Part shown: positions 1-64,000 of the stretch, piece after piece
Layout of the letters: each line of letters begins with the position of its first letter
How positions within the stretch are numbered: the stretch's first letter is position 1
Source of the DNA: a virus
Lineage: Duplodnaviria > Heunggongvirae > Uroviricota > Caudoviricetes
Direction: 5' to 3' (one strand)
DNA length: 64,000 nucleotides
IMG/VR virus record: IMGVR_UViG_3300006151_000006
Coordinates: 1-64,000 of that record
Notes under the pieces: generated by a model
The model's input: only the letters and a program-made list of their open reading frames with translations
Database searches by the model: none
What the model was told of the DNA's origin: nothing
Translations under genes and position numbers: made by a program

Positions 1-242
1 GCCGCGTCGGCTGGACCAGCCGCGTTCCTCAAATCCACGAGTGTCCCATAGCTAATCATACTAAGGGATTCCGGTACTTCTCGTCCGACAAGGAATCCTG
101 GTTTGCGTGCTTGCTCCAGAGTTGCCAACAGCTCTTTCTGATGACTTACCGAACAGCAAGGAAACAATATGAGGAATTCCCCATAGGTGTAGTGCCTTTG
201 GGTTCTTGTTCTGCGCTGCTTGTATTTTTTGTTCTTCTTCAT
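1..242 (-). CDS. hypothetical protein, 5' partial in window (basic N-terminus, runs off the left edge)
   Basis: Minus-strand frame opens at the ATG at 242 and has no stop down to position 1. It lies downstream of TerL, and the listed + ORFs 111-491 and 220-402 look like antisense artefacts. Confidence 0.3.
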   Translation of the reverse strand, partial: MKKNKKYKQRRTRTQRHYTYGEFLILFPCCSVSHQKELLATLEQARKPGFLVGREVPESLSMISYGTLVDLRNAAGPADA

Positions 243-308
243 TGGTTCAAAGTTACTTTTATTGAATGGGGTAACGCTTGGCGTTTCAGGTGTTTCAAGT
301 GCAACGGT

Positions 309-1670
309 TTATTCAGTAGCGTACGACTTGACATTCATTGTAGCACCTCTCGTTGGCTTGGTTCGGCGGAAGAACATGTTCATCATCATGGCATCCATAT
401 AGTCTGGAGAGCGACCTATGATTATCTTCATTACTTCCTTCGATATGATACCTTTCCGGCGAACGTCGTTGTCAATGTATGCCTGCTTTAATGCTCCCAG
501 TTCCTCCATGAGCCTTTCCCGCTGGTCGGGAGTGCAGACTACTCGAATCTTACGCTCATTGATCATCTCAGCCAACTTGAAGTAGCACTCGGCTCGCAGG
601 TTTTCGTACTTCTCCCGGTTATTGGGGTGCCCACCTCCGTGGAACTCCTTAATACCCGGCAGAAAACTTTCAAGGAAGTTGCCTACGCCGTCAGCATCAA
701 CGATTGTGTATGACCTTGGTACTTTCTCTTTGATGAGAATGTCGCGGAGCGTTTCATAGACCTGCTTGCCGGGAGAATAGACTTCATCGACCACAAAGCG
801 ACACACATTGCCTTCCCATATGCACACCACAAAGCGGTCGTGTCCTTTGGTCGCGATGTCGGCCGAACAGGATCTTGCCGGTTTTGGAAGAATGTGCTCG
901 TTGGTAAAGAGGTCGTTGATGGCATCGTAGTCACAGAGAGTTGAGGGGTCATCATCGTAATCAAAGTTGCCGAAATACAGACGCTGGATTGTAACCTTGT
1001 CCGCCTTGAGCAAGTTGTCGATGTAGGCTTGGTCCACATGGGGGTTATCGAGCGGCAGTGATTTGATAAACCTGCGGTGCGAAGCCATTGTCCCCATCTT
1101 CGCCGGTTTTACGAAATCCGTGTATATCCAGTTGCGTCGAGGGTTACAAGTGTATAGGGCTTTAGGGATTGTATGCCATCTGGTACCGTCCGGGTTCTTT
1201 CCATTGAGCACTGAGAAACGACCTTTCAATACTGAGATTGCCTTTGCGCATATCTGCTGGGCCTCGTCGATGAAACAGTCTGTGATTCCATATGAGCCAA
1301 GACGGTCATACTCCGGGTCGGAGGGCATCAGTTTGAGGTCGCGGAAATACACCACGCTCCCGTTGGAGAAATTCGCTATAAGACGAGTCGAGTTAAATTC
1401 TACCACTGAGTTCAGGCGTAAATCTGTCAAAACCTCAAAAAACGTAACGACAGTCGTATCGCGCAGCTTCACACTCTCTTCTCGACAGATGAAGCCCACG
1501 GATCCGGCCATCGTTATTCTTCGCAAAATCTGCCAAAGGCAACCGAGATAAGTCTTACCTCCACGCGCTCCGCCACCATACAGCACTTCGGACACCTCAC
1601 TATTGTCCGGGGACAAATAGTCAAGTGCCTCTGCTTGTTTGCTGAAAACGTGAACATCGACCGCACTCAT
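309..1670 (-). CDS. terL: terminase large subunit
   Basis: Walker A GGGARGGKT and Walker B CFIDEAQQ, followed by a C-terminal nuclease-like region; 453 aa. Confidence 0.9.
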   Translation of the reverse strand: MSAVDVHVFSKQAEALDYLSPDNSEVSEVLYGGGARGGKTYLGCLWQILRRITMAGSVGFICREESVKLRDTTVVTFFEVLTDLRLNSVVEFNSTRLIANFSNGSVVYFRDLKLMPSDPEYDRLGSYGITDCFIDEAQQICAKAISVLKGRFSVLNGKNPDGTRWHTIPKALYTCNPRRNWIYTDFVKPAKMGTMASHRRFIKSLPLDNPHVDQAYIDNLLKADKVTIQRLYFGNFDYDDDPSTLCDYDAINDLFTNEHILPKPARSCSADIATKGHDRFVVCIWEGNVCRFVVDEVYSPGKQVYETLRDILIKEKVPRSYTIVDADGVGNFLESFLPGIKEFHGGGHPNNREKYENLRAECYFKLAEMINERKIRVVCTPDQRERLMEELGALKQAYIDNDVRRKGIISKEVMKIIIGRSPDYMDAMMMNMFFRRTKPTRGATMNVKSYATE

Positions 1671-1744
1671 TCACCTTTGGGATATTTGACAATTCAGGCT
1701 ATTCCATGGATACTGTAAAATTCGTAAATGTTTCGTGCGAGAAC

Positions 1745-1981
1745 TTATACCTGCACTCCGGGGTCAATCTGGGGCTTTTCGCCCTGATAGACGAACTTGG
1801 ATTTCGGCACGAGCGTGAGTTCAAGAGCATCAAGAATCGTGTCAAGATTCTCATTGCTGATGGCACGGTTGCCAACAAGAAATGACGAGATAGTGCTGGG
1901 GTTTATCTTCGTCTTGGCGGCAAGGTCTTTCACAGAGATACCGGCCTCATTCATCTTACCTTTTATCTTCTCTCTAAACAT
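1745..1981 (-). CDS. XRE-family HTH DNA-binding protein
   Basis: HTH reads GISVKDLAAKTKINPSTISSFLVGNR. The start is ambiguous: internal Met codons at 1981 and 1954, and the full ORF runs to 2014. Confidence 0.55.
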   Translation of the reverse strand: MFREKIKGKMNEAGISVKDLAAKTKINPSTISSFLVGNRAISNENLDTILDALELTLVPKSKFVYQGEKPQIDPGVQV

Positions 1982-2201
1982 TGTCGGTGGTTTTAGGTGA
2001 TTTATAAACTTCATCGGTGTTGCCCAGAGTCAGGCCAAGCACCATGCAGATTTTCTCAAGCACATCGAAAGGGATCGTTCGGTTGCCCTTCAGGTAGGCT
2101 GAAAGATTCTGAGTCTTTATGCCAACCTTATCGCTGAGTTCAACCTGCTTCACATTGAGTTCTTTCATGCGGAGAAATATCTTCTCTCTAACTGTTGCCA
2201 T
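1974..2201 (-). CDS. XRE-family HTH DNA-binding protein (tandem paralogue)
   Basis: HTH reads LNVKQVELSDKVGIKTQNLSAYLKGNR; 75 aa. Confidence 0.6.
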   Translation of the reverse strand: MATVREKIFLRMKELNVKQVELSDKVGIKTQNLSAYLKGNRTIPFDVLEKICMVLGLTLGNTDEVYKSPKTTDNV

Positions 2202-2205
2202 ATTT

Positions 2206-3879
2206 TCAAATTTTATGTTTGTCTTTGTAATGCCGAAGAGCCATATCCACGATACGTTCTTCTATGTTATTATCGGCGCCGGTTACGACGCTGGAATCAT
2301 CGCGTTCCTTTTGGATAATCTCAAGGATTCTCTCGTCGATAGTGTTGCGCGCGAGGAGATAGTAGCAGTTAACAGCGTTCTTCTGCCCATTACGATGCGC
2401 ACGGCACTCAGCCTGTTCACAATCCGAAGCCGTCCACGGAAACTCAATAAATAGAGTTCGGGAAGCAGCCGTGAGAGTGATGCCGACACCTCCGGACTTG
2501 TAATTGAGGGCTATGAGCCTACAATCTGGGGTGTTTTGGAACTTATCTATTGCCGCTTGCTTTTTCTCCTGCGAGTCAGAGCCAGTTACTGTTACCGTGC
2601 CGGGGAACGCTTTCATTATGTCCGCGATGACCGTCTTGTGAAATGCGAAGACAATGAGCTTATCGCCGCCATCGATGACATCGTGAATGAAGTTGATAGC
2701 CTCTTTCATTTTTCCGCGTGCCGATATTTGCCGGAGGTGGTTAATCTGTACCATGGCCGTGGCCCTTGCCGCGCTTCGGAGTTTAGAGTCCGAGGCAGAT
2801 TCATATTCCATCAGATAGCGGATAAGATCATTCTCTGCAAATTCGTATTCCTGGCGGTTATCAATATCCACTGTGAGATACTGGCGGGTTTTCTCCGGAA
2901 GGTCTTTCAAGGCAAGACTTTTATCCCTGCGGAAATAGCACGATTGCCATAGGCGGTAATGAAGCTCGTATAGATTCGAGGATTTATCCGTGCCTTGGCA
3001 GTATCTCTCTCTGAATCTGGCCGCGCCCCCGAAATCATCTATGCGTCGCATGATACGGAGTTGCTGTATCAAATCCTCATTGCTGGTGACAATGGGAGTG
3101 CCAGTCAATAGCCATATGTATTCCTTGTTGGCGCAAAGTGCTTCGAGGTATAGGCTCCACAAAGCCGTCGTATTGCAACAGCGGTGGGATTCGTCGATGA
3201 TAACCGACTTGAACATTCCGGCTCTCTTATCAAGGACAATGTTCTTGACAGTGGTTCTGCCACGTACACGGCTTACAAAATACTTCTTGACGCTTTCATA
3301 GTTCGTGATGAATACATTGCAAGTGCCCGTTTCAAAATGCTTATGCCAGTTATTTTTATTCGCATCAGAAAGTATTATGGCTTGCTTGCCAATGAATCGC
3401 TGAAACTCTCTTTGCCATGTCACTTTCATTGTCGCCGGAGCTACGACAAGACATGGATACGCTCTGGCAATAGATACCGCAGCGATACTCTGCATAGTTT
3501 TGCCGAGACCCATATCGTCGCCATTGAGGCACCGCTTATGCTCAATCATGTACTGAATTCCCTGTCGTTGGTAGTCAAAGGGAGGCAATTTCAAGTGAGT
3601 GATTGGGTACTGCAAGTCCGGCATGCGTTCCGGGAAGCCAAGAATCTCGGAACGGTCATCTACACGATGGACTCCAGAGGCAAGACCTCGCTTGACAGCA
3701 TATTCACAAAATTCCTTCAAGAACCGGCGATGCTGGAAATCCACTCTCCAACACCTATCACGCATTATGAATCGCGCCGATGGGATTTTCTGAATAAAGT
3801 ATGCCAAAGCAGGGCTATTATAGAAATTCAATTCATAATAGCCCTCCTTCTCTTTCTCTATGAAGAATATCTCAATCAC
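2206..3879 (-). CDS. SNF2/RAD54-family helicase
   Basis: Motif I LNGDDMGLGKT, DExH as DESHR, and C-terminal helicase motifs (QKNAVNCYYLLARNTIDERI). Confidence 0.85.
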   Translation of the reverse strand: MIEIFFIEKEKEGYYELNFYNSPALAYFIQKIPSARFIMRDRCWRVDFQHRRFLKEFCEYAVKRGLASGVHRVDDRSEILGFPERMPDLQYPITHLKLPPFDYQRQGIQYMIEHKRCLNGDDMGLGKTMQSIAAVSIARAYPCLVVAPATMKVTWQREFQRFIGKQAIILSDANKNNWHKHFETGTCNVFITNYESVKKYFVSRVRGRTTVKNIVLDKRAGMFKSVIIDESHRCCNTTALWSLYLEALCANKEYIWLLTGTPIVTSNEDLIQQLRIMRRIDDFGGAARFRERYCQGTDKSSNLYELHYRLWQSCYFRRDKSLALKDLPEKTRQYLTVDIDNRQEYEFAENDLIRYLMEYESASDSKLRSAARATAMVQINHLRQISARGKMKEAINFIHDVIDGGDKLIVFAFHKTVIADIMKAFPGTVTVTGSDSQEKKQAAIDKFQNTPDCRLIALNYKSGGVGITLTAASRTLFIEFPWTASDCEQAECRAHRNGQKNAVNCYYLLARNTIDERILEIIQKERDDSSVVTGADNNIEERIVDMALRHYKDKHKI

Positions 3880-3885
3880 GGCACT

Positions 3886-4284
3886 TTAATCTCGCTTCAC
3901 GTCGGGGTCACGCACAATATTGATGACTGTTGGCATTGGGTTCTCAAGATTGACATTAACAGATTCGCCGAAGCCTTCTTCTCGGCCGAGCGTCGATAGC
4001 ATATACCGCAACATCTGGCCGTCTGGTTTCTCTTTCCAACCGATAATGTGGCCGGTAGCAGGATCGATATGGGGTATGCCAAGGGCTATAATACGGGCAG
4101 CATCGAGGCACTGGTCGAATAGCTTCATTCGCGAATCCTTTACAGCAGCCTTGAACATTTCGTCTTCGCGAATCCAGTTATGAATGGTCTGACGCGTCAC
4201 GCCAAGAATGCCGGCGGTCTGTGTCAGATTGCCGCCGGTCTTTCTTATCGCGTCTTCAAACTCGTCAAAATTTGGTTTTCGCAT
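3886..4284 (-). CDS. HTH protein, possible terminase small subunit (Terminase_5-like N-terminus)
   Basis: N-terminus TQTAGILGVTRQTIHNWI resembles the gpP-like small-terminase HTH. The position, separated from terL by a helicase, is unusual. Confidence 0.4.
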   Translation of the reverse strand: MRKPNFDEFEDAIRKTGGNLTQTAGILGVTRQTIHNWIREDEMFKAAVKDSRMKLFDQCLDAARIIALGIPHIDPATGHIIGWKEKPDGQMLRYMLSTLGREEGFGESVNVNLENPMPTVINIVRDPDVKRD

Positions 4285-4287
4285 ATT

Positions 4288-4767
4288 TTAGGTTTTGGGG
4301 TCGTCAAATAATCCAAATTGCTGTTGAGTGGGAGACTGCGGCACGTCGGGTAGCGATGCAAGCATATTAGCGAATTGCCAATTTCGGCAAGTGCTGAAGA
4401 GCCGGTTTCTTGATTGAGGGAGTCGCCAATTTATGTATTTCGTGTCGATGAATATCTGCCGCGCATTATTGATTTTCAGCTTGACAAATTCGTTGTCAAT
4501 GATAATCTGACGGCCTACACTGCGCACGAAAGCCACATGGAGATTTTTGTTCCGATCAAAGTTCACATCGACGCCACAGAGATAGTAGAATCGACTTTCT
4601 TCAAGTTCAAGATTTGGGGGCAATGAACGCATAAATCCACGGACACGCTTGTCATTATGACCGAGTAGGGATTTCATGCAGTGGGTGTTGAGGTCAACAC
4701 CATAGACGTATCGCAACCATAGAATTTTGTAGGTGTTGCGAAACTCACAGTATTCTATTTCTACCAT
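4288..4767 (-). CDS. hypothetical protein
   Basis: 159 aa ORF with no recognisable motif. Confidence 0.45.
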   Translation of the reverse strand: MVEIEYCEFRNTYKILWLRYVYGVDLNTHCMKSLLGHNDKRVRGFMRSLPPNLELEESRFYYLCGVDVNFDRNKNLHVAFVRSVGRQIIIDNEFVKLKINNARQIFIDTKYINWRLPQSRNRLFSTCRNWQFANMLASLPDVPQSPTQQQFGLFDDPKT

Positions 4768-4879
4768 TTGAGTCGTTGATTAAATATCTTATTTGCAATA
4801 ACAAAGATACTGAATTTTAATCAATTATGCAAATTTTGGCAAGGTTAAGCCATCATCAAATTTGCAAATTTTCAGCACC

Positions 4880-6259
4880 TTAATCGTTCAACCCAAACAG
4901 CGGAAGGATATCGCCCTGACGGTTGTATGACTGATTGTTCGGGAGGTTGAGATTGAACTCGTAGTTGATGGCGTTGATGTACTCTTCGCGTGTCAACTCA
5001 CGGACTTTGTAAGCCCCCCAGCCCCAATAGCCGGATTTGTTATACTGCATGAAAGACTCAAAGCCGAAACGCTCGAACATAGCCTGAACCTGCTCCTTTG
5101 TGAGGAACTTCTGGAAGAACCATTGGCCCTCCTGCATGAAGGCGGTAAGACCGTTCTCATCGAAGAACTGAACGGTTGTCGTGCAATCCACAGTGTTGCG
5201 CTTAGCTCCGTACTGCTTCATTGCAACTTCCTTCGAGCGACCGGACACGAATACCTTGCCACCCATCTTTGTGAATAGATTGAGACAGGTCAGTACGGCA
5301 TCTTCAGCATACTGCGTGTTCACAGAGTTCAGCACTGCGTCGCAGATGGTGTAATCGAACACACCACCATTGATTATGCCATTCTCTTTGATGTAGGAAA
5401 TGAACGCATCAATCATTTCGTGGCCTTTGGCAATTGATATGCCCTTCAGGTTGTGATTGAAGAATTCAAGACCGATGGCGTAGCGGTAGCCGAGTTCGCG
5501 GCGGAGTTTGTTGATGAACATTGCCTTGCCGCAACCGAAGTCCAAGATCTTCACTTTACGCTTGTCTTCTTTTTCCAGGTGGGGCACAACCTCACGATAA
5601 AGAACTGACCAGTCTATACCCTTGTGACGCGGGGGCTGGGCTCGCCCCTGCATAAAGTCGGCTCGCTCGATATGCTCATAGTTGAACACTCCGTAGTCTT
5701 TCTTGAAGTAGTAGTCGAAGATACCACGCTTGCCTCCCTCGAGGAAGTAGCAATGAATGGGATAGCCGAGAGTTGCTGCAGCTTTGATGTAGTTGTTTCC
5801 GAAGACCACCTCATCGCCACATACGATAGCGCAGAGAGCATCGCCGAATTTAACGATAAGACGGCAGATGTCTTTCACAATAGAAGCGTTGGCTTCGACA
5901 ATCTCAAAGTCTGAGGCGGGAATGTCATCGTGAAAAGTCCCGGCTTCACGAGAAGCTTTGCACTTGCTCAACTTTTCGGGTTCAAGTTCCACGCCATTGT
6001 GGACTTGGTTGAAGAGGATTTCAGATTCGATGTCAACACCGCTTATGAAGTAAACCGGTGCTTCCGTGAGTCCTACAGCCGTTGCGGCCTTGGTACGTTG
6101 GTGCCCGGCAACGATTGTCATGTTGTCGCGGTTGACGATAATCGGAAGAATGAAGCCGAGTGTCTTTAAGCTACCCTGCAACTCCACAAATGCCTCGTCA
6201 GTAATCTTACGGGGATTGTAAGATGCTGGTCGGATGTCTGCGAATTTTACGTAATCCAT
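4880..6259 (-). CDS. ParB-like nuclease-domain protein fused to a class-I SAM-dependent methyltransferase
   Basis: N-terminus DIRPASYNPRKI...IVAGHQRTKAA fits ParB/Srx. C-terminus has motif I ILDFGCGKAMF, post-I YAIGLEF and motif II YTICDAVL. Confidence 0.65.
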   Translation of the reverse strand: MDYVKFADIRPASYNPRKITDEAFVELQGSLKTLGFILPIIVNRDNMTIVAGHQRTKAATAVGLTEAPVYFISGVDIESEILFNQVHNGVELEPEKLSKCKASREAGTFHDDIPASDFEIVEANASIVKDICRLIVKFGDALCAIVCGDEVVFGNNYIKAAATLGYPIHCYFLEGGKRGIFDYYFKKDYGVFNYEHIERADFMQGRAQPPRHKGIDWSVLYREVVPHLEKEDKRKVKILDFGCGKAMFINKLRRELGYRYAIGLEFFNHNLKGISIAKGHEMIDAFISYIKENGIINGGVFDYTICDAVLNSVNTQYAEDAVLTCLNLFTKMGGKVFVSGRSKEVAMKQYGAKRNTVDCTTTVQFFDENGLTAFMQEGQWFFQKFLTKEQVQAMFERFGFESFMQYNKSGYWGWGAYKVRELTREEYINAINYEFNLNLPNNQSYNRQGDILPLFGLND

Positions 6260-6294
6260 GATTGTTGTGATATTTAGTCGTTTTGGGGAAATAT

Positions 6295-7017
6295 TTATTC
6301 AGGCATTTCAAATACCGTGTCAGAATCCTCTCCACTGTCCTGATCGATAGGCGCGGAATCCTCCAGTAGGCTCTTAACGAAACCGAAGTTGACACCGGTC
6401 TGGTCCACGTAGTCATTGTAGCGACTCACAAGGGCTTCGTATTCCTCCTTGGTTACAGACACGACATACTTGCCGAATGTCAGCATGTTAATTTTCTTCG
6501 GAGTAGAACCCTTAATCTTGGTCATTACAGTGTCATCATCGTCAGGATTATAGAACAGACCTTCATCGAAGCCGAAATTTACGAGGTTGATTTCATCGTA
6601 CATTTGCTGGAGCTTGGTGTAGTCGAACTCGCCAAACTCATTGTTATCTTTGATAATCAGTTCCTTTTCCTCTTCTTCGGATAGGTCGGCCACCGTGACA
6701 TGAACAATTGGATTTTCGAGCCATTCTTTCCAGTAATCGATTACTGCGTCACGCTGTTTCTCGGTCATGCCGAGCCACTTTTCGTTCTCCTGAAGGATTA
6801 CCATCCAATCCATCGGGGTAGTTGTCAGGATTTCCTTGAGAATTGTGGTGCGCTGGTTGCCGGCAAGCACTACATTGTCTTTGTTGACAATAATGTCGCG
6901 GTAATAGAGCATCTTCGGGAAGAGCATTATGCTCTGCTGAAGACGACGCTTTTGCCCCACGACAATCTTACGAGGATTGATGGGGTTTATGATAAGTTCT
7001 TTGATGTCCTTTTTCAT
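6295..7017 (-). CDS. ParB-like nuclease-domain protein
   Basis: INPINPRKI ... VLAGNQRTTIL. Confidence 0.6.
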   Translation of the reverse strand: MKKDIKELIINPINPRKIVVGQKRRLQQSIMLFPKMLYYRDIIVNKDNVVLAGNQRTTILKEILTTTPMDWMVILQENEKWLGMTEKQRDAVIDYWKEWLENPIVHVTVADLSEEEEKELIIKDNNEFGEFDYTKLQQMYDEINLVNFGFDEGLFYNPDDDDTVMTKIKGSTPKKINMLTFGKYVVSVTKEEYEALVSRYNDYVDQTGVNFGFVKSLLEDSAPIDQDSGEDSDTVFEMPE

Positions 7018-7685
7018 TTGCCGAGAAGTAATTCAGTTAAAAATCCATCACTTATGCCGTCGTGCTCCTGAAGATATTCATCAAGACGTGCAGAAAGGCC
7101 TTTAAATTCTTGGTCTGTCATCTGACATTCCACATAACCGCATTTGAATTTTTCAGGATATGTCTTGGATAGGTCAAGATTCTTGTCGTTGATTTTGTCG
7201 TCGTAGTCGTAGAGGTTCCACGCCACATAGCCGAGGTAGTCGCCGATGGCCTCACGCTCGAAATGGCGCTTCATTATTTCGATGTCATCTTCGCCGTAGT
7301 GGAGATTGTCTTTTATAAGAATCTCTTTCTCTTCCTCGGCAGAAACATTATCGAGTATGCGAACGAACACTGTGGGCTTTTTCTTCCATTTGGCCCAGAA
7401 AGCGAGAAGCGCAGTTTTCTCCTCGTCAGAGGCCATACGGAATTTCTTCTGGTTGAACAGATAATCCTCAATCTCATTGTCATCGAGTTCAAGAATTTTG
7501 TTCAGGCACTGTACGCGACCGTTACCGCCAACAATTACATCGTCTTGGTTTACGAGAATGGGGCGCAATTCGAGCATCTTCGGAAATACGAGCAGACTCT
7601 CGATCAGCTTTCCCTCCATAAACTCGCTCATGGTACGAGGATTGTCAGGATTGGGTTTAAGTTTTCGTATGTCTTTTTTATCCAT
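7014..7685 (-). CDS. ParB-like nuclease-domain protein
   Basis: LKPNPDNPRTMS ... VIVGGNGRVQCL; a paralogue of the previous gene. Confidence 0.6.
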   Translation of the reverse strand: MDKKDIRKLKPNPDNPRTMSEFMEGKLIESLLVFPKMLELRPILVNQDDVIVGGNGRVQCLNKILELDDNEIEDYLFNQKKFRMASDEEKTALLAFWAKWKKKPTVFVRILDNVSAEEEKEILIKDNLHYGEDDIEIMKRHFEREAIGDYLGYVAWNLYDYDDKINDKNLDLSKTYPEKFKCGYVECQMTDQEFKGLSARLDEYLQEHDGISDGFLTELLLGK

Positions 7686-7974
7686 TGTGATATTGATAGT
7701 TTTCTAAGCGCAAAGATAATCAAAATGCGTAGATTAGCCAAGTATTTATAGATAAAATAATCAATATGATTAGTTGATAAGGTTAGGGATTGCGCTTTTG
7801 GTGATTTTTCACACTTAAAATGATGATTATTTGGGCTTTTTTCGTTATCTTTGCACTATGGATATTTAGTTTAGAGTCCCTTGCCCTTTTTACTGGGGCA
7901 ACTGGGGTTTTTGATTAAATATCTTATTTGCATTTAAGTGAGTTAACCCGTGAGGGCCCGCTCACTTTCTTTGT

Positions 7975-8352
7975 TTATGGCTCCGGCAGTTTAATGATGT
8001 GAAGCCATATCCACGGAAGCCAAATCCGTTTGAGTTTTATCCACCACGAGCACTTGACACTTTTGGCAAAGAAGAACGTGCGTGAATACTTGCCTCTTGG
8101 CACACATGGATTGAACCAGTGTTTGTAACCCATAGCCTCCATCAATGGGATTGATTCTGGCGCCACGACTATTGATGGAATTGTCTTGTTGTGGCCGCAG
8201 CAACTACCGGTAGTTTTCACGCCATTACTAAGTAGCTCGATAACTTCTTCGACGATGCAAGTATCTACCCATATCTTTCTTCCGAGTGTTTCGTGGTATA
8301 TCTCAATCTGATTGTCGAAAGAACCGAGCTCTACATTCTTACAATTACACAT
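7975..8352 (-). CDS. Cys-rich hypothetical protein (possible metal-binding partner of the radical SAM enzyme)
   Basis: Carries CNC, GSCCGH and C..C motifs and sits immediately downstream of the radical SAM gene. Confidence 0.45.
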   Translation of the reverse strand: MCNCKNVELGSFDNQIEIYHETLGRKIWVDTCIVEEVIELLSNGVKTTGSCCGHNKTIPSIVVAPESIPLMEAMGYKHWFNPCVPRGKYSRTFFFAKSVKCSWWIKLKRIWLPWIWLHIIKLPEP

Positions 8353-8382
8353 GATGTTTTTTTCGTTTATTATGGGGGTGTA

Positions 8383-9453
8383 TTAAATTCCTCTGGTTGA
8401 ATAACTGAGCTGGCTACCACTACATTCGTAAGGCAAGAGAATATCTTCATCTTCGAGCCAAGATCCGCATAGGTTTCCATTTGGATGGAAGACCATTTCA
8501 AAAACCGTATCTGGTGTTTTTTCTTTTTGTGGGTCTATGGCGGAAAGATCTGCGCTCTCCATTACGACATCGATATTCTTATACTTGTAAACCTCGCAAT
8601 AATAGTAATATCCCAACACTTGAGTTATAGGCCGGAAAATATGCGGCATGAGATCAATCTCGCTCCAGATGTCATCCAACTTAATCTTTTGTTCTTCAAG
8701 AAAACGTAACTTCGGAATGTTATGCATTACTGACTTATCGTAATCCATTGTTTCCCGGAATATTATATTATCTACCCCCATTTCTCCATAGAAATCCAAA
8801 TAACGCATCATTGCCTCAATGCTACTGATTCCACTTTTCAGAAGAAGGCAACTTAGGCGTGGCCTAACATTTCCAGACAAGGCTACTTTTACAACTTCGT
8901 GCATCTGCTCATTGCAGAAGTAGCTGTTACTGAATTTCATAATATCCGCATTCACATTCTCAAGATAATGCGTTTTGGAAATATTCAGATGATGAAACCC
9001 ATTTTCAATAATATGGTCTATTATGCGTTTCCCATCAACAATATCGAGTAATCCACTTCCATTAGTTGTGATTACTCGCTTTCGGAAGTTGTATTTGGAA
9101 ACAAGTTTTAAGATACGCAGTAGTCGATGGGATTTAGTTGGCTCCCCACCAGTGATAGATATTGACGGATTAAGGGGGCGTATGGTTTCCAATACCTCAG
9201 CCAACCGGGTAAAATATTCTTCATCATCAGAGATTCTTTCTTTGATGAAAGTCTTGCCTTTGCCCTCAAATCGCAACTGATCTATACAGAACCGACAGTC
9301 TGCATTACACGATTCGTTTACAAATATTGATAGGTTCGCATTCTCATAGACTGACTTCTGCTTACCATTAAAGGCAAATGGTTTTGTAATATAGTTCTCA
9401 GCATCAAATTCCTTACGTCGTATAGAGCGGAGAACGGAGAATTTAGATTTCAT
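8383..9453 (-). CDS. radical SAM enzyme
   Basis: CNADCRFC (CxxxCxxC) plus a GGEP motif; 356 aa. Not QueE-like in length and not an obvious SPASM domain. Confidence 0.8.
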   Translation of the reverse strand: MKSKFSVLRSIRRKEFDAENYITKPFAFNGKQKSVYENANLSIFVNESCNADCRFCIDQLRFEGKGKTFIKERISDDEEYFTRLAEVLETIRPLNPSISITGGEPTKSHRLLRILKLVSKYNFRKRVITTNGSGLLDIVDGKRIIDHIIENGFHHLNISKTHYLENVNADIMKFSNSYFCNEQMHEVVKVALSGNVRPRLSCLLLKSGISSIEAMMRYLDFYGEMGVDNIIFRETMDYDKSVMHNIPKLRFLEEQKIKLDDIWSEIDLMPHIFRPITQVLGYYYYCEVYKYKNIDVVMESADLSAIDPQKEKTPDTVFEMVFHPNGNLCGSWLEDEDILLPYECSGSQLSYSTRGI

Positions 9454-9648
9454 GTTTGGTATGCTATTAAAAGCCGATGACCCGCCGTTTCGCTTTTCGC
9501 GGCCGTCGAAACCCCATGTGCATCTCGTGCTGAACCGCCGGGGTAGTGGTAACTTATGCGATAGGCTCTGGTTCCTGTCTATGCGATGTGGCGGAATCTC
9601 CAGGTCAAGTGCGAACGTACCATTTGCTGCGGGGTGTGTCGGCTTATG
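9454..9648 (-). promoter_or_regulatory. GC-rich structured leader upstream of the radical SAM gene (candidate cis-regulatory RNA or promoter)
   Basis: A 195 nt intergenic stretch that is markedly more GC-rich than its surroundings, with several short complementary segments. Confidence 0.3.
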
Positions 9649-10041
9649 TTATTGAATTTCTTCGCAATACTCCCATAAAGAGAGTTTGCCTTTTACATTT
9701 TCGATTGGTTTGTCAAACTTAATGGGATTGGCAAGAACCCAGTTCCAAACACCTTTCTCGGCCCATTCTGATGGGTGGTTTTGAACACAATCGACAATCT
9801 CTACACTACCTATAATCGCGGAAGTGGGATATAAGGCCCTATTACTGGAATTATAGAGAAGCGCAGTACGTGCTACTGGAAGAGGGTAGCAATCCCGTAT
9901 CTCAGCATAAGGCACTGGAGTTTTCGCTGCGTGAATTAACACTCTTCCCCGGTACGACGTTCTCCATGTGCGGTTCTCAATATCCTTGCCGCCCGCGACA
10001 ATTAAACCGGCCCAAGGTTGCTTTACTGTCAACGCTTTCAT
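9649..10041 (-). CDS. ASCH-domain protein
   Basis: LTVKQPWAGLIVAGGKDIENRTW matches the ASCH / PUA-like signature. Confidence 0.65.
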   Translation of the reverse strand: MKALTVKQPWAGLIVAGGKDIENRTWRTSYRGRVLIHAAKTPVPYAEIRDCYPLPVARTALLYNSSNRALYPTSAIIGSVEIVDCVQNHPSEWAEKGVWNWVLANPIKFDKPIENVKGKLSLWEYCEEIQ

Positions 10042-10250
10042 TGCTTGCTTTCTTCAAATAATTGCTTCTGCTTGCGCAATAACTGTTCGTGTGTATGTTT
10101 GTGTATAGCCGGGAGCCTATAACTAACATCGGAACTGCCTGGAGTGGGGATTGCTTTGGAACTTGAACAACCTCCGGCAACCAAGACTATACCGAGCGCG
10201 ACTAATACGCTCAGGACATGCGATGAATGAATTTGGTCTTTTATGCTCAT
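10038..10250 (-). CDS. small lipoprotein
   Basis: Internal start MSIKDQ begins right after the upstream stop. Signal peptide with lipobox LVAGGC. Confidence 0.4.
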   Translation of the reverse strand: MSIKDQIHSSHVLSVLVALGIVLVAGGCSSSKAIPTPGSSDVSYRLPAIHKHTHEQLLRKQKQLFEESKQ

Positions 10251-10251
10251 T

Positions 10252-10485
10252 TCAGAAAAGTTTAAGTTGAATAGGTCTATTTTTGGTGGTTCTTGCATAC
10301 ACAGGGCAAACAGCCGCAAACTCACACTGCCCATTGGCGGCCAATATATGAGCTTCGTGCCATTTGTTCCAATCCTTCACGTCCTTATCCGTAAGGAAGC
10401 GAATCAACTGCATACAGTTAAACCCTCGTTCTTTGACTTGCTTATTTACAGCAATCTCGACAATACCATTTCCGTCAGGTGACAT
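10252..10485 (-). CDS. hypothetical protein
   Basis: 77 aa ORF. Confidence 0.4.
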   Translation of the reverse strand: MSPDGNGIVEIAVNKQVKERGFNCMQLIRFLTDKDVKDWNKWHEAHILAANGQCEFAAVCPVYARTTKNRPIQLKLF

Positions 10486-10961
10486 TACAGTTTTTTCTTT
10501 CTATAGTTGAATACTTGTCCCTTGATCCCTTCCCTGCGCATTATAGAGCAAAGAATTGATATTGATGACAAGGAGGTGCTTTCCTGATAAGAGGCGATGC
10601 GTACAAGTCGCACCATCTTACCCGATTCATCGGCTTCCACCAATCCCCAGTTTTCCGGCAATTCGGTTTCCTTTATGATACCTTCGAGAGCATAGTACCA
10701 TCTGAAATTACCCATTCCGGAGATTGGATCTTTACGATGCTGTTTCTCTCGGTCTTTTAGGAAATCTGCACGAGAGGTTTTAACCTCAACGAGTGTAGTG
10801 GAAGCACCATTCGTGCCCCATACATCAGCGTCCTCTCGTCCGTATGTGATAAGTTCTACTGCGACGTACTTGTGTGGATTGGTGCCATCAAGTCCACTCC
10901 TATGAAGTATTTTAGCGGCTTCACAGCACATATCGTAGTGAAGTGATTTTGTTTTGCTCAT
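10485..10961 (-). CDS. PD-(D/E)xK-like nuclease-fold protein
   Basis: D...EVK motif (EDADVW...LVEVKTSRADF). Confidence 0.4.
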   Translation of the reverse strand: MSKTKSLHYDMCCEAAKILHRSGLDGTNPHKYVAVELITYGREDADVWGTNGASTTLVEVKTSRADFLKDREKQHRKDPISGMGNFRWYYALEGIIKETELPENWGLVEADESGKMVRLVRIASYQESTSLSSISILCSIMRREGIKGQVFNYRKKKL

Positions 10962-11713
10962 AGTTTTGGATTGCTTAATTGTTTAAATCTTATTCCATAC
11001 TTAGTTGCGTGGCTCTCCATAATTGGACGGCGCATTTCCTCTGATGGATAGAAATAAAGATTGTGGTCTTCCGGAGATTCGATATATCCTTTCTTGCGAA
11101 GATTGTAGCGATAGCACAGTTTACTTTTGGTCTGTTTTACAAAGCGGAATTTAGTGCGCTGTTCAAAACCCCACGAAAGAGTTCTTCTCTTATCTCGATT
11201 ATAAGTTTCGCGCCAGGACGCACGCCGCTTTTCCTGCATTTCAGCATATCTTTTGGGAGATAGGCGTTCCTTATTGCTTTGTCCTTTTTTGAAGCCGTTA
11301 TTCTCGCTTCCTGGAATTCTAAAACCTTTTGGGGGATAGGTGCCATTTCTACGATGACTTTCGGCTGCGGCCACCTGTGCTTCATCTTGTGTTTTCTTCA
11401 TAAACTGTCGAGATTTGGTTAATCCATGCTCCCTCGCTATCCTATGCAATGAAGAATGGCTAATCCCTAATTTCTCCATTATCTCATCGTTCTTTGTGTG
11501 TTTGTAATGGCGGATAACCCAAGTCAGCTCTTTTTCGGTTAATTGCCGACCGCGCGTTGCGACCTTTCTTATCGGTTTATTGTATATTTTATGCTCTACG
11601 GCTTTACGTGTGCGACCAAGTCTTACCGCTATTTCGCTCCACTCCATTCCCAAAGATCTCAGCCGGCGAAGTTCATCAATCTCATTTTGAGTCCATTTCC
11701 GGTTGTTAGCCAT
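10958..11713 (-). CDS. DNA-binding protein (Myb/SANT-like and HTH)
   Basis: WTQNEIDELRRLRSLGMEWSEIAVRLGRTRKAV, with a second HTH near HSSLHRIAREHGL. Confidence 0.5.
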   Translation of the reverse strand: MANNRKWTQNEIDELRRLRSLGMEWSEIAVRLGRTRKAVEHKIYNKPIRKVATRGRQLTEKELTWVIRHYKHTKNDEIMEKLGISHSSLHRIAREHGLTKSRQFMKKTQDEAQVAAAESHRRNGTYPPKGFRIPGSENNGFKKGQSNKERLSPKRYAEMQEKRRASWRETYNRDKRRTLSWGFEQRTKFRFVKQTKSKLCYRYNLRKKGYIESPEDHNLYFYPSEEMRRPIMESHATKYGIRFKQLSNPKL

Positions 11714-11762
11714 AGTTGTAAATCAGGTTGTTATTTTTTTAATTCCCTCGAATTCGAGGGGT

Positions 11763-12212
11763 TTAGACAAACAAGAATGGAAACATCTTTTTCAGGTCAC
11801 GGTGGTTAGGCGCATAAGTAGAATACTTGGTCGTTGCCTCAACCAAACGGAACCGCTTGTTGTCGTAATTAGTGGTGCAATACTCTTGCCTTATTTCCAC
11901 CGCATTAAGCTGGCGATTCCCATACCTGCCAGTCGATTTCATCACAAAGGATTCATCAACTTTCACTGTAATGCAATAATCAAGGTCAACTATTCCCGAC
12001 AACATGTGAATAGCCTCGTCCGGGTCTTCTACAAAAAAGCAAAAGCCTATCGATGTCGAAGCGTTTCCTCTATGAAGACTATGGTTAGTTTCGTTGACAA
12101 GAACTTCGCCACGCTGATAGGCTTCAAATTCCTCTTTGGAGCAAAAACGATGCAGGATCATAACTATTCTTGCTTCAAGTGCAACTCCCGACACGGCTCT
12201 ACGCCAATGCAC
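11763..12212 (-). CDS. hypothetical protein
   Basis: 149 aa ORF. Confidence 0.4.
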   Translation of the reverse strand: MHWRRAVSGVALEARIVMILHRFCSKEEFEAYQRGEVLVNETNHSLHRGNASTSIGFCFFVEDPDEAIHMLSGIVDLDYCITVKVDESFVMKSTGRYGNRQLNAVEIRQEYCTTNYDNKRFRLVEATTKYSTYAPNHRDLKKMFPFLFV

Positions 12213-12817
12213 GGCATGATAATGACATCAATACCTTTCTTAAGCTGAATCAACATAGGGCGTGAATCCTTGGCCTGATATGCTATTACGCTATAAGACA
12301 ATCCAATGTCGTTCATGGCCTCAGCTATTGTCTGAAGTAATCCGGCATTAAATGATGTTCCGTTAATCGCAATGGCACGTTCTTCACGCTCGTATTCCTT
12401 GGTTTTGACTTTTCCTTTGCCATCACATATGGGGCAATCAAAGTAGTCAAAATGCTCTTCACCATTGGAGTCCTCATAAGTCCATTCGACTTCTCCGCGG
12501 CCCTCACATTCGTCGCATTCTGCTTCCTTCCCTGAAACAGCAACGGTTTCGTACTGTGGTATGCTCTTTAATACTTCTATGAGTTCCTTTAAGTCAAGTT
12601 TGTAATTACTCTCCGGTGCTGGAAATGATGGCAATTTTTCCGGGCCGCCTTGATGATTATAAGAATCTTCGCAAAGACATTTTTCAACTCGCACCATAAT
12701 CCTCGCGTCTGAAGCATAAATAAAACCGTTACGCTCAAAAGGTTCTTTCAAGCAAGCCCTATTTATAAACTCCCCATTATATACGAACCGGGAGAAGAAT
12801 AGTTTCTCGTTTTGCAT
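12164..12817 (-). CDS. hypothetical protein with CxxC zinc-ribbon motifs
   Basis: ECDECEGRG ... CPICDGKG. Confidence 0.5.
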   Translation of the reverse strand: MQNEKLFFSRFVYNGEFINRACLKEPFERNGFIYASDARIMVRVEKCLCEDSYNHQGGPEKLPSFPAPESNYKLDLKELIEVLKSIPQYETVAVSGKEAECDECEGRGEVEWTYEDSNGEEHFDYFDCPICDGKGKVKTKEYEREERAIAINGTSFNAGLLQTIAEAMNDIGLSYSVIAYQAKDSRPMLIQLKKGIDVIIMPCIGVEPCRELHLKQE

Positions 12818-13095
12818 CTCTATGTTATTATATACTGCACATTCAGATAGAATTCACGGTGTAAGCGCTCTATCTGCACATAATCACTAATCTTCTCGCC
12901 ATACGGGAGAAAGATTACGCGCTCTTTGGTATTTACACGTATTCCTTTCTTCCGCAGGCGATAGATTAGACAATGTGCTGCTGTACAGAGAGGTTTTGAC
13001 ATTACTTACATCACCAGTTCCCAGTCGTTAGCAAATACGTCGGCAATTGAGGGAGTCCACGAATCGGCTCGTCCAGTATCAAGATTGAAAATGAG

Positions 13096-13722
13096 TCACT
13101 GCGCAACATAGTCTATGTGGTCGCCGGCGGCGAGGATATGACGCTTTGCTTCCTCCGGGAGCGACTGCATATTCGGTATTTTTTCAGACGTGATGTGGGC
13201 CGGCACTTGCTTGAACACCATGAGTCCTTTGTTATTCCAACCATTGCGCCGGATTACAAAATCTTCACGGAGCATGGGTAGAATTTGCTCGAATGAGAGG
13301 CCGGAGGGATGACACGCCTCATTTCCCTCCATACATGACTGTCTAAGAGCCGCAAGGTTGAGGTATGCGCACATAGTATTGAACTGTGCGATAAGGAAAG
13401 CGCGTGTACCGAGTGGCAGAGCCTTAAAGTCTTCGCCATCGTTTTTATTGAAGATAAAGTACCCGAGTTTATCTGCCCTTTGTTTAAGATCGGCAATTTC
13501 AATGTTGAGCCGATCGAGAGGGGTTTCAGATACCTTGTAAGCGTCCTCAAACACTTCAGCTGGCGTCCACGACTCGTAGCCATCAGGGTAAACTACATAA
13601 TAGCCTTTATTGTCGTTGTATTCCTCAACATAGGCGTTTTCGCGGATAAGGCCACGCTCATGTGCCTCTCCGTAGGTCATTGGCTCTGCTTTGACCGTCT
13701 TTGTTCCAATATATGTTTTCAT
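13096..13722 (-). CDS. DUF2829 (Tad2-like) domain protein, candidate anti-Thoeris sponge
   Basis: C-terminus FEQILPMLREDFVIRRNGWNNKGLMVF fits the DUF2829 pattern FGEAL..LK.GKKVaRkGWngkGm. The N-terminus MTYGEA may be a second copy. Confidence 0.45.
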   Translation of the reverse strand: MKTYIGTKTVKAEPMTYGEAHERGLIRENAYVEEYNDNKGYYVVYPDGYESWTPAEVFEDAYKVSETPLDRLNIEIADLKQRADKLGYFIFNKNDGEDFKALPLGTRAFLIAQFNTMCAYLNLAALRQSCMEGNEACHPSGLSFEQILPMLREDFVIRRNGWNNKGLMVFKQVPAHITSEKIPNMQSLPEEAKRHILAAGDHIDYVAQ

Positions 13723-14552
13723 TTGCTCCAGTTTTTGCTACATTTTACATTGTCTGGAAGATCTGTGAGATTCCAGTCGGCGTAGGAATCGGAGAATTCC
13801 ACTTCATCGAAGTGCTCTGCAAGAGTGATGATGCCCTTGGGGTTCACCATGTGGGTAACATACACCTTGAGGAAGGCATCTGGGGCGATTTCACGAAGTT
13901 TCTCAGCAATACCAGCGAATGTGCCGCCACCATCGCAAAGATCATCGACCACGCAGATAGAGCCACCTTTGTAAACTTCTGGGTTGAGGATTTTGAATCC
14001 AGAGAGTTGGCCGGTCTCAGGATCACGCTCCTTACTGCAAAGGATTATCTTGTCAGAAGGACGCTCAGGGGAATGACTGAACTGATGAGCATAACGCTCA
14101 ATAGCTCCAGCATCTGGGAAGCAGTAGTAGTCAGCGGTAGCTACAAAGGCGACATTTGCATATTGACAATCACAGTTGTTGATAAGTGAGACTGCTTTTT
14201 TGGAATGAGCTTCCACCAGTGTAACTCGAATTGGCTTGATGCTGTTAATGGCATCGGCTACCAGCTTCAAACTGAACGCCTCATTGAATGCGACGACGCG
14301 ATCCATTCGCATACCCATCAGATATGTGATGTAGAGCGAAAAGGTGACTCCATGTCGGTTTAGAATGTCACCAAGCTGCATGAGAATGAACAAATCATCC
14401 GCATTTGCAATGCGTGTAATGATGAGTGTATGCTTTTTGTGGTCGATTTCACTGTCGATAACGATATGTTTTTCGCTATCAGGAAATTCGACAATGTGAT
14501 ATTTGATTGAGCCCTTATCAGGATTGATAAGATTTATTTCTTGTACTCGCAT
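13719..14552 (-). CDS. ribose-phosphate pyrophosphokinase-family protein (candidate Adps, NARP1)
   Basis: PRPP-binding loop VVDDLCDGGGT; 277 aa, shorter than canonical Prs; immediately upstream of the NAMPT homologue. Confidence 0.8.
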   Translation of the reverse strand: MRVQEINLINPDKGSIKYHIVEFPDSEKHIVIDSEIDHKKHTLIITRIANADDLFILMQLGDILNRHGVTFSLYITYLMGMRMDRVVAFNEAFSLKLVADAINSIKPIRVTLVEAHSKKAVSLINNCDCQYANVAFVATADYYCFPDAGAIERYAHQFSHSPERPSDKIILCSKERDPETGQLSGFKILNPEVYKGGSICVVDDLCDGGGTFAGIAEKLREIAPDAFLKVYVTHMVNPKGIITLAEHFDEVEFSDSYADWNLTDLPDNVKCSKNWSK

Positions 14553-14553
14553 A

Positions 14554-16068
14554 TTATCGAATTGTATTGTTTACGTTATCTCGGATTTCAGATAGACTCC
14601 AGTCTTTAAGCAGCTTGCCATCTTCAAAGACTGTTTGTAGTTCACCGGTTGCTTCAACTTCGGCTGATACTTGGTCGATGGCATAGAAATTACCCATCTG
14701 GTCCTTCTTGATACAAATTAACCCTTTGAGGGACTTCTTAACGCCATTGTCTGTTTTGGGGTCCTTGAATATTTCACGTCCTTCACCATTGACTTGACAC
14801 CAAGTGGCTTTCATTGCAAAGCCTAAAGAATCGCGAGATTTAAACTGATAAGTAAATGAGCCAACGCCAAGCACAAGATTGGTTGCAGCAAAACCTTTGG
14901 CTTCTAATCTGCGATAAATCTCCTTCTGACGTTCAAGAGTGATGGAGTCGCCATAAATCAATCCAATCTTAGGATTAAGCACCTTATAGCCAGCAGTATT
15001 AACTGTTCCTCCGAAAATTTCCCAAAGGATTTCATATGCACCTTTGATGACAGCTTCGTTTTCTGCAATTTCTTGGAAAGTCATTTCCTTGACATCTTCA
15101 GGGTCTAAGCCACATATAATGTCAACCGGATCTCCACTGTCAGGACGAATTACTACACGTCCATCACGAGCTTCGATGATGTCTTTTAACTGAGGGAGAT
15201 ATTCTGTCATCACTTTCCAGAAATCCCAAGTATCGCTGACAATCGAGACAAAGCCGCTGGGATATACTTCGGTGATGAGTCTGCGGAATGTTTCCAGCTC
15301 ATCTTCTTTTCCACCGGCACACATAACTGAATGCTCGGTAGCTGGCACTGTTCCGGCAATCAGTTCCTTTGAAGCATCAGCGTTATAATACTTCTCAATT
15401 GCAGCAATCGCTGGAATTGTTTCACTACCGGTAAAAGAAGTCATGTGACCCATTCCCGACATCACAGCAGCTTCGACACCGGCCATGCCTCTCATTGAAA
15501 AATCGTGGCACAAGAAATCCAGACCGGGCATAGTAACAAAACCAGTCTTGATTGCGTGACGGACCAACTCTTGCTTGTATAAACGAGCTGAGGTTGCAGA
15601 TGTCATCGGGAGCCACAAAGTTGTTGAGATGAGGGTTTCAAAGTAGTTGGTGAGCCAGAAAAATTCGTCCTTAGTGTTGACAATTGTGAGAGCCGGAACA
15701 CGAATTGGGCAAAGAGAACCTTCTGGAAGTGCTTTGATTCGTAGCGGAAGATAACCTAAGTCATGGAGAGCTGCTACATGCTCAGAACCTACTTGATTGT
15801 CTGGACCCAAGAATGTATTGATGCGTCGAGTCCATAAATCAATTACTTGGTCTTTAGGTTTTGCGAAGAATTCCTCATTTATTTGTTTAATGAGGTACTC
15901 CTTGATAAAATACTGAATGCCAAATACCACAGCACCATCTTTAGCCTCCGGATAATGGGTGTGGCTGCGTGGTGTCCAGTTGGCATACACTCTTTCAGTC
16001 CCTTTTGGGTACTGTCTTCGATGGTCTAACTTGTAGCCATCGGTAAGCAAAATTGCTTCTTGCGACAT
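14554..16068 (-). CDS. nicotinamide phosphoribosyltransferase-family protein (candidate Namat/NadV)
   Basis: N-terminus ILLTDGYKLDHRRQYPKGT is the NAMPT signature; 504 aa. Confidence 0.85.
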   Translation of the reverse strand: MSQEAILLTDGYKLDHRRQYPKGTERVYANWTPRSHTHYPEAKDGAVVFGIQYFIKEYLIKQINEEFFAKPKDQVIDLWTRRINTFLGPDNQVGSEHVAALHDLGYLPLRIKALPEGSLCPIRVPALTIVNTKDEFFWLTNYFETLISTTLWLPMTSATSARLYKQELVRHAIKTGFVTMPGLDFLCHDFSMRGMAGVEAAVMSGMGHMTSFTGSETIPAIAAIEKYYNADASKELIAGTVPATEHSVMCAGGKEDELETFRRLITEVYPSGFVSIVSDTWDFWKVMTEYLPQLKDIIEARDGRVVIRPDSGDPVDIICGLDPEDVKEMTFQEIAENEAVIKGAYEILWEIFGGTVNTAGYKVLNPKIGLIYGDSITLERQKEIYRRLEAKGFAATNLVLGVGSFTYQFKSRDSLGFAMKATWCQVNGEGREIFKDPKTDNGVKKSLKGLICIKKDQMGNFYAIDQVSAEVEATGELQTVFEDGKLLKDWSLSEIRDNVNNTIR

Positions 16069-16136
16069 GTTTGTGATTCATGTAATGTTGTTTTGCGGTG
16101 AGATATACAAATTCACTTATATTGTCAAGTTTGGAA

Positions 16137-16472
16137 TCAATAAGGGAGATTAACGACCCCCATATAACTATTGATGCGCAAACCTTGTTCTGTCATTTCA
16201 GTCTGAAACTTTATCAATCCTCTGCTTAGGAATGTTTCGCTATATTTACGCGCCATATCACACATCGCCTGATTAATATATTGAGAGCGACTGTCTTCTG
16301 GAATGTTATAATATAGACGAGAACTAATAATTTGTTCCTGACAGATTTTTTCAATCCGTGTTGAGGATTCAGAATATATTCCCATCTTCATATTGGGAAG
16401 AATCAAAGGATTTGGAGATAACTTATCTGCCCAATTTCTGAGAATATTTGCGATTTTTGTTTTAAGTTTCAT
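16137..16472 (-). CDS. hypothetical protein
   Basis: Internal Met at 16472 chosen because the longer ORF would overlap tRNA-Gln. Confidence 0.4.
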   Translation of the reverse strand: MKLKTKIANILRNWADKLSPNPLILPNMKMGIYSESSTRIEKICQEQIISSRLYYNIPEDSRSQYINQAMCDMARKYSETFLSRGLIKFQTEMTEQGLRINSYMGVVNLPY

Positions 16473-16487
16473 GCTGTTTATAATTTG

Positions 16488-16561
16488 TCGTCCTGTCCAG
16501 ACTCGAACTGGAACCTTCAGAGCCAAAATCTGACGTGCTGACCAATTGACACCACAGGACA
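16488..16561 (-). tRNA. tRNA-Gln(UUG)
   Basis: U1-G72 acceptor pair, anticodon loop TTTTGGC, T-loop TTCGAGT. Confidence 0.7.
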
Positions 16562-16565
16562 AGAT

Positions 16566-16772
16566 TTATCGGTTAAAGACTTTAACAAACCCTCCGATTA
16601 TGACACAAATGAATAGGACTGCCAATACGATGGCGAAAGGCCCCCAAAGTGGAGCAAGCACCCACCACCACGACCAAGTAATGATATTACACAGTTTCAG
16701 TGTAATGAAAATCAATCCAAGGATCGCTAAAAATGGGAAACTGGTTGAAGTGGTTTTCTGAATATTTGCCAT
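16566..16772 (-). CDS. small membrane protein (2 TM helices)
   Basis: MANIQKT... is very hydrophobic. The longer listed ORF overlaps tRNAs and is rejected. Confidence 0.4.
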   Translation of the reverse strand: MANIQKTTSTSFPFLAILGLIFITLKLCNIITWSWWWVLAPLWGPFAIVLAVLFICVIIGGFVKVFNR

Positions 16773-16794
16773 AGTTTTTATATTAATGGTTTTG

Positions 16795-16881
16795 CGGAAG
16801 CGATGAGACTCGAACTCATAAGCCGGTTTCCCGACAGGCACGTTAGCAGTGTGCTGGTTTGACCAATTCACCCACACTTCC
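16795..16881 (-). tRNA. tRNA-Ser(GCU)
   Basis: Type II with a long variable arm, 3 bp D stem, anticodon loop CTGCTAA, discriminator G. Confidence 0.75.
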
Positions 16882-16887
16882 AATTTG

Positions 16888-16961
16888 CAGCGCATACCGG
16901 ACTCGAACCGGCGATCTCCTCCGTGACAGGGAGGCGTCCACTCCAACTGAACTGATGCGCT
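16888..16961 (-). tRNA. tRNA-Asp(GUC)
   Basis: Anticodon loop CTGTCAC, stem CCTCC/GGAGG. Confidence 0.8.
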
Positions 16962-16969
16962 ATATATTG

Positions 16970-17042
16970 TATGGGTGACAGGGCTCGAACCTGCGACATC
17001 TACATCCCAAATGTAGCACTCTACCAACTGAGCTACACCCAT
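16970..17042 (-). tRNA. tRNA-Pro(UGG)
   Basis: Anticodon loop TTTGGGA. Confidence 0.75.
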
Positions 17043-17048
17043 ATATTG

Positions 17049-17122
17049 CAAGTCGTGAAGGATTTGAACCTCCGAAATTTGGTTTTGGAGACCAACGCAA
17101 TAGACCACTCTGCCAACGACTT
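17049..17122 (-). tRNA. tRNA-Trp(CCA)
   Basis: Anticodon loop CTCCAAA. Confidence 0.75.
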
Positions 17123-17129
17123 GTGTTAG

Positions 17130-17201
17130 AGGGCATGGTGGGGGTCGAACCCACGACCTGACGGTTAACAGCCGCCTGCTCTACCACTGAGCTACAAACC
17201 C
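17130..17201 (-). tRNA. tRNA-Asn(GUU)
   Basis: Anticodon loop CTGTTAA; one U-U mismatch in the acceptor stem. Confidence 0.7.
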
Positions 17202-17207
17202 ATTATA

Positions 17208-17280
17208 GACACTCTTGTCAGAATCGAACTGACGTGTACGGTTTTGCAGACCGCCGCCTCGCCACTCGGCCAAAGAGTGT
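17208..17280 (-). tRNA. tRNA-Cys(GCA)
   Basis: Anticodon loop CTGCAAA. Confidence 0.7.
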
Positions 17281-17282
17281 TG

Positions 17283-17356
17283 TGGACCCGACAAGAATCG
17301 AACTTGTGCCCTTCGACTTATGAGGTCGCTGCTCTAACCAACTGAGCTACAGATCC
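17283..17356 (-). tRNA. tRNA-Met(CAU) (elongator or Ile2-type)
   Basis: Anticodon loop CTCATAA; lacks the initiator features. Confidence 0.7.
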
Positions 17357-17361
17357 ATTTG

Positions 17362-17436
17362 GGTGATAGATGGAAGTTGAACCCATGACCTCCTGATTCA
17401 CAGACAGGTGCTCTAACCACCTAAGCTACTAACACC
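17362..17436 (-). tRNA. tRNA-His(GUG)
   Basis: Anticodon loop CTGTGAA; the extra 5' G(-1) pairs with C73. Confidence 0.8.
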
Positions 17437-17437
17437 G

Positions 17438-17509
17438 TGGATTGAGATGGATTTGAACCACCGACGCTTGGCTCTTCAGGCCAACGCTCTACCACTGAGC
17501 TATCAATCC
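17438..17509 (-). tRNA. tRNA-Phe(GAA)
   Basis: Anticodon loop CTGAAGA. Confidence 0.8.
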
Positions 17510-17515
17510 TTAATG

Positions 17516-17587
17516 TACCCCCACCGGGAATCGAACCCGGATTTCAAGAATGAAAATCTTGCGTCCTAACCTTTAGACGACAGGGAC
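17516..17587 (-). tRNA. tRNA-Glu(UUC)
   Basis: Anticodon loop TTTTCAT; the acceptor stem carries four G-U pairs. Confidence 0.6.
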
Positions 17588-17589
17588 AT

Positions 17590-17674
17590 TGGTGGAAGCA
17601 GAAGGACTCGAACCTACGAACTCCGAAGAGGGCAGTTTTACAGACTGCTGCCGTTGCCGCTTGGCTATACTTCC
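17590..17674 (-). tRNA. tRNA-Tyr(GUA)
   Basis: Type II, anticodon loop CTGTAAA, CCA encoded. Confidence 0.75.
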
Positions 17675-17679
17675 ATTTG

Positions 17680-17753
17680 TCGGAAAAGATGGACTCGAAC
17701 CAACGACCTTCTGCGTATCAGGCAGATGCTCTAACCAACTGAGCTATTTTCCG
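17680..17753 (-). tRNA. tRNA-Ile(GAU)
   Basis: Anticodon loop CTGATAC. Confidence 0.8.
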
Positions 17754-17814
17754 ATAAACTCAGCGATTCTCACGAACCACTGAGAAAGATTGAATTATGT
17801 GCAATTTAAACCAT

Positions 17815-17890
17815 GTCAGACAATCGGGACTCGAACCCGAAACCGTTCCACCTTTTCGGTAGCTGCTCTGTCCAATTGAGCTATTGTCTG
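17815..17890 (-). tRNA. tRNA-like element with non-canonical anticodon arm (pseudo-tRNA?)
   Basis: Acceptor, D and T arms are perfect, but the anticodon region CTACCGAAAAGGTGG gives only a 5 nt loop, or a loop lacking U33. Confidence 0.4.
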
Positions 17891-17998
17891 TGCGCCCGCT
17901 ACGCAACTGAAGCGTTTCCCAACGACTCAGTACCTCCGACGCGTCTAAAACAATCTTTTCAACCTTAAAACAAAACCACAATAAACTAAAACCCTAAG

Positions 17999-18071
17999 AG
18001 CCACTTGCAAGACTCGAACTTGCGACCCCGATATTACAAGTATCGTGCTCTACCAACTGAGCTAAAGAGGC
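17999..18071 (-). tRNA. tRNA-Thr(UGU)
   Basis: Anticodon loop CTTGTAA. Confidence 0.75.
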
Positions 18072-18275
18072 ATACGGAATAAGTTGTTTACGCTTACCCC
18101 CAACTCCGATGACGGCCTTGCTCGGAGAAACACCGCCAGCTAACGTTCTGGCTCCGCGACTTACCAACCTCACCAGTTGTCTCTGGTATTGAGGTGCCGG
18201 AGGCTTTTCGATCCCTCGATCATTTCAGCAGTTAGAACTCGTCAAGTTGCTGAAAGGTGCGCACAAAGGCTGCGG

Positions 18276-18355
18276 TGGTTCGGGTAGGACTTGAACCTAC
18301 GTCATTCCGGTAGTTAACCGGTTGCTCTTACATGTACCTACTGAGCTACCAAACC
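18276..18355 (-). tRNA. tRNA-like element with a 15 nt D loop and a palindromic anticodon arm
   Basis: Acceptor and T arm are canonical. D region is GCTC-15nt-GAGC. Anticodon arm is CCGG TTAACTA CCGG with T at position 37. Confidence 0.4.
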
Positions 18356-18361
18356 TTGTAG

Positions 18362-18435
18362 TGGAGCCATCGGGAGTCGAACCCGAAACCTTCTGAATGC
18401 AAATCAGACGCTCTACCAATTAGAGCTATGACCCC
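18362..18435 (-). tRNA. tRNA-Ala(UGC)
   Basis: Anticodon loop TTTGCAT, G3-U70 identity pair, discriminator A. Confidence 0.8.
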
Positions 18436-18478
18436 AAATCCGCAAAGACACAAAGGGGATTGCGCCTTTGCGGTGTGT

Positions 18479-18805
18479 TTACATTTTCCACATACCGAAA
18501 TGTTCTCTCCAGTCAAGATAGTTGTTTGCACTTTCATAGAAGTACGCTTCTTTCTCAAAAGAGATATTTCGGTAAGCATTGCCGGGAAGAAAGAGTCTGG
18601 CAAGCCATTCCAACACATAAATAATGTAGAAGAAAATGTAGCCAAGTTCTTTCATCTGAGCAGTGTGGATCTTTTCGTGATTCCATAACCGTTCAGAGAT
18701 TTTGACATCATTGCGTACAAATAAAACTCCGAAGAGATTGATAGCAGCAAATCCGGGGAACGGTATGAATGAATTGCGGATTATTTTCATCGTCTGACAT
18801 TCCAC
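18479..18805 (-). CDS. HExxH-motif putative metallohydrolase/peptidase (membrane-associated)
   Basis: Hydrophobic N-terminus followed by RLWNHEKIHTAQMKELGY. Confidence 0.5.
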   Translation of the reverse strand: MECQTMKIIRNSFIPFPGFAAINLFGVLFVRNDVKISERLWNHEKIHTAQMKELGYIFFYIIYVLEWLARLFLPGNAYRNISFEKEAYFYESANNYLDWREHFGMWKM

Positions 18806-19611
18806 ATAGTGCTGGATGTGCCGCCATCAAAAAGTACGTCAATATTTGCACCCTGTTTGGCCGCAATCACATCCCATGCTTTCAGGCTGATAAACTGTTC
18901 CGCAGTAAGACCCATTTCTCGCTGGTATGCCTTGTCAGACACAGCACGTTGTCGTTCAGCCTGCTCTCGTGCAACCTCAGTTTCGTAACGCCGCTCCTGA
19001 GTCTGTTTGGCCTGAATCTGTGCCGCAGTGTTATTCATTTCCTTTAGCTGTGCGTCATTAGGGATTGCGCGTCCTGTAATGACATTTTCAACAACGACAG
19101 GAAACTCCTTCTGGGTGGACAACCGGGCAATATGTCGAATCATATCGGCTTTAACACATGAGTCGATGTGTGCGACAACCTCTCGGTTGCTGGTAAGGTC
19201 AAACGGGGAATACTGAGAAACATAGTGTCGAGTGAGGTTGTTGTAAACTTCCTTGATATTGTTCTCATACCAGTTGACACCATAATTCTTCAGAAGAACG
19301 GGACTCTTGCCTTTCTCGATTCGGAGAATAATCTGAGTCTTGAAATCCAGAGGGGGGTTTTCATTAGAAATGATGTCATCCAGCGTTTCCTCGTAACGGA
19401 CAGGAGTTACTTTGAAGGTTTCGCTTGAAGTGCTCCAGAAGCACCAAGTAAGACCGGTCTCAGCGGGTTCCATGTCCACGCCACCATGTCCGAAAAACCA
19501 CGGCTTAGTGATCAACACTGCTTCTTCATCAGCGTCAGGGCACACGCCGTGACAGCTGGAAACGGCAACGCACATAATTAGTGCGAGAAATAGTTTAATG
19601 AAATGTTTCAT
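18787..19611 (-). CDS. SPFH/band-7 family lipoprotein
   Basis: Lipobox AVSSC, a PHB-like core, and a coiled-coil C-terminus (EAERQRAV...). Confidence 0.55.
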   Translation of the reverse strand: MKHFIKLFLALIMCVAVSSCHGVCPDADEEAVLITKPWFFGHGGVDMEPAETGLTWCFWSTSSETFKVTPVRYEETLDDIISNENPPLDFKTQIILRIEKGKSPVLLKNYGVNWYENNIKEVYNNLTRHYVSQYSPFDLTSNREVVAHIDSCVKADMIRHIARLSTQKEFPVVVENVITGRAIPNDAQLKEMNNTAAQIQAKQTQERRYETEVAREQAERQRAVSDKAYQREMGLTAEQFISLKAWDVIAAKQGANIDVLFDGGTSSTMWNVRR

Positions 19612-19647
19612 AATTGTTTGGTTTGTTAAAATGTCAATGTTCTCTTT

Positions 19648-19728
19648 TGTGGGCTAACCGAGACTCGAACTCGGACACCGATGGTACAGCATTTTGAGTG
19701 CTGCGTGTCTACCAATTCCACCATTAGC
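19648..19728 (-). tRNA. tRNA-Leu(CAA)
   Basis: Type II, anticodon loop CTCAAAA, discriminator A. Confidence 0.75.
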
Positions 19729-19733
19729 CCTTA

Positions 19734-19817
19734 TGTGCTCCGACTGGGAGTCGAACCCAGACGGTCACTATGACCAAGGGATTTTAAGTCCCTCGCGTCT
19801 ACCATTCCGCCACCGGA
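19734..19817 (-). tRNA. tRNA-Leu(UAA)
   Basis: Type II, anticodon loop CTTAAAA. Confidence 0.75.
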
Positions 19818-19827
19818 GCTTAGAAGT

Positions 19828-20040
19828 TTATTTAAGCCACCGAATTAACATGGACAGCAGCCAACCGTGACGTACTTTAGTCTGTTTCAACTCCTTCTTT
19901 TGGAGCTTTAGCATCGCTATCTCAGCCTTATGTGCAGCAATTTTGTTGTCAATATCGGCATTAAGCAATGCGATTTCAGATTGATTGTCTTGCAGTGATC
20001 TAATCACTGAATCACGACGGTTGTTGAATACTGTGTCCAT
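19828..20040 (-). CDS. small coiled-coil protein
   Basis: Internal start MDTVF; the longer ORF overlaps tRNAs. Confidence 0.35.
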   Translation of the reverse strand: MDTVFNNRRDSVIRSLQDNQSEIALLNADIDNKIAAHKAEIAMLKLQKKELKQTKVRHGWLLSMLIRWLK

Positions 20041-20056
20041 ATCTTTTAGAATTTGT

Positions 20057-20140
20057 TGGTGGGCCACGCAGGACTCGAACCTGCACACCTTTCGATACTG
20101 GTTCCTAAGACCAGCGCGTCTACCATTTCGCCAGTAGCCC
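20057..20140 (-). tRNA. tRNA-Leu(UAG)
   Basis: Type II, anticodon loop CTTAGGA, CCA encoded. Confidence 0.75.
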
Positions 20141-20198
20141 GATTTTGCTGAGAGTGGTGAACCTCTCAGCTGGCTCCCTATATTGGTGAGTGCCTTTG

Positions 20199-20270
20199 TA
20201 GCGGGAGTAGGACTCGAACCTACGACCTCTGGGTAATGAGCCCAGCAAGCTACCACTGCTCTATCCCGCA
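20199..20270 (-). tRNA. initiator tRNA-fMet(CAU)
   Basis: Unpaired 1:72, A11:U24, and three G-C pairs at the base of the anticodon stem. Confidence 0.7.
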
Positions 20271-20553
20271 ATATAAGAAACAGCTTCATCAGAAGCTACA
20301 TAAGAGAATAGTCTCTTTTGAAGCTGTTGGGTTGATGAAATCGTAAAAATTTCATCGAATTTGGAGGATTTTACCTAACTTTGTAGGTGGATATGCAACT
20401 CATCGTTGTGTTGTCAGCTCTTGTAATTGGAAAATGCTTGCGAATAAGAGTGGACTTCGACGTAGCCAAATGTTTGAAAGCCATCGCCAACATTATCCGA
20501 GCTGTCAAAGGTAGGTAAAGACCTCCGGCAGTTTGATTTCGTATATCTTATAC

Positions 20554-20575
20554 CCTCCAGTTCTCTTGCTGGAGG
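20554..20575 (-). terminator. stem-loop directly after the RNase H stop codon
   Basis: cctccag-ttctcttg-ctggagg: 7 bp stem, 8 nt loop. Confidence 0.35.
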
Positions 20576-20971
20576 TTACTTGTTTCCAAAGTCCGCAGGA
20601 GTTTCACCCCAGCGTTTGTTGTCCCAATGCCTGACTTCGATTGTGTCTATATCAGCCGAGAGTGCTTTGAGGAATATTTCAGCTTTCTGAAGTTCCCTAT
20701 TTTTCTTATTGGAAGCAGTTGACTTGTTTTTGAACCACGTCAAGGCAGTCATACTGTCAGTGTATATCACTCGTGGCTCGTAATCATTCTCGATGATATA
20801 TTTTGCAGCTTCAACTACCGCCAAGAATTCACCAATGTTCACGGTTTGATTTCCGAGATTTCGGTAGAAAATGCGCTCACCGGTTGTAAGGTCTATACCT
20901 TGATACTCTGTAACGCCTCGCTTTGTTGAGTGGGCTGCATCTGTTGCGATGCCGTCTGTTGGGTGACTCAT
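20576..20971 (-). CDS. ribonuclease H-like protein
   Basis: GIATDAAH ... EFLAVVEAAKY ... VIYTDS, an RNase HI-type DEDD arrangement. Confidence 0.6.
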   Translation of the reverse strand: MSHPTDGIATDAAHSTKRGVTEYQGIDLTTGERIFYRNLGNQTVNIGEFLAVVEAAKYIIENDYEPRVIYTDSMTALTWFKNKSTASNKKNRELQKAEIFLKALSADIDTIEVRHWDNKRWGETPADFGNK

Positions 20972-21222
20972 CAGAAAAATCTGGTAGCTTCGTTAACCAT
21001 TATGGGAATTCCTTTTACCAAGCGAACATGTGGCTTAATACTGGAATTATCCCAAAACTTACACTTACGTTCTGCAAGTACAGGGTCTCGCTGACAGATG
21101 TAATGAAAGAGAATCGTGTCGTAGTACCACTTCCGGCCTTGCGCTTTGATTGCTCTTTTCTTACGCTTCCTCGGCAGTTTGGCTTTAGGCACCTTTGCTA
21201 ACATAGAACCCATCGCGCTCAT
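20971..21222 (-). CDS. hypothetical basic protein
   Basis: 83 aa ORF. Confidence 0.4.
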   Translation of the reverse strand: MSAMGSMLAKVPKAKLPRKRKKRAIKAQGRKWYYDTILFHYICQRDPVLAERKCKFWDNSSIKPHVRLVKGIPIMVNEATRFF

Positions 21223-21778
21223 ATTTTTTCAGCAAGTCAGTTGCCGCTTCAACAAAATCTTCAACTACCTGAGTGATATTCTGAACGTCAATGCGCTTTT
21301 CAAGAAGTGCTTTCACTCCGGCGATTGTGCGAGTCGATGCCTTGCGACCATCCTTGGGATCGAAGACAATGGTCTTGTTGCCAAACTTGACTTCAACTAT
21401 ATAGCAGGCTTTGGGCACATAGCACGTTGAGATGTCTGCCTTGAATTGATATGGCGTAGCCTCAATTACTATAAAGCCCTTCTTTTTATACATCGGCACG
21501 ATTGCGACCTGATACAAAGCACCGAGGATAATCTCAGGAGCAATGGTTTGGTCAACGATACATACTTGCTTAGGAAACTCAGAATCTTCACAGACACCTT
21601 TTACACGTCCGGTTTTGGGATTCTGAGAAACGAATCCGATTAGCATACCGCTCACTTCAGACTTCTTGAACTTGAGTCTGGTGAAGATAGTGCCTTCAGG
21701 GTACTTCTTTTTACCATCAGGGCCGATGATAATCTTCTTGTCAGGGCCATTAGGTTGTGGCCTGTTCAACTGTTCCAT
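21185..21778 (-). CDS. hypothetical protein
   Basis: 197 aa ORF. Confidence 0.5.
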   Translation of the reverse strand: MEQLNRPQPNGPDKKIIIGPDGKKKYPEGTIFTRLKFKKSEVSGMLIGFVSQNPKTGRVKGVCEDSEFPKQVCIVDQTIAPEIILGALYQVAIVPMYKKKGFIVIEATPYQFKADISTCYVPKACYIVEVKFGNKTIVFDPKDGRKASTRTIAGVKALLEKRIDVQNITQVVEDFVEAATDLLKKYERDGFYVSKGA

Positions 21779-21946
21779 GTTTATATAAGATTTTTATTAT
21801 TTTCACTTAAATGCCAGACTTTGTTGGTTGTCCGGTGATGCAAAGTTAGCGTTTATACACTTGTCCTCAAAGTATATTTAACAGAAATTGTTCGGCTAAA
21901 AATTTGTTAATAAGGGATAAATATATAGTATAAAATAACACGAAAA

Positions 21947-21975
21947 AGGTGCCCAACTTACTGTCGGACACCTTT
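21947..21975 (-). terminator. rho-independent terminator
   Basis: On the minus strand an aggtgtcc...gggcacc hairpin is followed by TTTTT, downstream of the 22025 gene. Confidence 0.45.
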
Positions 21976-22024
21976 ATGCAATCACTCATCCAATCCTCAA
22001 AAATTGAGGGTTGAAAAAATGACA

Positions 22025-22354
22025 TTAATAATCCATTTCTTCCTCTTCTTGGAGTCTTTTAACATCTGGGATAGCAAATACTCCATCGTCATTACGATAA
22101 GTGATGCAACGAAACATTATACCGCACATTGTAATCAACTCCATTGTGTCAAGAAACTGAGAGCGCACAATGGAAAGACTTGAAATTCCTTCACGAGTTG
22201 GTGTGATTACCATTTGCAGTATCTTTGCAGCTCGTTCAGCATCCTCCTGAAAAGCTACATACGAATTTCCCAAACGATAGAAAATTAAGGAGCCGGGGTA
22301 CTTCTTATGAAAGTACGCTCCGGCAGAAATAATGCGGCTTGTCATACTGTGCAA
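22025..22354 (-). CDS. hypothetical protein
   Basis: 109 aa ORF. Confidence 0.45.
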   Translation of the reverse strand: MHSMTSRIISAGAYFHKKYPGSLIFYRLGNSYVAFQEDAERAAKILQMVITPTREGISSLSIVRSQFLDTMELITMCGIMFRCITYRNDDGVFAIPDVKRLQEEEEMDY

Positions 22355-22361
22355 TTATTAG

Positions 22362-22718
22362 TTAAACATCTATTTCTAAAGCGACGCAATGATCACATTT
22401 TCCATTACCTCGCTTTTTTTCTCTGTTCGTGATTTCTTTAGCGCATTTATCACAATAATAACGCTTGCGCTTTTTGTTATAAATTATACGTTCAACTCTG
22501 GATCGAGGCACTTTGTATTTCTCCATAACTGCCTCTATAATCTGCCCAACCTTATATTGCTTGCGTCGCTTGATTCTCTTAAAGTCATACAATATCAAGG
22601 CATCCAGAGCTCGACTCTCGTCAATCAGGCCCATCGCCAGCAGTTTTTGAATCTGCATCGGTGAAAGTTCTGTGATGGACGAGAGCTTCTGTATTTCTTG
22701 TTCTTGGAGTTTAATCAT
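22362..22718 (-). CDS. hypothetical protein with C-terminal CxxC...CxxC zinc ribbon
   Basis: CDKCAKE ... CDHC. Confidence 0.45.
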   Translation of the reverse strand: MIKLQEQEIQKLSSITELSPMQIQKLLAMGLIDESRALDALILYDFKRIKRRKQYKVGQIIEAVMEKYKVPRSRVERIIYNKKRKRYYCDKCAKEITNREKKRGNGKCDHCVALEIDV

Positions 22719-23376
22719 TGTGCTTTCTATAATACTTTTTTAAAATATATAATGGTGGCATTAAATAATACAACACTGCCAATAAAAGTATTAAGATTGG
22801 ACATGCAATCATGCCTACAAATCGAAGCATAGTTACAAAAAAGTCATTTGTTCCACTGCTATAAAATATCCATTTTAATAGCCAGTATGGCACAAAGAAT
22901 AGCCACACAGTCAATACTATAATTCTATATGACGGTACTATTAATTCATAATCGTCTGAACTATAACAAAAATTGATATTGTAACGTATTTCAAAAGCTA
23001 ATTCAGATAAACACACAACTAATGGAAGCATTAACTTCAAATCGCATATTGTAAAATTATGTTTTCTAAAGATGTCTTCTATTGATGAACTAAAACCAGA
23101 AAAGTACATAGTAATAGGCACTATAACTAATCCCAATAAGCCAATCCCAATAAGCGGAAATACATCATATTTATCAGGATTGTGACTATTAAGCACTCTC
23201 TGTGCTGAAGTAGATACTATCACCGTAGATATTACTGAAGCCATCAGAACGCCAATGGGTCCCAATAATGGGTGATATTCAAATATGATAGGCGCAGCCC
23301 AACACATAGAGGCTAACTGTAAAAGCCAATATATGATGAACCGAAGCCGTTTATATGTTCTATTATTCCATTTCAT
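22711..23376 (-). CDS. multi-pass membrane protein
   Basis: At least six hydrophobic helices; internal start MKWNN chosen. Confidence 0.45.
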   Translation of the reverse strand: MKWNNRTYKRLRFIIYWLLQLASMCWAAPIIFEYHPLLGPIGVLMASVISTVIVSTSAQRVLNSHNPDKYDVFPLIGIGLLGLVIVPITMYFSGFSSSIEDIFRKHNFTICDLKLMLPLVVCLSELAFEIRYNINFCYSSDDYELIVPSYRIIVLTVWLFFVPYWLLKWIFYSSGTNDFFVTMLRFVGMIACPILILLLAVLYYLMPPLYILKKYYRKHND

Positions 23377-23452
23377 TTTATTGAGTTTTGCATCTATAAT
23401 ATTCAATGATACAATTGCAAAGTTAACCAATTTTGACGGTTTTACCACTAAT

Positions 23453-23683
23453 CTACTGAGCAAATTCCTCAATCCGGCTTTTGATGTCCTCGATGTCTGA
23501 ATTCCACTCATCCATCGTGTCAATCGCCTCTTGCATGGTTTCTCCACGGCTGGAACACTGGAGACCTTCAGGCATATTGTCAAACGCTTCTTGTTCTTCT
23601 TCTCGGATTTCATTAAGCCGGTCAGATGCTTCACTCAGTAGAGCTGAAACATCCAACAAATCTTGTCTTCGTTGTTTATTCAT
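23453..23683 (-). CDS. hypothetical protein
   Basis: 76 aa, acidic. Confidence 0.4.
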   Translation of the reverse strand: MNKQRRQDLLDVSALLSEASDRLNEIREEEQEAFDNMPEGLQCSSRGETMQEAIDTMDEWNSDIEDIKSRIEEFAQ

Positions 23684-24102
23684 ATATCTATTATTTTTGA
23701 TTCTTTAAATTTGGCCCAACGTTTTTGACGTAGGCGAGCCTCAATTTCACGTTTGCAGTCGCCCAATGTCCCATACACGCAATAATTTCCGACATCATTT
23801 GTCCATCTTTTTGCATACCACCAAGGTCTTCCACATACATCACACATATTTGCATCATACAAAATAATGCCTTTGTATTCTTGTGTGGATAAAGGGTATT
23901 TTTTAAGAGCATCTTCAGCTTCGCGCATTGAACAGTAGGCTTTATGTGTACGCACGACTTTACTTCCACCACCTTCCAAATAAGAAAGTGTGCGCAGAAT
24001 TGGCTCATAGAACGGAATCCAAAAGAACCGCAAGAATCGTTTATAAATGCGATACTGTCCTTCTCCACGAGAATCTATTGTAATGACAATTTTGTATCTC
24101 AT
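23680..24102 (-). CDS. hypothetical protein
   Basis: 140 aa ORF. Confidence 0.45.
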   Translation of the reverse strand: MRYKIVITIDSRGEGQYRIYKRFLRFFWIPFYEPILRTLSYLEGGGSKVVRTHKAYCSMREAEDALKKYPLSTQEYKGIILYDANMCDVCGRPWWYAKRWTNDVGNYCVYGTLGDCKREIEARLRQKRWAKFKESKIIDI

Positions 24103-24446
24103 TTCGGTTCAAATTTATCACAAACCTTTCTTGAATGGAGAGTCGCATAGTAGCGGTCAGGACCTACTTGTGGTTTAGGTTTCAGAAAACACACTGAGGT
24201 CTTGTACCGGCTACTTTTATTACAGCAGCCTTCACCGCAGTATCGGCAATCACGACAGCGAAGAACGACATTGGCAGCTTTTCGTGCCATAGCGCGACGT
24301 TTTAGTTCATCGCGGAGCTCTTGGTCAGTGAATTGTTCTAATGAATCTGACGCAGATGTTAGAATCTTGTGTTGTGCTGCCTCATCCAGTTCATGACGAA
24401 GTTTATCAAGATTGTTATCCATTATCCAGCCATTTATTGATTTCAT
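24099..24446 (-). CDS. hypothetical Cys-rich protein
   Basis: CRDCRYCGEGCC. Confidence 0.45.
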   Translation of the reverse strand: MKSINGWIMDNNLDKLRHELDEAAQHKILTSASDSLEQFTDQELRDELKRRAMARKAANVVLRCRDCRYCGEGCCNKSSRYKTSVCFLKPKPQVGPDRYYATLHSRKVCDKFEPK

Positions 24447-24684
24447 TTTCCCACATTTCAGGGGATGTGATTATGCGATTGAGAGGACGAGCATCAAAAA
24501 CACCATACTCATTTTCAATATCCTCATCTGATACGACTACTGACTTATCCTCAATCAATTGACAGTGCCCGCTAACAGCACATTGATCAAGTAATTGCTC
24601 GTTAATCATATCTTCAAGTTCTTCGACATTCAGATCTTCTGGATGTAGAAGTTCTATAAATAGCGTGTATTTAGCTAACTTCAT
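24415..24684 (-). CDS. hypothetical acidic protein
   Basis: 89 aa ORF. Confidence 0.35.
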   Translation of the reverse strand: MKLAKYTLFIELLHPEDLNVEELEDMINEQLLDQCAVSGHCQLIEDKSVVVSDEDIENEYGVFDARPLNRIITSPEMWENEINKWLDNG

Positions 24685-25025
24685 CTTTCTTTCGGTTTGA
24701 TTGTGATTTCAACTTCGATAGGTTCATCTTGCCATGTGAGGTCGGGGAAGATATTGGAAGGGAGTTGGAACGGAGAACCCACTGCCATTGATGTCCAATG
24801 TGAACTTTTCCCTCGCGCGCGGCAAGGGGTGTAATAGAAATATAGAAGGTTATCTCCATCTCTCGCCACCCAGCCCTCTATGGTCGCAGTGGGTTGAGGG
24901 CTGTCGATGTTGATGTCAAGCTGCTGTTTATTGTATATTTTACCATTTGCAAGACATACTGCGGTTGTTCGGGTTAACTGTTCAACTTCAACAACCTCTC
25001 CAGTTGCTTTTATTTTAGCTTTCAT
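24681..25025 (-). CDS. hypothetical protein
   Basis: 114 aa ORF. Confidence 0.45.
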   Translation of the reverse strand: MKAKIKATGEVVEVEQLTRTTAVCLANGKIYNKQQLDINIDSPQPTATIEGWVARDGDNLLYFYYTPCRARGKSSHWTSMAVGSPFQLPSNIFPDLTWQDEPIEVEITIKPKER

Positions 25026-25231
25026 TTCTTTGGATAATTACGGTTAATGTAATCAAGAGAGGCTTGTTTGGCCTCTCCGTAGGTATTCCATTTCTGATTA
25101 CCATTTTCATCAACAATGTCAATGATACCGATTTTGGCATACCAGTGCTCGCCACCTCCCCACCGCAAGAAACGAACATCAGCTATTGTTGGTCGCTTCT
25201 CATCTGGGTAAATCAGATTGTCTGAATCCTC

Positions 25232-25609
25232 TTATTCAACAATCTTATGAAATTGTGGGGTATAACCAAACACCGTGAGATTGTGTGCAAGCCAAACTTC
25301 TCCATACTTTTTAAGATCGCGAAGTCGATTTTGAAACAGTTCGTTCTCCAGCAACACAGCTTGAATGAAATACGGTTGATTCTGTATCTCACATTTCATC
25401 GCTACAAGACTTGCGAAATTGCTTGTCCAATGGCCACGAAAGCTGCCAGACAATCCTTCAGCAAGTTGCTGAACGCCTGCTCTGATGTCAGCACCAGCAT
25501 ACTTCTCCCAATGTTCGCGGAGTTGTTGCTCATTTCGGGCCACAAAGTACCAACAACCCTCCGCAGGGTCATCATGCTTCATTGCGACTTTTGCAAAATG
25601 GTATTTCAT
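25232..25609 (-). CDS. hypothetical protein
   Basis: 125 aa ORF. Confidence 0.45.
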   Translation of the reverse strand: MKYHFAKVAMKHDDPAEGCWYFVARNEQQLREHWEKYAGADIRAGVQQLAEGLSGSFRGHWTSNFASLVAMKCEIQNQPYFIQAVLLENELFQNRLRDLKKYGEVWLAHNLTVFGYTPQFHKIVE

Positions 25610-25812
25610 AATTATACTGGTTTTAATGCGTTTTGTGGCAATATACCTCCACCGCTTCCATCTTTACAGATACAGTTCCATTGTGGCTGACCATCTATGA
25701 TAAGATCTGCTGATGAGATAACTTCTACTTCTTTCCCATAGAAGACGCTCCATTTGGCTGCCACTATGCAGGTAGTGCCTTTGAGATTTATTCTTTTTGT
25801 ATCTTTCATTAT

Positions 25813-26013
25813 TTAATGATATGAAGTTGGCGAGGTGTCTCCACATGAAATACACACATAACCTTGAGGGTTGAGTTCACCACATGTTTTACATGGCATA
25901 GGGCTATTGCACCAATGAGTAATGTACCGTCTATATTTACAGAGCTGTTCATAGTCTTCTCTGTCTATTATCACATGTTTAGAACGTTTTGATTTGTTAT
26001 CATTCGCTTCCAT
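25813..26013 (-). CDS. small Cys-rich protein
   Basis: CKTCGEL ... CISCGD. Confidence 0.35.
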   Translation of the reverse strand: MEANDNKSKRSKHVIIDREDYEQLCKYRRYITHWCNSPMPCKTCGELNPQGYVCISCGDTSPTSYH

Positions 26014-26240
26014 TGCATAATTTAATTTTGTCTGGATGATTCACAAGAACCCATTTCAGCATTTCAAATGCACATTTCATCAGATCTTTCGCACTCATGG
26101 TTTTCAAATCACCAGAATGACCGTTGTATTTGACACACCATAACCCAGATTTCCAAAGAGGGAAGATGCACAAGTCATAGTGTAGGATGTCGTCTGAGTT
26201 GCTAATTTTGTAATAGACAAGACTTCATCTGACAAATAAA

Positions 26241-27386
26241 TTATTTCACCGAGAAAAAATTGTCAGATTGTGTTGACAAATTTAGTGATTTGGGTTCAGT
26301 TGCGCAAGAGGTGGAGATATTTTGAGTCTCCCCCTCTTGCGAGTGTAGCCCCTGGTGCTGTATGTCGTACCTCCTTGCCACGGCGATACCCTCGATGAAA
26401 GTCTGCATCGGTGTTTTTCCGAAGCAGTATTTTCCGGAGTGTGTCCTCTCGGTGTTGTAGTGATTCATCCATACGTCGAGGTCGGCCTGAAGCTGTTCGA
26501 TGGAGGTGTATATCTTCTTGCGGAAAGCGATGGCGTAGAACTCGTTCTGCACGGTACGGTTGAACCTCTCGCAGATGCCGTTTGTCTGAGGACTCTTTGC
26601 CTTTATCTTGGAGTGGTCGATGTCCTCTATTGCGAGGTAGAGTTCGAACTCGTGGGTCTCGCGGTTTCCGCAGTATTCGGTTCCGCGGTCTGTGAGCATC
26701 CGCATCACCCTGAGGTCGTGCTGTTCAAAGAAAGGCACGACACGGTCGTTGAGCATGTCGGCTGCGACAAGTGCGTTCTTGCGGTCGTACAGCTTTGCGA
26801 AGCCGATTTTGGAATAGGTGTCTATGACGGTCTGCTGGTAGATGTGTCCCACGCCCTTGATATGTCCCACATAATATGTGTCCTGTGCCACAAGGAAGCC
26901 GGGGTGGAACGTCTCGATCTCGCCGTGTGCCTGTTTCTCGGCCTTTGCCTTCTCCAGAGCCGCCACCTGCGTTTCGTCAAGGATTATCCCTTCCTGCTCG
27001 ACTTTGGCCGACAGTGCTTTCAGGCGTTTCTGAAAAGTCTCCAGATCGTGGCGCAGCCATATGGAGCGCACCCCTCCCTGCGAGACCATTATGCCCCTCT
27101 TGCGCAGTTCGTTGGACACGCGCACCTGTCCGAGTGCCGGGTTCTCGAAGGCCATCTGCACGACGGCGTTCTCTATGCGCTCCTCAACTCGGTTCTTTAT
27201 CACCGGCTTGCGGCGCGATATCTCCTGCAACGCGAGTTCTCCGCCCTGCTCGTATAGTTCCTTGAAGCGGTAGAAGCTGTCGCGGCTGTAGCCCATTATC
27301 TTGCAGGCGCGCGACACGTTGCCCAGTTGCTGGGACAGTTCCAACAGTCCCAGTTTGTTCTTGATGACTTTTTCTGATGTGGTCAT
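26241..27386 (-). CDS. IS481-family transposase (DDE integrase core)
   Basis: SRACKIMGYSRDSFYRFK HTH, then D(AQDTYY), D(TDRGTEY) and E(NGICERFNRT). The C-terminal tail probably reads through the IS end. Confidence 0.8.
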   Translation of the reverse strand: MTTSEKVIKNKLGLLELSQQLGNVSRACKIMGYSRDSFYRFKELYEQGGELALQEISRRKPVIKNRVEERIENAVVQMAFENPALGQVRVSNELRKRGIMVSQGGVRSIWLRHDLETFQKRLKALSAKVEQEGIILDETQVAALEKAKAEKQAHGEIETFHPGFLVAQDTYYVGHIKGVGHIYQQTVIDTYSKIGFAKLYDRKNALVAADMLNDRVVPFFEQHDLRVMRMLTDRGTEYCGNRETHEFELYLAIEDIDHSKIKAKSPQTNGICERFNRTVQNEFYAIAFRKKIYTSIEQLQADLDVWMNHYNTERTHSGKYCFGKTPMQTFIEGIAVARRYDIQHQGLHSQEGETQNISTSCATEPKSLNLSTQSDNFFSVK

Positions 27387-27440
27387 GGCTTAATCTTTTC
27401 TTTTTACAAAGGTAATGTTTTTATCCGTAATTGTCAGATT
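26258..27440. mobile_element. IS481-family insertion sequence (GC-rich, foreign)
   Basis: A single 381 aa transposase with an N-terminal HTH and an rve DDE core. GC is far above the flanking phage DNA. A perfect 12 bp direct repeat AATTGTCAGATT sits at 26258-26269 and 27429-27440. Confidence 0.7.
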
Positions 27441-27493
27441 AAGTCTTGACTACTTCATTTCATACGCGATTATTGGTTTATTGTGTTAGTGAA

Positions 27494-27766
27494 TTATTGT
27501 ATTTCGTGTTCTTCAACACAGCCGTCATAGCTGTAGTCATCGCAAGGTGTGAAGCCTTCGTAGGACATTCCGTCATCTGACTTATATTCTTCCCAATCTT
27601 TAGGGTCATCAAAATCAATATTGGTCCAACTACGTTTGACATCTGCAATATCATCTTGAAGGATTTCTTTTGCTTTCTCCTTATCGGTATATACACCAAG
27701 TATGGAGTCAAATTTTTCACCGTCCATCTCTCCAGAGACGTGGGGAATATAAACTTTTTGAGGCAT
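27494..27766 (-). CDS. hypothetical protein
   Basis: 90 aa ORF. Confidence 0.45.
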   Translation of the reverse strand: MPQKVYIPHVSGEMDGEKFDSILGVYTDKEKAKEILQDDIADVKRSWTNIDFDDPKDWEEYKSDDGMSYEGFTPCDDYSYDGCVEEHEIQ

Positions 27767-27772
27767 ATTTAA

Positions 27773-28015
27773 TTATATTCTAACTACTTGAGTTTTCTTT
27801 AATTCACCGGAATATCCTTTGGCTCTCAACGCTGCAATTAGGGCGTCTTCTGTGAGCAGTGACCCCAAATCTTCTTGAGCTCTTGTGGAATTGAGACGAG
27901 AAAACAGCTTCCTGTAGTTACATTCTGCTTTGTTTTCCCTTGTGCATCGGATGCCGGAGGTGAGGTATGGGCACATGTGTTTGCACCCATAATCCTCAAT
28001 GATTCCTACTGTCAT
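27773..28015 (-). CDS. hypothetical protein
   Basis: 80 aa ORF. Confidence 0.4.
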   Translation of the reverse strand: MTVGIIEDYGCKHMCPYLTSGIRCTRENKAECNYRKLFSRLNSTRAQEDLGSLLTEDALIAALRAKGYSGELKKTQVVRI

Positions 28016-28197
28016 ACAACCTTGATGTCAGTTCTACGCAGTTCCCCATTGTAACCTCGACGGCGAAGTTCTGCAAATATGTTGTCATCGGTAAAGTCTG
28101 CAAGGCTGAGAGTAGCCTTGCTGCCTTGTTGGGGCTGATAAGCAGCCGGACGAGTCGTTGACTCTGTGGTTTGATTTTTCTTTCTTGGCATTTTAGT

Positions 28198-28785
28198 TTA
28201 TTTGTTAATTATTAAGTCGGGATATATTGGAGTTAATTCATTGGGTGTCACCTCGGCTTCAGAGTCTTCTGTACCAATGAGAATGATTGCGTCTAATGCA
28301 AAACTTTCCGAGTCGATTAGATGACCGCGCTCGTCAAATTCAAAGGGAACGCCAAACACTTCGTAAATTCCAGATGTTTCACCAGCTGGGTCATGCCACC
28401 ACACCTTTGCTCCGGGTTTGATAAAGCGATAATAATATGCAATATCTTCAGCTTCGTCCCATTCAAGCCAGTATGTTTCAGGACAAGCCCATTTGCAACC
28501 ATTGAAAAAATCATCGCATAATTCTCGGTTGTAGTTGCACAAACACAGCAAATCGTTGTGGGTATATCCGCCATCAATTTGATAGAACCCATCTTTATCA
28601 GGTTCAATGTCGGCAAAACATGCTTCTGGAATATAGCAAACAGCATCCCAGTCTTTTTCGTAGGCTTCTTCATCTTTGAAGATGCTGCCAAACGTGAGCC
28701 CATCATCATATAGACCACGTTTGACAAACATCTCTCCGTTGATATTTTTGATTTCGCCTATCTTGAGATATTCTTTGTGCGGCAT
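28198..28785 (-). CDS. hypothetical protein
   Basis: 195 aa ORF. Confidence 0.5.
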   Translation of the reverse strand: MPHKEYLKIGEIKNINGEMFVKRGLYDDGLTFGSIFKDEEAYEKDWDAVCYIPEACFADIEPDKDGFYQIDGGYTHNDLLCLCNYNRELCDDFFNGCKWACPETYWLEWDEAEDIAYYYRFIKPGAKVWWHDPAGETSGIYEVFGVPFEFDERGHLIDSESFALDAIILIGTEDSEAEVTPNELTPIYPDLIINK

Positions 28786-28786
28786 G

Positions 28787-29878
28787 TCATTTTCTTTTGC
28801 GCCATCCGGCCATTTTTGCTTTTATGTCAATGTCATTGTCCTCAATGAATTTCTTCATCAAGCCGAACAGTTTCCAACCGTCAGTTTGGTGTTCTGCGGC
28901 CTTGTCGTGGAGCTTTTTGATAGAGCCAATCTGAGATAAGGCTCGGCCTTCAACGTACATACGACATCCGTGAAAGAGGATAAGATTTTTGAGCGTGAAG
29001 AATGCACCCGCTCCTTTGTATGCACCTTTGAAGATGCCAGCCTGTCTCATGCTTGATTTGACATAGCAATTCTTAACCGCTTTATAAAACCCTTTAACAG
29101 CCAGATATAGTTCTGCGGTATTGTTGGCTTCATTGATGTGGTTGTACCACACCGTCAGAGGCCCCCACACTTCAGCTTCCACATTGTCAACGAATATGTT
29201 TCGATGACAGATGCGGATATATTTGCGACCTTGACATTTACGCACATGTCGATCTTTCACGATTACTTTGAGTTGAGCGAGATAGTCTTTGGCCATTCCG
29301 ATTGCTACAGCCTTGTTGAACCAGCGATTACGTTCAACAAAATTCTCAATATCAGTTACCTCAAGTTTAGCCTGAACACGCAGCTCTTCGAGAAGCATTT
29401 CCCACGAATACTGATAACCCTTTCGATTGAGAGCTTCAGTAAAGCCGCCGGGAGCGACAAGCATGTGGAATGCCTGAGCCATCACCCAACGACGGAATAG
29501 ACGGCGATTAGGAATTGTACCGCCTGCCATAATCTTAGCGAATATGGGGTCGTTGTCAGGCACTTCTACAACCTGATTGTTGACCATACGAACAATCTTG
29601 CTTTCTCCAGACGCTCCACGCATTGAGAACAAGTTCGCGACATTGACCCCAGCGTTACGGAGAGCTGTCAGCTTATCGTCAGCTGAGAGTCTGCCAGATT
29701 GGGGTTGTTCACTGTCAAGAGTAAGAGCGACAGTTCCAAGATTGCTGTCTTTTCCCACTGCTACACCGGTTGCGATGTGCTGATGTGCGGGAATTGCGAA
29801 GTTGGCTCCACATACGGGGCATACGATTTTAGTTTCCTGATTTGGCATAATTATTGAGTTTACTGTTTGATAATCCAT
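28787..29878 (-). CDS. hypothetical protein with N-terminal zinc ribbon
   Basis: CPVCGANF...H; 363 aa. Confidence 0.5.
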   Translation of the reverse strand: MDYQTVNSIIMPNQETKIVCPVCGANFAIPAHQHIATGVAVGKDSNLGTVALTLDSEQPQSGRLSADDKLTALRNAGVNVANLFSMRGASGESKIVRMVNNQVVEVPDNDPIFAKIMAGGTIPNRRLFRRWVMAQAFHMLVAPGGFTEALNRKGYQYSWEMLLEELRVQAKLEVTDIENFVERNRWFNKAVAIGMAKDYLAQLKVIVKDRHVRKCQGRKYIRICHRNIFVDNVEAEVWGPLTVWYNHINEANNTAELYLAVKGFYKAVKNCYVKSSMRQAGIFKGAYKGAGAFFTLKNLILFHGCRMYVEGRALSQIGSIKKLHDKAAEHQTDGWKLFGLMKKFIEDNDIDIKAKMAGWRKRK

Positions 29879-30309
29879 TTTTTAAGAATGATGAGAGAGG
29901 GTTCGTTGGGAGATTGCCAGAACCATTTGTCCTTAGCAAATTCATCCCATACGATAGATTGGTTGATGATTGCAATGAGAAGATAAAGCTCCAATGCAAT
30001 CTGAGCGGTTTCACGATGCTCTCCGTAAAGCATATCTTCATCGTCAAGCTCGTGTTCTGGAAGTGCTCGGAAATAATTGCGTCTTTTGTTATCACTTCGA
30101 GCAGATGGGATGCTGTGATTGTAACGATGATAAAGTCGCTCAATCTCAGCGAGAGAAAAGTCGGAAGGCTCAATGCCCAGACAGCCGTCAAATTGTCCGT
30201 TCTTGATAATGTATTTGCCATCAATTTTGAGGCTATGTTCTATAAAATTGACGCTGAATCGGGAGCCTTGCTCAACCTTTTCGATTGATTCTTTGTAGAT
30301 GTTTGTCAT
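29860..30309 (-). CDS. hypothetical protein
   Basis: 149 aa ORF. Confidence 0.45.
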   Translation of the reverse strand: MTNIYKESIEKVEQGSRFSVNFIEHSLKIDGKYIIKNGQFDGCLGIEPSDFSLAEIERLYHRYNHSIPSARSDNKRRNYFRALPEHELDDEDMLYGEHRETAQIALELYLLIAIINQSIVWDEFAKDKWFWQSPNEPSLIILKKWIIKQ

Positions 30310-30339
30310 ATAGTTGTTAAAAATGAAATGCTCAAAGTC

Positions 30340-31600
30340 TTGACGTATTTCTGTATTTCTATGATGTCATCGAGGGAAGCGAAGGCCTCCTCAAGCGAAA
30401 GCAGGACCTCGGAGGATTCCTCCGAATGGTCCTGCGGGCTTGGGAGGGTGCCCGGCCCCGATGAATGAAACAGAACCTCTTGCATTTCGATGTTACGTTA
30501 CATTTTATGATAATCTCATCAGCATGGCGCATTTCTTTAACTCTTTCAATGTGCGGGCTGATACTGAAGGATCAGCTCCAGTTGATTCGACTGGAGAAGA
30601 TCCTTGCGTGTGGCAGCCCACAATGAATCTTACTGTCTTGATCATCATATTTGCGCTATCTATATTGTTCTCAATTACTTTGCACATCGCTATATCTGAT
30701 TGATGTGAACTGTTTATTACGCGGCGGGCCTGCCGGTAAGATGTCACGGTAGGGCCAGATAACCGGCAGGCCCGCCGCGATATGTAACAGTTCGACTGAA
30801 AGTGTAATCATTGAACAATAATCTGCTGTGCTTCAGTGCCACACTCAATGATGGTTGTATGTTTCTTTATAAAGTTGATATGAGAAGCTACCGACTATTC
30901 GTCGTCATATCCGTTAGGAGATGACGACGAATGATGGAGGAGCTATCACATTAAATCTTCATCATATTATGTGGTTGATCGCATACTCGACGATGTGATT
31001 GTGTTTCCGATTATGTGTAACTATATGTTTTTGATATGACTACGAGTGAGATCCTGTACCGGGACGCTGATACATCAGAATCCTTCTGAAGTAGAAGTCG
31101 TCCCGGTACAGGAGATATACTCGTGCTCATTAAATACCGGGATTTCCAATCACGCGCTGCACATCCAGCTTATAGTTGTCATGCCGATTGTATGTTTCTG
31201 TATTCTATTCGATGTACTCCTGAATACAGTTGTCGAGAGAAAGCTGGAGGCTCTCCAGCTGACCTCTCGAAAATAAGGATTCAGGATGACTGAATTTCTC
31301 GGCCATTCAACTATCATCTGCATACTCAGATTTGAGAATAGTTAGAAGCATAGTGTAGTTCTATATATTGTTGATATGTATCTGTCTAACCAGAAGACGG
31401 CTGAGAGGAGTCGGCACGACTCCTCGATGACGTCTTCTGGTTAGAGACAGATAATTGAAGGTGGCTTCTTTCCATCCTCTCCGTACACTCGGTTATTGAC
31501 GATAGTCAGACTTGTAGTGCGTTGCTTTATTTGTTGATATTATCCCGCCATTGTTCGTTCACGGGATTATTAAATACTTGTCATTCTACCGTCACTGCGC
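30340..31600. repeat. tandem array of about 8 units (period roughly 150-180 bp): a conserved leader of about 25 nt, then a unique 40-90 nt near-perfect palindrome, then a short trailer
   Basis: Leader variants tGTATGTTTCT..TATAAAGTTGATATGA occur near 30349, 30530, 30690, 30852, 31009, 31190, 31355 and 31520. Palindromes include cgcggcgggcctgccggt/accggcaggcccgccgcg, attcgtcgtcat/atgacgacgaat, tcctgtaccgggacg/cgtcccggtacagga and tctgtctaaccagaagacg/cgtcttctggttagagacaga. Trailer reads CATTAAAT. Confidence 0.7.
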
Positions 31601-31613
31601 ACTCAGATAATTA

Positions 31614-32870
31614 TTATAAAGTAGCAACCAACGTTTTGTACGCTTCACGACTGGCAACCATTGCGTTTTGCATACAATTGATGGTTAAATACCCATCAAT
31701 TGTTACAATCTTAGAGCGATTTGCTTTAACGTTGCGTCCTATACCTCGTGAAATACATCCTTCTGATTGAGTGGCGACATAACCGAGACCACCAACTTTC
31801 TTCTTTCCTGTAGCAACCGCTTTCAGACAATCCATCACAAATTTGTTAAGTTCCTGAATGTCTTTCTTAACGTTGCATACCGGCAGAATTTGAGTGGCCC
31901 AGCTATATTCTCCATTTCCTTTATAAAGAAAGCGATTGACAGCGTTGATGGCTTTCTTCAGTGTTGCACCTTTTGCTTTGATGGTGCGAGCCTCGATTTC
32001 TTTCTGGAATTTCTTAATTCTGGTCCCGCTTAATGAAATGTCAGAACCTTTGATGGAATATCCGAGAAACTTAAACCATCGGGTATGAGTAAGGTATTCG
32101 ACTTTCTTGGGGTTGAGCGTCATTTCTTTCTCAGCCAGTTTATCTTTCAACACATTCATTGCAACCTCGTAATCGGTTCCGATGAACAAAATGTCATCTG
32201 AATATCTGACATCGTAGCCATCAAGTTTAGCTAATTCTTCATCAATGTCATAAAGAATGACATCAGCAAGCCACGAGGCGACTGAACAGCCCTGTTTAAG
32301 TGATTGATATGCGCTTTTAAGTTGCCCATCAGTGTCGAAGTATAAATCAGAATGATAGTATTTCCTAAGCACATCAATCAATGAAGAATGACCATACTTT
32401 GCTTCTACTGAATCAAAAGCCGCATCAATGAAACGAAGGGGAACGCTGTCAAAATATTTACTTAAATCAGCTTTCCAGCCAATCACATCGCCTTGGGTTT
32501 CACATATTTTGCGTGACGCTTCCTGAACAATTTTCCCACAGCCAATACCTTTCTGATATGATTGGCAATGTGGGTGTATCATCTCAGGCATCAGTTCAAA
32601 CAACAAGTCATTTGTGATACTGAGAAGTATGCGATCTGCCGGTTCATTGATATACACGGTTCGATATTCTCCATTGTCCTTAGGAATTTGTGCTGTATGC
32701 GGTGGGGCTATTTCGTAGCGGCCATCACGGATTGCTTCATACATCTGAACTCGTGTTTCCGGCTTTGTCAACTGATAAAGCTCGCTCTTAGCGATGCTCT
32801 TGCCGACACCTTTCTCGATAGCATATATCCATCGTTCAGGTTCAAAGAATTTTTCTAAGATGTAATCCAT
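31614..32870 (-). CDS. reverse transcriptase (group-II-intron/retron-like RT domain plus thumb-like C-terminus)
   Basis: RT1 IPKDNGEYRTVYI, RT2 SYQKGIG, motif A DLSKYFDSV, B' QGCSVASWLADVIL, C RYSDDILFIG, plus HTRWFKFLGYSI; 418 aa. Confidence 0.85.
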   Translation of the reverse strand: MDYILEKFFEPERWIYAIEKGVGKSIAKSELYQLTKPETRVQMYEAIRDGRYEIAPPHTAQIPKDNGEYRTVYINEPADRILLSITNDLLFELMPEMIHPHCQSYQKGIGCGKIVQEASRKICETQGDVIGWKADLSKYFDSVPLRFIDAAFDSVEAKYGHSSLIDVLRKYYHSDLYFDTDGQLKSAYQSLKQGCSVASWLADVILYDIDEELAKLDGYDVRYSDDILFIGTDYEVAMNVLKDKLAEKEMTLNPKKVEYLTHTRWFKFLGYSIKGSDISLSGTRIKKFQKEIEARTIKAKGATLKKAINAVNRFLYKGNGEYSWATQILPVCNVKKDIQELNKFVMDCLKAVATGKKKVGGLGYVATQSEGCISRGIGRNVKANRSKIVTIDGYLTINCMQNAMVASREAYKTLVATL

Positions 32871-32886
32871 TTTACTGTTTGCGGGG

Positions 32887-33135
32887 TTAAAACCATCTGA
32901 GAAGCCTTGCGGTTTCCCAGTAGAAATTATATTGTGGGTAGAGTTCTTTTAAAATGCTTATAAGCTTACCTCTAATTGGATGTTTGTAGATAAATAACTG
33001 ATAATCGGCTATTTTAAAGTCTCTATTTTTTCTTAGCCCACTCAATGTTAGGAGAGAAGATATAAAGTCCTCAATCTTTATCTCTGCGGGATTTTCGAGG
33101 ATAGGCTTTCGGACTCGTTTTCTTTTTCGGGGCAT
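32887..33135 (-). CDS. hypothetical basic protein
   Basis: 82 aa; overlaps the next ORF, so the two may be one frameshifted gene. Confidence 0.3.
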   Translation of the reverse strand: MPRKRKRVRKPILENPAEIKIEDFISSLLTLSGLRKNRDFKIADYQLFIYKHPIRGKLISILKELYPQYNFYWETARLLRWF

Positions 33136-33415
33136 GGATTTTTCCTGTTTTTAATAGTTCCTGTTTACGTTTCCGATATTTCCTCTTTGCCTCAGCCCAG
33201 TATTCAGCTGATCTTTTAGGAGCAGGCGGACGAGGCTGAGGGTTAATTATATGCTGGATGAGTCTTCTTGAGACCCTGAACATCGCTGCAAGCTTGCGTT
33301 GACTGTAACCTTTCTGAACGAGAATGATAATAGCATTTCGCTCATCTTGAGTCAACTTAACTCGCTTATCGTGTTTTGTTCCGGCGATGGGTATATTGTC
33401 ACTGCGATATGGCAT
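33071..33415 (-). CDS. HTH DNA-binding protein with a highly basic tail
   Basis: LVQKGYSQRKLAAMFRVSRRLIQ, then a K/R/P-rich C-terminus. Confidence 0.45.
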   Translation of the reverse strand: MPYRSDNIPIAGTKHDKRVKLTQDERNAIIILVQKGYSQRKLAAMFRVSRRLIQHIINPQPRPPAPKRSAEYWAEAKRKYRKRKQELLKTGKIHAPKKKTSPKAYPRKSRRDKD

Positions 33416-33487
33416 TGTTGCTGATGTTTGTGAAGAATAGTTGGTGTTGGTGTCCTACGTTGTCCATAAACTCGACTTTAACATTCG

Positions 33488-33853
33488 TTATTTAACAAAT
33501 CCGCCAAAGTTGATTGGAATAGATACATCGCTTACTGCCACAGTTTCCGGGATGCGACCGGTGATATAGCTTAGGTGGCCCGGTTCTGCATAGATGATTT
33601 CAGTATCAAAACCATACTCGTTCTCTACGCCAAATACCGTAAGCCAGTCGTGACCATCTACACGCTCTACCGTAACTTTCTCTACTTTGTAGTCTGATGC
33701 ACACTCTGCGTGTTTGGTCGATGCCAATATCACAGGAGCATCCTCAGAGCTGAATCCTATTTCACCGCCATGAGCAATTACGGCAGCGATAAGTTCATTT
33801 TCCTCGTGCTTTTTAATTGCCTCAAGGAGATGATAGAAGTCTGTATGCTTCAT
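33488..33853 (-). CDS. hypothetical protein
   Basis: 121 aa ORF. Confidence 0.45.
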   Translation of the reverse strand: MKHTDFYHLLEAIKKHEENELIAAVIAHGGEIGFSSEDAPVILASTKHAECASDYKVEKVTVERVDGHDWLTVFGVENEYGFDTEIIYAEPGHLSYITGRIPETVAVSDVSIPINFGGFVK

Positions 33854-34101
33854 TAGTTAAAATCTTTATGGGTTAAATATTGAACCTTTTCGCAGTTACA
33901 CATATATTCGATGCCTCCATCGGAGTAGCCGCAGTAATCAAAGAGAAAGAGATAAAGTTTCTCGTCTTTATCAACTTTTGCCCATTCGTCATCTTCATAC
34001 CACTCGGACAATTCGTTTCTGAGGTCATTCTCCAGCCATTCGTCGTCCACAGAAATGACATCGACGCTGTTGGTGTTAAAATCAAGTACGGCTATCTTCA
34101 T
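33853..34101 (-). CDS. hypothetical acidic protein
   Basis: 82 aa ORF. Confidence 0.4.
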   Translation of the reverse strand: MKIAVLDFNTNSVDVISVDDEWLENDLRNELSEWYEDDEWAKVDKDEKLYLFLFDYCGYSDGGIEYMCNCEKVQYLTHKDFN

Positions 34102-34595
34102 TTTCGTTCTCCAAGTTTACGTTCTGCATTTGGGTTAGTTGTCGTCCAACCTACATAGTCCCAACCAGTACCCCAATGCGTTACACAAAGGATGTACCGG
34201 TCAAGCAAGTTGCTGTATGTAAATTGAAGACCGAATGTCTCGCGAAGATATTTGACATCAGATTCTGAGCAGTCGGTGATGAGCCACTGGAAGATTTCAG
34301 GTTCGTCAATGTCATCATCGTCATTCTCTTCATCGGGATTCCAGATGTGGCCACAGTTTTCACATTCCCACTCTTCAGTTTCATCTCCGTCATCGTCAAT
34401 ATAGGGGCGAATTTTCATTGTCCCACATTCTGGACATTCGTCGGGTGCTTCTGAGGAGGCTGTGATGTCTATCGCAGGTAGCATGTTGGCCCATAATGAT
34501 GAGTCTATTTCAGGCAGCTTATTGCAAAGCACCATGTCATTATTGAGCCATTCCACAGCTACCCTGTAGTTGGTTTGATATATTTGAGTTGCCAT
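34098..34595 (-). CDS. hypothetical protein with zinc ribbon (CPECG...CENCG)
   Basis: 165 aa. Confidence 0.45.
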   Translation of the reverse strand: MATQIYQTNYRVAVEWLNNDMVLCNKLPEIDSSLWANMLPAIDITASSEAPDECPECGTMKIRPYIDDDGDETEEWECENCGHIWNPDEENDDDDIDEPEIFQWLITDCSESDVKYLRETFGLQFTYSNLLDRYILCVTHWGTGWDYVGWTTTNPNAERKLGERK

Positions 34596-34598
34596 AAT

Positions 34599-34808
34599 TT
34601 ATGCGTGAAATTGTTCGTTGATAGGCATTCTGCGGGAGATGATCCGATATGGTCGGGGATCATTCATTCGATAGCTTCTAACGTCTTCAACAAATGCCCT
34701 TTTTTCTTGTGGAGAGGCGTGCTTATCACAGGCGATTATGTCTGCCCACTCACCTTCAAAAAGCCCTTGTAGAATTCGCAAATACTGGTATTTATTCTGT
34801 TTTGCCAT
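34599..34808 (-). CDS. hypothetical protein
   Basis: 69 aa ORF. Confidence 0.4.
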   Translation of the reverse strand: MAKQNKYQYLRILQGLFEGEWADIIACDKHASPQEKRAFVEDVRSYRMNDPRPYRIISRRMPINEQFHA

Positions 34809-35063
34809 ATCATTTTCGTTTACTGAAATTTGATATTAAAGTCTGTTTGATGAATATGACTTACCATCACCATCGGGCCATCAGGAGCATTGATTCCTGC
34901 ATGACAGCAACGTAAGCCAAAATTTCTGATTCGTTGGAAGGCGGAGTAAGAGTCTTGTTCATTGCAGAAAAAGACTCGTAGGATGCTGCCAGCAACATCC
35001 ACCCCTTTCACGGCTCCTACGGTCAATTCCTCCTTGACTCGATTGGTAACAGTAAGGTTCATA

Positions 35064-35429
35064 TCAATCTGTTTCGTTTTCTATTGTTTCGCCATTTACG
35101 TCAATCCAACATTTGAAATCACACATGGAAAATCTCTTGCGGAACCACGTCATCAAATCACGGAGGTTGCCATAAGGCGTGATAACAACTATGTAGAGTT
35201 GATTACCATCGAAGTCAACTTCATCAATATCACTCCATCCGTGAATATCTACTAATTGCGTGGCATCGCCTCCAAGCAAGTCGACCAGAGCACTAAGGTC
35301 GTGATGAATTGTGGTATGACCTTCAATAGACACCAAACAATCTACTATGTTTTGCGCCCAACGATATATAAAAGCCAAGTCTGCGACTGGACCATTAATC
35401 GTTATTGTTTTCTGTATGTTATGTGACAT
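35064..35429 (-). CDS. hypothetical protein
   Basis: 121 aa ORF. Confidence 0.45.
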   Translation of the reverse strand: MSHNIQKTITINGPVADLAFIYRWAQNIVDCLVSIEGHTTIHHDLSALVDLLGGDATQLVDIHGWSDIDEVDFDGNQLYIVVITPYGNLRDLMTWFRKRFSMCDFKCWIDVNGETIENETD

Positions 35430-35437
35430 ATCATATA

Positions 35438-35716
35438 TTATTCATCTTCGTAGTATGGAATTTTGAAATAATTGCAGAAGTATTCAAGATTTCGCCACCA
35501 GCATTCATTATGTTTGTCATCTTCAAAGTTGATTCTTTCATCTTTTGAAAGTCTAAGATCATGACGAGTAGATTCTTCGGTACAGTCAATGATTTTCTGC
35601 ATAGTTATATCATTGGTACTAATGGTGTTGAATGGACATGGAAGACTTTCAAGTTCACCACGGGTTATACTTGATTGTCCGCATACGAATTCTTGGTTGT
35701 AAAATTCTTCTATCAT
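35438..35716 (-). CDS. hypothetical Cys-rich protein
   Basis: 92 aa ORF. Confidence 0.4.
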   Translation of the reverse strand: MIEEFYNQEFVCGQSSITRGELESLPCPFNTISTNDITMQKIIDCTEESTRHDLRLSKDERINFEDDKHNECWWRNLEYFCNYFKIPYYEDE

Positions 35717-35733
35717 ATCTATTGGTTATTATA

Positions 35734-35757
35734 GCCCGGCTCTGGAAGGAGCCGGGC
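35734..35757 (-). other. GC-rich 9 bp stem-loop 10 nt downstream of the DUF1566 gene stop (DGR-style cruciform or terminator)
   Basis: gcccggctc-tggaag-gagccgggc, with no U tract following on the coding strand. Confidence 0.45.
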
Positions 35758-35766
35758 GTACCGATT

Positions 35767-36450
35767 TCAAAATGCGACAACTCCACGAACCCGGTACCTG
35801 TTGTACTTGACGTTGATGTACGTGCTGCCATCCGAGAAGTTGACGTTCCATGCGCCGTTGCGACTGCCCTCAGATATTGTCCAATACCACGCATCACTCT
35901 CAAGAGGCTCTCCACCGGCAGCACGAAGTGCTTTCTGAAGGACGGTCTTAAATATTCCCATTACATCGAACTGGCGGACAAGCGGCATGTATTCACCATC
36001 TGCCAAGGGAATGTCGGTACCGATACGTTTCAGCCGATCAGTGGCAGCGATGAAGTCATATTCTTCATGGCAACTTTTACCATTTTGATCGGTGTAATAG
36101 TCTGCGGAGCTCGGACATCTTTCATAGTCGCGATACAACTTGAAACGGCCCTTATCACGAAGTGTAACTCCGAACTTGATGTGTCCAAGAACAAGTCCAA
36201 TGTGCGCCACATTGTCCATTGTTTCCTGACCGTCATACTTGACTGCTGTGCCATCATTCAGACAAAAGTACACGCCATCTTCAGCGTTGTCAGGCAACAC
36301 TGTGATAGTATCCTTAGTTTTGAAAGAGGCAAACGCCCCTTTCTTGTTAGCAACGAAGTCCATAGCATCCTGTGCCTTGTCTCCGAATTCACGGAAAAAC
36401 ATCAGTCGGATGCGCTCTGATGTTGAGAGAAGATTATTTAATTTGTCCAT
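35767..36450 (-). CDS. DUF1566/C-type-lectin-fold protein, candidate DGR target
   Basis: C-terminus AWYWTISEGSRNGAWNVNFSDGSTYINVKYNRYRVRGVVAF matches the CLec tail pattern (aW.vnF..G......K....yVRcV). It is rich in NNC codons of the kind produced by AAC diversification. Confidence 0.55.
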   Translation of the reverse strand: MDKLNNLLSTSERIRLMFFREFGDKAQDAMDFVANKKGAFASFKTKDTITVLPDNAEDGVYFCLNDGTAVKYDGQETMDNVAHIGLVLGHIKFGVTLRDKGRFKLYRDYERCPSSADYYTDQNGKSCHEEYDFIAATDRLKRIGTDIPLADGEYMPLVRQFDVMGIFKTVLQKALRAAGGEPLESDAWYWTISEGSRNGAWNVNFSDGSTYINVKYNRYRVRGVVAF

Positions 36451-37519
36451 TGTTCTTTGTGGTTTGAATTGAGTGTGATGAAAGTTGATTATTCCAATCA
36501 TAGCCGTCGTCATACAGCGACTCGTCTTGGAGTTCAGCTATGATGTCTTCAATGTCTTCTACACGAAGTAGATTCAGCGTTTGGCCGTATGAAGTAATGA
36601 ATTCTTGGGCTGAAAGATTCGGATTCTGATCTATCTCAAAAGAGAGATAGTCGCGAGCTGTTGCATACTGTTCATAGAATTCTTCCAGTTTAGCCTCTTC
36701 GAGCTCTTCGCCGTTTTTTTTTCGCCATTTACCACGACCATAGTACGAGTAGTAATCTGCGTAACGGTCGTATTGTGAGAATTCGTGAGGATAAACATCC
36801 ACACACTTCTCAATGATGTGGTTGACGAAATTGAGTGCGTTTATCATATCTTGCTTCACTACATACTCACGCTCAGTATGAGGCTCGTAGTAGCCACAGC
36901 TGAGATTGATACAAGACACTCCGAGCCCATTTTCTTTCAGGGCTTCCACGTCTGTCATCATTCCAGTTTCTTCTTTATATCCGAAGAGTTCTGCCTCAGT
37001 TGCGATAACGAAATCTTCAGAGCAAATGTCACAGAAACCTATGTCTGTAATGAGGTCATGTGCACCACGACGGTCGGCCTGCACCACGAAGCGAACATCT
37101 GAGAAGAATTCCATATTTGCTTGAGATGAGCCTTTGCAGCCCACTTCTTCCGCAATGAAAAATGCGACTTTGAGAATTTCATGCTGCTTCAACATTTTAA
37201 GAGCAATCCAGATACCGCACTTGTCATCAGCACCCAAACCGCATTGCTTACGCTGTGATGGAGAATAACCGAACACGATGTCGGCAGTTTCCACCACCTT
37301 GTAATCTTTCGGATAAGGCTGTTGAACCTGATCCATGTGAGCTGCGAGGCAAGGGTAAGTTTCAGCCTGACCTTTCGTGAGATACAGATTGCCTACTGCA
37401 TCTTCCTCGATTGTCACATTAGGGACACTACTGCGAACCCAACGTTTGATATATTGACGCATTGGCTCTTCCGCATGTGAGCCGGAATATACCGCTGCAA
37501 GTTTCTTAAACAGTTTCAT
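36434..37519 (-). CDS. M42/M20-like metallopeptidase (aminopeptidase family)
   Basis: Metal-ligand-like AAHMDQV, GLGADDKCG and EEVGCKGS. Confidence 0.45.
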   Translation of the reverse strand: MKLFKKLAAVYSGSHAEEPMRQYIKRWVRSSVPNVTIEEDAVGNLYLTKGQAETYPCLAAHMDQVQQPYPKDYKVVETADIVFGYSPSQRKQCGLGADDKCGIWIALKMLKQHEILKVAFFIAEEVGCKGSSQANMEFFSDVRFVVQADRRGAHDLITDIGFCDICSEDFVIATEAELFGYKEETGMMTDVEALKENGLGVSCINLSCGYYEPHTEREYVVKQDMINALNFVNHIIEKCVDVYPHEFSQYDRYADYYSYYGRGKWRKKNGEELEEAKLEEFYEQYATARDYLSFEIDQNPNLSAQEFITSYGQTLNLLRVEDIEDIIAELQDESLYDDGYDWNNQLSSHSIQTTKNNGQIK

Positions 37520-39164
37520 TTTGAGGTGCATTTGTTGCAAGGAATGAGTATTTCTCGGCAGCTTCCATACAATCCTTGCAAGTGTATGAACCGTCGATGT
37601 TCTGAATCATGTCTTCGATTTCTTCTACATCGTCACATTCAGAACAGATGGCATAACCACAATCGGGGTTATTTTTGATGTAGTTGCGTTCTGCTGCTTC
37701 TCGGCAGTCGTCATCGCAGTAGTATTCTTCGGTGATGTCTGAATAGCAAACACAGTAATCGTTTGCTCTACGCATTTCGCCGCAGTGAGCACAGAAGATG
37801 ACTTCATCACGAGGGACTGCTGCGCTTTCAAACCAGACATACTCGTCAGGATTTTCTTCGCAGTATTCACGTTCCGCTCTTTCACGACAACTTTCGCAGC
37901 AGTAATCGCCATCAGTGATTTCAGAATAGTAGTTCTTGTTTTCAGCGATGTATGCTTCTTCGCATTCGTCGCAATAACTTACCATTTCTTCGTGATAGTA
38001 GCGATCATCTATGCAGATGAAGTCATCAAGGTCATCTTCATCACATGACATCCATCGCCCATCATAGCAGACTTCAACAGTGTCATTGCGAGTATAACGG
38101 TCGTGGTATTCATCGTAGTTCCGGTCTCCATCGAGAGTATCTTCCGTCGAGTCAAGTCTATAATCATAGCCAGTCTCATAGTTGTATGCACGATTCTCAT
38201 CCATATTGTACCACTTGAAGCTGTCTTGATAACTCAGTGTGTCGTCGTAATCAAGATTACACTCGATAGAGAAGCAGCACTCGCTGAGGTCATTGCCGTT
38301 GTTGTCAACGAATCCACGGGAATTATGACAGTCTGCACCGACACGTTTGTAGCCGTCGATATAACCACCTTCGATGAGTTTGTTGACGAGTATCTGTTTC
38401 AGCATGTCATCACACTCGCTGGAGTATTGACGCTCACAAAGGCGGAATGTATCGCCAGTGTCGTCATCAGTGACCTCCGTAAAGACGATTGCACGAGCCA
38501 CGATATAATCGTCAGGGTCTGTTAGATATGCTGCCTTACATGTCACGCTTTCTGCGTAAAACGGCCAATGACCTTTGTTTGACATGCAACTTCCGAAATC
38601 ACCTTTCTGACGGCTGCGGTCATATATTGTCTTGAAGTCATCATCTACATGCAGTGTATATTCAGAAGTTGTGTTGTAGCCACTCCATTCCAGCGACAAT
38701 TCTTCACATAACCACGTTACCACCTGAATGGGGAGCATCTGCCCGAACTCAGTTTCAAGGATGAGCTGACGATACATCTTGCCAGCCTTCATCTTATATA
38801 CCTTGCCAGAGTCAAGGTGGACATAGCGAATTGATTTCACATCTCCGTCTTCAGTTTTGCCGTTCATACAATCCGTCTTGTAGAGATGACTTCTCCAGTG
38901 GCGGTCTTTTAAGCGAAGAATACCACCATCTGGATTGAAACGATAGCTGGTTAAACGATTGAGGCAAACAGTTTTCAACTGTGCCATTGTTTTGATTTGA
39001 GCGAGTTCGGGGTCGTTGTGCTCACGGACCCATTTCAGGAGCTTGGGAGATTTGTAGTAAGCCAGAAGAATTTGGTTTCTTCTTGACTTAACACCATTGC
39101 CATGTTCCCGAAGTTCAAAGATTTCCTTGAAACCTTCGTAACCTTCAAAGGGATAAAATAACAT
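37506..39164 (-). CDS. large protein with at least five tandem Cys-pair modules (zinc-ribbon-like repeats)
   Basis: Repeated Y..CDECEEAY, CCESCRERAEREY, CAHCGEM, CDDDCREAAERNY, CSECDD and CKDCMEAAEKY. Confidence 0.55.
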   Translation of the reverse strand: MLFYPFEGYEGFKEIFELREHGNGVKSRRNQILLAYYKSPKLLKWVREHNDPELAQIKTMAQLKTVCLNRLTSYRFNPDGGILRLKDRHWRSHLYKTDCMNGKTEDGDVKSIRYVHLDSGKVYKMKAGKMYRQLILETEFGQMLPIQVVTWLCEELSLEWSGYNTTSEYTLHVDDDFKTIYDRSRQKGDFGSCMSNKGHWPFYAESVTCKAAYLTDPDDYIVARAIVFTEVTDDDTGDTFRLCERQYSSECDDMLKQILVNKLIEGGYIDGYKRVGADCHNSRGFVDNNGNDLSECCFSIECNLDYDDTLSYQDSFKWYNMDENRAYNYETGYDYRLDSTEDTLDGDRNYDEYHDRYTRNDTVEVCYDGRWMSCDEDDLDDFICIDDRYYHEEMVSYCDECEEAYIAENKNYYSEITDGDYCCESCRERAEREYCEENPDEYVWFESAAVPRDEVIFCAHCGEMRRANDYCVCYSDITEEYYCDDDCREAAERNYIKNNPDCGYAICSECDDVEEIEDMIQNIDGSYTCKDCMEAAEKYSFLATNAPQNETV

Positions 39165-39188
39165 AATATATTGGGTTTATTGTTTTGT

Positions 39189-39485
39189 TTACCAGATTGT
39201 AGCGAAATAGAAGTGGTCGTTAATGCAGAAATACCAGCACGGATTATCGTTCTGAGAGAGAGCTATGCGCTTCATTCCGTTGATGTCGTGCCACGTTGAT
39301 ACTGGATGCTGTTCAAGTATTGCCCAAATGTCTTGCTCTGGCTGAGATGAAACAATGAGATAGGGTTTTCTGGAACAGCTAAAGATTGCATGTTCAAGGT
39401 CGGGGCAGTTATTCTCGGCAATCCATTTCATTGCCGCAACTGTTCCACGCTCCGATACTTCTATGGCAGTGTAGGTTGTTTCCAT
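39189..39485 (-). CDS. hypothetical protein
   Basis: 98 aa ORF. Confidence 0.4.
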   Translation of the reverse strand: METTYTAIEVSERGTVAAMKWIAENNCPDLEHAIFSCSRKPYLIVSSQPEQDIWAILEQHPVSTWHDINGMKRIALSQNDNPCWYFCINDHFYFATIW

Positions 39486-39995
39486 TAGCGGTTTTGTTGG
39501 TTGGTTTACGGCTAAGAATAGAGAAGCGCGGGTGTCCTAAGTTGGCCACCCGCGCTTCTTTAACTATCCTTAATATCGCTTTTAACTTTTCTTTCTAATC
39601 GAAGTATATTTCATCAGCGTTAAACATTGCAGTTGCTCCGCCAAAGAATTTAACAACGAAGAAGTTGCCTGACTTACCTATAATTATACCTTCATGATAG
39701 CCACACCACGGCCTATATCCACGGTGATGATAGCCACGCCACGGTTTGACAAGTTTGCATTGCCATCCACATTCTTTGAAATGAGTATCGTAATCCATAT
39801 CAGGCTTTTCTTGTGATTTCTACATTTTTGAGAAATGGACGTTCTCGCATCTTCTTCACATATTCCTCTGTAGCGAGGAACCGTACTGTCAGATGTCTGT
39901 CCGGCCCTTCCTTGTGAGTATAAAACTCGCGGCCACCAAATCGTAAGTATTCAACCACTTCAGCGGTGGCCGGAGCGCAGTAGTAATGTATCATA

Positions 39996-40370
39996 TCAGT
40001 CCGTTGTGTCGAGATAATATGTCAGATCGTCACCTTTCAGATTTTCCATCGCCCAAGCGTCGGTTTCTTTCCAAAGGGCGTCATACTGTCGAGCAAGTTC
40101 CTCGTGTTCTGGGTAATGCTGGTGAATTTTCCAATTCAGCACCATTATATACTCTGTAAGGCCCTTGATACCGAGGCCAAATTCTTTCACCGTAGACCAT
40201 GAACGTCGGTGGGTGTCGAGAACCGCATCGGGCTCCTGACCATTCAAGACAAACACATCGGCAATGCTGAAGTCCTGCCAGAATGTGGTACAAGGCTTAT
40301 AGCCGGTCATTTCTTCAATTCCCCATGCGGGAAGAGAAGAGAAAAATTCATTTGCGTTTTTCATAAGCAA
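39996..40370 (-). CDS. hypothetical protein
   Basis: 124 aa ORF. Confidence 0.4.
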   Translation of the reverse strand: MLMKNANEFFSSLPAWGIEEMTGYKPCTTFWQDFSIADVFVLNGQEPDAVLDTHRRSWSTVKEFGLGIKGLTEYIMVLNWKIHQHYPEHEELARQYDALWKETDAWAMENLKGDDLTYYLDTTD

Positions 40371-40822
40371 GTTGATTTTTGATTATATTGACGACGAGCG
40401 TAGGCGTTTGCATCACCATCGTTGATGTAGCAAACAAGACCACGCATTTCTACGCTGTTGAGTTCTGGGGCACGTTTACTTTCGTTTACAAACGGCCAGA
40501 AATACCCAATGCAAGGAGTTTCCACACCATGCACTTGAACTTGATAAATACCTTCAGGAATATACTGGAGAATTTTCGATTTTCCGTCGCTGTAATGAAC
40601 CCTCAGGCCTTGAACCGGTAATTCTTCCTTGTTTATAATTACACCAAGGTCGTAACCAAGGTCAGCTTCGAGATGTCCGTGGAAGTACCAGCCACTTGCC
40701 ATACGACTATCGGAAATGAACTCTTCGTGGTGTATGCGGCTCGCTTCCTCTGCTTCCGCATCAGGGTTTGTAAACAGCTTGTCCGAATGAGGAAAAGCCA
40801 TCATTTTGATTATAGGTTTCAT
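40361..40822 (-). CDS. hypothetical protein
   Basis: 153 aa ORF. Confidence 0.45.
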   Translation of the reverse strand: MKPIIKMMAFPHSDKLFTNPDAEAEEASRIHHEEFISDSRMASGWYFHGHLEADLGYDLGVIINKEELPVQGLRVHYSDGKSKILQYIPEGIYQVQVHGVETPCIGYFWPFVNESKRAPELNSVEMRGLVCYINDGDANAYARRQYNQKSTCL

Positions 40823-41391
40823 ACTGCTGCTTTTGTTTTGTTAAATCTTCCAGCCTTCCATCCGTAGATGTTGGCAACATAGGGATAAAGTGAGCGGGTT
40901 CGCTTACGAAAACCTGCCTCGTCAATTTGCCGATTGTAGATGAGGTCGGCAATTCTTTCAGCATCTTCACGGTCTTTGGCGACACGGTACAACACATAGT
41001 GTGTGCCATCATGATGACTCAGGCAACCACGAATGTTGAAGCCATCTCCGTACCATTCGTTGCCATCTTCGTACACACTGAAGATGTCGTTAATTGTCGA
41101 GCCAAGTATTTTGTAGCCTTGATGTCTGCCATTCCATAAGCCCATATTGGCAAAGGCGATGATTACACCATCTACAGGCTTGTTAAGGTTCATTCGCTCG
41201 TCATCAAGAAAACCATTGACGACTCGATACCAATCTTCATCGGATAATTCGGCAGGCTGGTTTTCTTCGTCATCAAAGTATTCACGTCTGAAATCTTCGT
41301 GCTCCTTACGCGCTTTCTCGTCATGGAACATTTCACTGGTCCAGATTATTTGTTTCATAGTTTCTGTGGTTGTTTTGCGAAGAATAGGCAC
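40819..41391 (-). CDS. hypothetical protein
   Basis: 190 aa ORF. Confidence 0.45.
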   Translation of the reverse strand: MPILRKTTTETMKQIIWTSEMFHDEKARKEHEDFRREYFDDEENQPAELSDEDWYRVVNGFLDDERMNLNKPVDGVIIAFANMGLWNGRHQGYKILGSTINDIFSVYEDGNEWYGDGFNIRGCLSHHDGTHYVLYRVAKDREDAERIADLIYNRQIDEAGFRKRTRSLYPYVANIYGWKAGRFNKTKAAV

Positions 41392-41635
41392 GTTTTATGT
41401 CCTATGTTGTCCGCTTGTTGTACTTTAACCTATGTTAATATGCGCTGGCGATATTCGTTCCGTGTTCAATATCCAGCATTATTTGAAGTCGTTTGGCACG
41501 TTTTCTATGCCATGCGAGATACACTGCGTTCTCAATGCCTAAGCGGCGTTTCAGTATTTCAACTGAGAATATGAAGTACAAATCCTCTGCTAATCTCACG
41601 ATATTTTTGATTGTCTTTTTCATTTTTGGGCACAA

Positions 41636-41670
41636 AAAAGGCCGGCACTCGTTAAAGCGTCGGCCCGGTT
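41636..41670 (-). terminator. rho-independent terminator
   Basis: On the minus strand a GC hairpin (gggccgac...gccggcc) is followed by TTTTTTG, downstream of the 41693 gene. Confidence 0.5.
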
Positions 41671-41692
41671 GGGTTTACTGTTTTGTTTATTT

Positions 41693-41980
41693 TTACTTGT
41701 GCTTCACGGACAATTCAAGCTCCGATCCGCACTTTGGGCAGCGTACAATTGCTGTTTTGTTTTCTTCTGGTGCTGATTGGGTGTATATTTCAGGCTCTAC
41801 GAATAGAGCAGGTAGTGACACCCCAAGAGCATCAGCAATGTTTTTTGCCTTACTTAATCGGAGGTCATGAACAAGGTGGGAACTTGCAGATTGTTGAGAG
41901 ACACCCAGACGATTGGCAAGTTCAGTAATGCTAACGCCTTGACGTTGCATTATTTCTCGGATATAATGTAATTGTGCCAT
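41693..41980 (-). CDS. XRE-like HTH regulator with C-terminal zinc ribbon
   Basis: GVSITELANRLGVSQQSASSH, then CPKCGSE. Confidence 0.5.
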   Translation of the reverse strand: MAQLHYIREIMQRQGVSITELANRLGVSQQSASSHLVHDLRLSKAKNIADALGVSLPALFVEPEIYTQSAPEENKTAIVRCPKCGSELELSVKHK

Positions 41981-42058
41981 ACTTTTGGATTTGTATGGCA
42001 AAGTTAACAATTTATCCTTATTCCACAAAATATTTTCTGTGATAAATCACCTCCTTTC

Positions 42059-42472
42059 TCAAATGTTAGCACTCGCATTAGCCATCTCAAACTCAGGCTC
42101 CGGCATAAATGTGAACACTTCCACGCCATCAAAGCTGTAATCGTCATTCAGCACAAGTTGGCCGACAAGTTCACGATTGTCTTTTATTGCCTTACACACT
42201 AATTGATAGGTTTCGAGGTCAACGCAGATTTCAACGTTGAACATATTAGCGTCGGCATCATCGTAGAGCAAGCAATATGCGTCATCGTATTCATATTCCT
42301 CCACCACATTTGCAGAACTAAAGAACATTCCGGATGAGGCGTGGTTGTCCTCCAGATATGCTTCTTCTGCAAGCGTTTCAGTCATCGGGCTTGACGCGCT
42401 GGTATGGAGTGATAGTATTTGAGCACCGAACACAAGCCCAAGTATGGCACAGAAAATTGTTGATGGTTTCAT
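42059..42472 (-). CDS. secreted protein (signal peptide)
   Basis: N-terminus MKPSTIFCAILGLVFGAQILS. Confidence 0.5.
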   Translation of the reverse strand: MKPSTIFCAILGLVFGAQILSLHTSASSPMTETLAEEAYLEDNHASSGMFFSSANVVEEYEYDDAYCLLYDDADANMFNVEICVDLETYQLVCKAIKDNRELVGQLVLNDDYSFDGVEVFTFMPEPEFEMANASANI

Positions 42473-42473
42473 T

Positions 42474-42698
42474 TCAATTCAAGGATATTATCATTACTCC
42501 GACGATTACAGGCTCATCAGCTCTGCCTTGTTTGTTCACAGCAATCCGCAAATCATCTTCAAGACTTTCGCGGTATTCACGGGCATCTTTTAGCACTTTT
42601 TGTGCTTTCTCGGTATTTGCTCCGGCCTGCAACATTCCAATAATGTCACGGTTCACCTCGTGGAGCTGTTTCTTGAGGCTTTCAATTGTTTCGTTCAT
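42474..42698 (-). CDS. hypothetical protein
   Basis: 74 aa ORF. Confidence 0.4.
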   Translation of the reverse strand: MNETIESLKKQLHEVNRDIIGMLQAGANTEKAQKVLKDAREYRESLEDDLRIAVNKQGRADEPVIVGVMIISLN

Positions 42699-42991
42699 TG
42701 GTTATATCCTAATTTAATGTTCAACTTTGTAAGTTTTTCGGCATAGATAGCAAACTGCTTCTTTGCCACATCCCACAGTAATTGGTCGTTGTCAGTCCAA
42801 TTCGGCTTTCGGCTGCGTTTTTGACAATCCACAAGCGTTTCAGTCATCAACGCCATTTGTCGCACAAGCCAGTCACGGCAATATTCATCCTTATCGCCGG
42901 GATAGTCGTAGTAAGGCGGTTCCACAAGTTTGTGGTATATTTCGGCTCCAATTGTGGCACCGGTACGGTCTGTAAATTCTGAGTAGAGCAT
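42695..42991 (-). CDS. hypothetical protein
   Basis: 98 aa ORF. Confidence 0.45.
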   Translation of the reverse strand: MLYSEFTDRTGATIGAEIYHKLVEPPYYDYPGDKDEYCRDWLVRQMALMTETLVDCQKRSRKPNWTDNDQLLWDVAKKQFAIYAEKLTKLNIKLGYNQ

Positions 42992-43224
42992 AGTTGTTGC
43001 ATTTTATTGATTTTGTTGGCACTTTAGGAAATTGAGCCTATATCACGCCTCGCAAAATTCCTTAGAATTTCACGCTTTTCGTTGTGCCATTCCACCAGAA
43101 TTTATTATCTTTGCACACGTTTTCAGACAGTGCGCACATTGACATTCTGGAAGAGTTTAGACGTAGCGAAGGCACACTTCCGGCAATACCGGAAATGCGC
43201 CTTGAGTATGTTGATTGTCAGACC

Positions 43225-43764
43225 TTATGCAGCAGCCTCAGACTTTTCAGCTTCAGCAGGCACTTCCACGGTTGAGGGCACAGCAGCCTCAAACTCAAAT
43301 TTCATTTTGAGGGCGTCAAACGACGCTTTAGCCGCTTTGTGCATTTTCTTTTTGTAGTCGCGGGTCAGTTCCTGCAAATCCTTGGCGGTCGGCATAATGC
43401 CTACACGAGCAAAGATTGAGCTTTCAGCGTCCCAACGGAGAACGGTTTTGCCGTCGGTTTTACGCACGATGATTTCAGCCGGAGTGCTGGCACGGAGTTT
43501 AACGGCAATGCCGCCATTGTCTACTTTAAGCCCTGCCTCGGAACGCTTTGCGTCCCAATGGATTTTGATTGCGTTTTTCCACACACGGAACACTTCATCG
43601 GCAGTTCCGTTTTCAGGCACGAACTCCGCGCCTCCAAGGTGGATGCACGTTTCAGTGACAGTTCCGTCTTTGCGCACGGAGCGGTACACAAGAGCGACAC
43701 CGGCAAGCTGGTTGTTAGACACTTCGGAGAATTGAACACTGTTGTAACGAGTGATAGTTGCCAT
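43225..43764 (-). CDS. hypothetical protein (higher GC, Ala/Glu-rich low-complexity C-terminus)
   Basis: Internal start MATITRY chosen; 180 aa. Confidence 0.45.
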   Translation of the reverse strand: MATITRYNSVQFSEVSNNQLAGVALVYRSVRKDGTVTETCIHLGGAEFVPENGTADEVFRVWKNAIKIHWDAKRSEAGLKVDNGGIAVKLRASTPAEIIVRKTDGKTVLRWDAESSIFARVGIMPTAKDLQELTRDYKKKMHKAAKASFDALKMKFEFEAAVPSTVEVPAEAEKSEAAA

Positions 43765-43803
43765 AATTTTTCGGTTTTTAGGCATTTTCTGCAATAGCGC
43801 ATT

Positions 43804-43880
43804 GTGACCGTGACAGGAGTCGAACCTGCCACACTCACCAATATAGGGAGTTTCCACACCATTCCGGAGAATGGCACGGT
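43804..43880 (-). tRNA. tRNA-like element (perfect acceptor and T arm, aberrant D and anticodon arms); possible attP-type remnant
   Basis: GACCGTG...GCAGG-TTCGACT-CCTGT-CACGGTC. The D region is a 6 bp CCATTC/GAATGG hairpin, and no canonical anticodon loop is present. Confidence 0.35.
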
Positions 43881-45571
43881 CTAAGTTCATAAGATTGCAG
43901 AGTGCAGATTTCACCCTCTACACTCCGCAAAATCGTGTTCAGATTTCGCGCTTTCCTACCTATGCGATGTTTCAAAGGGCAAACCACTTGCGATAGTTTC
44001 ACACCAAGCCATTTCAGGCAATTACGGCATTACTTACTCCTAAGACGTTTCGCATAGGTGTGGCACTCCCTCGCTCTCGCTTTAAGCGCACTTTCGGCAC
44101 TTCCACAGGGGACTTTGGTCACTATACAACAGTTCCTAAAATTATTACACAAGGGCAATAATCGAAGCGTTTCCGCATAGTTATGGCACAGTTTTTCGCC
44201 ACTCACTGACCGCCTCTAATCATAAGGTTGCAACAGGGCATACCTTTGGCACAATTCGCGTTTCAGTGCTTCCAATTCGTTGTTAGATACCAATGGCGCA
44301 TAATATTGGCACAACACGCTGTGACACGTTTTTCGACCTCGCTATATGCACATTTTGTTTGCGCTTACATATAGCACCCCCTGTTCCCGACGACGATTTG
44401 CACGAGCATATTTGATAACTGAGCATTACAGTCAGGGGTGTTTCTTTCCTGTTTAGGCACATATCTGCACCTATTCAGAACGGTTTTCGCTTTCGCTTTC
44501 CGTTGCTATGTATGTGTTACGATTTCACGCTTTTACGCGCTTTTGTTTGGGTGTAATTTGGGTGTTAAAGTTGTTACACAATTTAGTTAATAATTCGCAT
44601 AGTTAGGGCGTGTTTTGGATTGCTTTCCCTGCACCGCAATACTACTTTGCACTAAGTAGCCAGTTTGCTAATTTGTGGTTGTCGTTGTTGTTGTTTTAAC
44701 TTGACAATGCAAAGTTAGGGCTAATATTTGACCCCACAAAATAAATTCTGTGGTTTAACATTTCTTTAACACTTTGTATTTTGTAAGTGGTTGGGTATTA
44801 GGCAAATAGCAAATTTAGGAAATTGTACCAAATAGGTCTATTTGTTAAATAATTTAACATATTACATTATGTAGATATGTAATTTATTGATTGTCAACAA
44901 ATTAGCATAAATCTCTTTTTGGCTTATTAAGGTACGCAACACGCACACATACACGCACGATATACAAAAAGACTGGAGTCTATGCAATAGCGAAGTTAAT
45001 TCTTAACAAAAATTAAGGTTTTTGCTTATCAAATGTTAACTGACTAAAATTGGCATCTAAACAGCTGTTAATCAATGATATACTTTCACTTTTGTAGTAA
45101 GTGAAAGTCTTAACTACTTGATAATCAATAAAATAATAAAAGGGAGGGTGTACCATCTGGTGCGGATTCCATATATATTGCCGACCCCGATTTTTTAAGT
45201 CTCATTTTCAGGGTAAGTCAAGCTCTTTCAGTCATCAAAATTCATACAACTTCCATATCTTTCGTCTGGCGGCCTTTCTCACCTCAGATGACCATTTATA
45301 TTACCAAGGGTTCAAAACTCGCTCAGAGGGCTTAAAAATGGGCAAATTCACACATTATTATGCGAACCATATTCGACCCTTCAGATTTGGTGTTAAAAAT
45401 ATCATTTGGTCGAAATATAAAAACTCCCCTATATGCTTTTCCGATTTTTTCCGGACCCCCAAATTTCTAAGTCTGATTTCCTGAGAATTTCGGAATTTTT
45501 CCAATCAAATTTTACGATTCTCGAAAATGTGCGTAAATTTGCGCTTAAATTGATTTAGTATATCTCGCTAT
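43881..45571. promoter_or_regulatory. 1.65 kb ORF-free divergent region with iteron-like short repeats (candidate origin of replication and early promoters)
   Basis: No ORF of 60 aa or more on either strand. Repeats include CGCATAG(G/T)T..TGGCAC three times, GCGAT(A)GTTTCA, ttcgctttcgctttc, and two roughly 33 bp direct repeats at 45185 and 45455. The region sits at a strand switch. Confidence 0.5.
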
Positions 45572-46513
45572 ATGGCTAAAACCGACCTACAGATCCAAAG
45601 TTTTTTGGCATCTAATTCATATCGTTCCCGAACAGACTGGGAAATGATTTCAGCTTTTTGTAAAGACAAGGCTGAATTTACCGTCAATGCCGAATTTAAT
45701 CCTGAGAGCGGCATTACAGCTTCCGAATTCATCCAATGGTATGAGACAGGATTTGGCAGCGGTGACATCGCAAAGTATGAAGACAGCACGGTGATTATCG
45801 GAAAATGCGATTTTAAGGCCGCTACAATCGTCGGAAGGCTCTCGGACGATAAAATCCTTACCGAACACTCCAAAATCGACACAGAGAGCTTAAAAACGGC
45901 CTCTGAGGATGAAATACACGGCTGTCGTGGAGTAATGCTGAGAAATAAGCTCCAATTCAGCTGGAAGACCTACGACTTAATCTGCAAACATATTCCTGAA
46001 ATCAATGACCGGGTAATCTTTCATGGCAAAGGGATAAAGGGGCTGGGTGTAATCCGCACTGTGGATCAATTATCGGGAGAGGTTGAACTTTATTGCTACT
46101 ACATCTACGAAACAAAAGCGTGTGGTTTTTCAATGCACGAAAAAGGTATTGTAAATCTCCATGACTTCTGGTTTGAGCCGATGGATAATGGAGACAAACG
46201 ACAAAGCAAAATGAACGGCATATCGTGTCAACGAAGACTGAACAGAGAACTGGAGCGTTATGGTAGGACTTGGAACCAGAACCGACATAGGGTTGAGCCT
46301 ATAACGATGAGGGTCGAGGAAGGCAAGAAATACTGGTACATTAACGACAAGTTCCAACTGGTGTCAGACATCGAAAAAAACAATCAAACATCAACCAACC
46401 GCCTTCTCGCTGGAAATTACTTCACATCAAATGCAAGCGGGCTGGAAGTTGTCGGCCAAATTACTGAGATTATCCGAAACTATCTCGCCACTCTTTCAAG
46501 TGAACCAAGATAA
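45572..46513 (+). CDS. hypothetical protein
   Basis: 313 aa; the first plus-strand gene after the strand switch. Confidence 0.55.
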   Translation: MAKTDLQIQSFLASNSYRSRTDWEMISAFCKDKAEFTVNAEFNPESGITASEFIQWYETGFGSGDIAKYEDSTVIIGKCDFKAATIVGRLSDDKILTEHSKIDTESLKTASEDEIHGCRGVMLRNKLQFSWKTYDLICKHIPEINDRVIFHGKGIKGLGVIRTVDQLSGEVELYCYYIYETKACGFSMHEKGIVNLHDFWFEPMDNGDKRQSKMNGISCQRRLNRELERYGRTWNQNRHRVEPITMRVEEGKKYWYINDKFQLVSDIEKNNQTSTNRLLAGNYFTSNASGLEVVGQITEIIRNYLATLSSEPR

Positions 46514-46522
46514 AATTAAACG

Positions 46523-46553
46523 ACCACTGACATTTCGTGAGTGGTCGTTTCTG
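46523..46553. terminator. bidirectional stem-loop terminator between convergent genes
   Basis: acgaccac...gtggtcgt hairpin followed by ttctgtt. Confidence 0.5.
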
Positions 46554-48470
46554 TTATTCATCTTCTCTGAGAGATTCTATCGTTATCGAGTCTATGATGC
46601 TCTCGTCTCCATGAACTTTGTTTAGAGTCCTGATACCCTCTGCAAAGAACATACAAGGCTGGATGATGAGTTGTTCATATTGGGTAGGTCCTTTGTTGCT
46701 AAGAAGGCAGCTGAGGAATTCCTGTGTGGTATAACCGGCATCAGTAACCTTCAAAACCACTTGTTTCCATCCCCATTTGTTGATGGCTCCTTCCGAAGTT
46801 ACGTTTTCCTTTTCCGGATCAGCTGAGAATCGTAGGATAGGATCGCCTTCTCTCTTATCCGGCTTCATGTAAGCTATGATGAAGTTTGCTGCCAGTTTCT
46901 CGATTGGAGTGAGAAGCCTGAGATAAGCATGACCGGTGTTGTGAATTAGGTAAAGTTTGGTCATATATTCCAGACTGTCCTTTACTGCCGTTCTTTTTTC
47001 TTCTCTTGTCTGAGGTTGGTTGGCCCGCTCTACTCTTTCTGCTGTCACATCAAAGATGCCGGACTTGGAAATCTTATAGACAGATTCCTGATGGCTCAAG
47101 TCTGTCTGTTCCCACTTGAAAATTTTATCCAGCAAGTCAACTGAGAACATTTCGGTAAAGGTTACTGGAATTGATTCTCCACCTTCCAACTCTACACAAC
47201 CCTTTTCCATATTACCTTGGACTTCTTCGTAGGCTGTTTCAAGAATGTTTTGCTGGAAGTCCTCGATTGGATAGCCGTAGCCTTCAATATCGAAATCTTC
47301 TGAGAGTTCTTCATCCTCATCAAAATCTTCAGAATTCTGGAGACTGTCATAAAGAGTCCACCAAACAGTATTGATGAAAAGTTTAAGAGGACTGGAAGCT
47401 GCATAAGAAACATCTGAGATTATTCTGTCAACTTCATCAACTGGAAGCATAGGGTAAGACCAGCTTTTTCTTCTTGAAGAAATTTCTGAAGAGTTCCTAA
47501 CTGTTGAAACAGCTTGAGTCATCTCAACAGCTTCAACAGTTCTAAACTGTTCAAAAATATTTTTTCTTTTCTGAGAACGTTCCTCTCTTGTTAGTCCGTC
47601 ATCTTCGATTTCGTTGTCGTCTTTTTCGTTTTGTTCCCCCCTTTCTTTAACCAGAGCTTCGCTCTGGATATTTCTTTTATTATTTTCTTTCTCTATATTT
47701 ATTACTGGTGTAGGAAATTCAACAAAATGCGGGATTTTCGACACTCCAAAGCGTAGAAAATCCATCAGTCTTTTGATAACTTCTGAGAGTGAAGATGCTG
47801 TATTTTCATCATAAATGCTGTCGGCGAGTTTTAAGACTGTTTCTTGTGTAGTTTTTTCAGCATTTTTGTCGTAAAAACGTGCAACAAACTCAGATTTTGT
47901 CGAAAATACATCATATACAGCCTTAAAAATATGTCGCATATCCAGCAACTCTGCGGGATATTCATCAGTTTGTAGAATATTCGACAGAGTTGCGGGATTT
48001 TCTACATTCTGCTGTTTTTTCGACTCTATGCTCCCCGGCATGTTAGAAAAGAAGCGTTCAGCCTCTTTGCACTCTGTTAATCCCAATTTGTTCAGAGTGG
48101 CAATATCATTATTCTGAAAAGCCGTACACACAGCTCTTTTCTCGATTGCAGTTTTCTTTTCGTACAACAATGACGAAACCGCAAACAGATAATCAGCCTT
48201 TACAAAGACATTCTTGCCAGATATGACAATCAGCCCAAGTTCTTCAAGTTTTCGCAGATATATTTCCACTCGTCCGCGATCCACCCCTGTGTTTTCAGCG
48301 ATTTGCGAATTGGACACAATGAAGCCCGGATTTGAAATTCCTTGTCGCAACAATAAAAGATACTCATCAAACAGATAGGTGAAGACAGCTGTCTGTGCAG
48401 TGTTCTTCAACAATCTTGCCAAGCATCTCAGATGTTGACTATAGATTAGTTTTTGTTCAGTCATTGTCAC
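46554..48470 (-). CDS. putative replication initiation / primase-associated protein (winged-helix N-terminus)
   Basis: N-terminal wHTH (RGRVEIYLRKLEELGLIVISG). The long C-terminal region resembles primase C-terminal-like domains of mobile elements, but the match is weak. Confidence 0.4.
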   Translation of the reverse strand: MTMTEQKLIYSQHLRCLARLLKNTAQTAVFTYLFDEYLLLLRQGISNPGFIVSNSQIAENTGVDRGRVEIYLRKLEELGLIVISGKNVFVKADYLFAVSSLLYEKKTAIEKRAVCTAFQNNDIATLNKLGLTECKEAERFFSNMPGSIESKKQQNVENPATLSNILQTDEYPAELLDMRHIFKAVYDVFSTKSEFVARFYDKNAEKTTQETVLKLADSIYDENTASSLSEVIKRLMDFLRFGVSKIPHFVEFPTPVINIEKENNKRNIQSEALVKERGEQNEKDDNEIEDDGLTREERSQKRKNIFEQFRTVEAVEMTQAVSTVRNSSEISSRRKSWSYPMLPVDEVDRIISDVSYAASSPLKLFINTVWWTLYDSLQNSEDFDEDEELSEDFDIEGYGYPIEDFQQNILETAYEEVQGNMEKGCVELEGGESIPVTFTEMFSVDLLDKIFKWEQTDLSHQESVYKISKSGIFDVTAERVERANQPQTREEKRTAVKDSLEYMTKLYLIHNTGHAYLRLLTPIEKLAANFIIAYMKPDKREGDPILRFSADPEKENVTSEGAINKWGWKQVVLKVTDAGYTTQEFLSCLLSNKGPTQYEQLIIQPCMFFAEGIRTLNKVHGDESIIDSITIESLREDE

Positions 48471-48643
48471 GGAGTTCTGAGTTGAAATATGAATAGATTT
48501 GTTTGTAGTTGATGACTTGTTTTACTGGTTTATATCCCAGCTTACGAGCAAATCGGCCCACGTTTGATTTGTTGGGAATAAGTTCTGGATGCTCGTGGGC
48601 AAATAACTCAGCCATCTCGTCGAAGCTCATTTTGAATTTTGGT

Positions 48644-48901
48644 TTAGAATTGGCCATCTATATAAAGTAATTGAAAAATTTTTTTATTAAACTTGTATCT
48701 CCAGCCATGTTTGCGTGATGTCATTTCACGGGTCATATAGCCGTCATCGCAAAGTAGTTTCAAATACTTGTTTGCAGTGATGTAGCTAACCGATTTCAAT
48801 TCTTTGGCAATTTCACGGCTCGGCACTTGGAATGTATAACCAAATGTTTCAATTAGAGATTTTGCAAACTCTTTCACTCTTTTGTTTTCTGTCTGTGTCA
48901 T
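48644..48901 (-). CDS. winged-helix DNA-binding protein
   Basis: 85 aa, MarR-like HTH. Confidence 0.4.
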   Translation of the reverse strand: MTQTENKRVKEFAKSLIETFGYTFQVPSREIAKELKSVSYITANKYLKLLCDDGYMTREMTSRKHGWRYKFNKKIFQLLYIDGQF

Positions 48902-49016
48902 TTTATCTTTGGAGTTTCGTGGAAGAATAGTCTTACTTAGTATAATTGTTTATATTCGTTCATACTTACTCGTCAATAAAGATAGCCGGGCATACTAATA
49001 GCTGCCCGGCTGATTT

Positions 49017-49370
49017 TTAGTCTTCCGAGTTATCTTCGCTTTCAGGCGTGTCCACATCTGCATCGTCTTCAGGCGGGTCAGGAATGGCTGATTTGTCCAC
49101 CACTGCGAGATTGCTAACGATGTCTTTCACCACGTCTTTGTAGCTCACAAGGTTTGCAAGAATGAGCCTTGAAAGATTTTCAGGGATAGTTATGCAATTG
49201 TCACTTGATTGTAGGGCCCAGTTGCTACTAAAATGAATTCGAGGAATAGCTGGTGTTGCCATAAATAGCAAGCCGCCATTGCCACTATTCTTTGCCATTT
49301 GTTCCAGTTTCTCGATGAAGGCTATCTCGTCGAAAATTCCTGACAGTTGTTCAAATTCTTGTTTATTCAT
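49017..49370 (-). CDS. hypothetical protein with acidic C-terminus
   Basis: 117 aa. Confidence 0.4.
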   Translation of the reverse strand: MNKQEFEQLSGIFDEIAFIEKLEQMAKNSGNGGLLFMATPAIPRIHFSSNWALQSSDNCITIPENLSRLILANLVSYKDVVKDIVSNLAVVDKSAIPDPPEDDADVDTPESEDNSED

Positions 49371-49569
49371 CGTTCAGTCTTTTGAGAAAGTTAATTATCT
49401 GAGGATCTTTGTGGGCATTATACCCACACCAAGTGCAGATACCATACGCCACATTGAGCATATAGTTTTCGCGGTAGCACTCTGGACATCGTGTCAGCAG
49501 AAGATTACCACTATTAGGAGCATATTCAACTCCGGCACGAGGGGTGCGATAGATTTTTTCTTTTTCCAT
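49363..49569 (-). CDS. zinc-ribbon protein
   Basis: CPECYRE...CTWCGY. Confidence 0.4.
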   Translation of the reverse strand: MEKEKIYRTPRAGVEYAPNSGNLLLTRCPECYRENYMLNVAYGICTWCGYNAHKDPQIINFLKRLNDE

Positions 49570-49774
49570 GTATGATTTCTGATATTTTGTTGGCTGACAG
49601 TCTTGACGCTGCTTCCAGTTATGAGTTTAGCAATTGCTGAGTGGTAACGGCAGATGTGCTTGAATATCCAGTTTCGATATTCAATTTCTTGTCTTTTGAT
49701 GAATTTGACCATTAATCTGAAGTTTGCGTCAAACTCTATCATCACGTCATCGTAGAATTTGATAATATTGACTG

Positions 49775-49990
49775 TTACCATAATTGTCGGGTATATAGAG
49801 GTGTTGAATTATTGCAAAGCGTAGGTAGACCGGCGGTTACGGCGTCTTGACATTGTTCTTTCATTGGACAATTCTTGCATTGGCGGTTGTCAAATATAAT
49901 AGCCATCACTACGATATGGATGAACCACACAAAGAATCCAACCAAACCGAGAGCTATTAAGCCAGCGATGATTTTGATTGCAAGCATCAT
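49775..49990 (-). CDS. small membrane protein
   Basis: One or two TM helices and a Cys-rich tail. Confidence 0.4.
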   Translation of the reverse strand: MMLAIKIIAGLIALGLVGFFVWFIHIVVMAIIFDNRQCKNCPMKEQCQDAVTAGLPTLCNNSTPLYTRQLW

Positions 49991-50526
49991 TGCTTTGGAT
50001 TTAATTTGTTGATAAACATTGGACAGTTTTCAGAGCCTACCTCGTGATTCTTGGGAATCTCATTCCAGTCCATCTGACCATGAAACCAGAAACAGTATTT
50101 TCTATCCCAGCAGCCAATTCTGTCACAATGGAATTCTGAATTGACGCTAATAGACTTAGCCTTCTGATGAGTGATGAAATTCGCATTGTTTGGAAGGTCA
50201 TTCCAAAATCGTTCAGGTATCTCTCCATATCTGAATAGCTCTGAAGAATGAATGATGTGGCCTTCATGCGTCAAAATATGCGCAATTTTTTTCTTTGGCT
50301 TGATTATCGGAAGCACAGCATAATACTGATGTTCGATAATGTAATCGTAGTTCATACGATGGTCGATGATGTTCATCCAATACGCACACTCAAAGCAGAC
50401 CGAATCATTAAGCATCCGGTCGTAAATTTGAGGATCACGATGAAATTCGTGAGGGTGAACTATGCTGCCACACTTGGCACAAACGTACACATGCGGCACA
50501 CCACACCCTTCTGCATGATTCTTCAT
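49987..50526 (-). CDS. hypothetical Cys/His-rich protein
   Basis: 179 aa. Confidence 0.45.
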   Translation of the reverse strand: MKNHAEGCGVPHVYVCAKCGSIVHPHEFHRDPQIYDRMLNDSVCFECAYWMNIIDHRMNYDYIIEHQYYAVLPIIKPKKKIAHILTHEGHIIHSSELFRYGEIPERFWNDLPNNANFITHQKAKSISVNSEFHCDRIGCWDRKYCFWFHGQMDWNEIPKNHEVGSENCPMFINKLNPKQ

Positions 50527-50624
50527 ACGAATTCAGTTTGGCTTTGTCAGCCGGTTTGTCGATGAGATAGAAGGGTGCGAAACTGTGTCGCACGTCAATT
50601 TATGTGGCTAATGCCTATATGGAA

Positions 50625-51212
50625 TCAGAAACGTATCGAGTTGAATACGTCATTGATTTCGTCTTGTGTAATTCCAATATAGGTTTTTGTGACTTGAATA
50701 TTGGAATGGTTTAGTATCTTGTTCAAAAGAATGAGACTTTCAGCACTATGGCCATTTGTGTCATAAACATATCGCCCGAATGTTTTCCTGAAAGTATGAG
50801 TGGAAAAATGATTGATATTGAGGCGATATTTATATTTGAACAGTTTTAGCTGTTGGTTGACATTTTGAATGGTCATTGGCTGGCCGGTCCGATTTGTCTG
50901 GAAGATGTATAAAGCCTTATTGGGACAGCCCATGAGGGTCCAGAGTTCACGGAGTTTATCTCGGACTGATTTGTTGAATGAAATTTTGCGAGGCTTGCCT
51001 GTTTTCTTTTCCAGAACAACCGTTTCAGTTTTGTCGAGAACATCAACCCATCGAAGTTGAAGCACATCGGAGGCACGACAAGCGGTACAGAATGATAATC
51101 GGGCATACAATTCCCAAAAATATTCCTTATCTTCATGCAGCCCATCGACCAGTTTGAGATACTCAGAGTATTCCAAATGATCTGCGGTTGTGAGTTGATT
51201 TTTCTTTGCCAT
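50625..51212 (-). CDS. tyrosine recombinase / integrase (catalytic domain only, short)
   Basis: HTFRKTFG (HxxR) and the catalytic Y in TKTYIGIT; 195 aa. Confidence 0.65.
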   Translation of the reverse strand: MAKKNQLTTADHLEYSEYLKLVDGLHEDKEYFWELYARLSFCTACRASDVLQLRWVDVLDKTETVVLEKKTGKPRKISFNKSVRDKLRELWTLMGCPNKALYIFQTNRTGQPMTIQNVNQQLKLFKYKYRLNINHFSTHTFRKTFGRYVYDTNGHSAESLILLNKILNHSNIQVTKTYIGITQDEINDVFNSIRF

Positions 51213-51348
51213 AGATTGTCTCTTTCAGTTTCGATAGCAAAGTTAAGTTTAATTTTTCACACCAACAAATAAATTGTATATTTTCTTTGTGTAAAAATCG
51301 TAATATATATGATGTCAAATAAATATGGGGAGCAGCTGCTCCCCATAT

Positions 51349-53295
51349 TTAGAATTTGTTTTTGAAATCTTCCATACTAAGTATTTGAATTCCGAGGTCC
51401 TTGGCTTTAGAAATTTTGCTGGAGGTTCCGTTGGTATCTTTTACAACCAGATGGGTTGTTTTCTTGGAAACTCCGGACGCAATAGTGCCACCACCAGCTT
51501 TAATTTCTTCTTCAAGAGCGGCATCACGCACTCCTGAGAAACAAACAGTTATCCCTTTGTATTTGCCGTCTTTGTCAACAACCTGAGTGGCAATCTTGAA
51601 GGGTATGTCTGTTTCTATTAGAAACTCGTGGAAGGGCACAATCCCTAAAACAAAGGACTGCTGAGTTTTTGATAGTGTAGCCAATTCCTGATTTGACGGC
51701 CAAACTCGCTCGACTTTACCACGAATGAACCAATCGAAAGTTGTGGGCGACATTTCATCGAGAATTTTCTGAGCCTTTATCTTTCCAATTCCCTGAAAGC
51801 AGTCGCTGGCGTGCATCAAAGTAGCCAAATCAATGCCTTCTTTGATTTTTCTCATTTGATCGAGAATGTTGTTTGAGATAACTTCCCCAAACCCTTCAAT
51901 ATCCATCAGTTCGTCCCAAGTGATATTGAGAATGGATTTGATGGATTGATGTCCAGCATTAAACATCTTGGCAATTGTTTCATCGCCAATATTTTCAACG
52001 CCAACAATATTCAAAAAGTGAGCAATCTTCGCCAATTTGCGTCCCTTACATTCAGGATTGGTGCAATATAGCTCAATGCCTTTTTCATCATATTGCGTAG
52101 GTGCACCACAGGCCGGACATATTTTAGGTTCGCTGAACGTTTTCCCACAGATTGTTTCCAGTATCTTGGGAATAACACCACCAGAACGAGTAACAAGGAT
52201 GCGTGAACCGGTTGCAATACGATTCGCTTTACACCACCCAGCATTATAGCCAGTGGGATTCTCCATCGTACAGTCACCGGTGTCAACAGCTTCTATATTG
52301 ACTACTGGCTTCAATGCGCCTGCTTTGCTCACATTCCAGTCAATTCCTTTCACAGTTGTCTCAAAAGACTCTGTAAAATCTGGATGCTTGTAGGCCATTG
52401 CGTAAAGAGGATTGCCAGTATTTTGTTGCCTACCGATCACCTTCCATAAGATAAGGTCATCAAGATAAATGACAAGCCCATCAATATAGTAGATTTTGCG
52501 CCATTCAATGAATAATCTTGAAAGAAGCTCTTCCGAAAGTTGCTCAACTGGGATGGTCCATTTCAGATTAGGCTGACCAAATGTCTTGCTTAAAGCATCA
52601 TACAACTGTGTGTATGTGTCGTATTCTTCCAGACTTTCGTCTCCTACTCCGTATCTGAAGAAATCAAGCGTCATCATTTCCACAGGCGGCACTACATCTC
52701 GGTTAATGAATCCCGCCGCTGTGTTTCTGGGTGACTTGTACGGAGAGTTTTTCTTTACATAGTTCACATCCCACATTTTACAACGGAACACCAATTCGCC
52801 AAAAGTTATTTTAGGCGAGATGTAACCATGACTTTCAGCATAATCGCTGAACATGCCATTTTTGTAGTGTAAGGAGCAATCTTGCCCTTCATTTTCAGAA
52901 CCGCCACGAGAGTAAGTCATTCCTGTTGCCTCATCATGGAGCCATGATACACCGTCAAATTTTGGAGTGATGACTATCGACGCTGTTGGTGGAATGGCAA
53001 GAGAGTTTAGCCATTGCTTGACATCGGCCAAACTTTTGACTTTATTGAGCGATTTCATAGGAATTGGAAGCCTTCGTTTACGAGAACCCGGAACTGGAGC
53101 TGGCTCAATCTGGGTGAACCACGCATTGTTCGGATCCAACTCTCGTAGAGCATCGACTATCTGGTCGTATTCTAAATCTGAGATATTTGGGCTTCCCAGT
53201 CTGTATTGTCGATTGTACTCTTTGAGTTTTTCGACAAGTTCTGCTGCATATTGCTGATTGTTCATATTTTGATGAAATTTTCTTGTCGCAAACAT
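51349..53295 (-). CDS. ligA: NAD-dependent DNA ligase
   Basis: Adenylation motif ITPKFDGVS (KxDG), an OB/HhH middle region, and a C-terminal BRCT-like TVCFSGVRD; 648 aa. Confidence 0.85.
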   Translation of the reverse strand: MFATRKFHQNMNNQQYAAELVEKLKEYNRQYRLGSPNISDLEYDQIVDALRELDPNNAWFTQIEPAPVPGSRKRRLPIPMKSLNKVKSLADVKQWLNSLAIPPTASIVITPKFDGVSWLHDEATGMTYSRGGSENEGQDCSLHYKNGMFSDYAESHGYISPKITFGELVFRCKMWDVNYVKKNSPYKSPRNTAAGFINRDVVPPVEMMTLDFFRYGVGDESLEEYDTYTQLYDALSKTFGQPNLKWTIPVEQLSEELLSRLFIEWRKIYYIDGLVIYLDDLILWKVIGRQQNTGNPLYAMAYKHPDFTESFETTVKGIDWNVSKAGALKPVVNIEAVDTGDCTMENPTGYNAGWCKANRIATGSRILVTRSGGVIPKILETICGKTFSEPKICPACGAPTQYDEKGIELYCTNPECKGRKLAKIAHFLNIVGVENIGDETIAKMFNAGHQSIKSILNITWDELMDIEGFGEVISNNILDQMRKIKEGIDLATLMHASDCFQGIGKIKAQKILDEMSPTTFDWFIRGKVERVWPSNQELATLSKTQQSFVLGIVPFHEFLIETDIPFKIATQVVDKDGKYKGITVCFSGVRDAALEEEIKAGGGTIASGVSKKTTHLVVKDTNGTSSKISKAKDLGIQILSMEDFKNKF

Positions 53296-53323
53296 TGTAC
53301 AATGTTTGCGACAAGAATGTGAT

Positions 53324-54493
53324 TTAGGTTGGAAGTTCGGGGTTAATTAGAGCGAAAATCTTTTCACGCCCTAATTTATTCCATTTCAGGAATTCACACT
53401 TTTTTGGACCGGGTGTCATCACCATTTCTCCCCAATCTTCATGTCCTGAAGTAAGGATGGCCGGTCCTTTATCGGTTGTAACTACGCCAAGTTTGGCAAG
53501 TTTACAGCGGAGTGTACGATAGCACATTCCAAGTTCTCCAGCAAGTTGAAGTGTGGTATATAACTCTCGTGCTTCAATGACTGCATCGTAATAATTGGCC
53601 TTTGGCGTTGCTATTGACAGTCTGTTTGATGTAGCAGACAGCTCTTGGAGAGCTTCGGCTCGTTCTCGTTGCGCCAGTTCTTTAGCTGCTCGCTCCTCTT
53701 TGAGACGCATTGCCATTCCGATTACGAGGTCTGGATTGTCAATCATCTCATCAAGAGTTTTGGACATTGCCGTCATGCCGTGTCTCAACAGTTCCTTAGT
53801 TCGGTCATTACACCATATTGCAAACGCTGGAGACAGCCAATGGGCGAACTCGATAGCGACATCTTCGTGCATCCAAGTTCCTTGCTTATCTCGATCATTA
53901 CCTCCTTTAACAGCCTGAATAAGAGCCGAACAGGGGATTCCCTTGATTGATGATAGAGTTTTTACAAACTCTTTAGTAGATTTTTGTCGAGTCCAATCAT
54001 ATACGGATTTATTGAATGCTTGGGCCATTTCCGTGGCATTGATAGTTGTATCTTCTCCAGCCAAGAAGGAAATGTTGGTTCCATTGTATTGGAATACAGT
54101 TATTTCAGAGGAGGAAGTTTTGTTTTGAGCAGCTTTGACCGTTTTATGGGTTACTCCGCTGGCATTGACAATAACCTCTGGCGTTAAACCTTCGGCCCAT
54201 TCTACCACTTGCTTGTAAGTCCTTGCGGTATGAGAGCTTTCGTTCTTAATGAGGTAGAAGTATTTGGCTACATCCTTTCTGCGTATTGCCCACATTGCCT
54301 CTCGCCTCGGATCAAATTTTAGTTTGACGGCAGATGGGCACATGGTGTAGATTGGGTTGGTACACATGAACTGTGGGCGGCTCATCACACGACAAATGTC
54401 GTATGCGCATAGCCATATAGTTCCGCCTTCGTCAATTAGAACTCTAACCGGCTTACTTCCATAAGCGAGTTCTTTATAAATTATGGTGCTCAT
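53324..54493 (-). CDS. phage antirepressor (Bro-N plus KilA-N domains)
   Basis: Bro-N YGSKPVRVLIDEGGTIWLCAYDICRVM and KilA-N ITVFQYNGTNISFLAGEDTTINATEMAQAF. Confidence 0.6.
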   Translation of the reverse strand: MSTIIYKELAYGSKPVRVLIDEGGTIWLCAYDICRVMSRPQFMCTNPIYTMCPSAVKLKFDPRREAMWAIRRKDVAKYFYLIKNESSHTARTYKQVVEWAEGLTPEVIVNASGVTHKTVKAAQNKTSSSEITVFQYNGTNISFLAGEDTTINATEMAQAFNKSVYDWTRQKSTKEFVKTLSSIKGIPCSALIQAVKGGNDRDKQGTWMHEDVAIEFAHWLSPAFAIWCNDRTKELLRHGMTAMSKTLDEMIDNPDLVIGMAMRLKEERAAKELAQRERAEALQELSATSNRLSIATPKANYYDAVIEARELYTTLQLAGELGMCYRTLRCKLAKLGVVTTDKGPAILTSGHEDWGEMVMTPGPKKCEFLKWNKLGREKIFALINPELPT

Positions 54494-54544
54494 AAGAATA
54501 TGTTTGCTGGAGAGAGCTTGTGAATGGCCCTCTCCAGTGATTGA

Positions 54545-54988
54545 TTATTTTACCTTTGTGTGACCAAAGCCACCTTCTCCACGTTCTGTTTCGTCGAGGC
54601 TGTCTGTGGGAATCCATTCAATGCGAACAAATTCCTTTGCAACAATCTGGCAGATGCGATCTCCATTGTTGACAACGAAATCTTCTGTGCCAAGATTATG
54701 GACTATTGCACCAACGTCACCACGGTAGTCTGCATCAACAGTGCCGGGGGTGTTGGTGAGAGTGATGCCGTGTTTCAGGGCAAGTCCGCTGCGGGGGCGT
54801 ACCTGAAGTTCATACCCTTCAGGGAGCTGAATGTGCAGTCCGCTTGGAATAAGTTTGCGCTCATTGGGCTTGATTGTTACTGGCTCGTCAATAAATGCGC
54901 GGAGATCCATGCCTGCCGACATCAGAGTGCTGTATTCGGGCAGTGGATTATTGGATCGGTTGATTACCTTCACTTTGATTGTTTTCAT
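54545..54988 (-). CDS. dut: dUTP diphosphatase
   Basis: All five dUTPase motifs: AGMDL, RSGL, GTVDADYRG, GDRICQ and RGEGGFGHT. Confidence 0.9.
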   Translation of the reverse strand: MKTIKVKVINRSNNPLPEYSTLMSAGMDLRAFIDEPVTIKPNERKLIPSGLHIQLPEGYELQVRPRSGLALKHGITLTNTPGTVDADYRGDVGAIVHNLGTEDFVVNNGDRICQIVAKEFVRIEWIPTDSLDETERGEGGFGHTKVK

Positions 54989-55355
54989 CTCTTTTCTTTT
55001 TGCTTTTAAGTTTTTCGGGGGTTGCTTTCATGTTGTACTTCCAGTTCTCGCGATTCATACGTCCGTTTTTGTAAACTTTGCGGTGAACGCCACATAACTG
55101 GTCGTATTCTTTGAGCGTAAGAACGCCCAATTCTTCATCCACATCTATTTCAATTTTGGGGTCCCACCATCGCAAATATAAACTGCAAGTGGATATTGCA
55201 TCGCCATCACAGGCGGCTTTGACAGTAGGGGTTCTGACCCCTAAAATTCGCGCTGCTTGCAATTGAGATGAAAAAACTCCAATAAATTTCTTGAGTGGGT
55301 TGAATACGAGGATTCTTCGAGCTTCTTTAGTCTGTCCGGGTGCCATTATCTCCAT
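54948..55355 (-). CDS. hypothetical DNA-binding-like protein
   Basis: 135 aa; 3' overlap with dut, so the true start may be the downstream MAPGQ. Confidence 0.35.
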   Translation of the reverse strand: MEIMAPGQTKEARRILVFNPLKKFIGVFSSQLQAARILGVRTPTVKAACDGDAISTCSLYLRWWDPKIEIDVDEELGVLTLKEYDQLCGVHRKVYKNGRMNRENWKYNMKATPEKLKSKKKRDENNQSEGNQPIQ

Positions 55356-55788
55356 TTAAGAAGACCTCTGGCGTTAACCGGTCCTTGGCAGTTCTAAACA
55401 GATATGCGTCAGACACGCAAAAACCACGAGTGAATAATTCATCAATGCGGTCGTTGAGGTGCGCCAAGAAGTCTGGGTTAGTATAGGAGATAAACAAGTA
55501 GATAAAACTACAATCAATTAGGAGATGGCTTTCAAGGTTTTGGATGGCAACCTTGCCTTTATCCAATTCATACGCTGTGATGAGTGCGTTAATTGGATGG
55601 AAATAGTTTTTCAGGAAGTCCTCTGCGGAGTATGCTGAAAGACCGGTATTATTGAGATATGCGGTGGCATCAAAGTATTTAATGCCAGTTTCAGATGATT
55701 CCCCTATGAGCAGTTGGGGAAATTCCGGAAATGCTTGCTCAGTGCATAGAATGTTTTCAATACGCTTCCCGGAAGTAGCGTTTTGCAT
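55327..55788 (-). CDS. hypothetical protein
   Basis: 153 aa ORF. Confidence 0.4.
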   Translation of the reverse strand: MQNATSGKRIENILCTEQAFPEFPQLLIGESSETGIKYFDATAYLNNTGLSAYSAEDFLKNYFHPINALITAYELDKGKVAIQNLESHLLIDCSFIYLFISYTNPDFLAHLNDRIDELFTRGFCVSDAYLFRTAKDRLTPEVFLNGDNGTRTD

Positions 55789-56318
55789 TAGGCAATTGCA
55801 GACTTGGACTGGAATTCGTCAGTAGGCCAAAGGACAGATTCGGCTTTATCGAATTTGATGTCTCGGATAACGAAATCAGACATGCTGAGGTGCTTGCGAA
55901 TGCGCTCGGCAGCGTCGGTGTTGGAACTTGCTGGTGTGTAGATGGTCTCATAAGTGCGTTTTTCTTTTGCACTTTTTTCATCAATGGTGATGATCATTAC
56001 CTTAACGGCATAGATGCCGATGTTTTCGTCGGCTTCAGGGTCAAGGAAATTGTAAACCATGCCTCCGACGAGCTCGTTAACATGCTGTAGATTGTCGTTG
56101 AACAGCATTTCAGAGATTTTTGTCTTGATGATTTCAATCAAAACCTCACTGTGTCGAGTACGCTGTTGGTCTTCGATAATCGCATACGCGATTTTTTCTG
56201 CCTCTGTGTAGCTGGATGCGTACACTAAGTCTTCGGTCTTAACTTTGGCCAGAGAGCCGTCTTCTTGCTCCGCTGTCCAAGCCATTTTGATACGATAGTA
56301 ATCAAAACCTGTTTTCAT
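55788..56318 (-). CDS. hypothetical protein
   Basis: 176 aa ORF. Confidence 0.45.
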   Translation of the reverse strand: MKTGFDYYRIKMAWTAEQEDGSLAKVKTEDLVYASSYTEAEKIAYAIIEDQQRTRHSEVLIEIIKTKISEMLFNDNLQHVNELVGGMVYNFLDPEADENIGIYAVKVMIITIDEKSAKEKRTYETIYTPASSNTDAAERIRKHLSMSDFVIRDIKFDKAESVLWPTDEFQSKSAIA

Positions 56319-56561
56319 TGCGGTGTGATTTTTAGTTGAACAATTAAGTTATCGAGAGCAAAGTTAATATCTATTTTTGACACAGCAAAGCAAAATTATA
56401 CATTTAACATTTGATAAGTACATAATATATTAGATTATTGCACATTATAATAACAATCGAAAATTAAGAGTTTAACACTTAACAACAGTTGTCGATTGAC
56501 GAATTGGCTTTTGAAAAACTGAATTTGTTCCTTCAGGCTATTCTTCTGAAAACGAAGATTA

Positions 56562-57878
56562 ATGGCTACGAATACCAGTAACGATAAATTCAATGTTGAT
56601 TTGCTGGAAAGTATTTTCCGCACAAGCAAAAAAACAATACAAGAATATATTAGGGAAATTGAGCGATATTGTCGATTCAAATCTGTCCAAAACCAAGTTG
56701 TTAATGGGACAGTGCTTGATGACCGCAGTAAGCTGATTGACCTTTATGAAGCGTGTGTTCAACAGGACGCACATCTGTCTGGTGTGCTTGAAACTCTCGA
56801 ATCTCAGATTGTTGGTGAACGATATATGTTAGCAAAGCAAAATGAGAAAGGTCGCTATGAAAAAGATATAGAAGAAACTAAAAAAATTCAAGGCACTCAG
56901 TTTACCAAAATCATACGAGGTATCGTAGAGGCAAAACTTTACGGTTATACTGGCATTGAAATTTGTCCTGAGATTAATGAGCGGACCGAGCGTTTGAATG
57001 AGGTCAATATAATTGAGCGAAGGAATATTTTGCCCGACCAAAAGCGCATTGTTCGCAGACAGGGTATATGGCTACCGGGTTGGGATTTTGAAGACAAGAA
57101 ATATGAAAAGCTGTATGTGTTGATTAATTCTGGTACACTTGGACTTTTTTCTTCTACTACACCATTGATTTTGGCCAAGAAGTTCACATTTGCCAACTAT
57201 GTTAATTTCTCCCATACTTACGGTCAACCTATAATTCATGGGAAAACTGAAGGAGAAAGTATTCAAGATAGACACAGGATGGCAGATGAAATATCCAGTG
57301 CTGCTCAGAATAAGGTTATTGTTACTGGCTTGAATGATGAGGTGGACATCAAGACTTTTTCAATGTCCAACTCAGAGCATATATTCACCGGTCTTATTGA
57401 GCACGTTAATGCTGAAGTCTCGAATTTGATTCTTGGATCTGAGTCAATGGCTGGTGCCACTCAATCCTATGTTGGCGCAACACGAGCGCACCAAGACATA
57501 TTTCGTGACCGCATTGCTGTATATCGTGAATACATTGAAAATATTATGAATGAGGAAATTATTCCTCGTTTGGTCGCTATCGGCTATATTAAGCCGGGAT
57601 TGGAATTCAAATATTCAAATCGTCTGGAGATGTCCAACAAAGAGCAAATTGAGCTATTTTCCGCTCTATCTGATCGTTTTGAAGTACCATCGGAGGAAGT
57701 GGAAAAAACTTTTGGTGTAGCCGTTGGTAAGCAAATCAATCTTCAAACTGGAGGCGGTGGCGGCGTGTCTGTTGGAGAGGACGGAGTTACAGGCCCTCGC
57801 CGCATGTCTGACGAAGAATATTATCGTCGTTACGGTCACAGCCGTGGTGTGACAAATTTTTTGAGGGAGAGAAAGTAA
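56562..57878 (+). CDS. portal protein (Mu gp29 / DUF935-like)
   Basis: 438 aa, first gene of the plus-strand head module and directly upstream of a Mu-F homologue. Confidence 0.55.
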   Translation: MATNTSNDKFNVDLLESIFRTSKKTIQEYIREIERYCRFKSVQNQVVNGTVLDDRSKLIDLYEACVQQDAHLSGVLETLESQIVGERYMLAKQNEKGRYEKDIEETKKIQGTQFTKIIRGIVEAKLYGYTGIEICPEINERTERLNEVNIIERRNILPDQKRIVRRQGIWLPGWDFEDKKYEKLYVLINSGTLGLFSSTTPLILAKKFTFANYVNFSHTYGQPIIHGKTEGESIQDRHRMADEISSAAQNKVIVTGLNDEVDIKTFSMSNSEHIFTGLIEHVNAEVSNLILGSESMAGATQSYVGATRAHQDIFRDRIAVYREYIENIMNEEIIPRLVAIGYIKPGLEFKYSNRLEMSNKEQIELFSALSDRFEVPSEEVEKTFGVAVGKQINLQTGGGGGVSVGEDGVTGPRRMSDEEYYRRYGHSRGVTNFLRERK

Positions 57879-57916
57879 AGGGCACCGCTTTACTCTCCGA
57901 GGTACAAGCACAAAGG

Positions 57917-58738
57917 TTGCCCGAAGAAAATAAAGAACGTGATGAAAAAGAATATGCTGCGCTATTGGTTATATTCGAGCATCTTATGGAGTCTGATTCA
58001 GATGAAGATGGTCGCCTTGAAATTCTCGAAGAACTTATGGCTTTGCGAGCAGAACACCTTATTGGCCATGCTTGCAATGGGTTTAATTTGACAATTGAAG
58101 AAGCACTACAAGTGCTGAAAAATACAGAAGGTTTGTCTGAATTGGAATCTGCCAGACGAGATTGCTTGGTAGCTGCTGTCGAAAATTTAATAGATTTTGC
58201 GGTTGCGGAAGAATATCAAATGCTGTCCGAAATTGATGAGTTGGATGAATCTGACGAAGATGATGTGGACGAAGATGATATTCTCGCAATTTTTGCAAGA
58301 TATAATAAACAGTATGCTCGTGTGGAGAATTCAGACGTGGAGTATGCGATGATTATAGCTGCTGGTCTTGCTGCGTTGAAGCCGACAACAATATTGACTT
58401 ATATGACACAAGGCGATGAGCGAGTAAGACCTTGGCATTTGCAATATGAAGGCTTTTCTGCGCCAAAAGTGAGTTTTCCGGCTTGGCTTATCCCTCCTAT
58501 TGAACATCAATGTCGTTGCTATTTGATTGAAGACACTATTGAAAACAGTGTTAGAGCAGCCTCGCAAAAACTTGAAATGCCAGATTGGTTTAATCCCACA
58601 TTTAAAGAAAGCGTAGCTTTGGGCGGTAGAATATTCTCAGATGAACACCCATATTTCCAAGTTGATATAGAGCATAATGCCAATCTTCAGTTAATCGCTC
58701 AACGTATCAAGAATAAATATTTGAATGCCAGTAATTAA
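57917..58738 (+). CDS. head morphogenesis protein (Mu F / SPP1 gp7 family)
   Basis: MTQGDERVRPWHLQYEGF...PPIEHQCRCYL. Confidence 0.75.
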   Translation: MPEENKERDEKEYAALLVIFEHLMESDSDEDGRLEILEELMALRAEHLIGHACNGFNLTIEEALQVLKNTEGLSELESARRDCLVAAVENLIDFAVAEEYQMLSEIDELDESDEDDVDEDDILAIFARYNKQYARVENSDVEYAMIIAAGLAALKPTTILTYMTQGDERVRPWHLQYEGFSAPKVSFPAWLIPPIEHQCRCYLIEDTIENSVRAASQKLEMPDWFNPTFKESVALGGRIFSDEHPYFQVDIEHNANLQLIAQRIKNKYLNASN

Positions 58739-59210
58739 GATTACACCACAGCAGATGGCTGCTCAATGGGCTGGGGCCGCTCACAAATTTCAAATTGGGG
58801 TTCATAATTTTGAAGTGAAAGCTGGTCATGCTGCGGTGCAGGTATTCCAAGATTCATTCCTCAAAAAAAGAATGAATACTGCTGGTAGCCGACCTTGGGC
58901 ACCGTGGCAAGGAAATTATCGTGGTGGGGCGGGATTATTGCAAGAGTTTGGAACACTCAGAGATTCTATAAAAGTTGCAGCTCATGTAAAACATCGAATA
59001 ACGATTTTTACAGACCCAAAGGAATTTAATAATTCGGTACAACGTCATAAGGGGTTCTGTTATGCTGGGGTTCACAACAACCTGAATTCATTGGTCAACA
59101 AACCAAAGAAAGGACCTAAAAAAGAACGCCAATTCATCGGACACTCAACTGTGTTGAAAGCTGAACTTGAAAAGCTATCTGTTCTCATATTTGAAGGATT
59201 ACCTAAATGA
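58725..59210 (+). CDS. hypothetical virion-associated protein
   Basis: 161 aa, within the head module. Confidence 0.4.
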   Translation: MPVIKITPQQMAAQWAGAAHKFQIGVHNFEVKAGHAAVQVFQDSFLKKRMNTAGSRPWAPWQGNYRGGAGLLQEFGTLRDSIKVAAHVKHRITIFTDPKEFNNSVQRHKGFCYAGVHNNLNSLVNKPKKGPKKERQFIGHSTVLKAELEKLSVLIFEGLPK

Positions 59211-59926
59211 TTGTAGATAAAAATAAGCCTCAAAAGAAAGAAAGTAATCAGCAAAAGGTTGAGGCCATTGAGCTGCCAAAGACTCAAGAACAAGAATTGT
59301 ATGAGGCAAATCCATTGTCTGAAATATATAGAGCTGTAGAAAGCATTGTGCGAGAGTTGCGGGTTGACCCAAATAATCCGGAGAGTCCACCGTTATTTCG
59401 GACCGTTAAGCTGAACTCAGGGCAACTGACTCGTATTAAAAACGATAAACATAATCTTGAATATGGTTTGGCTTTCCCTGCTGTATTTATCCACCTCATC
59501 AATATTAGATGGTTGGTGCAGACCTCCAGAATTGGCGAAGGACGAGCAGATTTGCGTATTTGCTTTGTTTTGAATCGTTTGAATAATGGGGATGATGAAT
59601 ATCAGACTGAAGGCTATGATGTTTTTCAACGTGTGCATAATGCAATTGAAGCCAATAAGTCCAAGTTTGCGCCTTTGACTGAAAGGTGTCAATTGACGTA
59701 TTTTGATCAAGTCGAGAATTTTGACGATGGGCTACAGCAATATTGGATAACATACGAGGTATGGTTTAGAAATTATACGTCTTATCGTTATCGTAATTAT
59801 GTGGAGCGCAGCATTGTAATCCCTCCCTTTACAAATCATTCTGACCAGTTGCCGGAAAACAATCAAGATCACCACGACGACCATGATGATCCAAAATTTG
59901 AAGATGTTGCAGGCTTTCAGGAATAG
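59207..59926 (+). CDS. hypothetical protein with His/Asp-rich acidic tail
   Basis: 239 aa. Confidence 0.45.
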   Translation: MIVDKNKPQKKESNQQKVEAIELPKTQEQELYEANPLSEIYRAVESIVRELRVDPNNPESPPLFRTVKLNSGQLTRIKNDKHNLEYGLAFPAVFIHLINIRWLVQTSRIGEGRADLRICFVLNRLNNGDDEYQTEGYDVFQRVHNAIEANKSKFAPLTERCQLTYFDQVENFDDGLQQYWITYEVWFRNYTSYRYRNYVERSIVIPPFTNHSDQLPENNQDHHDDHDDPKFEDVAGFQE

Positions 59927-59976
59927 CCTGCAACAACCTTTCGTTTTTGGACTTGCTATTCTTCAGAAAATAGATA

Positions 59977-61281
59977 ATGGACGAAAACGAATACAAATAC
60001 ATTGTGGGGGAGGCTTCTGAGAATAAGCCTGCTGTCATTCGTTTCTACGGCCCAGTAACGCCAGACACCACTACTCGCTTTAATGATGAGTTTCTATGGC
60101 TTCAGAATTATGTAAAGCCATCTAAAATTTTGGTGTTAATCAATTCTGAAGGTGGCTCAGTTGTGTCAGGCATGAGTACCTTTTCAGTCATCCAGTCTTG
60201 TCCTATTGAAACACATTGTGTGATTGAGGGCATTGCTGCTTCGATGGGAAGTGTTATTTGGGCTGCTGGTTCAAAGCTCTTTATGCACGATTATTCAATT
60301 CTTATGATTCACAATCCATTTGTCAATGCAATTGACTCTCAGGATGAATCTACTAAGAATATGCTGAAGGCTTTTAGAAGTCAGCTGGAAACTATTTATC
60401 AGAAACGTTTTGGGTTGAAAAAGTCTGAGGTTCGAGCTATCATGGATGGTGAGGGAAATGCAGATGGTACATATTTGACAGCAAAAGAAGCTGTGAAAGC
60501 CGGGATTTTGCCAAAAGCCAATGTCATCAGTACCTCCGAGCAAGTTCGTGCCGACATACAGAGTAAAATTGAAGGATTAGGCAGTGCGTCCTCTATCCGT
60601 GACATCATGGCCGCGATGGTCAGCGATGAAGCGGAGAACAAACTTATCGAGAAAGCACTCGCTATTCTTGAACAAAATAAGCAAACTAATCAAACACAAC
60701 AAGTAATGAACGAAAAAGAACTGGCTTTTGACACTGTATGTGCGCAGCTTGGTTTGGCTAAGGACACTCCGGTAGCTTCCGTGACCCCTCGCATTACTGA
60801 GTTGACAAAGGCCGAGAGTGACCTTAATACTGTCAAGGCTGAGTTGGCTACTGCCAAAACAAGTCTAACAGATACCAAAGCAGAGCTCGACCAGTTGAAG
60901 ATTCAGTTTAAGGGAAAGGAAGCGGAGGCGAAGAATCTTGCCGATGAGCTTGCTGAAGCCAAGAACAAATTGAAAACGTATCAAGATGCAGAAGCAGCTG
61001 CGAAAGCCGCTCACATCGAAGAACTCGTTCAGGCCGCTGTGACAGCTGGCAAAATTCAAGTCGAGGATAAAGCTGAATGGATCAGTATGGCAGAAGCCAA
61101 TCTGCCACTTGTAGAGAAGACTCTTGCTGGCCTCGCACCTCGTGATAAAGTGACTGAGGAAATTGCAAAAGATCCTGAAAATGTGGAAGCTGCTGCAAAA
61201 TCCATGAAATCTACCGAAGAAGCTCTTGCTGAGAAAGTAAAGGCTGTAGTAGGCGACATCGAATTTAAAACTTTTAGCTAA
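59977..61281 (+). CDS. ClpP-like prohead serine protease fused to a coiled-coil scaffold domain
   Basis: LINSEGGSVVSG and GIAASMGSVIWAAG (active-site Ser) with MIHNP. The C-terminal 200 aa is Ala/Glu/Lys coiled coil. Confidence 0.7.
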   Translation: MDENEYKYIVGEASENKPAVIRFYGPVTPDTTTRFNDEFLWLQNYVKPSKILVLINSEGGSVVSGMSTFSVIQSCPIETHCVIEGIAASMGSVIWAAGSKLFMHDYSILMIHNPFVNAIDSQDESTKNMLKAFRSQLETIYQKRFGLKKSEVRAIMDGEGNADGTYLTAKEAVKAGILPKANVISTSEQVRADIQSKIEGLGSASSIRDIMAAMVSDEAENKLIEKALAILEQNKQTNQTQQVMNEKELAFDTVCAQLGLAKDTPVASVTPRITELTKAESDLNTVKAELATAKTSLTDTKAELDQLKIQFKGKEAEAKNLADELAEAKNKLKTYQDAEAAAKAAHIEELVQAAVTAGKIQVEDKAEWISMAEANLPLVEKTLAGLAPRDKVTEEIAKDPENVEAAAKSMKSTEEALAEKVKAVVGDIEFKTFS

Positions 61282-61297
61282 TCCATAAGACACAATA

Positions 61298-62356
61298 ATG
61301 GCAGGCAATATTAATTACGCCGGTAATACCTACTCCGGCGAAGTGCTGGAAGACCTTTTGGTCTATACCGCACAAGGTAATGATACATTTGCCGAGGGGT
61401 TGATTCACATCAAATCCGGTGTTCAGAAGCGTTATGTGCTTCCTCACATCGAACTTGGTGAAATTATTCAGGATAACAAGCCTACTCCAACTTCTGCTGA
61501 GGGTGGCGCAACTGAAGACGGTTTTAACCAGTACACTTTCTCGGAACGTTATCTTGATCCACAGGATTTCATGGTTTATCTTGAATTCAATCCTCGTGAC
61601 TTTGAAGAATACTGGAAGCCATTCCAGCCCGATGGCCAGCTCTTGTTCCGCGACCTTGACCCAAAGGTACAGTCGAAGATGCTACATCTTCTTATTGACA
61701 AGAAAGATCAGTACATCGGTGATTCTATCTGGTGTGCCCGCAAGGGTGGCGTAGATGCCAAGATTACATGTCCTGATGGCGCAACCGTTCTTGGTGGCAA
61801 GTCTGCTGCTGGTAGCATGAAGTATTTTGATGGTGCAATCGCTCGCATCCTCGATAACTTGACTACTACCGACAAAAATGAACTTGCTGGTGGACAGGCA
61901 ATTCTTGCCGGTGACACTGAGCTTACTACTGGTGAGCAAGTGGAAACCGCTCTATACACAATGTGGCGAGCATGTCCAAAGAAATTGCGTAAGCACTCGA
62001 ACCTGAAGTTCGTTATGGGCTGGGATCTTTGGGACCTCTATGACGAGTATCTGACCAGAAAAGAAGTGAAGTATGTTGAGAACGCTGACATTAACAAGCG
62101 TCGCTTCAAAGGCAAGTCTATCGTAGTCATTAACGGTGTTCCTGAACACACCATCGTTCTTGGTAAGTTCAACTCTGGTATGGACTCAAACCTTTGGATG
62201 GGTGTTGACTATGCTACTGACCAAGAATCTGTTAAGGTTGAACGCCTTCAGGCGAACTCTGAGCTCTACTTCTTCCAGATGCGTATGAAGATGGATGTTA
62301 ATATCGTGCTCCCTGCCGAAATTATCATCTGGACCGCATACAAGAAAACTGCGTAA
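61298..62356 (+). CDS. major capsid protein
   Basis: 352 aa, immediately after the protease/scaffold gene. Confidence 0.6.
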   Translation: MAGNINYAGNTYSGEVLEDLLVYTAQGNDTFAEGLIHIKSGVQKRYVLPHIELGEIIQDNKPTPTSAEGGATEDGFNQYTFSERYLDPQDFMVYLEFNPRDFEEYWKPFQPDGQLLFRDLDPKVQSKMLHLLIDKKDQYIGDSIWCARKGGVDAKITCPDGATVLGGKSAAGSMKYFDGAIARILDNLTTTDKNELAGGQAILAGDTELTTGEQVETALYTMWRACPKKLRKHSNLKFVMGWDLWDLYDEYLTRKEVKYVENADINKRRFKGKSIVVINGVPEHTIVLGKFNSGMDSNLWMGVDYATDQESVKVERLQANSELYFFQMRMKMDVNIVLPAEIIIWTAYKKTA

Positions 62357-62449
62357 CGTACCGGAGCGCGGAATTTTACCCGACAAGTAAAAACAGTGAT
62401 GGGGAGTGGAGAAAGAAACTCCGCTCCCCATTTCTAATTCTAACACATT

Positions 62450-62776
62450 ATGGCTAAGATTAAAGATACAGAAGAAATTGAAAAGTCAGTAGTTACAGAC
62501 GACGTAGAAGTCGCAATTCCTGTAGAAGTCGTTGAGGAAAATCAGCCGACTGTAGCAGAAGAACATAAGGCTGAGAAGCCTAAGAAAACTGGCAAGGGTA
62601 AGGCCAAAGATGAGCCTGTTATTGAGATGTCCGAAAGGGTAAAAGACATTCTAAAAGTCTTCTCGAACCAACCAGAATTGCTCATTGCTCCAGATGGAAG
62701 GGTGTTCTCTCCCGGATGCAAACTTGCTGTCGCAAAGGCCGCTATTCTTTACAAAAATCCTTATTATAACTCTTAA
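62450..62776 (+). CDS. hypothetical protein (head-associated)
   Basis: 108 aa with an acidic N-terminus. Confidence 0.4.
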   Translation: MAKIKDTEEIEKSVVTDDVEVAIPVEVVEENQPTVAEEHKAEKPKKTGKGKAKDEPVIEMSERVKDILKVFSNQPELLIAPDGRVFSPGCKLAVAKAAILYKNPYYNS

Positions 62777-62788
62777 CACTGAAAAACA

Positions 62789-64000
62789 ATGGCTTTAGGT
62801 GGCGTATTTATGACCGATACCGATGGTAATATTGGCGTTGAACACTCAAGTATTACCGATAAGGTCTGCGGTTTGCTTTTTGACATTTCGGCACAAACCG
62901 ATTTCTGGACAAAAGGCCCAGCTGCTGAAATGGCAGAACAATTGAAAGACGCTGTGGTTGAGCTCAACAGCTTAGATGATGTTGCAGCTCTGGGCATTAA
63001 AGCCTACACTGGCGAAACCGAAGACGGTATTAGCAAAGATTTTCTCTTTGGCATTCCATACTATCATATCGAACATTTCTTTAAATTGAATGGCGGCACT
63101 GGTCGTTTGTTTATCGCTTTTGCAGATTGCTCTACCAACTGGAATGCGCTTCTTGAAATGCAGCAAGCATCTGGTGGCATTATCAACCAGTTTGGTGTGT
63201 GGACTGAGCAGTCATTGTGGCGTGAAGTCGATGCTGATGCAGAGAAGTATGCAATTGAGATTGTTGATGACATTCAGCTTATTGCAAATTCTATGGCCAA
63301 TGAATACAATGCGCAGGCAGTCTTTGTATTGAATGCTAATCCTGCAAAAGTAAAGACTGCAACTGGCACACAGACTACAGTTGTGTTCAGTAAGATACCA
63401 TCTTGTATTATTGATTGCCGTTATATGGCTGTTGCGCTTAGTCAGGCTGTTGATACGCAAGTTCGTGCGATGCAGATTGCTCTTGACAGTAAGACTCCTG
63501 TTGGTAATATTGGTGCTGCACTTGGCCTTTTGGCGCGTGATAATGTGGCTGACAATATCGGCTGTGTAATGAATTGCAATCTGGGCAATTACTTCCCAGA
63601 CATTGAGCTTGGCTTTGGCGATTGCACAGTTACAGGAGATGCACTTACCAATTCGATGCGTTATTCTGCTCTTTCTCAGAAGCAGTTGAATAACCTTGAT
63701 GATTTAGGTTACATCTTTTTAATGAAATATGCCGGTCGAGAGGGGCAAGTATTTTTCAATGGCGACTCAACTTGTTCTGATGGAGATTATCGCACTATTG
63801 CTCGTAATCGTGTAATCAACAAATCTCGTCGTAATGTTCGTCAGGCTCTTTTGCCCTACGTTAACTACAAGATTAAAGTAGATCCGGCCACTGGTCAACT
63901 CTCTGCGGCACATATCGCATTGTTCCGTAATCTCGTAAATGATGTTCTGCAAGCAATGGCAGACAATGAAGAAATCAGCGGCATTGGTACCATCAGTATT
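62789..64000 (+). CDS. structural protein, 3' partial (runs off window end; possible tail sheath / major tail protein)
   Basis: ATG at 62789; frame open for more than 400 codons to the end of the window. Confidence 0.4.
   Translation, partial: MALGGVFMTDTDGNIGVEHSSITDKVCGLLFDISAQTDFWTKGPAAEMAEQLKDAVVELNSLDDVAALGIKAYTGETEDGISKDFLFGIPYYHIEHFFKLNGGTGRLFIAFADCSTNWNALLEMQQASGGIINQFGVWTEQSLWREVDADAEKYAIEIVDDIQLIANSMANEYNAQAVFVLNANPAKVKTATGTQTTVVFSKIPSCIIDCRYMAVALSQAVDTQVRAMQIALDSKTPVGNIGAALGLLARDNVADNIGCVMNCNLGNYFPDIELGFGDCTVTGDALTNSMRYSALSQKQLNNLDDLGYIFLMKYAGREGQVFFNGDSTCSDGDYRTIARNRVINKSRRNVRQALLPYVNYKIKVDPATGQLSAAHIALFRNLVNDVLQAMADNEEISGIGTISI

Follow-up and report, generated by a model that had tools for sequence, protein, structure and literature searches.

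Do the six adjacent genes between positions 4880 and 10041 of this 64,000-nucleotide stretch of viral DNA (the window) encode a single pathway of nucleic acid hypermodification or modification-dependent anti-restriction, as a preliminary description of the locus proposed, or do they belong to separate units? All six open reading frames (ORFs) are present on the minus strand (Table 1), and transcription therefore runs from ASCH through the radical SAM enzyme (rSAM), the Cys-rich protein, ParB3 and ParB2 to ParB-MT. The ParB gene described as the first of three is thus the last to be transcribed, and its partners, described as directly downstream, are indeed present but lie transcriptionally upstream of the ParB genes. 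The assignments of ParB, methyltransferase, radical SAM and ASCH domains are borne out by Pfam and PHROG matches, and the quoted motifs NPRKI, GHQR, GNQR, ILDFGCGKA, YAIGLEF, ICDAVL, CNADCRFC and GGEP are found, although the GxQR motif ascribed to all three ParB proteins reads GNGR in ParB3. All six genes are under purifying selection, with dN/dS values of 0.02–0.10 against relatives of 93–99% identity. We consider it rather probable that the region is mosaic, comprising three or more independent units, and is not a single DNA hypermodification pathway; the functions given below for the cluster genes are those that we infer.

Table 1. Features of the window considered in this analysis
Feature	Coordinates	Strand	Basis or position
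Large terminase subunit TerL, 453 aa	309..1670	-	46% identity to annotated TerL of Bacteroides phage BS-TP3
SNF2-family helicase, 557 aa	2206..3879	-	Partial NCBIfam/PADLOC SNF2 matches; synteny with ParB trio and terminase
HTH_8 protein, 132 aa, candidate small terminase subunit	3886..4284	-	Pfam HTH_8 E 2.8e-6
Hypothetical protein, 159 aa	4288..4767	-	Adjoins ParB-MT in L003–L023 at 57–97% identity
22-nt exact repeat, copy 2	4776..4797	.	Between ParB-MT and next gene
ParB-MT, 459 aa, phrog_5475	4880..6259	-	
ParB2, short ParB-fold protein, 240 aa	6295..7017	-	phrog_498/620 E 2e-13 and 6e-13
ParB3, short ParB-fold protein, 223 aa	7014..7685	-	phrog_620/498 E 1e-11 to 1e-12; family alignment A3
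22-nt exact repeat, copy 1 (TTGATTAAATATCTTATTTGCA)	7911..7932	.	Upstream of ParB3
Small protein with 7 Cys, 125 aa, phrog_12958	7975..8352	-	phrog_12958 E 2.5e-8
Radical SAM enzyme, 356 aa, "RA" family, one CxxxCxxC cluster	8383..9453	-	Pfam Radical_SAM
Leader between ASCH and rSAM gene	9454..9648	-	L012–window alignment
ASCH-domain protein, 130 aa, phrog_3193	9649..10041	-	Pfam ASCH E 1.9e-8; phrog_3193 E 1.7e-44
Prs-like (277 aa) and Nampt-family (504 aa) NAD-salvage pair	13719..16068	-	4–6 kb from rSAM

Conservation of the ParB Genes with the Packaging Genes

To assess synteny, 21 proteins of the window were compared by tblastn with 23 related loci. The order ParB3, ParB2, ParB-MT, 159-residue protein, HTH_8 protein, SNF2 protein, HTH, HTH and TerL is colinear down to 47–63% identity (L014–L020, L022 and L023), and in these loci neither an rSAM nor a Cys-rich gene is found within 2.5–6.5 kb upstream of the trio. 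ASCH, rSAM and the Cys-rich gene are confined to close relatives; the ASCH gene was not found by tblastn in L014–L018 and lies 4.6 kb from ParB3 in L020. The full six-gene arrangement is intact in the closest relatives (L003–L010 and L024–L027), and in L012, where ParB-MT is 90% identical, the ASCH and Cys-rich genes are retained and exactly the rSAM ORF is missing, such that the conserved leader that ends at the rSAM ATG in the window ends at the ATG of the Cys-rich gene in L012. Some relatives carry two copies of ParB-MT, and the window carries two short ParB proteins.

On the other side of the trio, the 159-residue protein (no Pfam or PHROG match) and the HTH_8 protein (weak PHROG small-terminase matches, E 1e-4) are syntenic in all relatives, and TerL copies of 65–98% identity come after the ParB block. 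The matches of the SNF2 protein to ZorD, DrmD and DpdE-like families (NCBIfam, PADLOC) all fall far under the cut-offs.

The same pattern of short ParB protein(s) and a ParB-methyltransferase beside the terminase recurs across phages. Bacteroides, Yersinia/E. coli and Brochothrix phages have full-length homologues of ParB-MT (27–32% identity). In Bacteroides phage BS-TP3, TerS and TerL come after a short ParB and ParB-MT; the set shared by Yersinia phage vB_YpM_39 and E. coli phage 613R2 comprises a 207-aa ParB, ParB-MT, the product of a 239-aa gene, a ParB paralogue of 196 aa with 48% identity to the 207-aa protein, a TerS-like protein and TerL; and in Gordonia phage Evaa the ParB-like gp1 and the ParB-methyltransferase gp2 lie near the terminase. 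The survey in which the ParB/Methyltransf_23 class is catalogued (PNAS 2025, PMC12704722) has no mention of terminases, and so the obligatory short-ParB partner(s) and the terminase-adjacent position come from the present analysis.

The ParB Folds and the Methyltransferase Domain

ParB-MT comprises a ParB N-domain (residues 1–90; Pfam ParB_N 34.1 bits, cut-off 26.3) that matches Spo0J, ParB and Noc, an alpha/beta middle region (~100–186), a class I SAM methyltransferase (~220–420; Pfam Methyltransf_23 28.0 bits, cut-off 27) and C-terminal helices. ParB2 and ParB3, for which Pfam ParB_N gives no match, show 31% full-length identity to each other (E 1e-27 to 1e-31), and the resemblance of each to ParB-MT is limited to the first ~60 residues (E 1e-3 to 1e-4); in a profile comparison, hhalign matches the short-ParB family to the ParB-MT family N-terminus with a probability of 97% (E 4.7e-11). 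Full-length homologues of ParB2 are BS-TP3 gp51 and the 207-aa and 196-aa proteins of vB_YpM_39, all of which share the C-terminal motif ...G..GFV..LL. Within the short-ParB family, N14, R16, G53, R56, D124 and N125 are invariant in the alignment. We read R16, R56 and N125 of ParB2 and ParB3 as the putative phosphate-contacting positions of a ParB NTP pocket, and would equate positions at which they carry Asn with the hydrolysis residues, a mapping obtained by aligning motifs with Spo0J, for which the E-value is weak (0.12). Pfam and NCBIfam reveal no DNA-binding domain, HTH or other, in the three ParB proteins.

The SAM-binding motifs are invariant across the ParB-MT family (alignment A2). 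In structural comparison, the methyltransferase domain lies nearest in fold to methyltransferases of small molecules, the cap N7 position and tRNA; the best 50–60 matches include no DNA methyltransferase, and the (D/N/S)PP(Y/F/W) motif is absent from this domain. A DNA substrate would therefore follow from the ParB context only, and we regard DNA as a possible rather than a probable target of ParB-MT. A role in nucleic acid modification is plausible by analogy for the ParB/methyltransferase part of the cluster, because 5mYOX is activated on double-stranded DNA by a phage ParB that has a nucleotide-binding and a C-terminal domain and lacks a DNA-binding one (PMC13229309), and because ParB–Methyltransf_23 fusions are enriched in phages and prophages (PMC12704722); bacterial ParB–SAM-methyltransferase fusions bind ATP (PMC12704722). 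This much of the preliminary description stands, while its extension to one six-gene module is not supported.

The Radical SAM Enzyme and Its NAD-Gene Context

The rSAM (Pfam Radical_SAM 31.5 bits, cut-off 29.5) belongs to an uncharacterised MoaA/viperin-like family that we term RA. The AF2 model (pLDDT 81.7) has MoaA (1tv7) as its best PDB match, with a TMq of 0.57, and viperin at about 0.5. The window enzyme retains all family-invariant residues of RA (alignment A1, mean column identity 68%) and has a dN/dS of 0.08–0.09. All 86 loci outside the window lineage have a second, shorter rSAM, RB, beside RA and no more than 3.5 kb from it, and one protein (P0382) appears to be an RB–RA fusion. Neither RB nor a second CxxxCxxC motif is found anywhere in the 64-kb window, making the window lineage the sole RA lineage without an RB partner among the 97 RA-containing loci, and so the function of the RB–RA pair may not apply to the window rSAM. 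Clustering of these 97 loci limits ParB, ASCH and Cys-rich neighbours to the 11 entries of the window lineage; in the 86 others, none of the three ever adjoins RA.

RA and RB genes lie inside NAD operons (NadD, PncB, NadE, NadK, PncC and NrtR, confirmed by NCBIfam above or near the cut-offs) in metagenome-assembled genomes of several bacterial phyla. At least two NAD genes are found within 8 kb in 18 loci, assigned to Bacilli, Dojkabacteria, Erysipelotrichaceae, Ruminococcus, Elusimicrobia and a Paludibacteraceae-binned contig; in L036, the genes are co-directional and almost abut. The window itself encodes a Nampt-family protein (NCBIfam PRK09198 562.9 bits; Pfam NAPRTase and NAMPT_N) paired with a protein that has weak Prs matches only (NCBIfam), and this type of pair also stands beside RB–RA in L028, L057, L059 and L118. 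Most phage loci have the RB–RA pair with no NAD gene within 8 kb, and RB–RA phages share no contig with the best 80 of >576 Nampt-encoding IMG/VR contigs. The NAD link of the rSAM, which is one of guilt by association, is put forward tentatively.

The ASCH and Cys-Rich Proteins

The ASCH domain scores 35.4 bits in Pfam (cut-off 21.2), and stand-alone homologues occur in varied contexts in 129 unrelated phage records. As ASCH–ParB and PUA-like–ParB fusions are catalogued in other lineages (PMC12704722), ASCH and the ParB unit may by analogy be functionally linked. The "Cys-rich" protein has 7 Cys in 125 residues, with homologues among hypothetical genes of Caulobacter jumbo phages and rV5-like coliphages where no rSAM is annotated nearby. 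We considered it as a specific partner of the rSAM and rejected this, given these homologues and its retention in the rSAM-less L012.

Comparison with Known Systems

MoaA (GTP 3',8-cyclase) and viperin/pVip, which act on nucleoside triphosphates, have a partial TIM-barrel core with one CxxxCxxC cluster, as does the window rSAM (structural matches to MoaA at E 2e-10 and to viperins at E 1e-7 to 1e-8, TM-scores about 0.5–0.57). The window enzyme, however, is without the second, C-terminal cluster of MoaA, and the RA family has invariant C-terminal motifs of its own, such as HPNG..SW; the NCBIfam scores of the window enzyme are 35–39 bits against cut-offs of 180–325, and PADLOC pVip matches span the N-terminal core only.

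The Dpd system (DpdA, ParB-like DpdB and QueC/D/E) likewise brings together a ParB-like protein, an rSAM and an SNF2 helicase. Here, however, the rSAM has no QueE match (NCBIfam), the SNF2 protein scores 41 bits against a DpdE cut-off of 500, and DpdA/TGT, QueC and QueD are absent from the scanned window ORFs, as are 5mYOX/TET-JBP, kinase and amino-acid:DNA transferase genes. The preliminary description was therefore right to set the locus apart from both Dpd/7-deazaguanine and 5hmdU-type hypermodification.

Fusions of ParB-N to N6_N4 DNA methyltransferases (phrog_498; Evaa gp1–gp2) resemble the window in the N-terminal ParB domain, the separate short ParB and the proximity to the terminase, whereas ParB-MT is not of the N6_N4 type. 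The thymine dioxygenase system 5mYOX176/ParB176 (PNAS 2026, PMC13229309) has a short NTP-binding ParB with a C-terminal domain and no recognisable DNA-binding domain, encoded beside the enzyme, whereas in the window the methyltransferase itself bears a ParB domain. ParB-CTPase-fold/Methyltransf_23 (PF13489) fusions (PMC12704722; phrog_5475) are phage- or prophage-encoded and share both Pfam domains and their order with ParB-MT. With regard to NAD+ reconstitution (NARP1, Adps and Namat; NARP2; NARP3, PMC13464706), the Prs-like/Nampt pair is of a kind that many phages carry, and the RA family is tied by guilt by association to NAD genes in bacteria and some phage-like contigs; our literature search found no mention of a radical SAM enzyme in the NARP papers.

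Proposed Organization and Alternative Explanations

Taking these observations together, we propose that positions 4880–7685 constitute a short ParB plus ParB-methyltransferase module, co-inherited with the TerS-like, SNF2 and TerL genes. Its ParB folds, possibly as hetero-oligomers, would form an NTP-gated DNA-loading or activating device, by analogy with the ParB activators of phage thymine dioxygenases, that brings a non-canonical methyltransferase to phage DNA or a DNA-bound target around packaging, with RNA/tRNA or a small molecule as alternative targets. Positions 8383–9453 would be a self-contained RA-family cassette. As the RA family stands beside RB and in bacterial NAD biosynthesis/salvage operons, its rSAM may act on a pyridine or other nucleotide metabolite and not on DNA, as part of an NAD-centred takeover or counter-defence set with the Prs-like/Nampt pair and a Tad2-like protein encoded near the rSAM region. 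The ASCH and Cys-rich proteins would be independent accessory genes.

The adjacency, shared orientation and purifying selection of the six genes, their intact arrangement in the closest relatives, the ParB–ASCH and ParB–PUA-like fusions, and the established partnership of ParB-like proteins with DNA-modifying enzymes in phages would all suit a single hypermodification or anti-restriction pathway. In that scheme, DNA would be targeted by the ParB proteins and modified by the methyltransferase and the rSAM, the latter helped by the Cys-rich protein, and the resulting base would be recognised by ASCH. We nevertheless consider this very unlikely: in relatives at 47–79% identity, colinearity is lost precisely at the junction of the Cys-rich gene and ParB3; a 289-bp intergenic gap that contains a hairpin and the conserved 22-mer lies between these two groups; in L012 the rSAM alone is missing; the RA orthologues and Cys-rich homologues keep other company elsewhere; and the methyltransferase resembles small-molecule and RNA enzymes in fold, and not DNA amino- or C5-methyltransferases. 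HNH proteins help the terminase in some cos phages, and the trio could similarly be a packaging accessory, with ParB/Srx-fold nucleases or site-recognition factors acting at pac/cos and methylation being secondary. The position directly upstream of TerS/TerL in four unrelated phage groups and the PHROG label "ParB-like nuclease" are consistent with this, but the strict conservation of the methyltransferase domain, the failure to identify a nuclease motif and the Brochothrix phage BtpYZU02 homologue, located at the end of the replication module and ~4 kb away from TerS, make it distinctly improbable.

ParB-MT might instead methylate RNA (e.g., phage tRNAs) or a small nucleotide metabolite. Its ParB fold, like those of sulfiredoxin and SerK, would then bind ATP/CTP in a regulatory or kinase-like capacity and have no role on DNA. 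The best structural neighbours (Trm9, CmoM, METTL6, and cap guanine-N7 and small-molecule methyltransferases) and the 20–21 phage tRNA genes 6.5 kb away point in this direction, as do the binding of ATP or GTP besides CTP by ParB folds and their fusion to predicted RNA-related domains in other lineages (PMC12704722), and we view it as a minor but real possibility. The ParB N-domain and the 22-nt exact repeat on both flanks of the trio (only two copies in 64 kb, where none is expected by chance; 0–2 mismatches in the upstream copy of close relatives) could also suggest ParB/parS partition. Such systems serve plasmid-prophages such as P1 and N15; here, however, this reading is barely credible. 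No ParA-type KGGxGK[ST] motif occurs in any ORF of at least 100 aa in the 64 kb, the TIGR00180 match reaches 29 bits where the cut-off is 58, and neither an HTH nor a canonical ParB dimerisation domain was detected. In addition, the 22-mer lacks palindromic symmetry, an integrase-like gene is present in the window, and relatives are embedded in long bacterial contigs. The phage is probably a temperate one of roughly 80–90 kb that infects Muribaculaceae.

Gene Organization and Modularity of the Region

Six co-oriented open reading frames occupy positions 4880–10041, as the preliminary description had it, with the strand and gene order now corrected to the minus strand and to transcription from the ASCH gene toward ParB-MT, the 459-aa fusion of a ParB N-domain and a SAM methyltransferase (see the table). 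The quoted motifs were all found, except that ParB3, one of two short ParB-fold paralogues (ParB2 and ParB3), reads GNGR where the GxQR form had been described. Pfam matches above gathering scores comprise ParB_N and Methyltransf_23 in ParB-MT, Radical_SAM in the 356-aa protein and ASCH in the 130-aa protein, and dN/dS is 0.02–0.10 in all six genes, as calculated against 93–99% identical relatives because dS is saturated in distant comparisons.

Features of the region under study and of the rest of the window
Feature	Position	Strand	Description
ASCH	10041-9649	minus	130 aa; 1st in transcription order
Radical SAM	9453-8383	minus	356 aa; 2nd in transcription order
Cys-rich gene	8352-7975	minus	125 aa, 7 Cys; 3rd in transcription order
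ParB3	7685-7014	minus	PHROG ParB families; 4th in transcription order
ParB2	7017-6295	minus	PHROG ParB families; 5th in transcription order
ParB-MT	6259-4880	minus	ParB_N + Methyltransf_23; last in transcription order
Tad2-like protein	13096-13722	minus	208 aa; crAss001_48-related and Tad2-like (Thoeris anti-defence) domains at Pfam threshold
Prs-like and Nampt-family genes, adjacent	13719-16068	minus	277 aa and 504 aa
tRNA array	16487-20270	minus	20 (ARAGORN) to 21 (Rfam) genes, including tRNA-Phe(aaa) and two tRNA-Met
IS-type transposase	26241-27386	minus	
Reverse transcriptase	31614-32870	minus	possibly from a diversity-generating retroelement
Integrase-like ORF	50625-51212	minus	
NAD-dependent DNA ligase	51349-53295	minus	

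The proposal that these six genes form one module does not hold in a synteny survey in which 21 window proteins were searched against 23 related loci. In every relative, ParB3, ParB2 and ParB-MT (the trio) are colinear with a hypothetical 159-aa gene, an HTH_8 gene (TerS-like), SNF2, two HTH genes and TerL, and this trio-to-TerL colinearity persists to 47–63% protein identity (L014–L020, L022, L023), while the radical SAM and Cys-rich genes are confined, among these loci, to the closest lineage of the window. The ASCH gene is 4.6 kb away in L020, and was undetected in L014–L018 in the same 21-protein search. In L012, a relative with a 90% identical ParB-MT, the ASCH gene is followed by the Cys-rich gene and the radical SAM gene is missing; alignment of the junction places the leader that precedes the radical SAM ATG in the window before the Cys-rich gene in L012, and thus the radical SAM reading frame behaves as a discrete cassette. 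A six-gene hypermodification pathway is a tempting but wrong reading of the region, which instead yields two testable units.

The Cys-rich gene and ParB3 are separated by a 289-bp gap that contains a hairpin and a 22-nt sequence. This sequence (TTGATTAAATATCTTATTTGCA) is an exact direct repeat at 4776–4797 and 7911–7932 that brackets the trio, with no further copy in 64 kb; the copy upstream of ParB3 is conserved in relatives, and the other lies just after ParB-MT. A promoter or leader element, a regulatory site and a recombination scar are all possible interpretations of the repeat. Inspection by eye also located, 26 nt upstream of the start of ParB3, a TAnnTTTG box of the Bacteroidota type (TATCTTTG). 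Scans for sigma-70 promoters and for terminators yielded nothing informative, which is to be expected when the host belongs to Bacteroidota.

We note that three relatives (L003:11327–14075, L004 and L009) carry two ParB-MT copies each, as tandem genes 62% and 90% identical to that of the window, giving four ParB-fold genes in a row. Separately, the SNF2 gene of L007 (13572–16220), L008, L011 and L013 has an interruption of ~1 kb between residues 127 and 128, absent from the window, which suggests that an intein, intron or homing endonuclease has inserted there.

The ParB Proteins and the ParB-Methyltransferase Fusion

The N-domain of ParB-MT scores 34.1 bits against Pfam PF02195 (ParB_N, cut-off 26.3) and matches the N-domains of Spo0J, ParB and Noc in the PDB; TIGR00180 reaches 29.1 bits (cut-off 58.45), in this domain only, and no HTH was detected in the three ParB proteins. 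ParB2 and ParB3, which are 31% identical over their full length, fall below the Pfam ParB_N model, have no NCBIfam match, and match PHROG ParB families with E-values of 1e-11 to 1e-13; the profile of the short-ParB family aligns to the ParB-MT N-terminus with an hhalign probability of 97% (E 4.7e-11). ParB-MT, a single polypeptide with ParB_N ahead of a class I SAM methyltransferase, belongs to the phrog_5475 fusion class (E 2.3e-64 over residues 7–447 of 459). Its full-length homologues, at 27–32% identity, are found in Bacteroides phage BS-TP3, in Yersinia and E. coli phages and in a Brochothrix phage; for BS-TP3 gp52 and for the protein of the Yersinia phage, identity is 31–32%.

The surroundings of these homologues resemble those of the window. 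BS-TP3 has a short ParB (gp51), ParB-MT (gp52), TerS and TerL in this order. In Yersinia phage vB_YpM_39 and E. coli phage 613R2, a 207-aa ParB is followed by ParB-MT, a 239-aa gene, a second short ParB of 196 aa, a TerS-like gene, TerL and the portal gene; the composition, two short ParBs (here 48% identical paralogues) and one ParB-MT, is the same as in the window. In Gordonia phage Evaa, the neighbors of the terminase include gp1 (“ParB-like nuclease domain protein”) and gp2 (“ParB-N-terminal-like domain methyltransferase”). The short ParBs of these phages can be aligned with ParB2 and ParB3 over their whole length, sharing the C-terminal motif ...F.G..K.P.T..E......Y.D..G...GFV..LL, and N14, R16, G53, R56, D124 and N125 are invariant in the family alignment.

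We took Box I (xPR), Box II (the GxxR arginine) and Box III (..N) as pocket motifs, of which NPR and GHQR were seen in ParB-MT, and mapped the CTP residues through a weak motif alignment to Spo0J (E 0.12). On this alignment, with residue roles from PMC13229309, phosphate binding in the short ParBs would fall to R16, R56 and N125, and Asn would stand at the positions equated with the hydrolysis residues Gln and Glu.

A partition system (ParABS) is rejected, since a scan by motif only for the deviant Walker A sequence of ParA (KGGxGK[ST]) gave no match in ORFs of at least 100 aa in the 64-kb window, and the proteins do not have the canonical ParB architecture. Nor does ParB-MT resemble a DNA amino- or C5-methyltransferase, as judged by motif IV, (D/N/S)PP(Y/F/W) or PC/ENV, and by closest fold. 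In a published survey, ParB–Methyltransf_23 is listed among the phage-enriched ParB fusions and is enriched in prophages; anti-defence roles were suggested there for these fusions, without tests, and ATP binding was shown for bacterial ParB–SAM-methyltransferase fusions (PMC12704722). In addition, a biochemical study found that a thymine dioxygenase is activated on dsDNA by a short phage ParB with no DNA-binding domain (PMC13229309).

Taking the pocket mapping of the short ParBs together with these two papers, we prefer a mechanism in which an NTP-gated ParB assembly would load or activate a non-canonical methyltransferase on phage DNA near packaging time; the domain composition, conservation and synteny of the unit are observed directly, and we infer its substrate, hetero-oligomer formation and timing. 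In live alternatives, ParB-MT would act on RNA or tRNA, or on a small molecule, or the trio would be a packaging accessory. ParB-MT is a member of a catalogued, functionally uncharacterized fusion class, to which we add the dedicated short-ParB partners and the linkage to packaging genes across phyla. Among ParB architectures specific to phages, the ParB-methyltransferase fusion ranks with the commonest; that such fusions head the packaging module in very different phages, together with dedicated short-ParB partners, provides a concrete three-protein set to co-express and assay.

Family and Fold of the Radical SAM Enzyme

The 356-aa protein belongs to the radical SAM superfamily (PF04055, 31.5 bits, cut-off 29.5), and C49, C53 and C56 (CxxxCxxC) as well as GGEP are invariant in its family, which we call RA. 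The family has its own invariant C-terminal motifs, one CxxxCxxC cluster and no auxiliary cluster; C202 is the only conserved Cys outside CxxxCxxC, so that there is no second cluster motif. More than 900 relatives were found at E ≤ 1e-3 in a 90% clustered collection, none informatively named, and 128 family representatives at E ≤ 1e-30 in a 50% clustered library; mean column identity is 68% across the sampled members, and the family is abundant in gut phages.

Several known enzymes were considered and rejected. MoaA reaches 36–39 bits against cut-offs of 284–325, and its second C-terminal [4Fe-4S] cluster motif is absent; viperin/pVip reaches 35 bits against the NF038283 cut-off of 180, over residues 43–137 only, with PADLOC pVip matches likewise limited to the N-terminal core; and NrdG, like MoaA and viperin, lies far below the NCBIfam cut-offs. 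The view that the cluster does not match the Dpd/7-deazaguanine pathway is borne out: there is no QueE among 14 NCBIfam matches, which also rejects a QueE/Dpd enzyme, the similarity to DpdE is 41 bits against a cut-off of 500, and DpdA, QueC and QueD were not seen in the part of the window's ORFs that was scanned. The cluster is thus neither Dpd, viperin nor a partition system, and no member of the 5hmdU set (5mYOX/dUMP hydroxymethylase, 5-hmdU DNA kinase, amino-acid:DNA transferase) was seen by Pfam, PHROGs or NCBIfam among the ~50 larger ORFs scanned in the window.

A PDB search with the family profile matched the N-terminal core only and gave no close relative, and there is no solved structure or curated model for the RA family. 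The AF2 model (pLDDT 81.7) finds its best match in MoaA, followed by SuiB and viperins, with TM of about 0.5–0.57, that is, only generic similarity to MoaA, viperin and RiPP maturases.

Association of the Radical SAM Family with NAD Genes

Neighborhoods of RA were fetched with the family alignment at 47 genome loci and 62 viral loci, and the neighbors were clustered. A second, shorter radical SAM protein of ~225 aa (RB) adjoins RA in all 86 loci outside the window lineage, in the order RB-RA in phages and mostly RB-RA'-RA in bacteria, RA' being a paralogue with 31% identity; one of the library proteins resembles an RB-RA fusion. The window lineage is the sole one with RA and without RB: RB is absent from the whole window (tblastn at E ≤ 1e-3, with no second CxxxCxxC) and from 11 of 11 loci of this lineage. 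The RA of the window, at 50–56% identity to RA of other lineages, nevertheless has all the invariant residues and evolves under purifying selection.

In 18 loci, RA has two or more NAD genes within 8 kb, and NCBIfam confirms NadD, PncC, NadK, NrtR, NadE and PncB, as well as a Nampt-family protein, near RA. This association was found again in MAGs classified as Bacilli, Dojkabacteria, Erysipelotrichaceae, Ruminococcus and Elusimicrobia. In a Bacilli MAG (L036), Prs, NadD, RB, RA', RA, a P-loop kinase, another radical SAM gene, PncC and NadK follow one another in this order and abut or overlap; the Dojkabacteria locus (L038) is flanked by pyruvate kinase- and cytidylate kinase-like genes (by eye) and is thus bacterial, not viral; and a phage-like 375-kb sequence binned as Paludibacteraceae (L028:2779–11925) has, in order, a Prs-like gene, Nampt, RB, RA, a macro-domain-like gene and NadE. 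Most RB-RA cassettes of phages lack an NAD gene within 8 kb, and RB-RA phages share no contig with the best 80 of more than 576 Nampt loci.

As a further observation, the RB-RA'-RA set stands within NAD operons (Prs, NadD, PncB, PncA, NadE, PncC, NadK, NrtR) of MAGs that represent several bacterial phyla, at about position 8000 in each of L032–L039, L046, L049 and L057–L060 (e.g., L036:4570–11911), and is often followed by a P-loop kinase. Neither this kinase-like gene nor RB gave an informative PDB match, and Pfam found no informative extra domain in the RA fusions P0375 (1836 aa) and RC (~650 aa). In lemur-gut phage Dulem virus 40 (L001:8216–10369), genes for a small GNAT acetyltransferase and an IS4 transposase come after RB-RA; the label “molybdenum cofactor biosynthesis enzyme” on its RA record is unsupported by scores.

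The placement of the RA family in NAD operons of several phyla suggests an unrecognized step of NAD metabolism. With moderate confidence, judging from sequence and gene context, we take the window enzyme to be an accessory cassette that probably acts on a nucleotide or pyridine metabolite, and not on DNA. It is an orphan member of an uncharacterized family whose NAD-operon context is undescribed as far as the searchable literature shows: literature on radical SAM–NAD links and on phage radical SAM enzymes gave no description of this family, no paper was found on the RB-RA'-RA set in NAD operons, and papers on NARP1–3 and on jumbo-phage NAD genes do not mention radical SAM enzymes. Our broadest proposal, which is tentative and may well prove incorrect, is that the window gene belongs to an undescribed system of two or three radical SAM paralogues (RB, RA', RA), which operates in NAD biosynthesis or salvage operons of reduced-genome anaerobes (Bacilli, Dojkabacteria, Elusimicrobia) and was captured by gut phages as a compact cassette, and that, separately, two short ParBs and a ParB-methyltransferase form a conserved packaging-linked epigenetic device in phages of Bacteroidota, Enterobacteria and Actinobacteria. 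The RB/RA'/RA system could, for example, make the pyridine moiety or a pyridine nucleoside by a pathway that needs no oxygen. If so, the captured cassette would be a further NAD-restoring or -manipulating counter-defence of phages beside NARP1–3, and an NAD step, if confirmed, would matter for anaerobe physiology and for the conflict between phages and bacteria over NAD.

The ASCH and Cys-Rich Genes

The ASCH protein (PF04266, 35.4 bits, cut-off 21.2) belongs to phrog_3193, a family of stand-alone phage proteins that is common and has varied gene neighborhoods. ParB-ASCH and ParB-PUA-like fusions are known in other lineages, and for this reason the ASCH gene may be tied to the ParB unit, a link to which the synteny gives no support here. 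The Cys-rich protein (phrog_12958) had been described as a partner of the radical SAM enzyme, a role that we reject: the gene is kept in L012 without the enzyme, and its homologues in Caulobacter jumbo phages and rV5-like coliphages lie among hypothetical genes with no annotated radical SAM gene near them.

The Phage, Its Probable Host, and a Possible Accessory Region

A near-identity DNA search of phage records returned no near-identical phage. Among genome records, the nearest is a contig of a Muribaculaceae isolate, with 94% identity at the radical SAM gene, and relatives of ParB2 lie on long contigs of Muribaculaceae, Barnesiella and Bacteroidaceae; isolates with related sequences include IMSAGC_006 and Barnesiella sp. 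WM24. Genes for portal, protease and capsid proteins are also present in the window, and Rfam found only tRNAs. Related IMG/VR contigs have lengths of 80 and 89 kb. We read the window as part of a probable temperate phage of about 80–90 kb infecting Muribaculaceae.

The adjacent Prs-like and Nampt-family genes resemble NARP1 (Adps and Namat) or Prs and Nampt NAD salvage; the Prs-like protein is divergent from bona fide Prs, and this type of pair is widespread in phages. Both this pair and the Tad2-like protein lie 4–6 kb from the radical SAM gene, and the Tad2-like protein suggests that the 8–16 kb stretch is an accessory or counter-defence region.

Follow-up and report, generated by a model that had tools for sequence, protein, structure and literature searches.

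A complete phage-borne UG27 reverse transcriptase locus with an array of eight ncRNA units, the probable templates of eight different short DNA hairpins

The UG27 group of reverse transcriptases (RTs) was defined by Mestre et al. 2022 (PMC9226505). A preprint dated 2026-09-24 (bioRxiv 10.64898/2026.09.22.753630; below referred to as the preprint) describes and tests UG27 systems with the same architecture as the locus reported here and counts more than 14,000 UG27 loci. According to the preprint, UG27 RTs comprise 380-450 aa with a YSDD catalytic motif, and the systems are phage-borne in Bacteroidota or Bacillota, without enrichment in defence islands. Their ncRNA units measure roughly 135-170 nt, with peaks near 149 and 167 nt, and in each unit UUYA and AUC-N7-UANAG bracket a hairpin that is reverse-transcribed. 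For five UG27 systems the preprint reports ssDNA of 50-100 nt mapping to the central hairpins; it starts at the AUC, ends after UUYA and needs RT activity, and in the two systems tested by deletion it also needs both accessory ORFs. Whereas other class 2 UG RTs produce long or concatemeric cDNA from a single ncRNA in host defence, UG27 RTs are described in the preprint as producing many short, discrete hairpins.

The locus described here is located in the window, i.e. the whole stretch of 64,000 nucleotides of phage DNA that was analysed (Table 1). We regard it as a complete phage-borne UG27 retroelement, in which eight different short DNA hairpins are most likely copied from the array, and assign a probability of about 0.9 to this reading. 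The array begins 2 nt past the stop codon of the RT gene and finishes 6 nt ahead of the ATG of the sORF, the small accessory gene. A first-pass annotation of the same DNA had recognised an RT with an RYSDD motif followed by about eight repeat units, of which exactly eight were recovered with a covariance model. The array start at 30340 given in that annotation had to be corrected; the array occupies 30315-31612 and follows the RT in minus-strand direction.

Table 1. Features of the UG27 locus in window coordinates. z, z-score of the core folded with DNA parameters; pk, pseudoknot strands.
Feature	Position	Strand	Length	Basis or details
Large accessory protein (bORF)	28787..29878	minus	363 aa (longest ORF)	conserved position and homology
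Small accessory protein (sORF)	29860..30309	minus	149 aa	conserved position and homology
ncRNA array	30315..31612	minus	eight abutting units filling the RT-sORF gap	covariance model R1
UG27 reverse transcriptase	31614..32870	minus	418 aa	active site RYSDD; PADLOC RT_UG27 and Pfam RVT_1
Unit 1	31489..31612	minus	124 nt	UUYA 31574-31571; 32-nt core, z -1.6; AUC 31538 (N6 variant); pk AGUGCG/CGCACU
Unit 1 predicted cDNA	31536-31574	plus	39 nt	
Unit 2	31336..31488	minus	153 nt	UUYA 31459; 80-nt core, DNA fold -30.6 kcal/mol, z -10.8; AUC 31375; pk AGUGUA/UACACU
Unit 2 predicted cDNA	31373-31459	plus	87 nt	
Unit 3	31162..31335	minus	174 nt	UUYA 31294; 77-nt core, z -6.75; AUC 31213 (N8 variant); pk GUAUG/CAUAC
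Unit 3 predicted cDNA	31211-31294	plus	84 nt	
Unit 4	30997..31161	minus	165 nt	UUYA 31134; 95-nt core, z -9.3; AUC 31035; pk AUGUG/CACAU
Unit 4 predicted cDNA	31033-31134	plus	102 nt	
Unit 5	30829..30996	minus	168 nt	UUYA 30955; 72-nt core, z -6.15; AUC 30879; pk GUAUG/CAUAC
Unit 5 predicted cDNA	30877-30955	plus	79 nt	
Unit 6	30667..30828	minus	162 nt	UUYA 30800; 92-nt core with 18-bp perfect arms, z -8.3; AUC 30704; pk GCACA/UGUGC
Unit 6 predicted cDNA	30702-30800	plus	99 nt	
Unit 7	30499..30666	minus	168 nt	UUYA 30627; 73-nt core, z -5.6; AUU replaces AUC at 30550 (N8 variant); pk GCGCA/UGCGC
Unit 7 predicted cDNA	30548-30627	plus	80 nt	
Unit 8	30315..30498	minus	184 nt	UUYA 30469; 100-nt core, 64% G+C, z -5.7; AUC 30365; pk ACGUA/UACGU
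Unit 8 predicted cDNA	30363-30469	plus	107 nt	

By its profile scores, the RT is assigned to the class 2 UG/Abi RTs as a full-length member of UG27. The PADLOC model RT_UG27 covers residues 1-418 with profile positions 2-420 of 420 (E 1.4e-224, 743.7 bits), and the second-best PADLOC model, UG26, reaches 118 bits. Pfam RVT_1 matches with E 4.5e-22. Both the length of the protein and the sequence around its active site (...VRYSDDILF...) agree with the size range and the YSDD motif of UG27 RTs. Amino acid identity amounts to 70% with the RT of Alistipes putredinis locus L150 and to 66% with the RT of Phocaeicola coprophilus L133, and MAGs of Muribaculaceae and Bacteroidales include contigs with RTs at 96% identity.

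The two genes beyond the array are assigned as UG27 sORF and bORF by position and homology. Of 81 viral and 80 genome loci, 76 and 67, respectively, carry an sORF next to the array, and the bORF, the large accessory gene, is kept in 76 and 65 of them. Matches were obtained to proteins of A. putredinis and P. coprophilus with E-values of 2e-43 and 6e-43 for the sORF and of 3e-87 and 1e-96 for the bORF; in these loci the homologues of both occur in the same order, and systems of the two species were studied in the preprint. In case of the bORF, public gene calls start at Met11 (29848) and yield a protein of 353 aa. Its N-terminus carries a CxxC zinc-ribbon-like segment. A search for known domains in the bORF gave no match, in line with the preprint.

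Units were called with covariance models, which replaced regex and chain-based unit finders. The latter were too noisy; a relaxed rule combining motif, stem and pseudoknot returned approximately 100 candidates per strand across the window. Model R1, run with filters off on both strands of the 64-kb window (128 kb), found the eight units and nothing else at E <= 1, with all matches on the minus strand and tiling the array from end to end. Each unit consists of a conserved scaffold and a unique palindromic core of 32-100 nt. All eight cores differ from each other, also in length, as the first-pass annotation had noted for the palindromes; seven of them fold into strong hairpins (z -5.6 to -10.8), and the fold of the unit 1 core is weak.

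On the RT strand, UUYA and AUC-N7-UANAG, or one-step variants thereof, bracket the palindrome in all eight units. UUYA occurs as TTTA in three units and as TTCA in five. The 3' motif is exact in five units and is present with N6, with N8, and with AUU plus N8 in the other three; an AUU at the predicted cDNA start, as in unit 7, was observed in 4 of 146 surveyed units. From the end of the 3' motif to the next UUYA the distance is 62-66 nt. The exact motif ATCNNNNNNNTANAG is found in five minus-strand copies inside approximately 1.0 kb, whereas 7.8 copies would be expected in both strands of the entire window. This arrangement, with UUYA and AUCNNNNNNNUANAG flanking a variable hairpin on the RT strand, is that of UG27 arrays. 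A conserved leader and a short trailer had been proposed for each unit. The conserved positions of the leader do exist, but they do not form one block and correspond to the 3' motif together with the pseudoknot strand, in reverse complement. The trailer 'CATTAAAT' (reverse complement ATTTAATG) is present in that form or nearly so in three of the eight units, but its conserved part is restricted to UUYA.

In all eight units a small hairpin is located 5' of the basal stem, and its loop pairs with the 5-6 nt following UANAG. The sequence of this pseudoknot pairing covaries between the units of the window. Covariation was scored on a set of 23 diverse units, the eight of the window among them. In the alignment of these units 76.6% of the cells are paired compared to 51% after shuffling, and the covariation score of 0.671 (0.25 shuffled) was reached by none of 500 shuffles. 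When the partners were slid against each other, pairing dropped to 30-43%. The pseudoknot helices are 97-100% paired, with GC, AU, UA, and CG exchanges, each pair showing changes in both partners, and the small hairpin is 94% paired. Base hairpin and pseudoknot are thus confirmed by covariation. Basal-stem arms pair with -15.8 kcal/mol in cognate and -9.1 kcal/mol in non-cognate combinations, and the central cores have a median z-score of -6.6. Across the relatives, pseudoknot complementarity did not discriminate between cognate (mean 5.1) and non-cognate (mean 4.5) partners; most relatives share one pseudoknot sequence. The evidence for the pseudoknot is instead taken from the column-wise count and from the unit-specific pairs of the window itself.

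The first-pass annotation had suggested looking for the leader motif beside RT homologues, and in 80 viral and 80 genome loci the motif series indeed follows the RT immediately on its downstream side. R1 gave 108 matches in 67 other loci, without exception on the RT strand and with few outside the interval between RT and sORF. RT, array, sORF, and bORF are the sole shared parts in 76 of 81 viral loci, with differing flanking genes. An array without RT, sORF, and bORF was never encountered among the loci fetched, where the IMG/VR loci were fetched through the RT. Considering the carrier, the window contains 21 tRNA genes and phage-like small ORFs, and near-identical contigs measure 111.5-112.2 kb. 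The locus is carried by a phage of approximately 112 kb infecting Bacteroidales; carriage by phages or prophages of Bacteroidota, as known for UG27, is thus found here as well. The RT region shows 70% nucleotide identity to Bacteroides phage BS-TP1. In a distant-mode search of INPHARED, a match to the RT part and none to the array was obtained. BS-TP1, which was grown on B. salyersiae BG8, is a cultured relative with the same cassette.

The distribution of the cassette bears on an alternative in which the array works as DNA or RNA without reverse transcription, e.g., as a cruciform origin, a packaging signal, or a sponge or decoy RNA, and the RT serves another role. Long palindromes are typical of origins, and for the phage of the window cDNA is predicted rather than measured. 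However, the array does not occur apart from RT, sORF, and bORF in the loci fetched, and most viral loci share nothing else. Furthermore, a DNA origin has no need for a scaffold that covaries as RNA and includes a pseudoknot, and related arrays are proven cDNA templates (bioRxiv 10.64898/2026.09.22.753630). We consider this alternative very improbable, and in particular the origin of replication suggested earlier is not borne out by a cassette of RT, array, and both accessory genes that travels together while its flanks change.

The array is read on the RT (minus) strand, since the conserved motifs AUC-N7-UANAG and UUYA are situated on this strand. In agreement, two covariance models, R1 and R2, the latter built from prophage arrays of Alistipes, Phocaeicola, and Bacteroides only, match the array exclusively on the RT strand; with neither of them was a plus-strand match below E 0.7 observed in the array. 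R2 detects unit 1 with 55.4 bits (E 2.7e-11) and unit 7 with E 0.024, and five or six of the eight units are missed by this model. The scaffolds of the window differ in sequence from the commonest UG27 scaffold type. Of 146 units compared, 125 have the more stable basal-stem duplex on the RT strand and 19 have the less stable one there, a bias implying G-U pairs on this strand. The minimum free energy of whole mini-units, better in sense orientation for 83 units and worse for 62, does not discriminate between the strands. G-U and A-C counts in alignment A2 are 47 and 34, respectively, in an alignment where MAFFT shifts the helix registers.

These observations are difficult to reconcile with eight separate hairpin RNAs transcribed from the plus strand and converging on the RT gene, each from a promoter of the type TAnnGTTG approximately 7 nt before the palindrome. 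The first-pass annotation had interpreted the leaders as such Bacteroides promoters. Units 2 and 5 indeed carry a plus-strand TAnnGTTG one mismatch away from the Bacteroides -7 consensus, and a perfect palindrome gives an equally good fold on both strands. Yet sequences with at most one mismatch to the -7 element are restricted to two of eight units, an exact TAnnTTTG is missing from both strands of 29226-34578, and the constant positions of the leaders read CTnTA-N7-GAT, the reverse complement of AUC-N7-UANAG; what is conserved is therefore this minus-strand motif together with UUYA. A scan for sigma-70 promoters and terminators gave counts at chance level. The strand preference of the basal stems, the restriction of the covariance matches to the RT strand, and the published cDNA polarity of UG27, which requires an RT-strand RNA template (bioRxiv 10.64898/2026.09.22.753630), likewise contradict plus-strand transcription of the units, which we judge very improbable.

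Least credible of all is a different RT system in an unusual layout (a multi-msr/msd retron, DRT2, DRT9, a group II intron, or a DGR), for although weak RT-domain matches were obtained to Drt9 (78.5 bits), the group II maturase (TIGR04416, 94.2 bits, cut-off 300), and the St85 retron RT (NCBIfam retron_St85_RT, 37.4 bits, cut-off 235), and although group II and 'retron-type' enzymes are the closest in sequence among RTs of solved structure (E about 1e-12), the UG27 model matches over the full length and all other models remain below 120 bits or far under their own cut-offs. The best PADLOC retron models reach 31-45 bits. Rfam at gathering thresholds returned tRNAs only in the 64-kb window, and in the array neither a retron msr nor a group II intron nor any other family was matched, apart from sub-threshold miRNA look-alikes. 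Retron ncRNAs are single and usually located upstream of the RT, whereas here eight units follow it downstream. For 30200-31700, neither a long template/variable repeat pair as in DGRs nor a direct repeat longer than 24 nt was detected, with 68-100% identity for very short matches only. With regard to CRISPR, the repeat families observed are 10-24 nt long and present in two or three copies at 68-100% identity, and the conserved elements are short and discontinuous. In agreement with the earlier view, the profile, Rfam, and repeat tests speak against CRISPR, a canonical retron, a group II intron, and a DGR template repeat in this interval, and a placement of the RT among group II or retron enzymes is not supported by the scores.

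For the UG27 retroelement, family membership, anatomy, strand, and covariation are established here. RT, eight-unit ncRNA array, sORF, and bORF, all in minus orientation, make up its four parts, and due to their tight spacing a single transcript is likely. In each unit the scaffold comprises, in this order, the small 5' hairpin, the long basal stem, an asymmetric internal loop with UUYA on its 5' side and AUC-N6-8-UANAG on its 3' side, and the pseudoknot that joins the small-hairpin loop to the 5-6 nt past UANAG. The scaffold displays the unit-specific central hairpin as payload. By homology with the UG27 systems examined in the preprint, we infer that cDNA is synthesised at the window locus as well: RT, sORF, and bORF would begin DNA synthesis at the AUC and halt after UUYA, and one short ssDNA hairpin with the sequence of the window plus strand would be released per unit. 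The predicted product of unit 1 falls under the reported range of 50-100 nt. An RT-associated multi-template system, one of the possibilities raised from the sequence at the outset, is supported by the UG27 match and the motifs of the array.

The eight payloads are absent from all 80 IMG/VR loci fetched through the RT, and a BLAST search with them, covering the remainder of the window and the loci of the 80 viral relatives, returned nothing below E 0.8. The preprint is negative for payload targets, too. Among otherwise near-identical phage genomes only the payload of unit 2 differs, its apex being inverted or truncated (21 or 48 nt lost), whereas conservation of the seven remaining payloads exceeds that of their scaffolds. 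Since complementarity of the payloads is lacking both here (window and 80 viral loci) and in the preprint and since payloads are more conserved than the scaffold, we tentatively suggest that the hairpins might bind proteins by sequence and shape and serve as decoys or effectors when phages are in conflict with their hosts or with each other, and not as antisense guides, although we hold this to be a possible rather than a probable role. Considerably more speculative, and in our opinion unlikely, is the idea that the payloads represent an evolving, re-programmable library edited or exchanged by a dedicated route, with the hairpins as specific protein-binding effectors under arms-race selection. 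Such a route might consist of a hairpin cDNA re-annealing to the array during replication and thereby flipping or trimming an apex.

In a retron, a single ncRNA with flanking a1/a2 repeats precedes the RT, and its branching G serves as primer for a 2'-5' linked RNA-DNA hybrid. Similar to retrons, the RT of the window locus would copy the hairpin part of an adjacent structured ncRNA into short ssDNA, with boundaries set by RNA structure. In contrast to retrons, the locus contains eight downstream units with other motifs and a pseudoknot, and the effector is replaced by two accessory proteins, which are needed for UG27 cDNA synthesis (bioRxiv 10.64898/2026.09.22.753630). DRT2 (UG2) and DRT9 (UG28) belong to the class 2 UG/Abi RTs as well and have a structured ncRNA template beside the RT, in case of DRT2 also including a pseudoknot, but the PADLOC models Drt9 and Drt2 score 78.5 and 33.8 bits, respectively, on the RT of the window, compared to 743.7 bits for UG27. 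Engineered retron arrays ('multitrons', PMC10370050) share tandem templates, a single RT, and several distinct ssDNAs per cell with the locus; they are man-made and differ by retron scaffolds and editing-donor payloads.

The closest resemblance is to the published UG27 systems. Common features are the family, length, and YSDD motif of the RT, two accessory ORFs without known domain, UUYA/AUC-N7-UANAG units with hypervariable hairpin, base hairpin, and pseudoknot, the carriage by Bacteroidota phages, and payloads without evident target. Tile lengths here range from 124 to 184 nt (mostly 153-184 nt), compared to published peaks near 149 and 167 nt, and one 32-nt payload and one AUU start are further differences. 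Most of the UG27 relatives surveyed share an AGCAC/GUGC pseudoknot, whereas the pseudoknots of the window vary from unit to unit. ssDNA was measured for published systems, while the products of the window locus are predicted. UG27 is a widespread phage-borne retroelement, to which this locus adds a compact example with eight fully mapped units; many near-identical natural variants are available for comparison, and BS-TP1 on B. salyersiae BG8 offers a route to genetic tests of function. The novelty suggested in the first-pass annotation no longer holds, as the preprint of 2026-09-24 already describes the architecture: the locus is a real new example of a published kind of system, not a new kind.

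In PADLOC, the reverse transcriptase (RT) was recovered by the RT_UG27 model with E 1.4e-224 and 743.7 bits, the runner-up model reaching 118 bits; judged from its sequence, it is a full-length UG27 RT. UG27 is a class 2 UG/Abi RT group defined by Mestre et al. 2022 (PMC9226505), which is hosted mostly by gut phages of Bacteroidetes and Firmicutes, lacks enrichment in defence islands, and comes with two associated proteins of unassigned function and a putative ncRNA in a long intergenic region. Scores against the group II maturase, retron, Drt2, Drt3, and Drt4 models lie far under the curated cut-offs. The first-pass annotation was right in setting the locus apart from CRISPR, retrons, DGRs, and group II introns.

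On the minus strand, a 1.3-kb stretch devoid of credible ORFs comes after the RT gene, and beyond it lie two further ORFs of that strand, a small (sORF) and a large (bORF) accessory gene. With R1, a covariance model of trimmed ncRNA units, exactly eight matches were obtained at E <= 1 (whole window, both strands, filters off), all on the minus strand and tiling 30315-31612 (units 1-8, numbered from the RT end). As these eight units are included in the model, finding them is partly circular; the informative part is that nothing beyond them and no plus-strand match was observed at E <= 1 in the whole window. The previously noted tandem array of about eight units beside an RT is confirmed, and its position "immediately" after the RT holds in the minus-strand reading only, the RT itself being encoded on that strand. 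In 67 other loci, all 108 R1 matches are located on the RT strand, nearly all of them in the interval from the RT to the conserved gene that follows. R2, a second covariance model trained on arrays of Alistipes, Phocaeicola, and Bacteroides genomes only, scored unit 1 with 55.4 bits (E 2.7e-11), reached E 0.024 for unit 7, and missed most other units; the scaffolds, i.e., the conserved unit parts, are assigned to the same RNA family as those arrays, diverged in sequence.

The array is placed on the RT strand also because basal-stem duplex energies favour this strand (better in 125 of 146 units, worse in 19). Together with the strand of the R1 matches, this contradicts the plus-strand reading of the units made previously. 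The leader described on that strand (..TATAAAGTTGATATGA) represents the reverse complement of the minus-strand AUC-N7-UANAG motif, and the trailer CATTAAAT likewise corresponds to AUUUAAUG in reverse complement, a sequence that includes UUYA. The proposed plus-strand promoters were rejected, because TAnnTTTG is absent from both strands of 29226-34578 and the constant positions belong to minus-strand motifs.

Public gene callers predicted a 59-aa ORF over unit 8 (30306-30485, minus strand) in several near-identical contigs (L163-L166, L170-L172); overlapping a structured ncRNA unit, it is probably spurious. Some relatives carry units beyond the gap between RT and sORF: one additional unit directly after bORF in L033 (9614-9778), a series of motifs after bORF in L048 (9309-10045), a match upstream of the RT in L129 (4003-4172), and a further case in L145 (9665-9846). 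In the window, no extra unit was found outside this gap.

Each of the eight units reads UUYA, a unit-specific palindromic core (payload), and AUC-N7-UANAG. This 3' motif is exact in five of the eight units, the remaining three having N6, N8, and AUU with N8; the five exact copies lie inside approximately 1.0 kb of one strand, compared to an expectation of 7.8 in the entire window on both strands. From the end of the 3' motif to the next UUYA the distance is 62-66 nt in every case. Alignment of all eight units gives the order small hairpin (stem 3-5 bp, loop 6-9 nt), 5' arm of the long basal stem, UUYA, core, 3' motif, pseudoknot strand, and 3' arm of the basal stem. G+C content is 0.53 in the cores versus 0.35 in the scaffold and 0.43 in the whole window.

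In each unit, 5-6 nt after the 3' motif are complementary to the loop of the small hairpin, and these pairs change across units yet remain complementary, i.e., they covary inside a single array. In an alignment of 23 diverse units (these eight and 15 from other loci, cores reduced to 10 nt at either end), pairing of the named structure amounts to 76.6% versus 51% after shuffling and 30-43% with partners slid, with a covariation score of 0.671 versus 0.25 (0 of 500 shuffles as high); the pseudoknot helices are 97-100% and the small hairpin 94% paired. Among 146 distinct units of related loci, the pairing energy of basal-stem arms is -15.8 kcal/mol for cognate versus -9.1 for non-cognate arms, and the median z-score of core folding is -6.6. 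Direct results of this analysis are the membership in the UG27 family, the anatomy of the units, their strand, and their covariation.

For comparison, arrays were taken from publicly assembled phage genomes that are near-identical to this one. That of L171 is identical, and in L164 and L163 the sole difference is the unit 2 payload, with 59 and 32 nt, respectively, instead of 80 nt. A further lineage (L082, L083, L162, L167, and L168), 94% identical to the window across the shared 11 kb, has an 82-nt unit 2 payload with inverted hairpin apex (alignment score 14 inverted versus 2 direct) and a diverged unit 2 3' motif. Excluding unit 2, payloads differ between the lineages at 1.8% of positions versus 4.5% for the scaffold (Fisher p 0.012; 30315-31612 against L082 and L162), which suggests that payload sequence is under selection, with one unstable or exchanging unit. 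The unit 2 variation may reflect palindrome instability, payload exchange, or a short-read assembly or polymerase artefact at the palindrome.

Conservation of both accessory ORFs alongside RT and array extends to 76 of 81 viral and 65-67 of 80 genome loci, and the remaining neighbour genes are not conserved; therefore the four parts move as a cassette. Alistipes putredinis DSM 17216 shows the same gene order (identities of 70%, 47%, and 42% for RT, sORF, and bORF, respectively), as do the homologues in Phocaeicola coprophilus DSM 18228, and R1 tiles seven and five units in the respective arrays. The N-terminus of bORF contains a zinc-ribbon-like segment, CPVCGANFAIPAHQH, and NCBI records list homologues as 'zinc-ribbon domain protein' or 'ubiquitin carboxyl-hydrolase'. 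Residues 120-353 are confidently modelled as an all-helical domain, for which no informative PDB match was found. Situated 5' of the RT (32887-33415, minus strand) are an 82-aa ORF and, overlapping it, a helix-turn-helix protein of 114 aa (HTH_38, E 1.9e-6); both are conserved in the closest relatives only (L002, L082-L084) and therefore outside the cassette, which they might regulate.

On sequence grounds, the UG27 element is carried by a phage: the RT region is similar to Bacteroides phage BS-TP1, the near-identical contigs measure 111.5-112.2 kb, and 96%-identical RTs come from contigs that binning assigned to Muribaculaceae and Bacteroidales MAGs. In the deposited record of the cultured BS-TP1 (L001, PQ571274.1), the UG27 RT (gp79, 79351-80613) carries the annotation 'tail protein' and is followed by a 1.35-kb unannotated gap with ncRNA units (R1 matches at L001 4654-5482) and by the sORF and bORF homologues gp80 and gp82. 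The window also contains 21 clustered tRNA genes (16488-20270, minus strand); such clusters are frequent in large phages. Four small ORFs downstream of bORF, a 381-aa DDE transposase (Pfam HTH_29 and rve_3; 26241-27386, minus strand) is encoded, which is located at the same place in L165 and L170. Its position is taken by a 205-aa ORF matching Form_Nir_trans in L162, L167, L168, L171, and L172, and it is also missing from L166; it looks like a polymorphic IS insertion.

A preprint dated 2026-09-24 (bioRxiv 10.64898/2026.09.22.753630) describes the UG27 intergenic region as an array of ~150-nt units, each with base hairpin, pseudoknot, and an asymmetric internal loop in which UUYA and AUCNNNNNNNUANAG flank a hypervariable central hairpin. 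Five systems produced ssDNAs of 50-100 nt in E. coli, starting at AUC and ending after UUYA; production depends on the YSDD active site and was lost on deletion of either accessory ORF in the two systems tested. By analogy with these relatives, minus-strand transcription would proceed from the RT across the array into sORF and bORF; the gaps on either side of the array measure 2 nt (from the RT stop) and 6 nt (to the sORF ATG), and a terminator scan revealed no terminator-like site within the array. Each transcribed unit would fold, and RT, sORF, and bORF would copy each core from AUC to UUYA. The predicted cDNAs, identical in sequence to the plus strand, are 39-107 nt long. Seven of the eight are strong hairpins when folded as DNA (-18.9 to -35.4 kcal/mol, z -5.6 to -10.8); that of unit 1 is short and folds weakly.

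Genes of the UG27 locus, and core length, loop/downstream pair, and predicted cDNA (by analogy with tested relatives) of each unit
Feature	Positions	Strand	Core (nt)	Loop/downstream pair	Remarks
RT, 418 aa	31614-32870	minus			ORF; Pfam RVT_1 E 4.5e-22; RYSDD motif
sORF, 149 aa	29860-30309	minus			ORF
bORF, 363 aa	28787-29878	minus			ORF
Unit 1, predicted cDNA	31536-31574	plus	32	AGUGCG/CGCACU	
Unit 2, predicted cDNA	31373-31459	plus	80	AGUGUA/UACACU	
Unit 3, predicted cDNA	31211-31294	plus	77	GUAUG/CAUAC	
Unit 4, predicted cDNA	31033-31134	plus	95	AUGUG/CACAU	
Unit 5, predicted cDNA	30877-30955	plus	72	GUAUG/CAUAC	
Unit 6, predicted cDNA	30702-30800	plus	92	GCACA/UGUGC	
Unit 7, predicted cDNA	30548-30627	plus	73	GCGCA/UGCGC	
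Unit 8, predicted cDNA	30363-30469	plus	100	ACGUA/UACGU	

No payload matches were found in the rest of the window or in the loci of the 80 viral relatives; for the published payloads, the search for complementarity to genomes of phages or hosts was likewise negative (10.64898/2026.09.22.753630). The systems of the preprint include A. putredinis and P. coprophilus, a correspondence at the species level. The first-pass annotation was partly right, in that a multi-template RT system is present, and wrong as to strand and promoters. All sequence-level features of the preprint's description are present here: this kind of system has been described previously, and the window locus is a further UG27 example.

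Follow-up and report, generated by a model that had tools for sequence, protein, structure and literature searches.

Our analysis confirmed that a small lectin-fold gene in a 64-kb stretch of viral DNA (the whole of which we term the window) is a hypervariable target of a diversity-generating retroelement (DGR). We propose that its last ~35 codons very probably constitute a secondary, remote variable repeat (VR) of a DGR whose core lies outside the window, beside the gene for a ~2000-aa tail fibre that carries the primary VR. The proposal builds on direct observations, namely adenine-specific mismatches between the VR and a template repeat (TR), hypervariability confined to particular codons, a lectin fold in the predicted structure, a conserved hairpin, and the presence of the DGR cassette together with an orthologue of the target gene on one contig in the closest relative. 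What had appeared as a possible DGR without a template is thereby resolved as a remote second target of the tail-fibre DGR of a large gut Bacteroidales phage.

The target gene and its hypervariable codons

The minus-strand ORF 35767..36513, the product of which ends in ...AWNVNFSDGSTYINVKYNRYRVRGVVAF, contains an internal methionine ('MDKLNNLL') at which 19 out of 19 homologues start, and we accordingly re-bounded the gene as given in Table 1. It belongs to the early/replication block, on the other strand from the head and tail genes, and there is an overlap between its start and the stop of the M42-like peptidase gene upstream. While the Pfam Lcl_C/DUF1566 match to the protein is weak (E 8e-4, under the curated cut-off), an AlphaFold model (pLDDT 86.7) recovered BACOVA_04982 (PDB 4eps) as the best solved structure in Foldseek searches (E 4e-5), with further matches to the Lcl C-terminal domain, many C-type lectins, phage DUF1566 proteins and tail fibres, which supports the prediction that the protein adopts a C-type-lectin fold. 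In the predicted structure the VR forms the C-terminus of this fold. The lectin-type C-terminus with NNC codons that had been proposed from a first reading of the sequence is thus present in both respects, the tail of the gene being composed of NNC codons and the fold being backed by the model.

Table 1. Features of the remote DGR target and its 3' flank (window coordinates)
Feature	Position	Strand	Description or basis
Target gene (227 aa; secondary or 'remote' DGR variable protein)	35767..36450	-	N-terminal helix and DUF1566/C-type-lectin-fold body
Variable repeat (VR), 104 nt, encoding the last ~35 residues	35771..35874	-	TR match, hypervariable codons
End of TR homology, last codon, stop and 9-nt spacer; IMH-like junction	35758..35770	-	VR/TR alignments
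GC-rich inverted repeat, 9-bp stem and 6-nt loop; putative hairpin/cruciform retrohoming element	35734..35757	.	Fold, conservation

An alignment of 15 proteins that are 91-100% identical to that of the window (alignment A3) revealed that residues 1-194 are near-invariant, bar a few haplotype positions, and that ~14 positions within 195-219 vary in nearly every one of the sequences (hypervariable residues 195, 198-199, 202, 204, 209, 211-214, 216-217 and 219). More distant homologues vary in the same pattern. These hypervariable positions are the AAC/TAC codons of the TR, which comprises 13 AAC codons and one TAC codon. Over the 104 nt of the window VR, 10 mismatches to the TR of the lineage (L104 = L005) fall at TR adenines and two elsewhere (Fisher p 2.7e-4), the latter being AGT>AGG and, near the 3' junction, GCA>GGA. 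In the VR of the orthologue L001, set against the TR of its own contig (L007), 14 mismatches are at adenine sites and one is not (p 9e-7); the corresponding counts for the primary VR against the TR are 16 and 0. Between the window and L001, the differences in the VR are nearly confined to positions 1 and 2 of the NNC codons; the flanks are 94-96% identical, with no difference at all in stop, spacer or hairpin. The adenine-biased mismatches and the codon-confined hypervariability bear out the claim of the preliminary description that this C-terminus is a DGR variable repeat. The same description had held that the lack of a TR anywhere, along with a lack of variability, would speak against a DGR; a TR does exist in the lineage, and its adenine-bearing codons are the hypervariable ones.

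By analogy with phage BPP-1, the TR RNA would be reverse-transcribed with random misincorporation opposite adenines, following which the cDNA would replace any VR bearing a matching 3' junction and a downstream GC hairpin; the 13 AAC codons and the TAC codon would be rewritten in this manner on the binding surface of the lectin fold. As the remote and primary VRs possess exactly the same junction and hairpin, one cassette can serve both. That the VR of the window is still undergoing rewriting is, like what the protein binds, something that we infer. The alternative would be a repeat that was diversified formerly and whose remote copy is no longer rewritten in this lineage, possibly owing to a C>G substitution near the 3' junction, leaving a fixed lectin allele; we consider this unlikely, though the most serious competitor of the proposed remote VR. 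It would fit the pair of non-adenine differences from the TR of the lineage, of which one is interior, with adenine-derived changes on both of its sides, and the other lies 13-14 nt before the homology ends. It would also fit the occurrence of the identical VR allele on 16 contigs from at least eight samples, when the primary VRs vary among the samples of another study (L105, L106 and L107). However, the reading frame is undisturbed, as are the hairpin and the 47-nt 3' flank, both of which match their primary-VR counterparts exactly, and DGR RTs do occasionally err at non-adenine positions. The spread of the allele fits an absence of recent rewriting but decides neither way, for all the samples come from one study, maybe from one population, and assemblies represent only the consensus.

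The 3' junction and the GC hairpin

The VR (GCATTTTGA...) and the TR (GCATTAGATG...) part at the junction, which includes the TGA stop codon (35767-35769). A 9-bp GC hairpin had been reported 10 nt past the stop, and we find that it begins at the 10th nucleotide after it, occupying 35734-35757 in plus-strand coordinates with the arms GCCCGGCTC (35749-35757) and GAGCCGGGC flanking the loop on the coding strand. Folded as DNA it attains -11.8 kcal/mol (z = -2.5; 5 of 200 shuffles were as good), a score that is by itself only modest, and its significance derives rather from the fact that other VRs conserve it with compensatory changes. Thus, structure and position are retained at the 10 VRs examined even as the stem sequences differ (GCCCGGCTC, GCTCGGCTCG, CCCTCGCTC, GCCCGGC and GGTACGGC), and the 3' flank and hairpin of the remote VR are identical to those of the primary, tail-fibre VR in L103-L108. 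Hairpins are also found downstream of both VRs of the Bacuni phages of Bacteroides uniformis, with covarying stems and constant placement. In phage BPP-1, hairpins downstream of the VR are needed for efficient retrohoming (PMC3240598). Together these comparisons support the GC hairpin as a conserved element downstream of DGR target sites, with a putative role in retrohoming.

GC-rich stems just past a stop codon are typical of transcription terminators, and the hairpin could in principle be a terminator only, devoid of any retrohoming function. This is quite improbable given the recurrence of the same structure after the primary VR, inside the fibre-Avd-TR-RT unit, as well as the Bacuni and BPP-1 parallels. 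Moreover, there is no T-tract on either strand, and a terminator scan did not call the hairpin because a T-run is absent after the stem.

The template repeat, its cassette and the neighbouring RT

The preliminary description had found no TR by eye, and this is because the window holds none. Neither blastn (word size 7) nor a repeat finder detected a TR in the 64 kb. An ungapped adenine-tolerant scan with C-, G- and T-tolerant controls likewise came back empty across the window, its best matches being A-rich tracts that were no better than those of the T-tolerant control. The core pattern of the TR is absent from the window with up to three mismatches allowed, and in tblastn searches of the window with the RT, Avd and fibre of the cassette only the VR itself was matched. 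In addition, megablast of the 30-40 kb region against GenBank phages gave no match, and a search of 28-37 kb against Rfam gave nothing real.

A pattern search located the TR in four viral contigs and on LUJS01000050.1 (202 kb), the closest relative, which carries a syntenic, 91%-identical orthologue of the target gene. On the latter contig the TR (at ~104.7 kb) and the remote VR (at ~153.0 kb) are 48 kb apart and the cassette is on the strand opposite to the small lectin gene; by synteny, the cassette would be expected ~20 kb past the right end of the window. The order of the cassette is the ~2000-aa tail fibre with the primary VR, followed by Avd, TR and RT, with a TR of 104-112 nt that is directly 5' of the RT, or overlaps its start, in L003, L007 and L103-L108. 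The cassette RT displays the motifs AIGNILSQL, which is of the GxxxSQ type that replaces QGxxxSP in the DGR clade, and FVDD. It is 34% identical to the DGR RT of Bacuni_F1 (E 6e-62), and its best sequence match in the PDB is 8ub7, an RT of 328 aa. Between the target and the TR of every cassette is an ORF of 114-131 aa, which we assign as a putative Avd from its position and size; it resembles the annotated Avd of Bacuni only marginally (E 0.012) and had no Pfam or PDB sequence match.

Several observations connect this cassette with the genome under study. Over 20.7 kb, the window and the JGI contig 3300006143|Ga0080706_1000039 (112,178 bp), on which the target gene is placed at 81,037-81,720, share 99.75% identity, and a 112,178-bp contig is recorded for the Avd P0075 as well as for P0034, the window-identical protein. 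Sample 3300006140 holds both a gene identical to that of the window (L097) and the best-matching TR (L005), and the cassette occurs in the metagenome series that carries the exact protein of the window. Since the window itself is without TR, DGR RT and Avd, we infer the presence of the cassette in this very genome from the 99.75% identical contig and from synteny. A scan of the metagenome collection for TRs yielded one extra instance (ODUU01000506.1) but nothing new from it. A more direct arrangement is seen in L006 (IMGVR_UViG_3300008268_000014), where Avd, TR and RT come directly after the 227-aa gene. We did not rely on it, as its head and baseplate modules would be divergent, unlike those in LUJS01000050.1 and L103-L108. 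In light of this arrangement, and of a join that falls within a stretch of at least 60 nt common to the ends of the remote and primary VRs (shown directly for L007 and L010), L006 is likely to be an assembly chimera; the contigs L008 and L097 also end at a VR or hairpin.

These findings bear on the null reading of the preliminary description, a static DUF1566 adhesin with no retroelement. The absence of a TR from the 64-kb window would agree with it, but the matching TR, which occurs in the same series of samples as well as on the contig of the relative itself, together with codon-specific variability in otherwise invariant proteins, has already refuted it for the family, and it is hardly credible for this gene.

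The preliminary description had also pointed to an RT ~3 kb away on the same strand. Such a gene is indeed present (31614..32870, 2.9 kb downstream of the target gene), but its proposed connection to a DGR does not stand. It matches the RT_UG27 profile over its full length (E 1.4e-224, residues 1-418; UG/Abi class 2), its active site is of the form QG...YSDD (with RYSDD present) and not GxxxSQ, and a comparison with the cassette RT gave no significant similarity. The adjacent non-coding region (30310-31613, minus strand) contains ~7 long hairpins, and no TR-like sequence was found in its 1.3 kb; UG27 systems have been reported to make hairpin cDNAs of 50-100 nt from such arrays. The neighbouring RT hence shares with the UG27 system (PMC9226505; bioRxiv 10.64898/2026.09.22.753630) the profile match, the YSDD motif, the long non-coding hairpin array and the location in a phage, although neither of the two UG27 accessory proteins could be identified by profile (no PHROG match). 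To judge from its sequence, it is a separate, published type of retroelement that is unrelated to the VR at 35771-35874 and has no part in its diversification. Considering too that the TR adjoins a different RT, the notion that the neighbouring RT drives diversification as an unconventional DGR, for which strand and proximity speak, can be set aside.

Relation to known systems and biological significance

The arrangement of a DGR with a remote target is already of a known type. The closest counterpart is Bacuni_F1_00026, the distant DGR target (VR1) of the Bacteroides uniformis phages Bacuni_F1, F2 and F4, which lies 12 kb from its cassette (PMC8143477). The two proteins are homologous over their full length (30% identity, 224 versus 227 aa) and share the DUF1566/lectin fold, a VR in the last ~35 codons and a GC hairpin downstream. 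In both cases the gene is in the early/replication block away from the cassette, which adjoins a second, proximal target. The phage studied here is, in contrast, much larger (contigs of 112-202 kb, 20 tRNAs); its cassette would be ~48 kb off and on the opposite strand, as in the closest relative, whereas that of Bacuni is on the same strand, and its primary target is the ~2000-aa fibre as opposed to a protein of 253 aa. With the DGR of BPP-1 (Mtd / TR / bAvd / bRT, with IMH and cruciform) it has in common the adenine-specific transfer from TR to VR into a C-terminal lectin fold and the hairpin/cruciform just downstream of the VR, conserved in stem structure and not in sequence. BPP-1, however, has a single adjacent target where there are two here, one of them remote, and its IMH of 14 bp consists of G/C only and its hairpin has a 4-nt loop, unlike the junction and the 6-nt loop found here.

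The structural relative BACOVA_04982 is a fimbrial-tip DUF1566 protein of Bacteroides ovatus for which a role as DGR target has been reported from gut metagenomes; it is a cellular protein of 497 aa, and the correspondence is limited to its lectin-fold part. The tentaclins share general features with the present system, namely large gut phages with tRNA arrays and a DGR acting on a lectin-tipped tail fibre with more than one VR. In tentaclins, however, Ig domains follow a lectin domain that is N-terminal, and we rejected membership among them on grounds of topology, the lectin fold and VR of the target protein being C-terminal and its model having no Ig domains.

Metagenome-scale DGR surveys that require a VR beside the RT systematically miss remote targets (PMC8144416), and each documented case therefore helps calibrate the extent of overlooked diversification. 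Conversely, an RT nearby is no evidence for a DGR: if, as seems probable from the related contigs, the cassette is part of this genome, the phage would carry two unrelated retroelements, a DGR and a UG27 system. Based on the placement of the gene in the early/replication block opposite to the strand of the head and tail genes, its translational coupling to the peptidase gene and the same placement in the unrelated 40-kb Bacuni phages, we tentatively suggest, as a possibility that is on balance doubtful, that this small, diversified lectin may act as a non-structural binder expressed early, for instance against a variable host or defence component, and not as a receptor-binding protein of the virion. 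In that case, a single DGR would be diversifying both a tail fibre and an intracellular or accessory factor. Irrespective of this, two Bacteroides phage types that differ greatly both have a free-standing lectin of ~225 aa as a secondary target in the early-gene block, and this recurrence raises the testable question of what the ligand of the protein is.

A hypervariable C-terminus in a small lectin-fold gene

The longest open reading frame at the target locus covers 35767..36513 on the minus strand; because the internal Met of 'MDKLNNLL' is the start in all 19 of 19 homologues, we assign the gene to its shorter version (table). Its C-terminal sequence and NNC codons match the preliminary description exactly, and direct reading of the sequence revealed no N-terminal signal-like segment. 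An AlphaFold model built on a protein alignment (A1; mean pLDDT 86.7) recovered BACOVA_04982 (4eps), the C-terminal domain of Legionella Lcl and then many C-type lectin-like proteins in Foldseek searches of the PDB, and a 228-aa DUF1566 protein of a crAss-like phage and tail-fibre tips among viral models.

A protein search retrieved 19 homologues of about 227 aa, whose alignment displays a conserved body followed by some 35 terminal residues that combine a fixed scaffold, SExSRxxAWxVxFSDGxTxxxxKxxSxRVRAVVAF, with variable positions. In the 15 proteins 91-100% identical to that of the window, residues 1-194 are invariant save for a few haplotype positions, and about 14 positions within 195-219 hold a different residue in nearly every sequence. 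In the DNA, the VR segments of the window and its syntenic orthologue locus L001 diverge at codon positions 1 and 2 of NNC codons, and stop, spacer and hairpin are identical in both. The target family is NEVERTHELESS DGR-diversified: the codon-specific hypervariability in relatives, together with the adenine-site mismatches between variable and template repeats (VR and TR) described below, bears out the earlier proposal that the C-terminus is a DGR variable repeat. One further protein (P0001, locus L014, JGI 3300006138) combines the window's VR allele with an internal deletion of 11 residues (leaving 216 aa) and with changes near 'IGTYIPFA'; it reflects either a genuine deletion allele or faulty assembly.

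Features of the window and of LUJS01000050.1
Feature	Location	Strand	Remarks
tRNA array	16487-20270	-	20 genes
Transposase/integrase-like ORF	26241-27386	-	381 aa
UG27 hairpin region	30310-31613	-	1.3 kb without ORF, downstream of RT
UG27 RT	31614..32870	-	PADLOC RT_UG27 profile, full length, E 1.4e-224
Small ORF	32887-33135	-	82 aa, just upstream of UG27 RT
42-nt motif	33449-33490, 39531-39572, 41396-41437		gene starts at 33415, 39485, 41391
GC hairpin	35734-35742 and 35749-35757 (stems)		6-nt loop; starts at 10th nt past stop
Target gene	35767..36450	-	227 aa, start at internal Met 'MDKLNNLL'
M42-like peptidase gene	36434..37540	-	stop overlapped by target-gene start
Cys-rich protein gene	37506-39164	-	552 aa
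Head module	from 56.5 kb, past window's right end	+	portal, protease, structural protein
TR (LUJS01000050.1)	~104.70-104.81 kb	-	AAY-pattern match
Avd-like ORF and tail-fibre-like gene (LUJS01000050.1)	upstream of TR		131 aa; 2022 aa
Cassette RT (LUJS01000050.1)	downstream of TR		contains AIGNILSQL
Remote VR of small gene (LUJS01000050.1)	~153.02-153.12 kb	+

The template repeat, the cassette and the lineage of the window

Within the 64-kb window no TR was detected by blastn with short words, by a repeat finder, or by an ungapped scan tolerating mismatches at candidate-template A, with C-, G- and T-tolerant controls; the TR core pattern is absent from it with up to three mismatches allowed, and tblastn of the bona fide cassette RT, Avd and fibre against it returned the VR itself as the sole match. 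We scanned public collections with the scaffold rendered as DNA, with AAY at the variable codons, and obtained matches in four viral contigs and, in the genome collection, in exactly one record, LUJS01000050.1 (202,416 bp, titled 'MAG: Bacteroidales bacterium M8'), the source of L001, which is syntenic with the window. The A-tolerant template check proposed in the preliminary description was negative for the window; the pattern scan placed a TR on this relative's contig. Here the C-terminus of the tail-fibre-like gene is the primary VR, and the remote VR lies 48 kb from the TR in the opposite orientation. Over the 104-nt repeat, mismatches to the TR split into 14 at adenine sites and 1 at other sites for the L001 remote VR (p 9e-7), 16 and 0 for the primary VR, and 11-13 and 0 for three further VR/TR pairs. 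With the DGR RT of Bacteroides phage Bacuni_F1 the cassette RT shares 34% identity (E 6e-62), and its best solved-structure match is 8ub7, a 328-aa RT that is probably the Bordetella phage bRT. The Avd assignments in these cassettes are putative, by position.

Sixteen JGI contigs, from at least eight samples of a single study, encode a protein identical to that of the window (P0034); the longest is Ga0080706_1000039 (112,178 bp), to which the window is 99.75% identical over 20.7 kb. An Avd search followed by cluster look-up yielded an Avd (P0075) for which a contig of precisely this length, 112,178 bp, is also on record. Its loci, L103-L108, one of them belonging to 3300006098, a sample in the same JGI series, show the cassette order 2007-aa fibre with primary VR, Avd, TR, 488-aa RT and then baseplate genes. 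The best-matching TR lies on a viral contig (L005) from sample 3300006140, and the same sample contains a gene identical to the window's (L097). If synteny with LUJS01000050.1 holds, the cassette would lie downstream of the head genes, some 20 kb beyond the window's right end, at roughly window coordinate 84 kb. In L103-L108 the sequence after the primary VR, through the hairpin, is exactly that following the window's remote VR, GCATTTTGAAATCGGTACGCCCGGCTCCTTCCAGAGCCGGGCTATAA, and hence the two sites carry the same cis elements. The window VR differs from the lineage TR at 10 adenine sites and 2 others, and we consider it very probable that it is a genuine DGR remote VR of its lineage. Among related contigs, L006 (IMGVR_UViG_3300008268_000014) has the cassette directly after the small gene and appears to jump from remote VR to primary-VR downstream sequence; this arrangement was left out as evidence, its probable cause being chimeric assembly across the VR end and hairpin that the two sites share. 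Contigs L008 and L097 both terminate at the VR or hairpin; in one of them the stem contains a poly-C artefact.

It is unlikely that the window's allele is currently frozen, although a single allele does span the 16 contigs of one study, and both non-adenine substitutions, an internal AGT>AGG and a GCA>GGA lying 13-14 nt before the homology ends, would fit this reading. The interior change must either post-date the last homing event or represent an RT error at a non-adenine. However, frame, junction and hairpin are intact and the same as at the primary site, the cassette exists in the lineage, near-identical backbones in relatives carry many different alleles, and primary VRs vary between samples.

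The hairpin beside the stop codon is exactly as previously described. It folds as DNA at -11.8 kcal/mol (z = -2.5), and no T-run follows it, making it unlike an intrinsic terminator. Every VR examined has a GC-rich hairpin at a similar distance, with differing stem sequences: GCCCGGCTC in the window, L001 and L003; GCTCGGCTCG, with a compensatory C-G to T-A change, in the primary VR of L007 (the TR locus of LUJS01000050.1) and the remote VR of L010; CCCTCGCTC in L002; and GCCCGGC and GGTACGGC in the two Bacuni VRs. In Bordetella phage BPP-1, efficient retrohoming requires a hairpin/cruciform just downstream of the VR, for which stem structure matters and sequence does not; this element and the IMH are enough to retarget the DGR (PMC3240598). 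By analogy, the window's hairpin may have a role in retrohoming.

The neighbouring UG27 retroelement and the surrounding genes

The preliminary description implied a link between the VR and the nearby RT, which did not hold: this is a UG27 RT with QG...YSDD motifs, as in non-DGR RTs, and without significant similarity to the cassette DGR RT. UG27 RTs, a class 2 group of the UG/Abi RTs, are carried by phages and accompanied by a non-coding RNA (PMC9226505), and are reported to copy central hairpins of an RNA array into 50-100-nt cDNAs (2026 preprint, bioRxiv 10.64898/2026.09.22.753630). The adjoining region folds into about seven long near-perfect hairpins at a spacing of ~150-200 nt, most followed by an ATATCAA-like motif, and matches no Rfam family. 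Given the profile, the motifs, the dissimilarity to the DGR RT and this hairpin array, the neighbouring RT is a separate retroelement. The whole segment (30310-33135, minus strand) looks like a complete UG27 retroelement; its gene order (82 aa, RT, gap, 149 aa, ~353 aa) is kept in L001, L010 and L095 and rearranged in L009.

The target gene shares its long minus-strand block with a DNA ligase, a replication-initiator-like gene and the tRNA array. Among the 20 tRNA genes are two for tRNA-Met, three for tRNA-Leu and one for tRNA-Phe whose anticodon, AAA, is unusual; none was called as a suppressor. The 552-aa protein, whose C-terminal half is acidic and Cys-rich with many CxxC pairs, has no match in Pfam or PHROG, and in relatives its gene always immediately precedes the pair formed by the peptidase gene and the DGR target. 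The 381-aa ORF is found in both the window and the 112-kb JGI contig, and its near-identical copy in L095 bears precomputed Pfam matches to HTH_28 and rve. In L001 its place is taken by a Form_Nir_trans-like gene, and the LUJS alignment to the window ends at 27457, just before this ORF. An IS insertion or a swapped segment is the probable explanation. A 42-nt motif (GGTGTCCTAnGTTGnCC...CTTTAAC...TTA, plus strand) occurs in three copies, 67-71% identical, each within the short gap just before the start of a minus-strand gene, and may be a phage promoter or operator.

Relationship to known two-target systems

In tblastn searches of GenBank phages, the Bacteroides uniformis phages Bacuni_F1/F2/F4 proved to encode a full-length homologue of the target protein (30% identity). 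In Bacuni_F1 this is gene 00026, which is flanked by DNA polymerase A and a methyltransferase within the replication block. The cassette of RT, TR, Avd and proximal target occupies 34.0-36.6 kb, 12 kb away from this gene. The Bacuni DGR has two targets, one distant and one adjacent, with the last 35 residues of each as VR (PMC8143477). The present system differs in its 48-kb separation, opposite orientation, much larger phage and the UG27 system alongside. The largest DGR survey acknowledged remote targets without capturing them (PMC8144416), and DGRs with several VRs in large gut phages, as well as DGRs with two targets, have already been published. In light of these and of the distant Bacuni target, the window case belongs to an already known kind.
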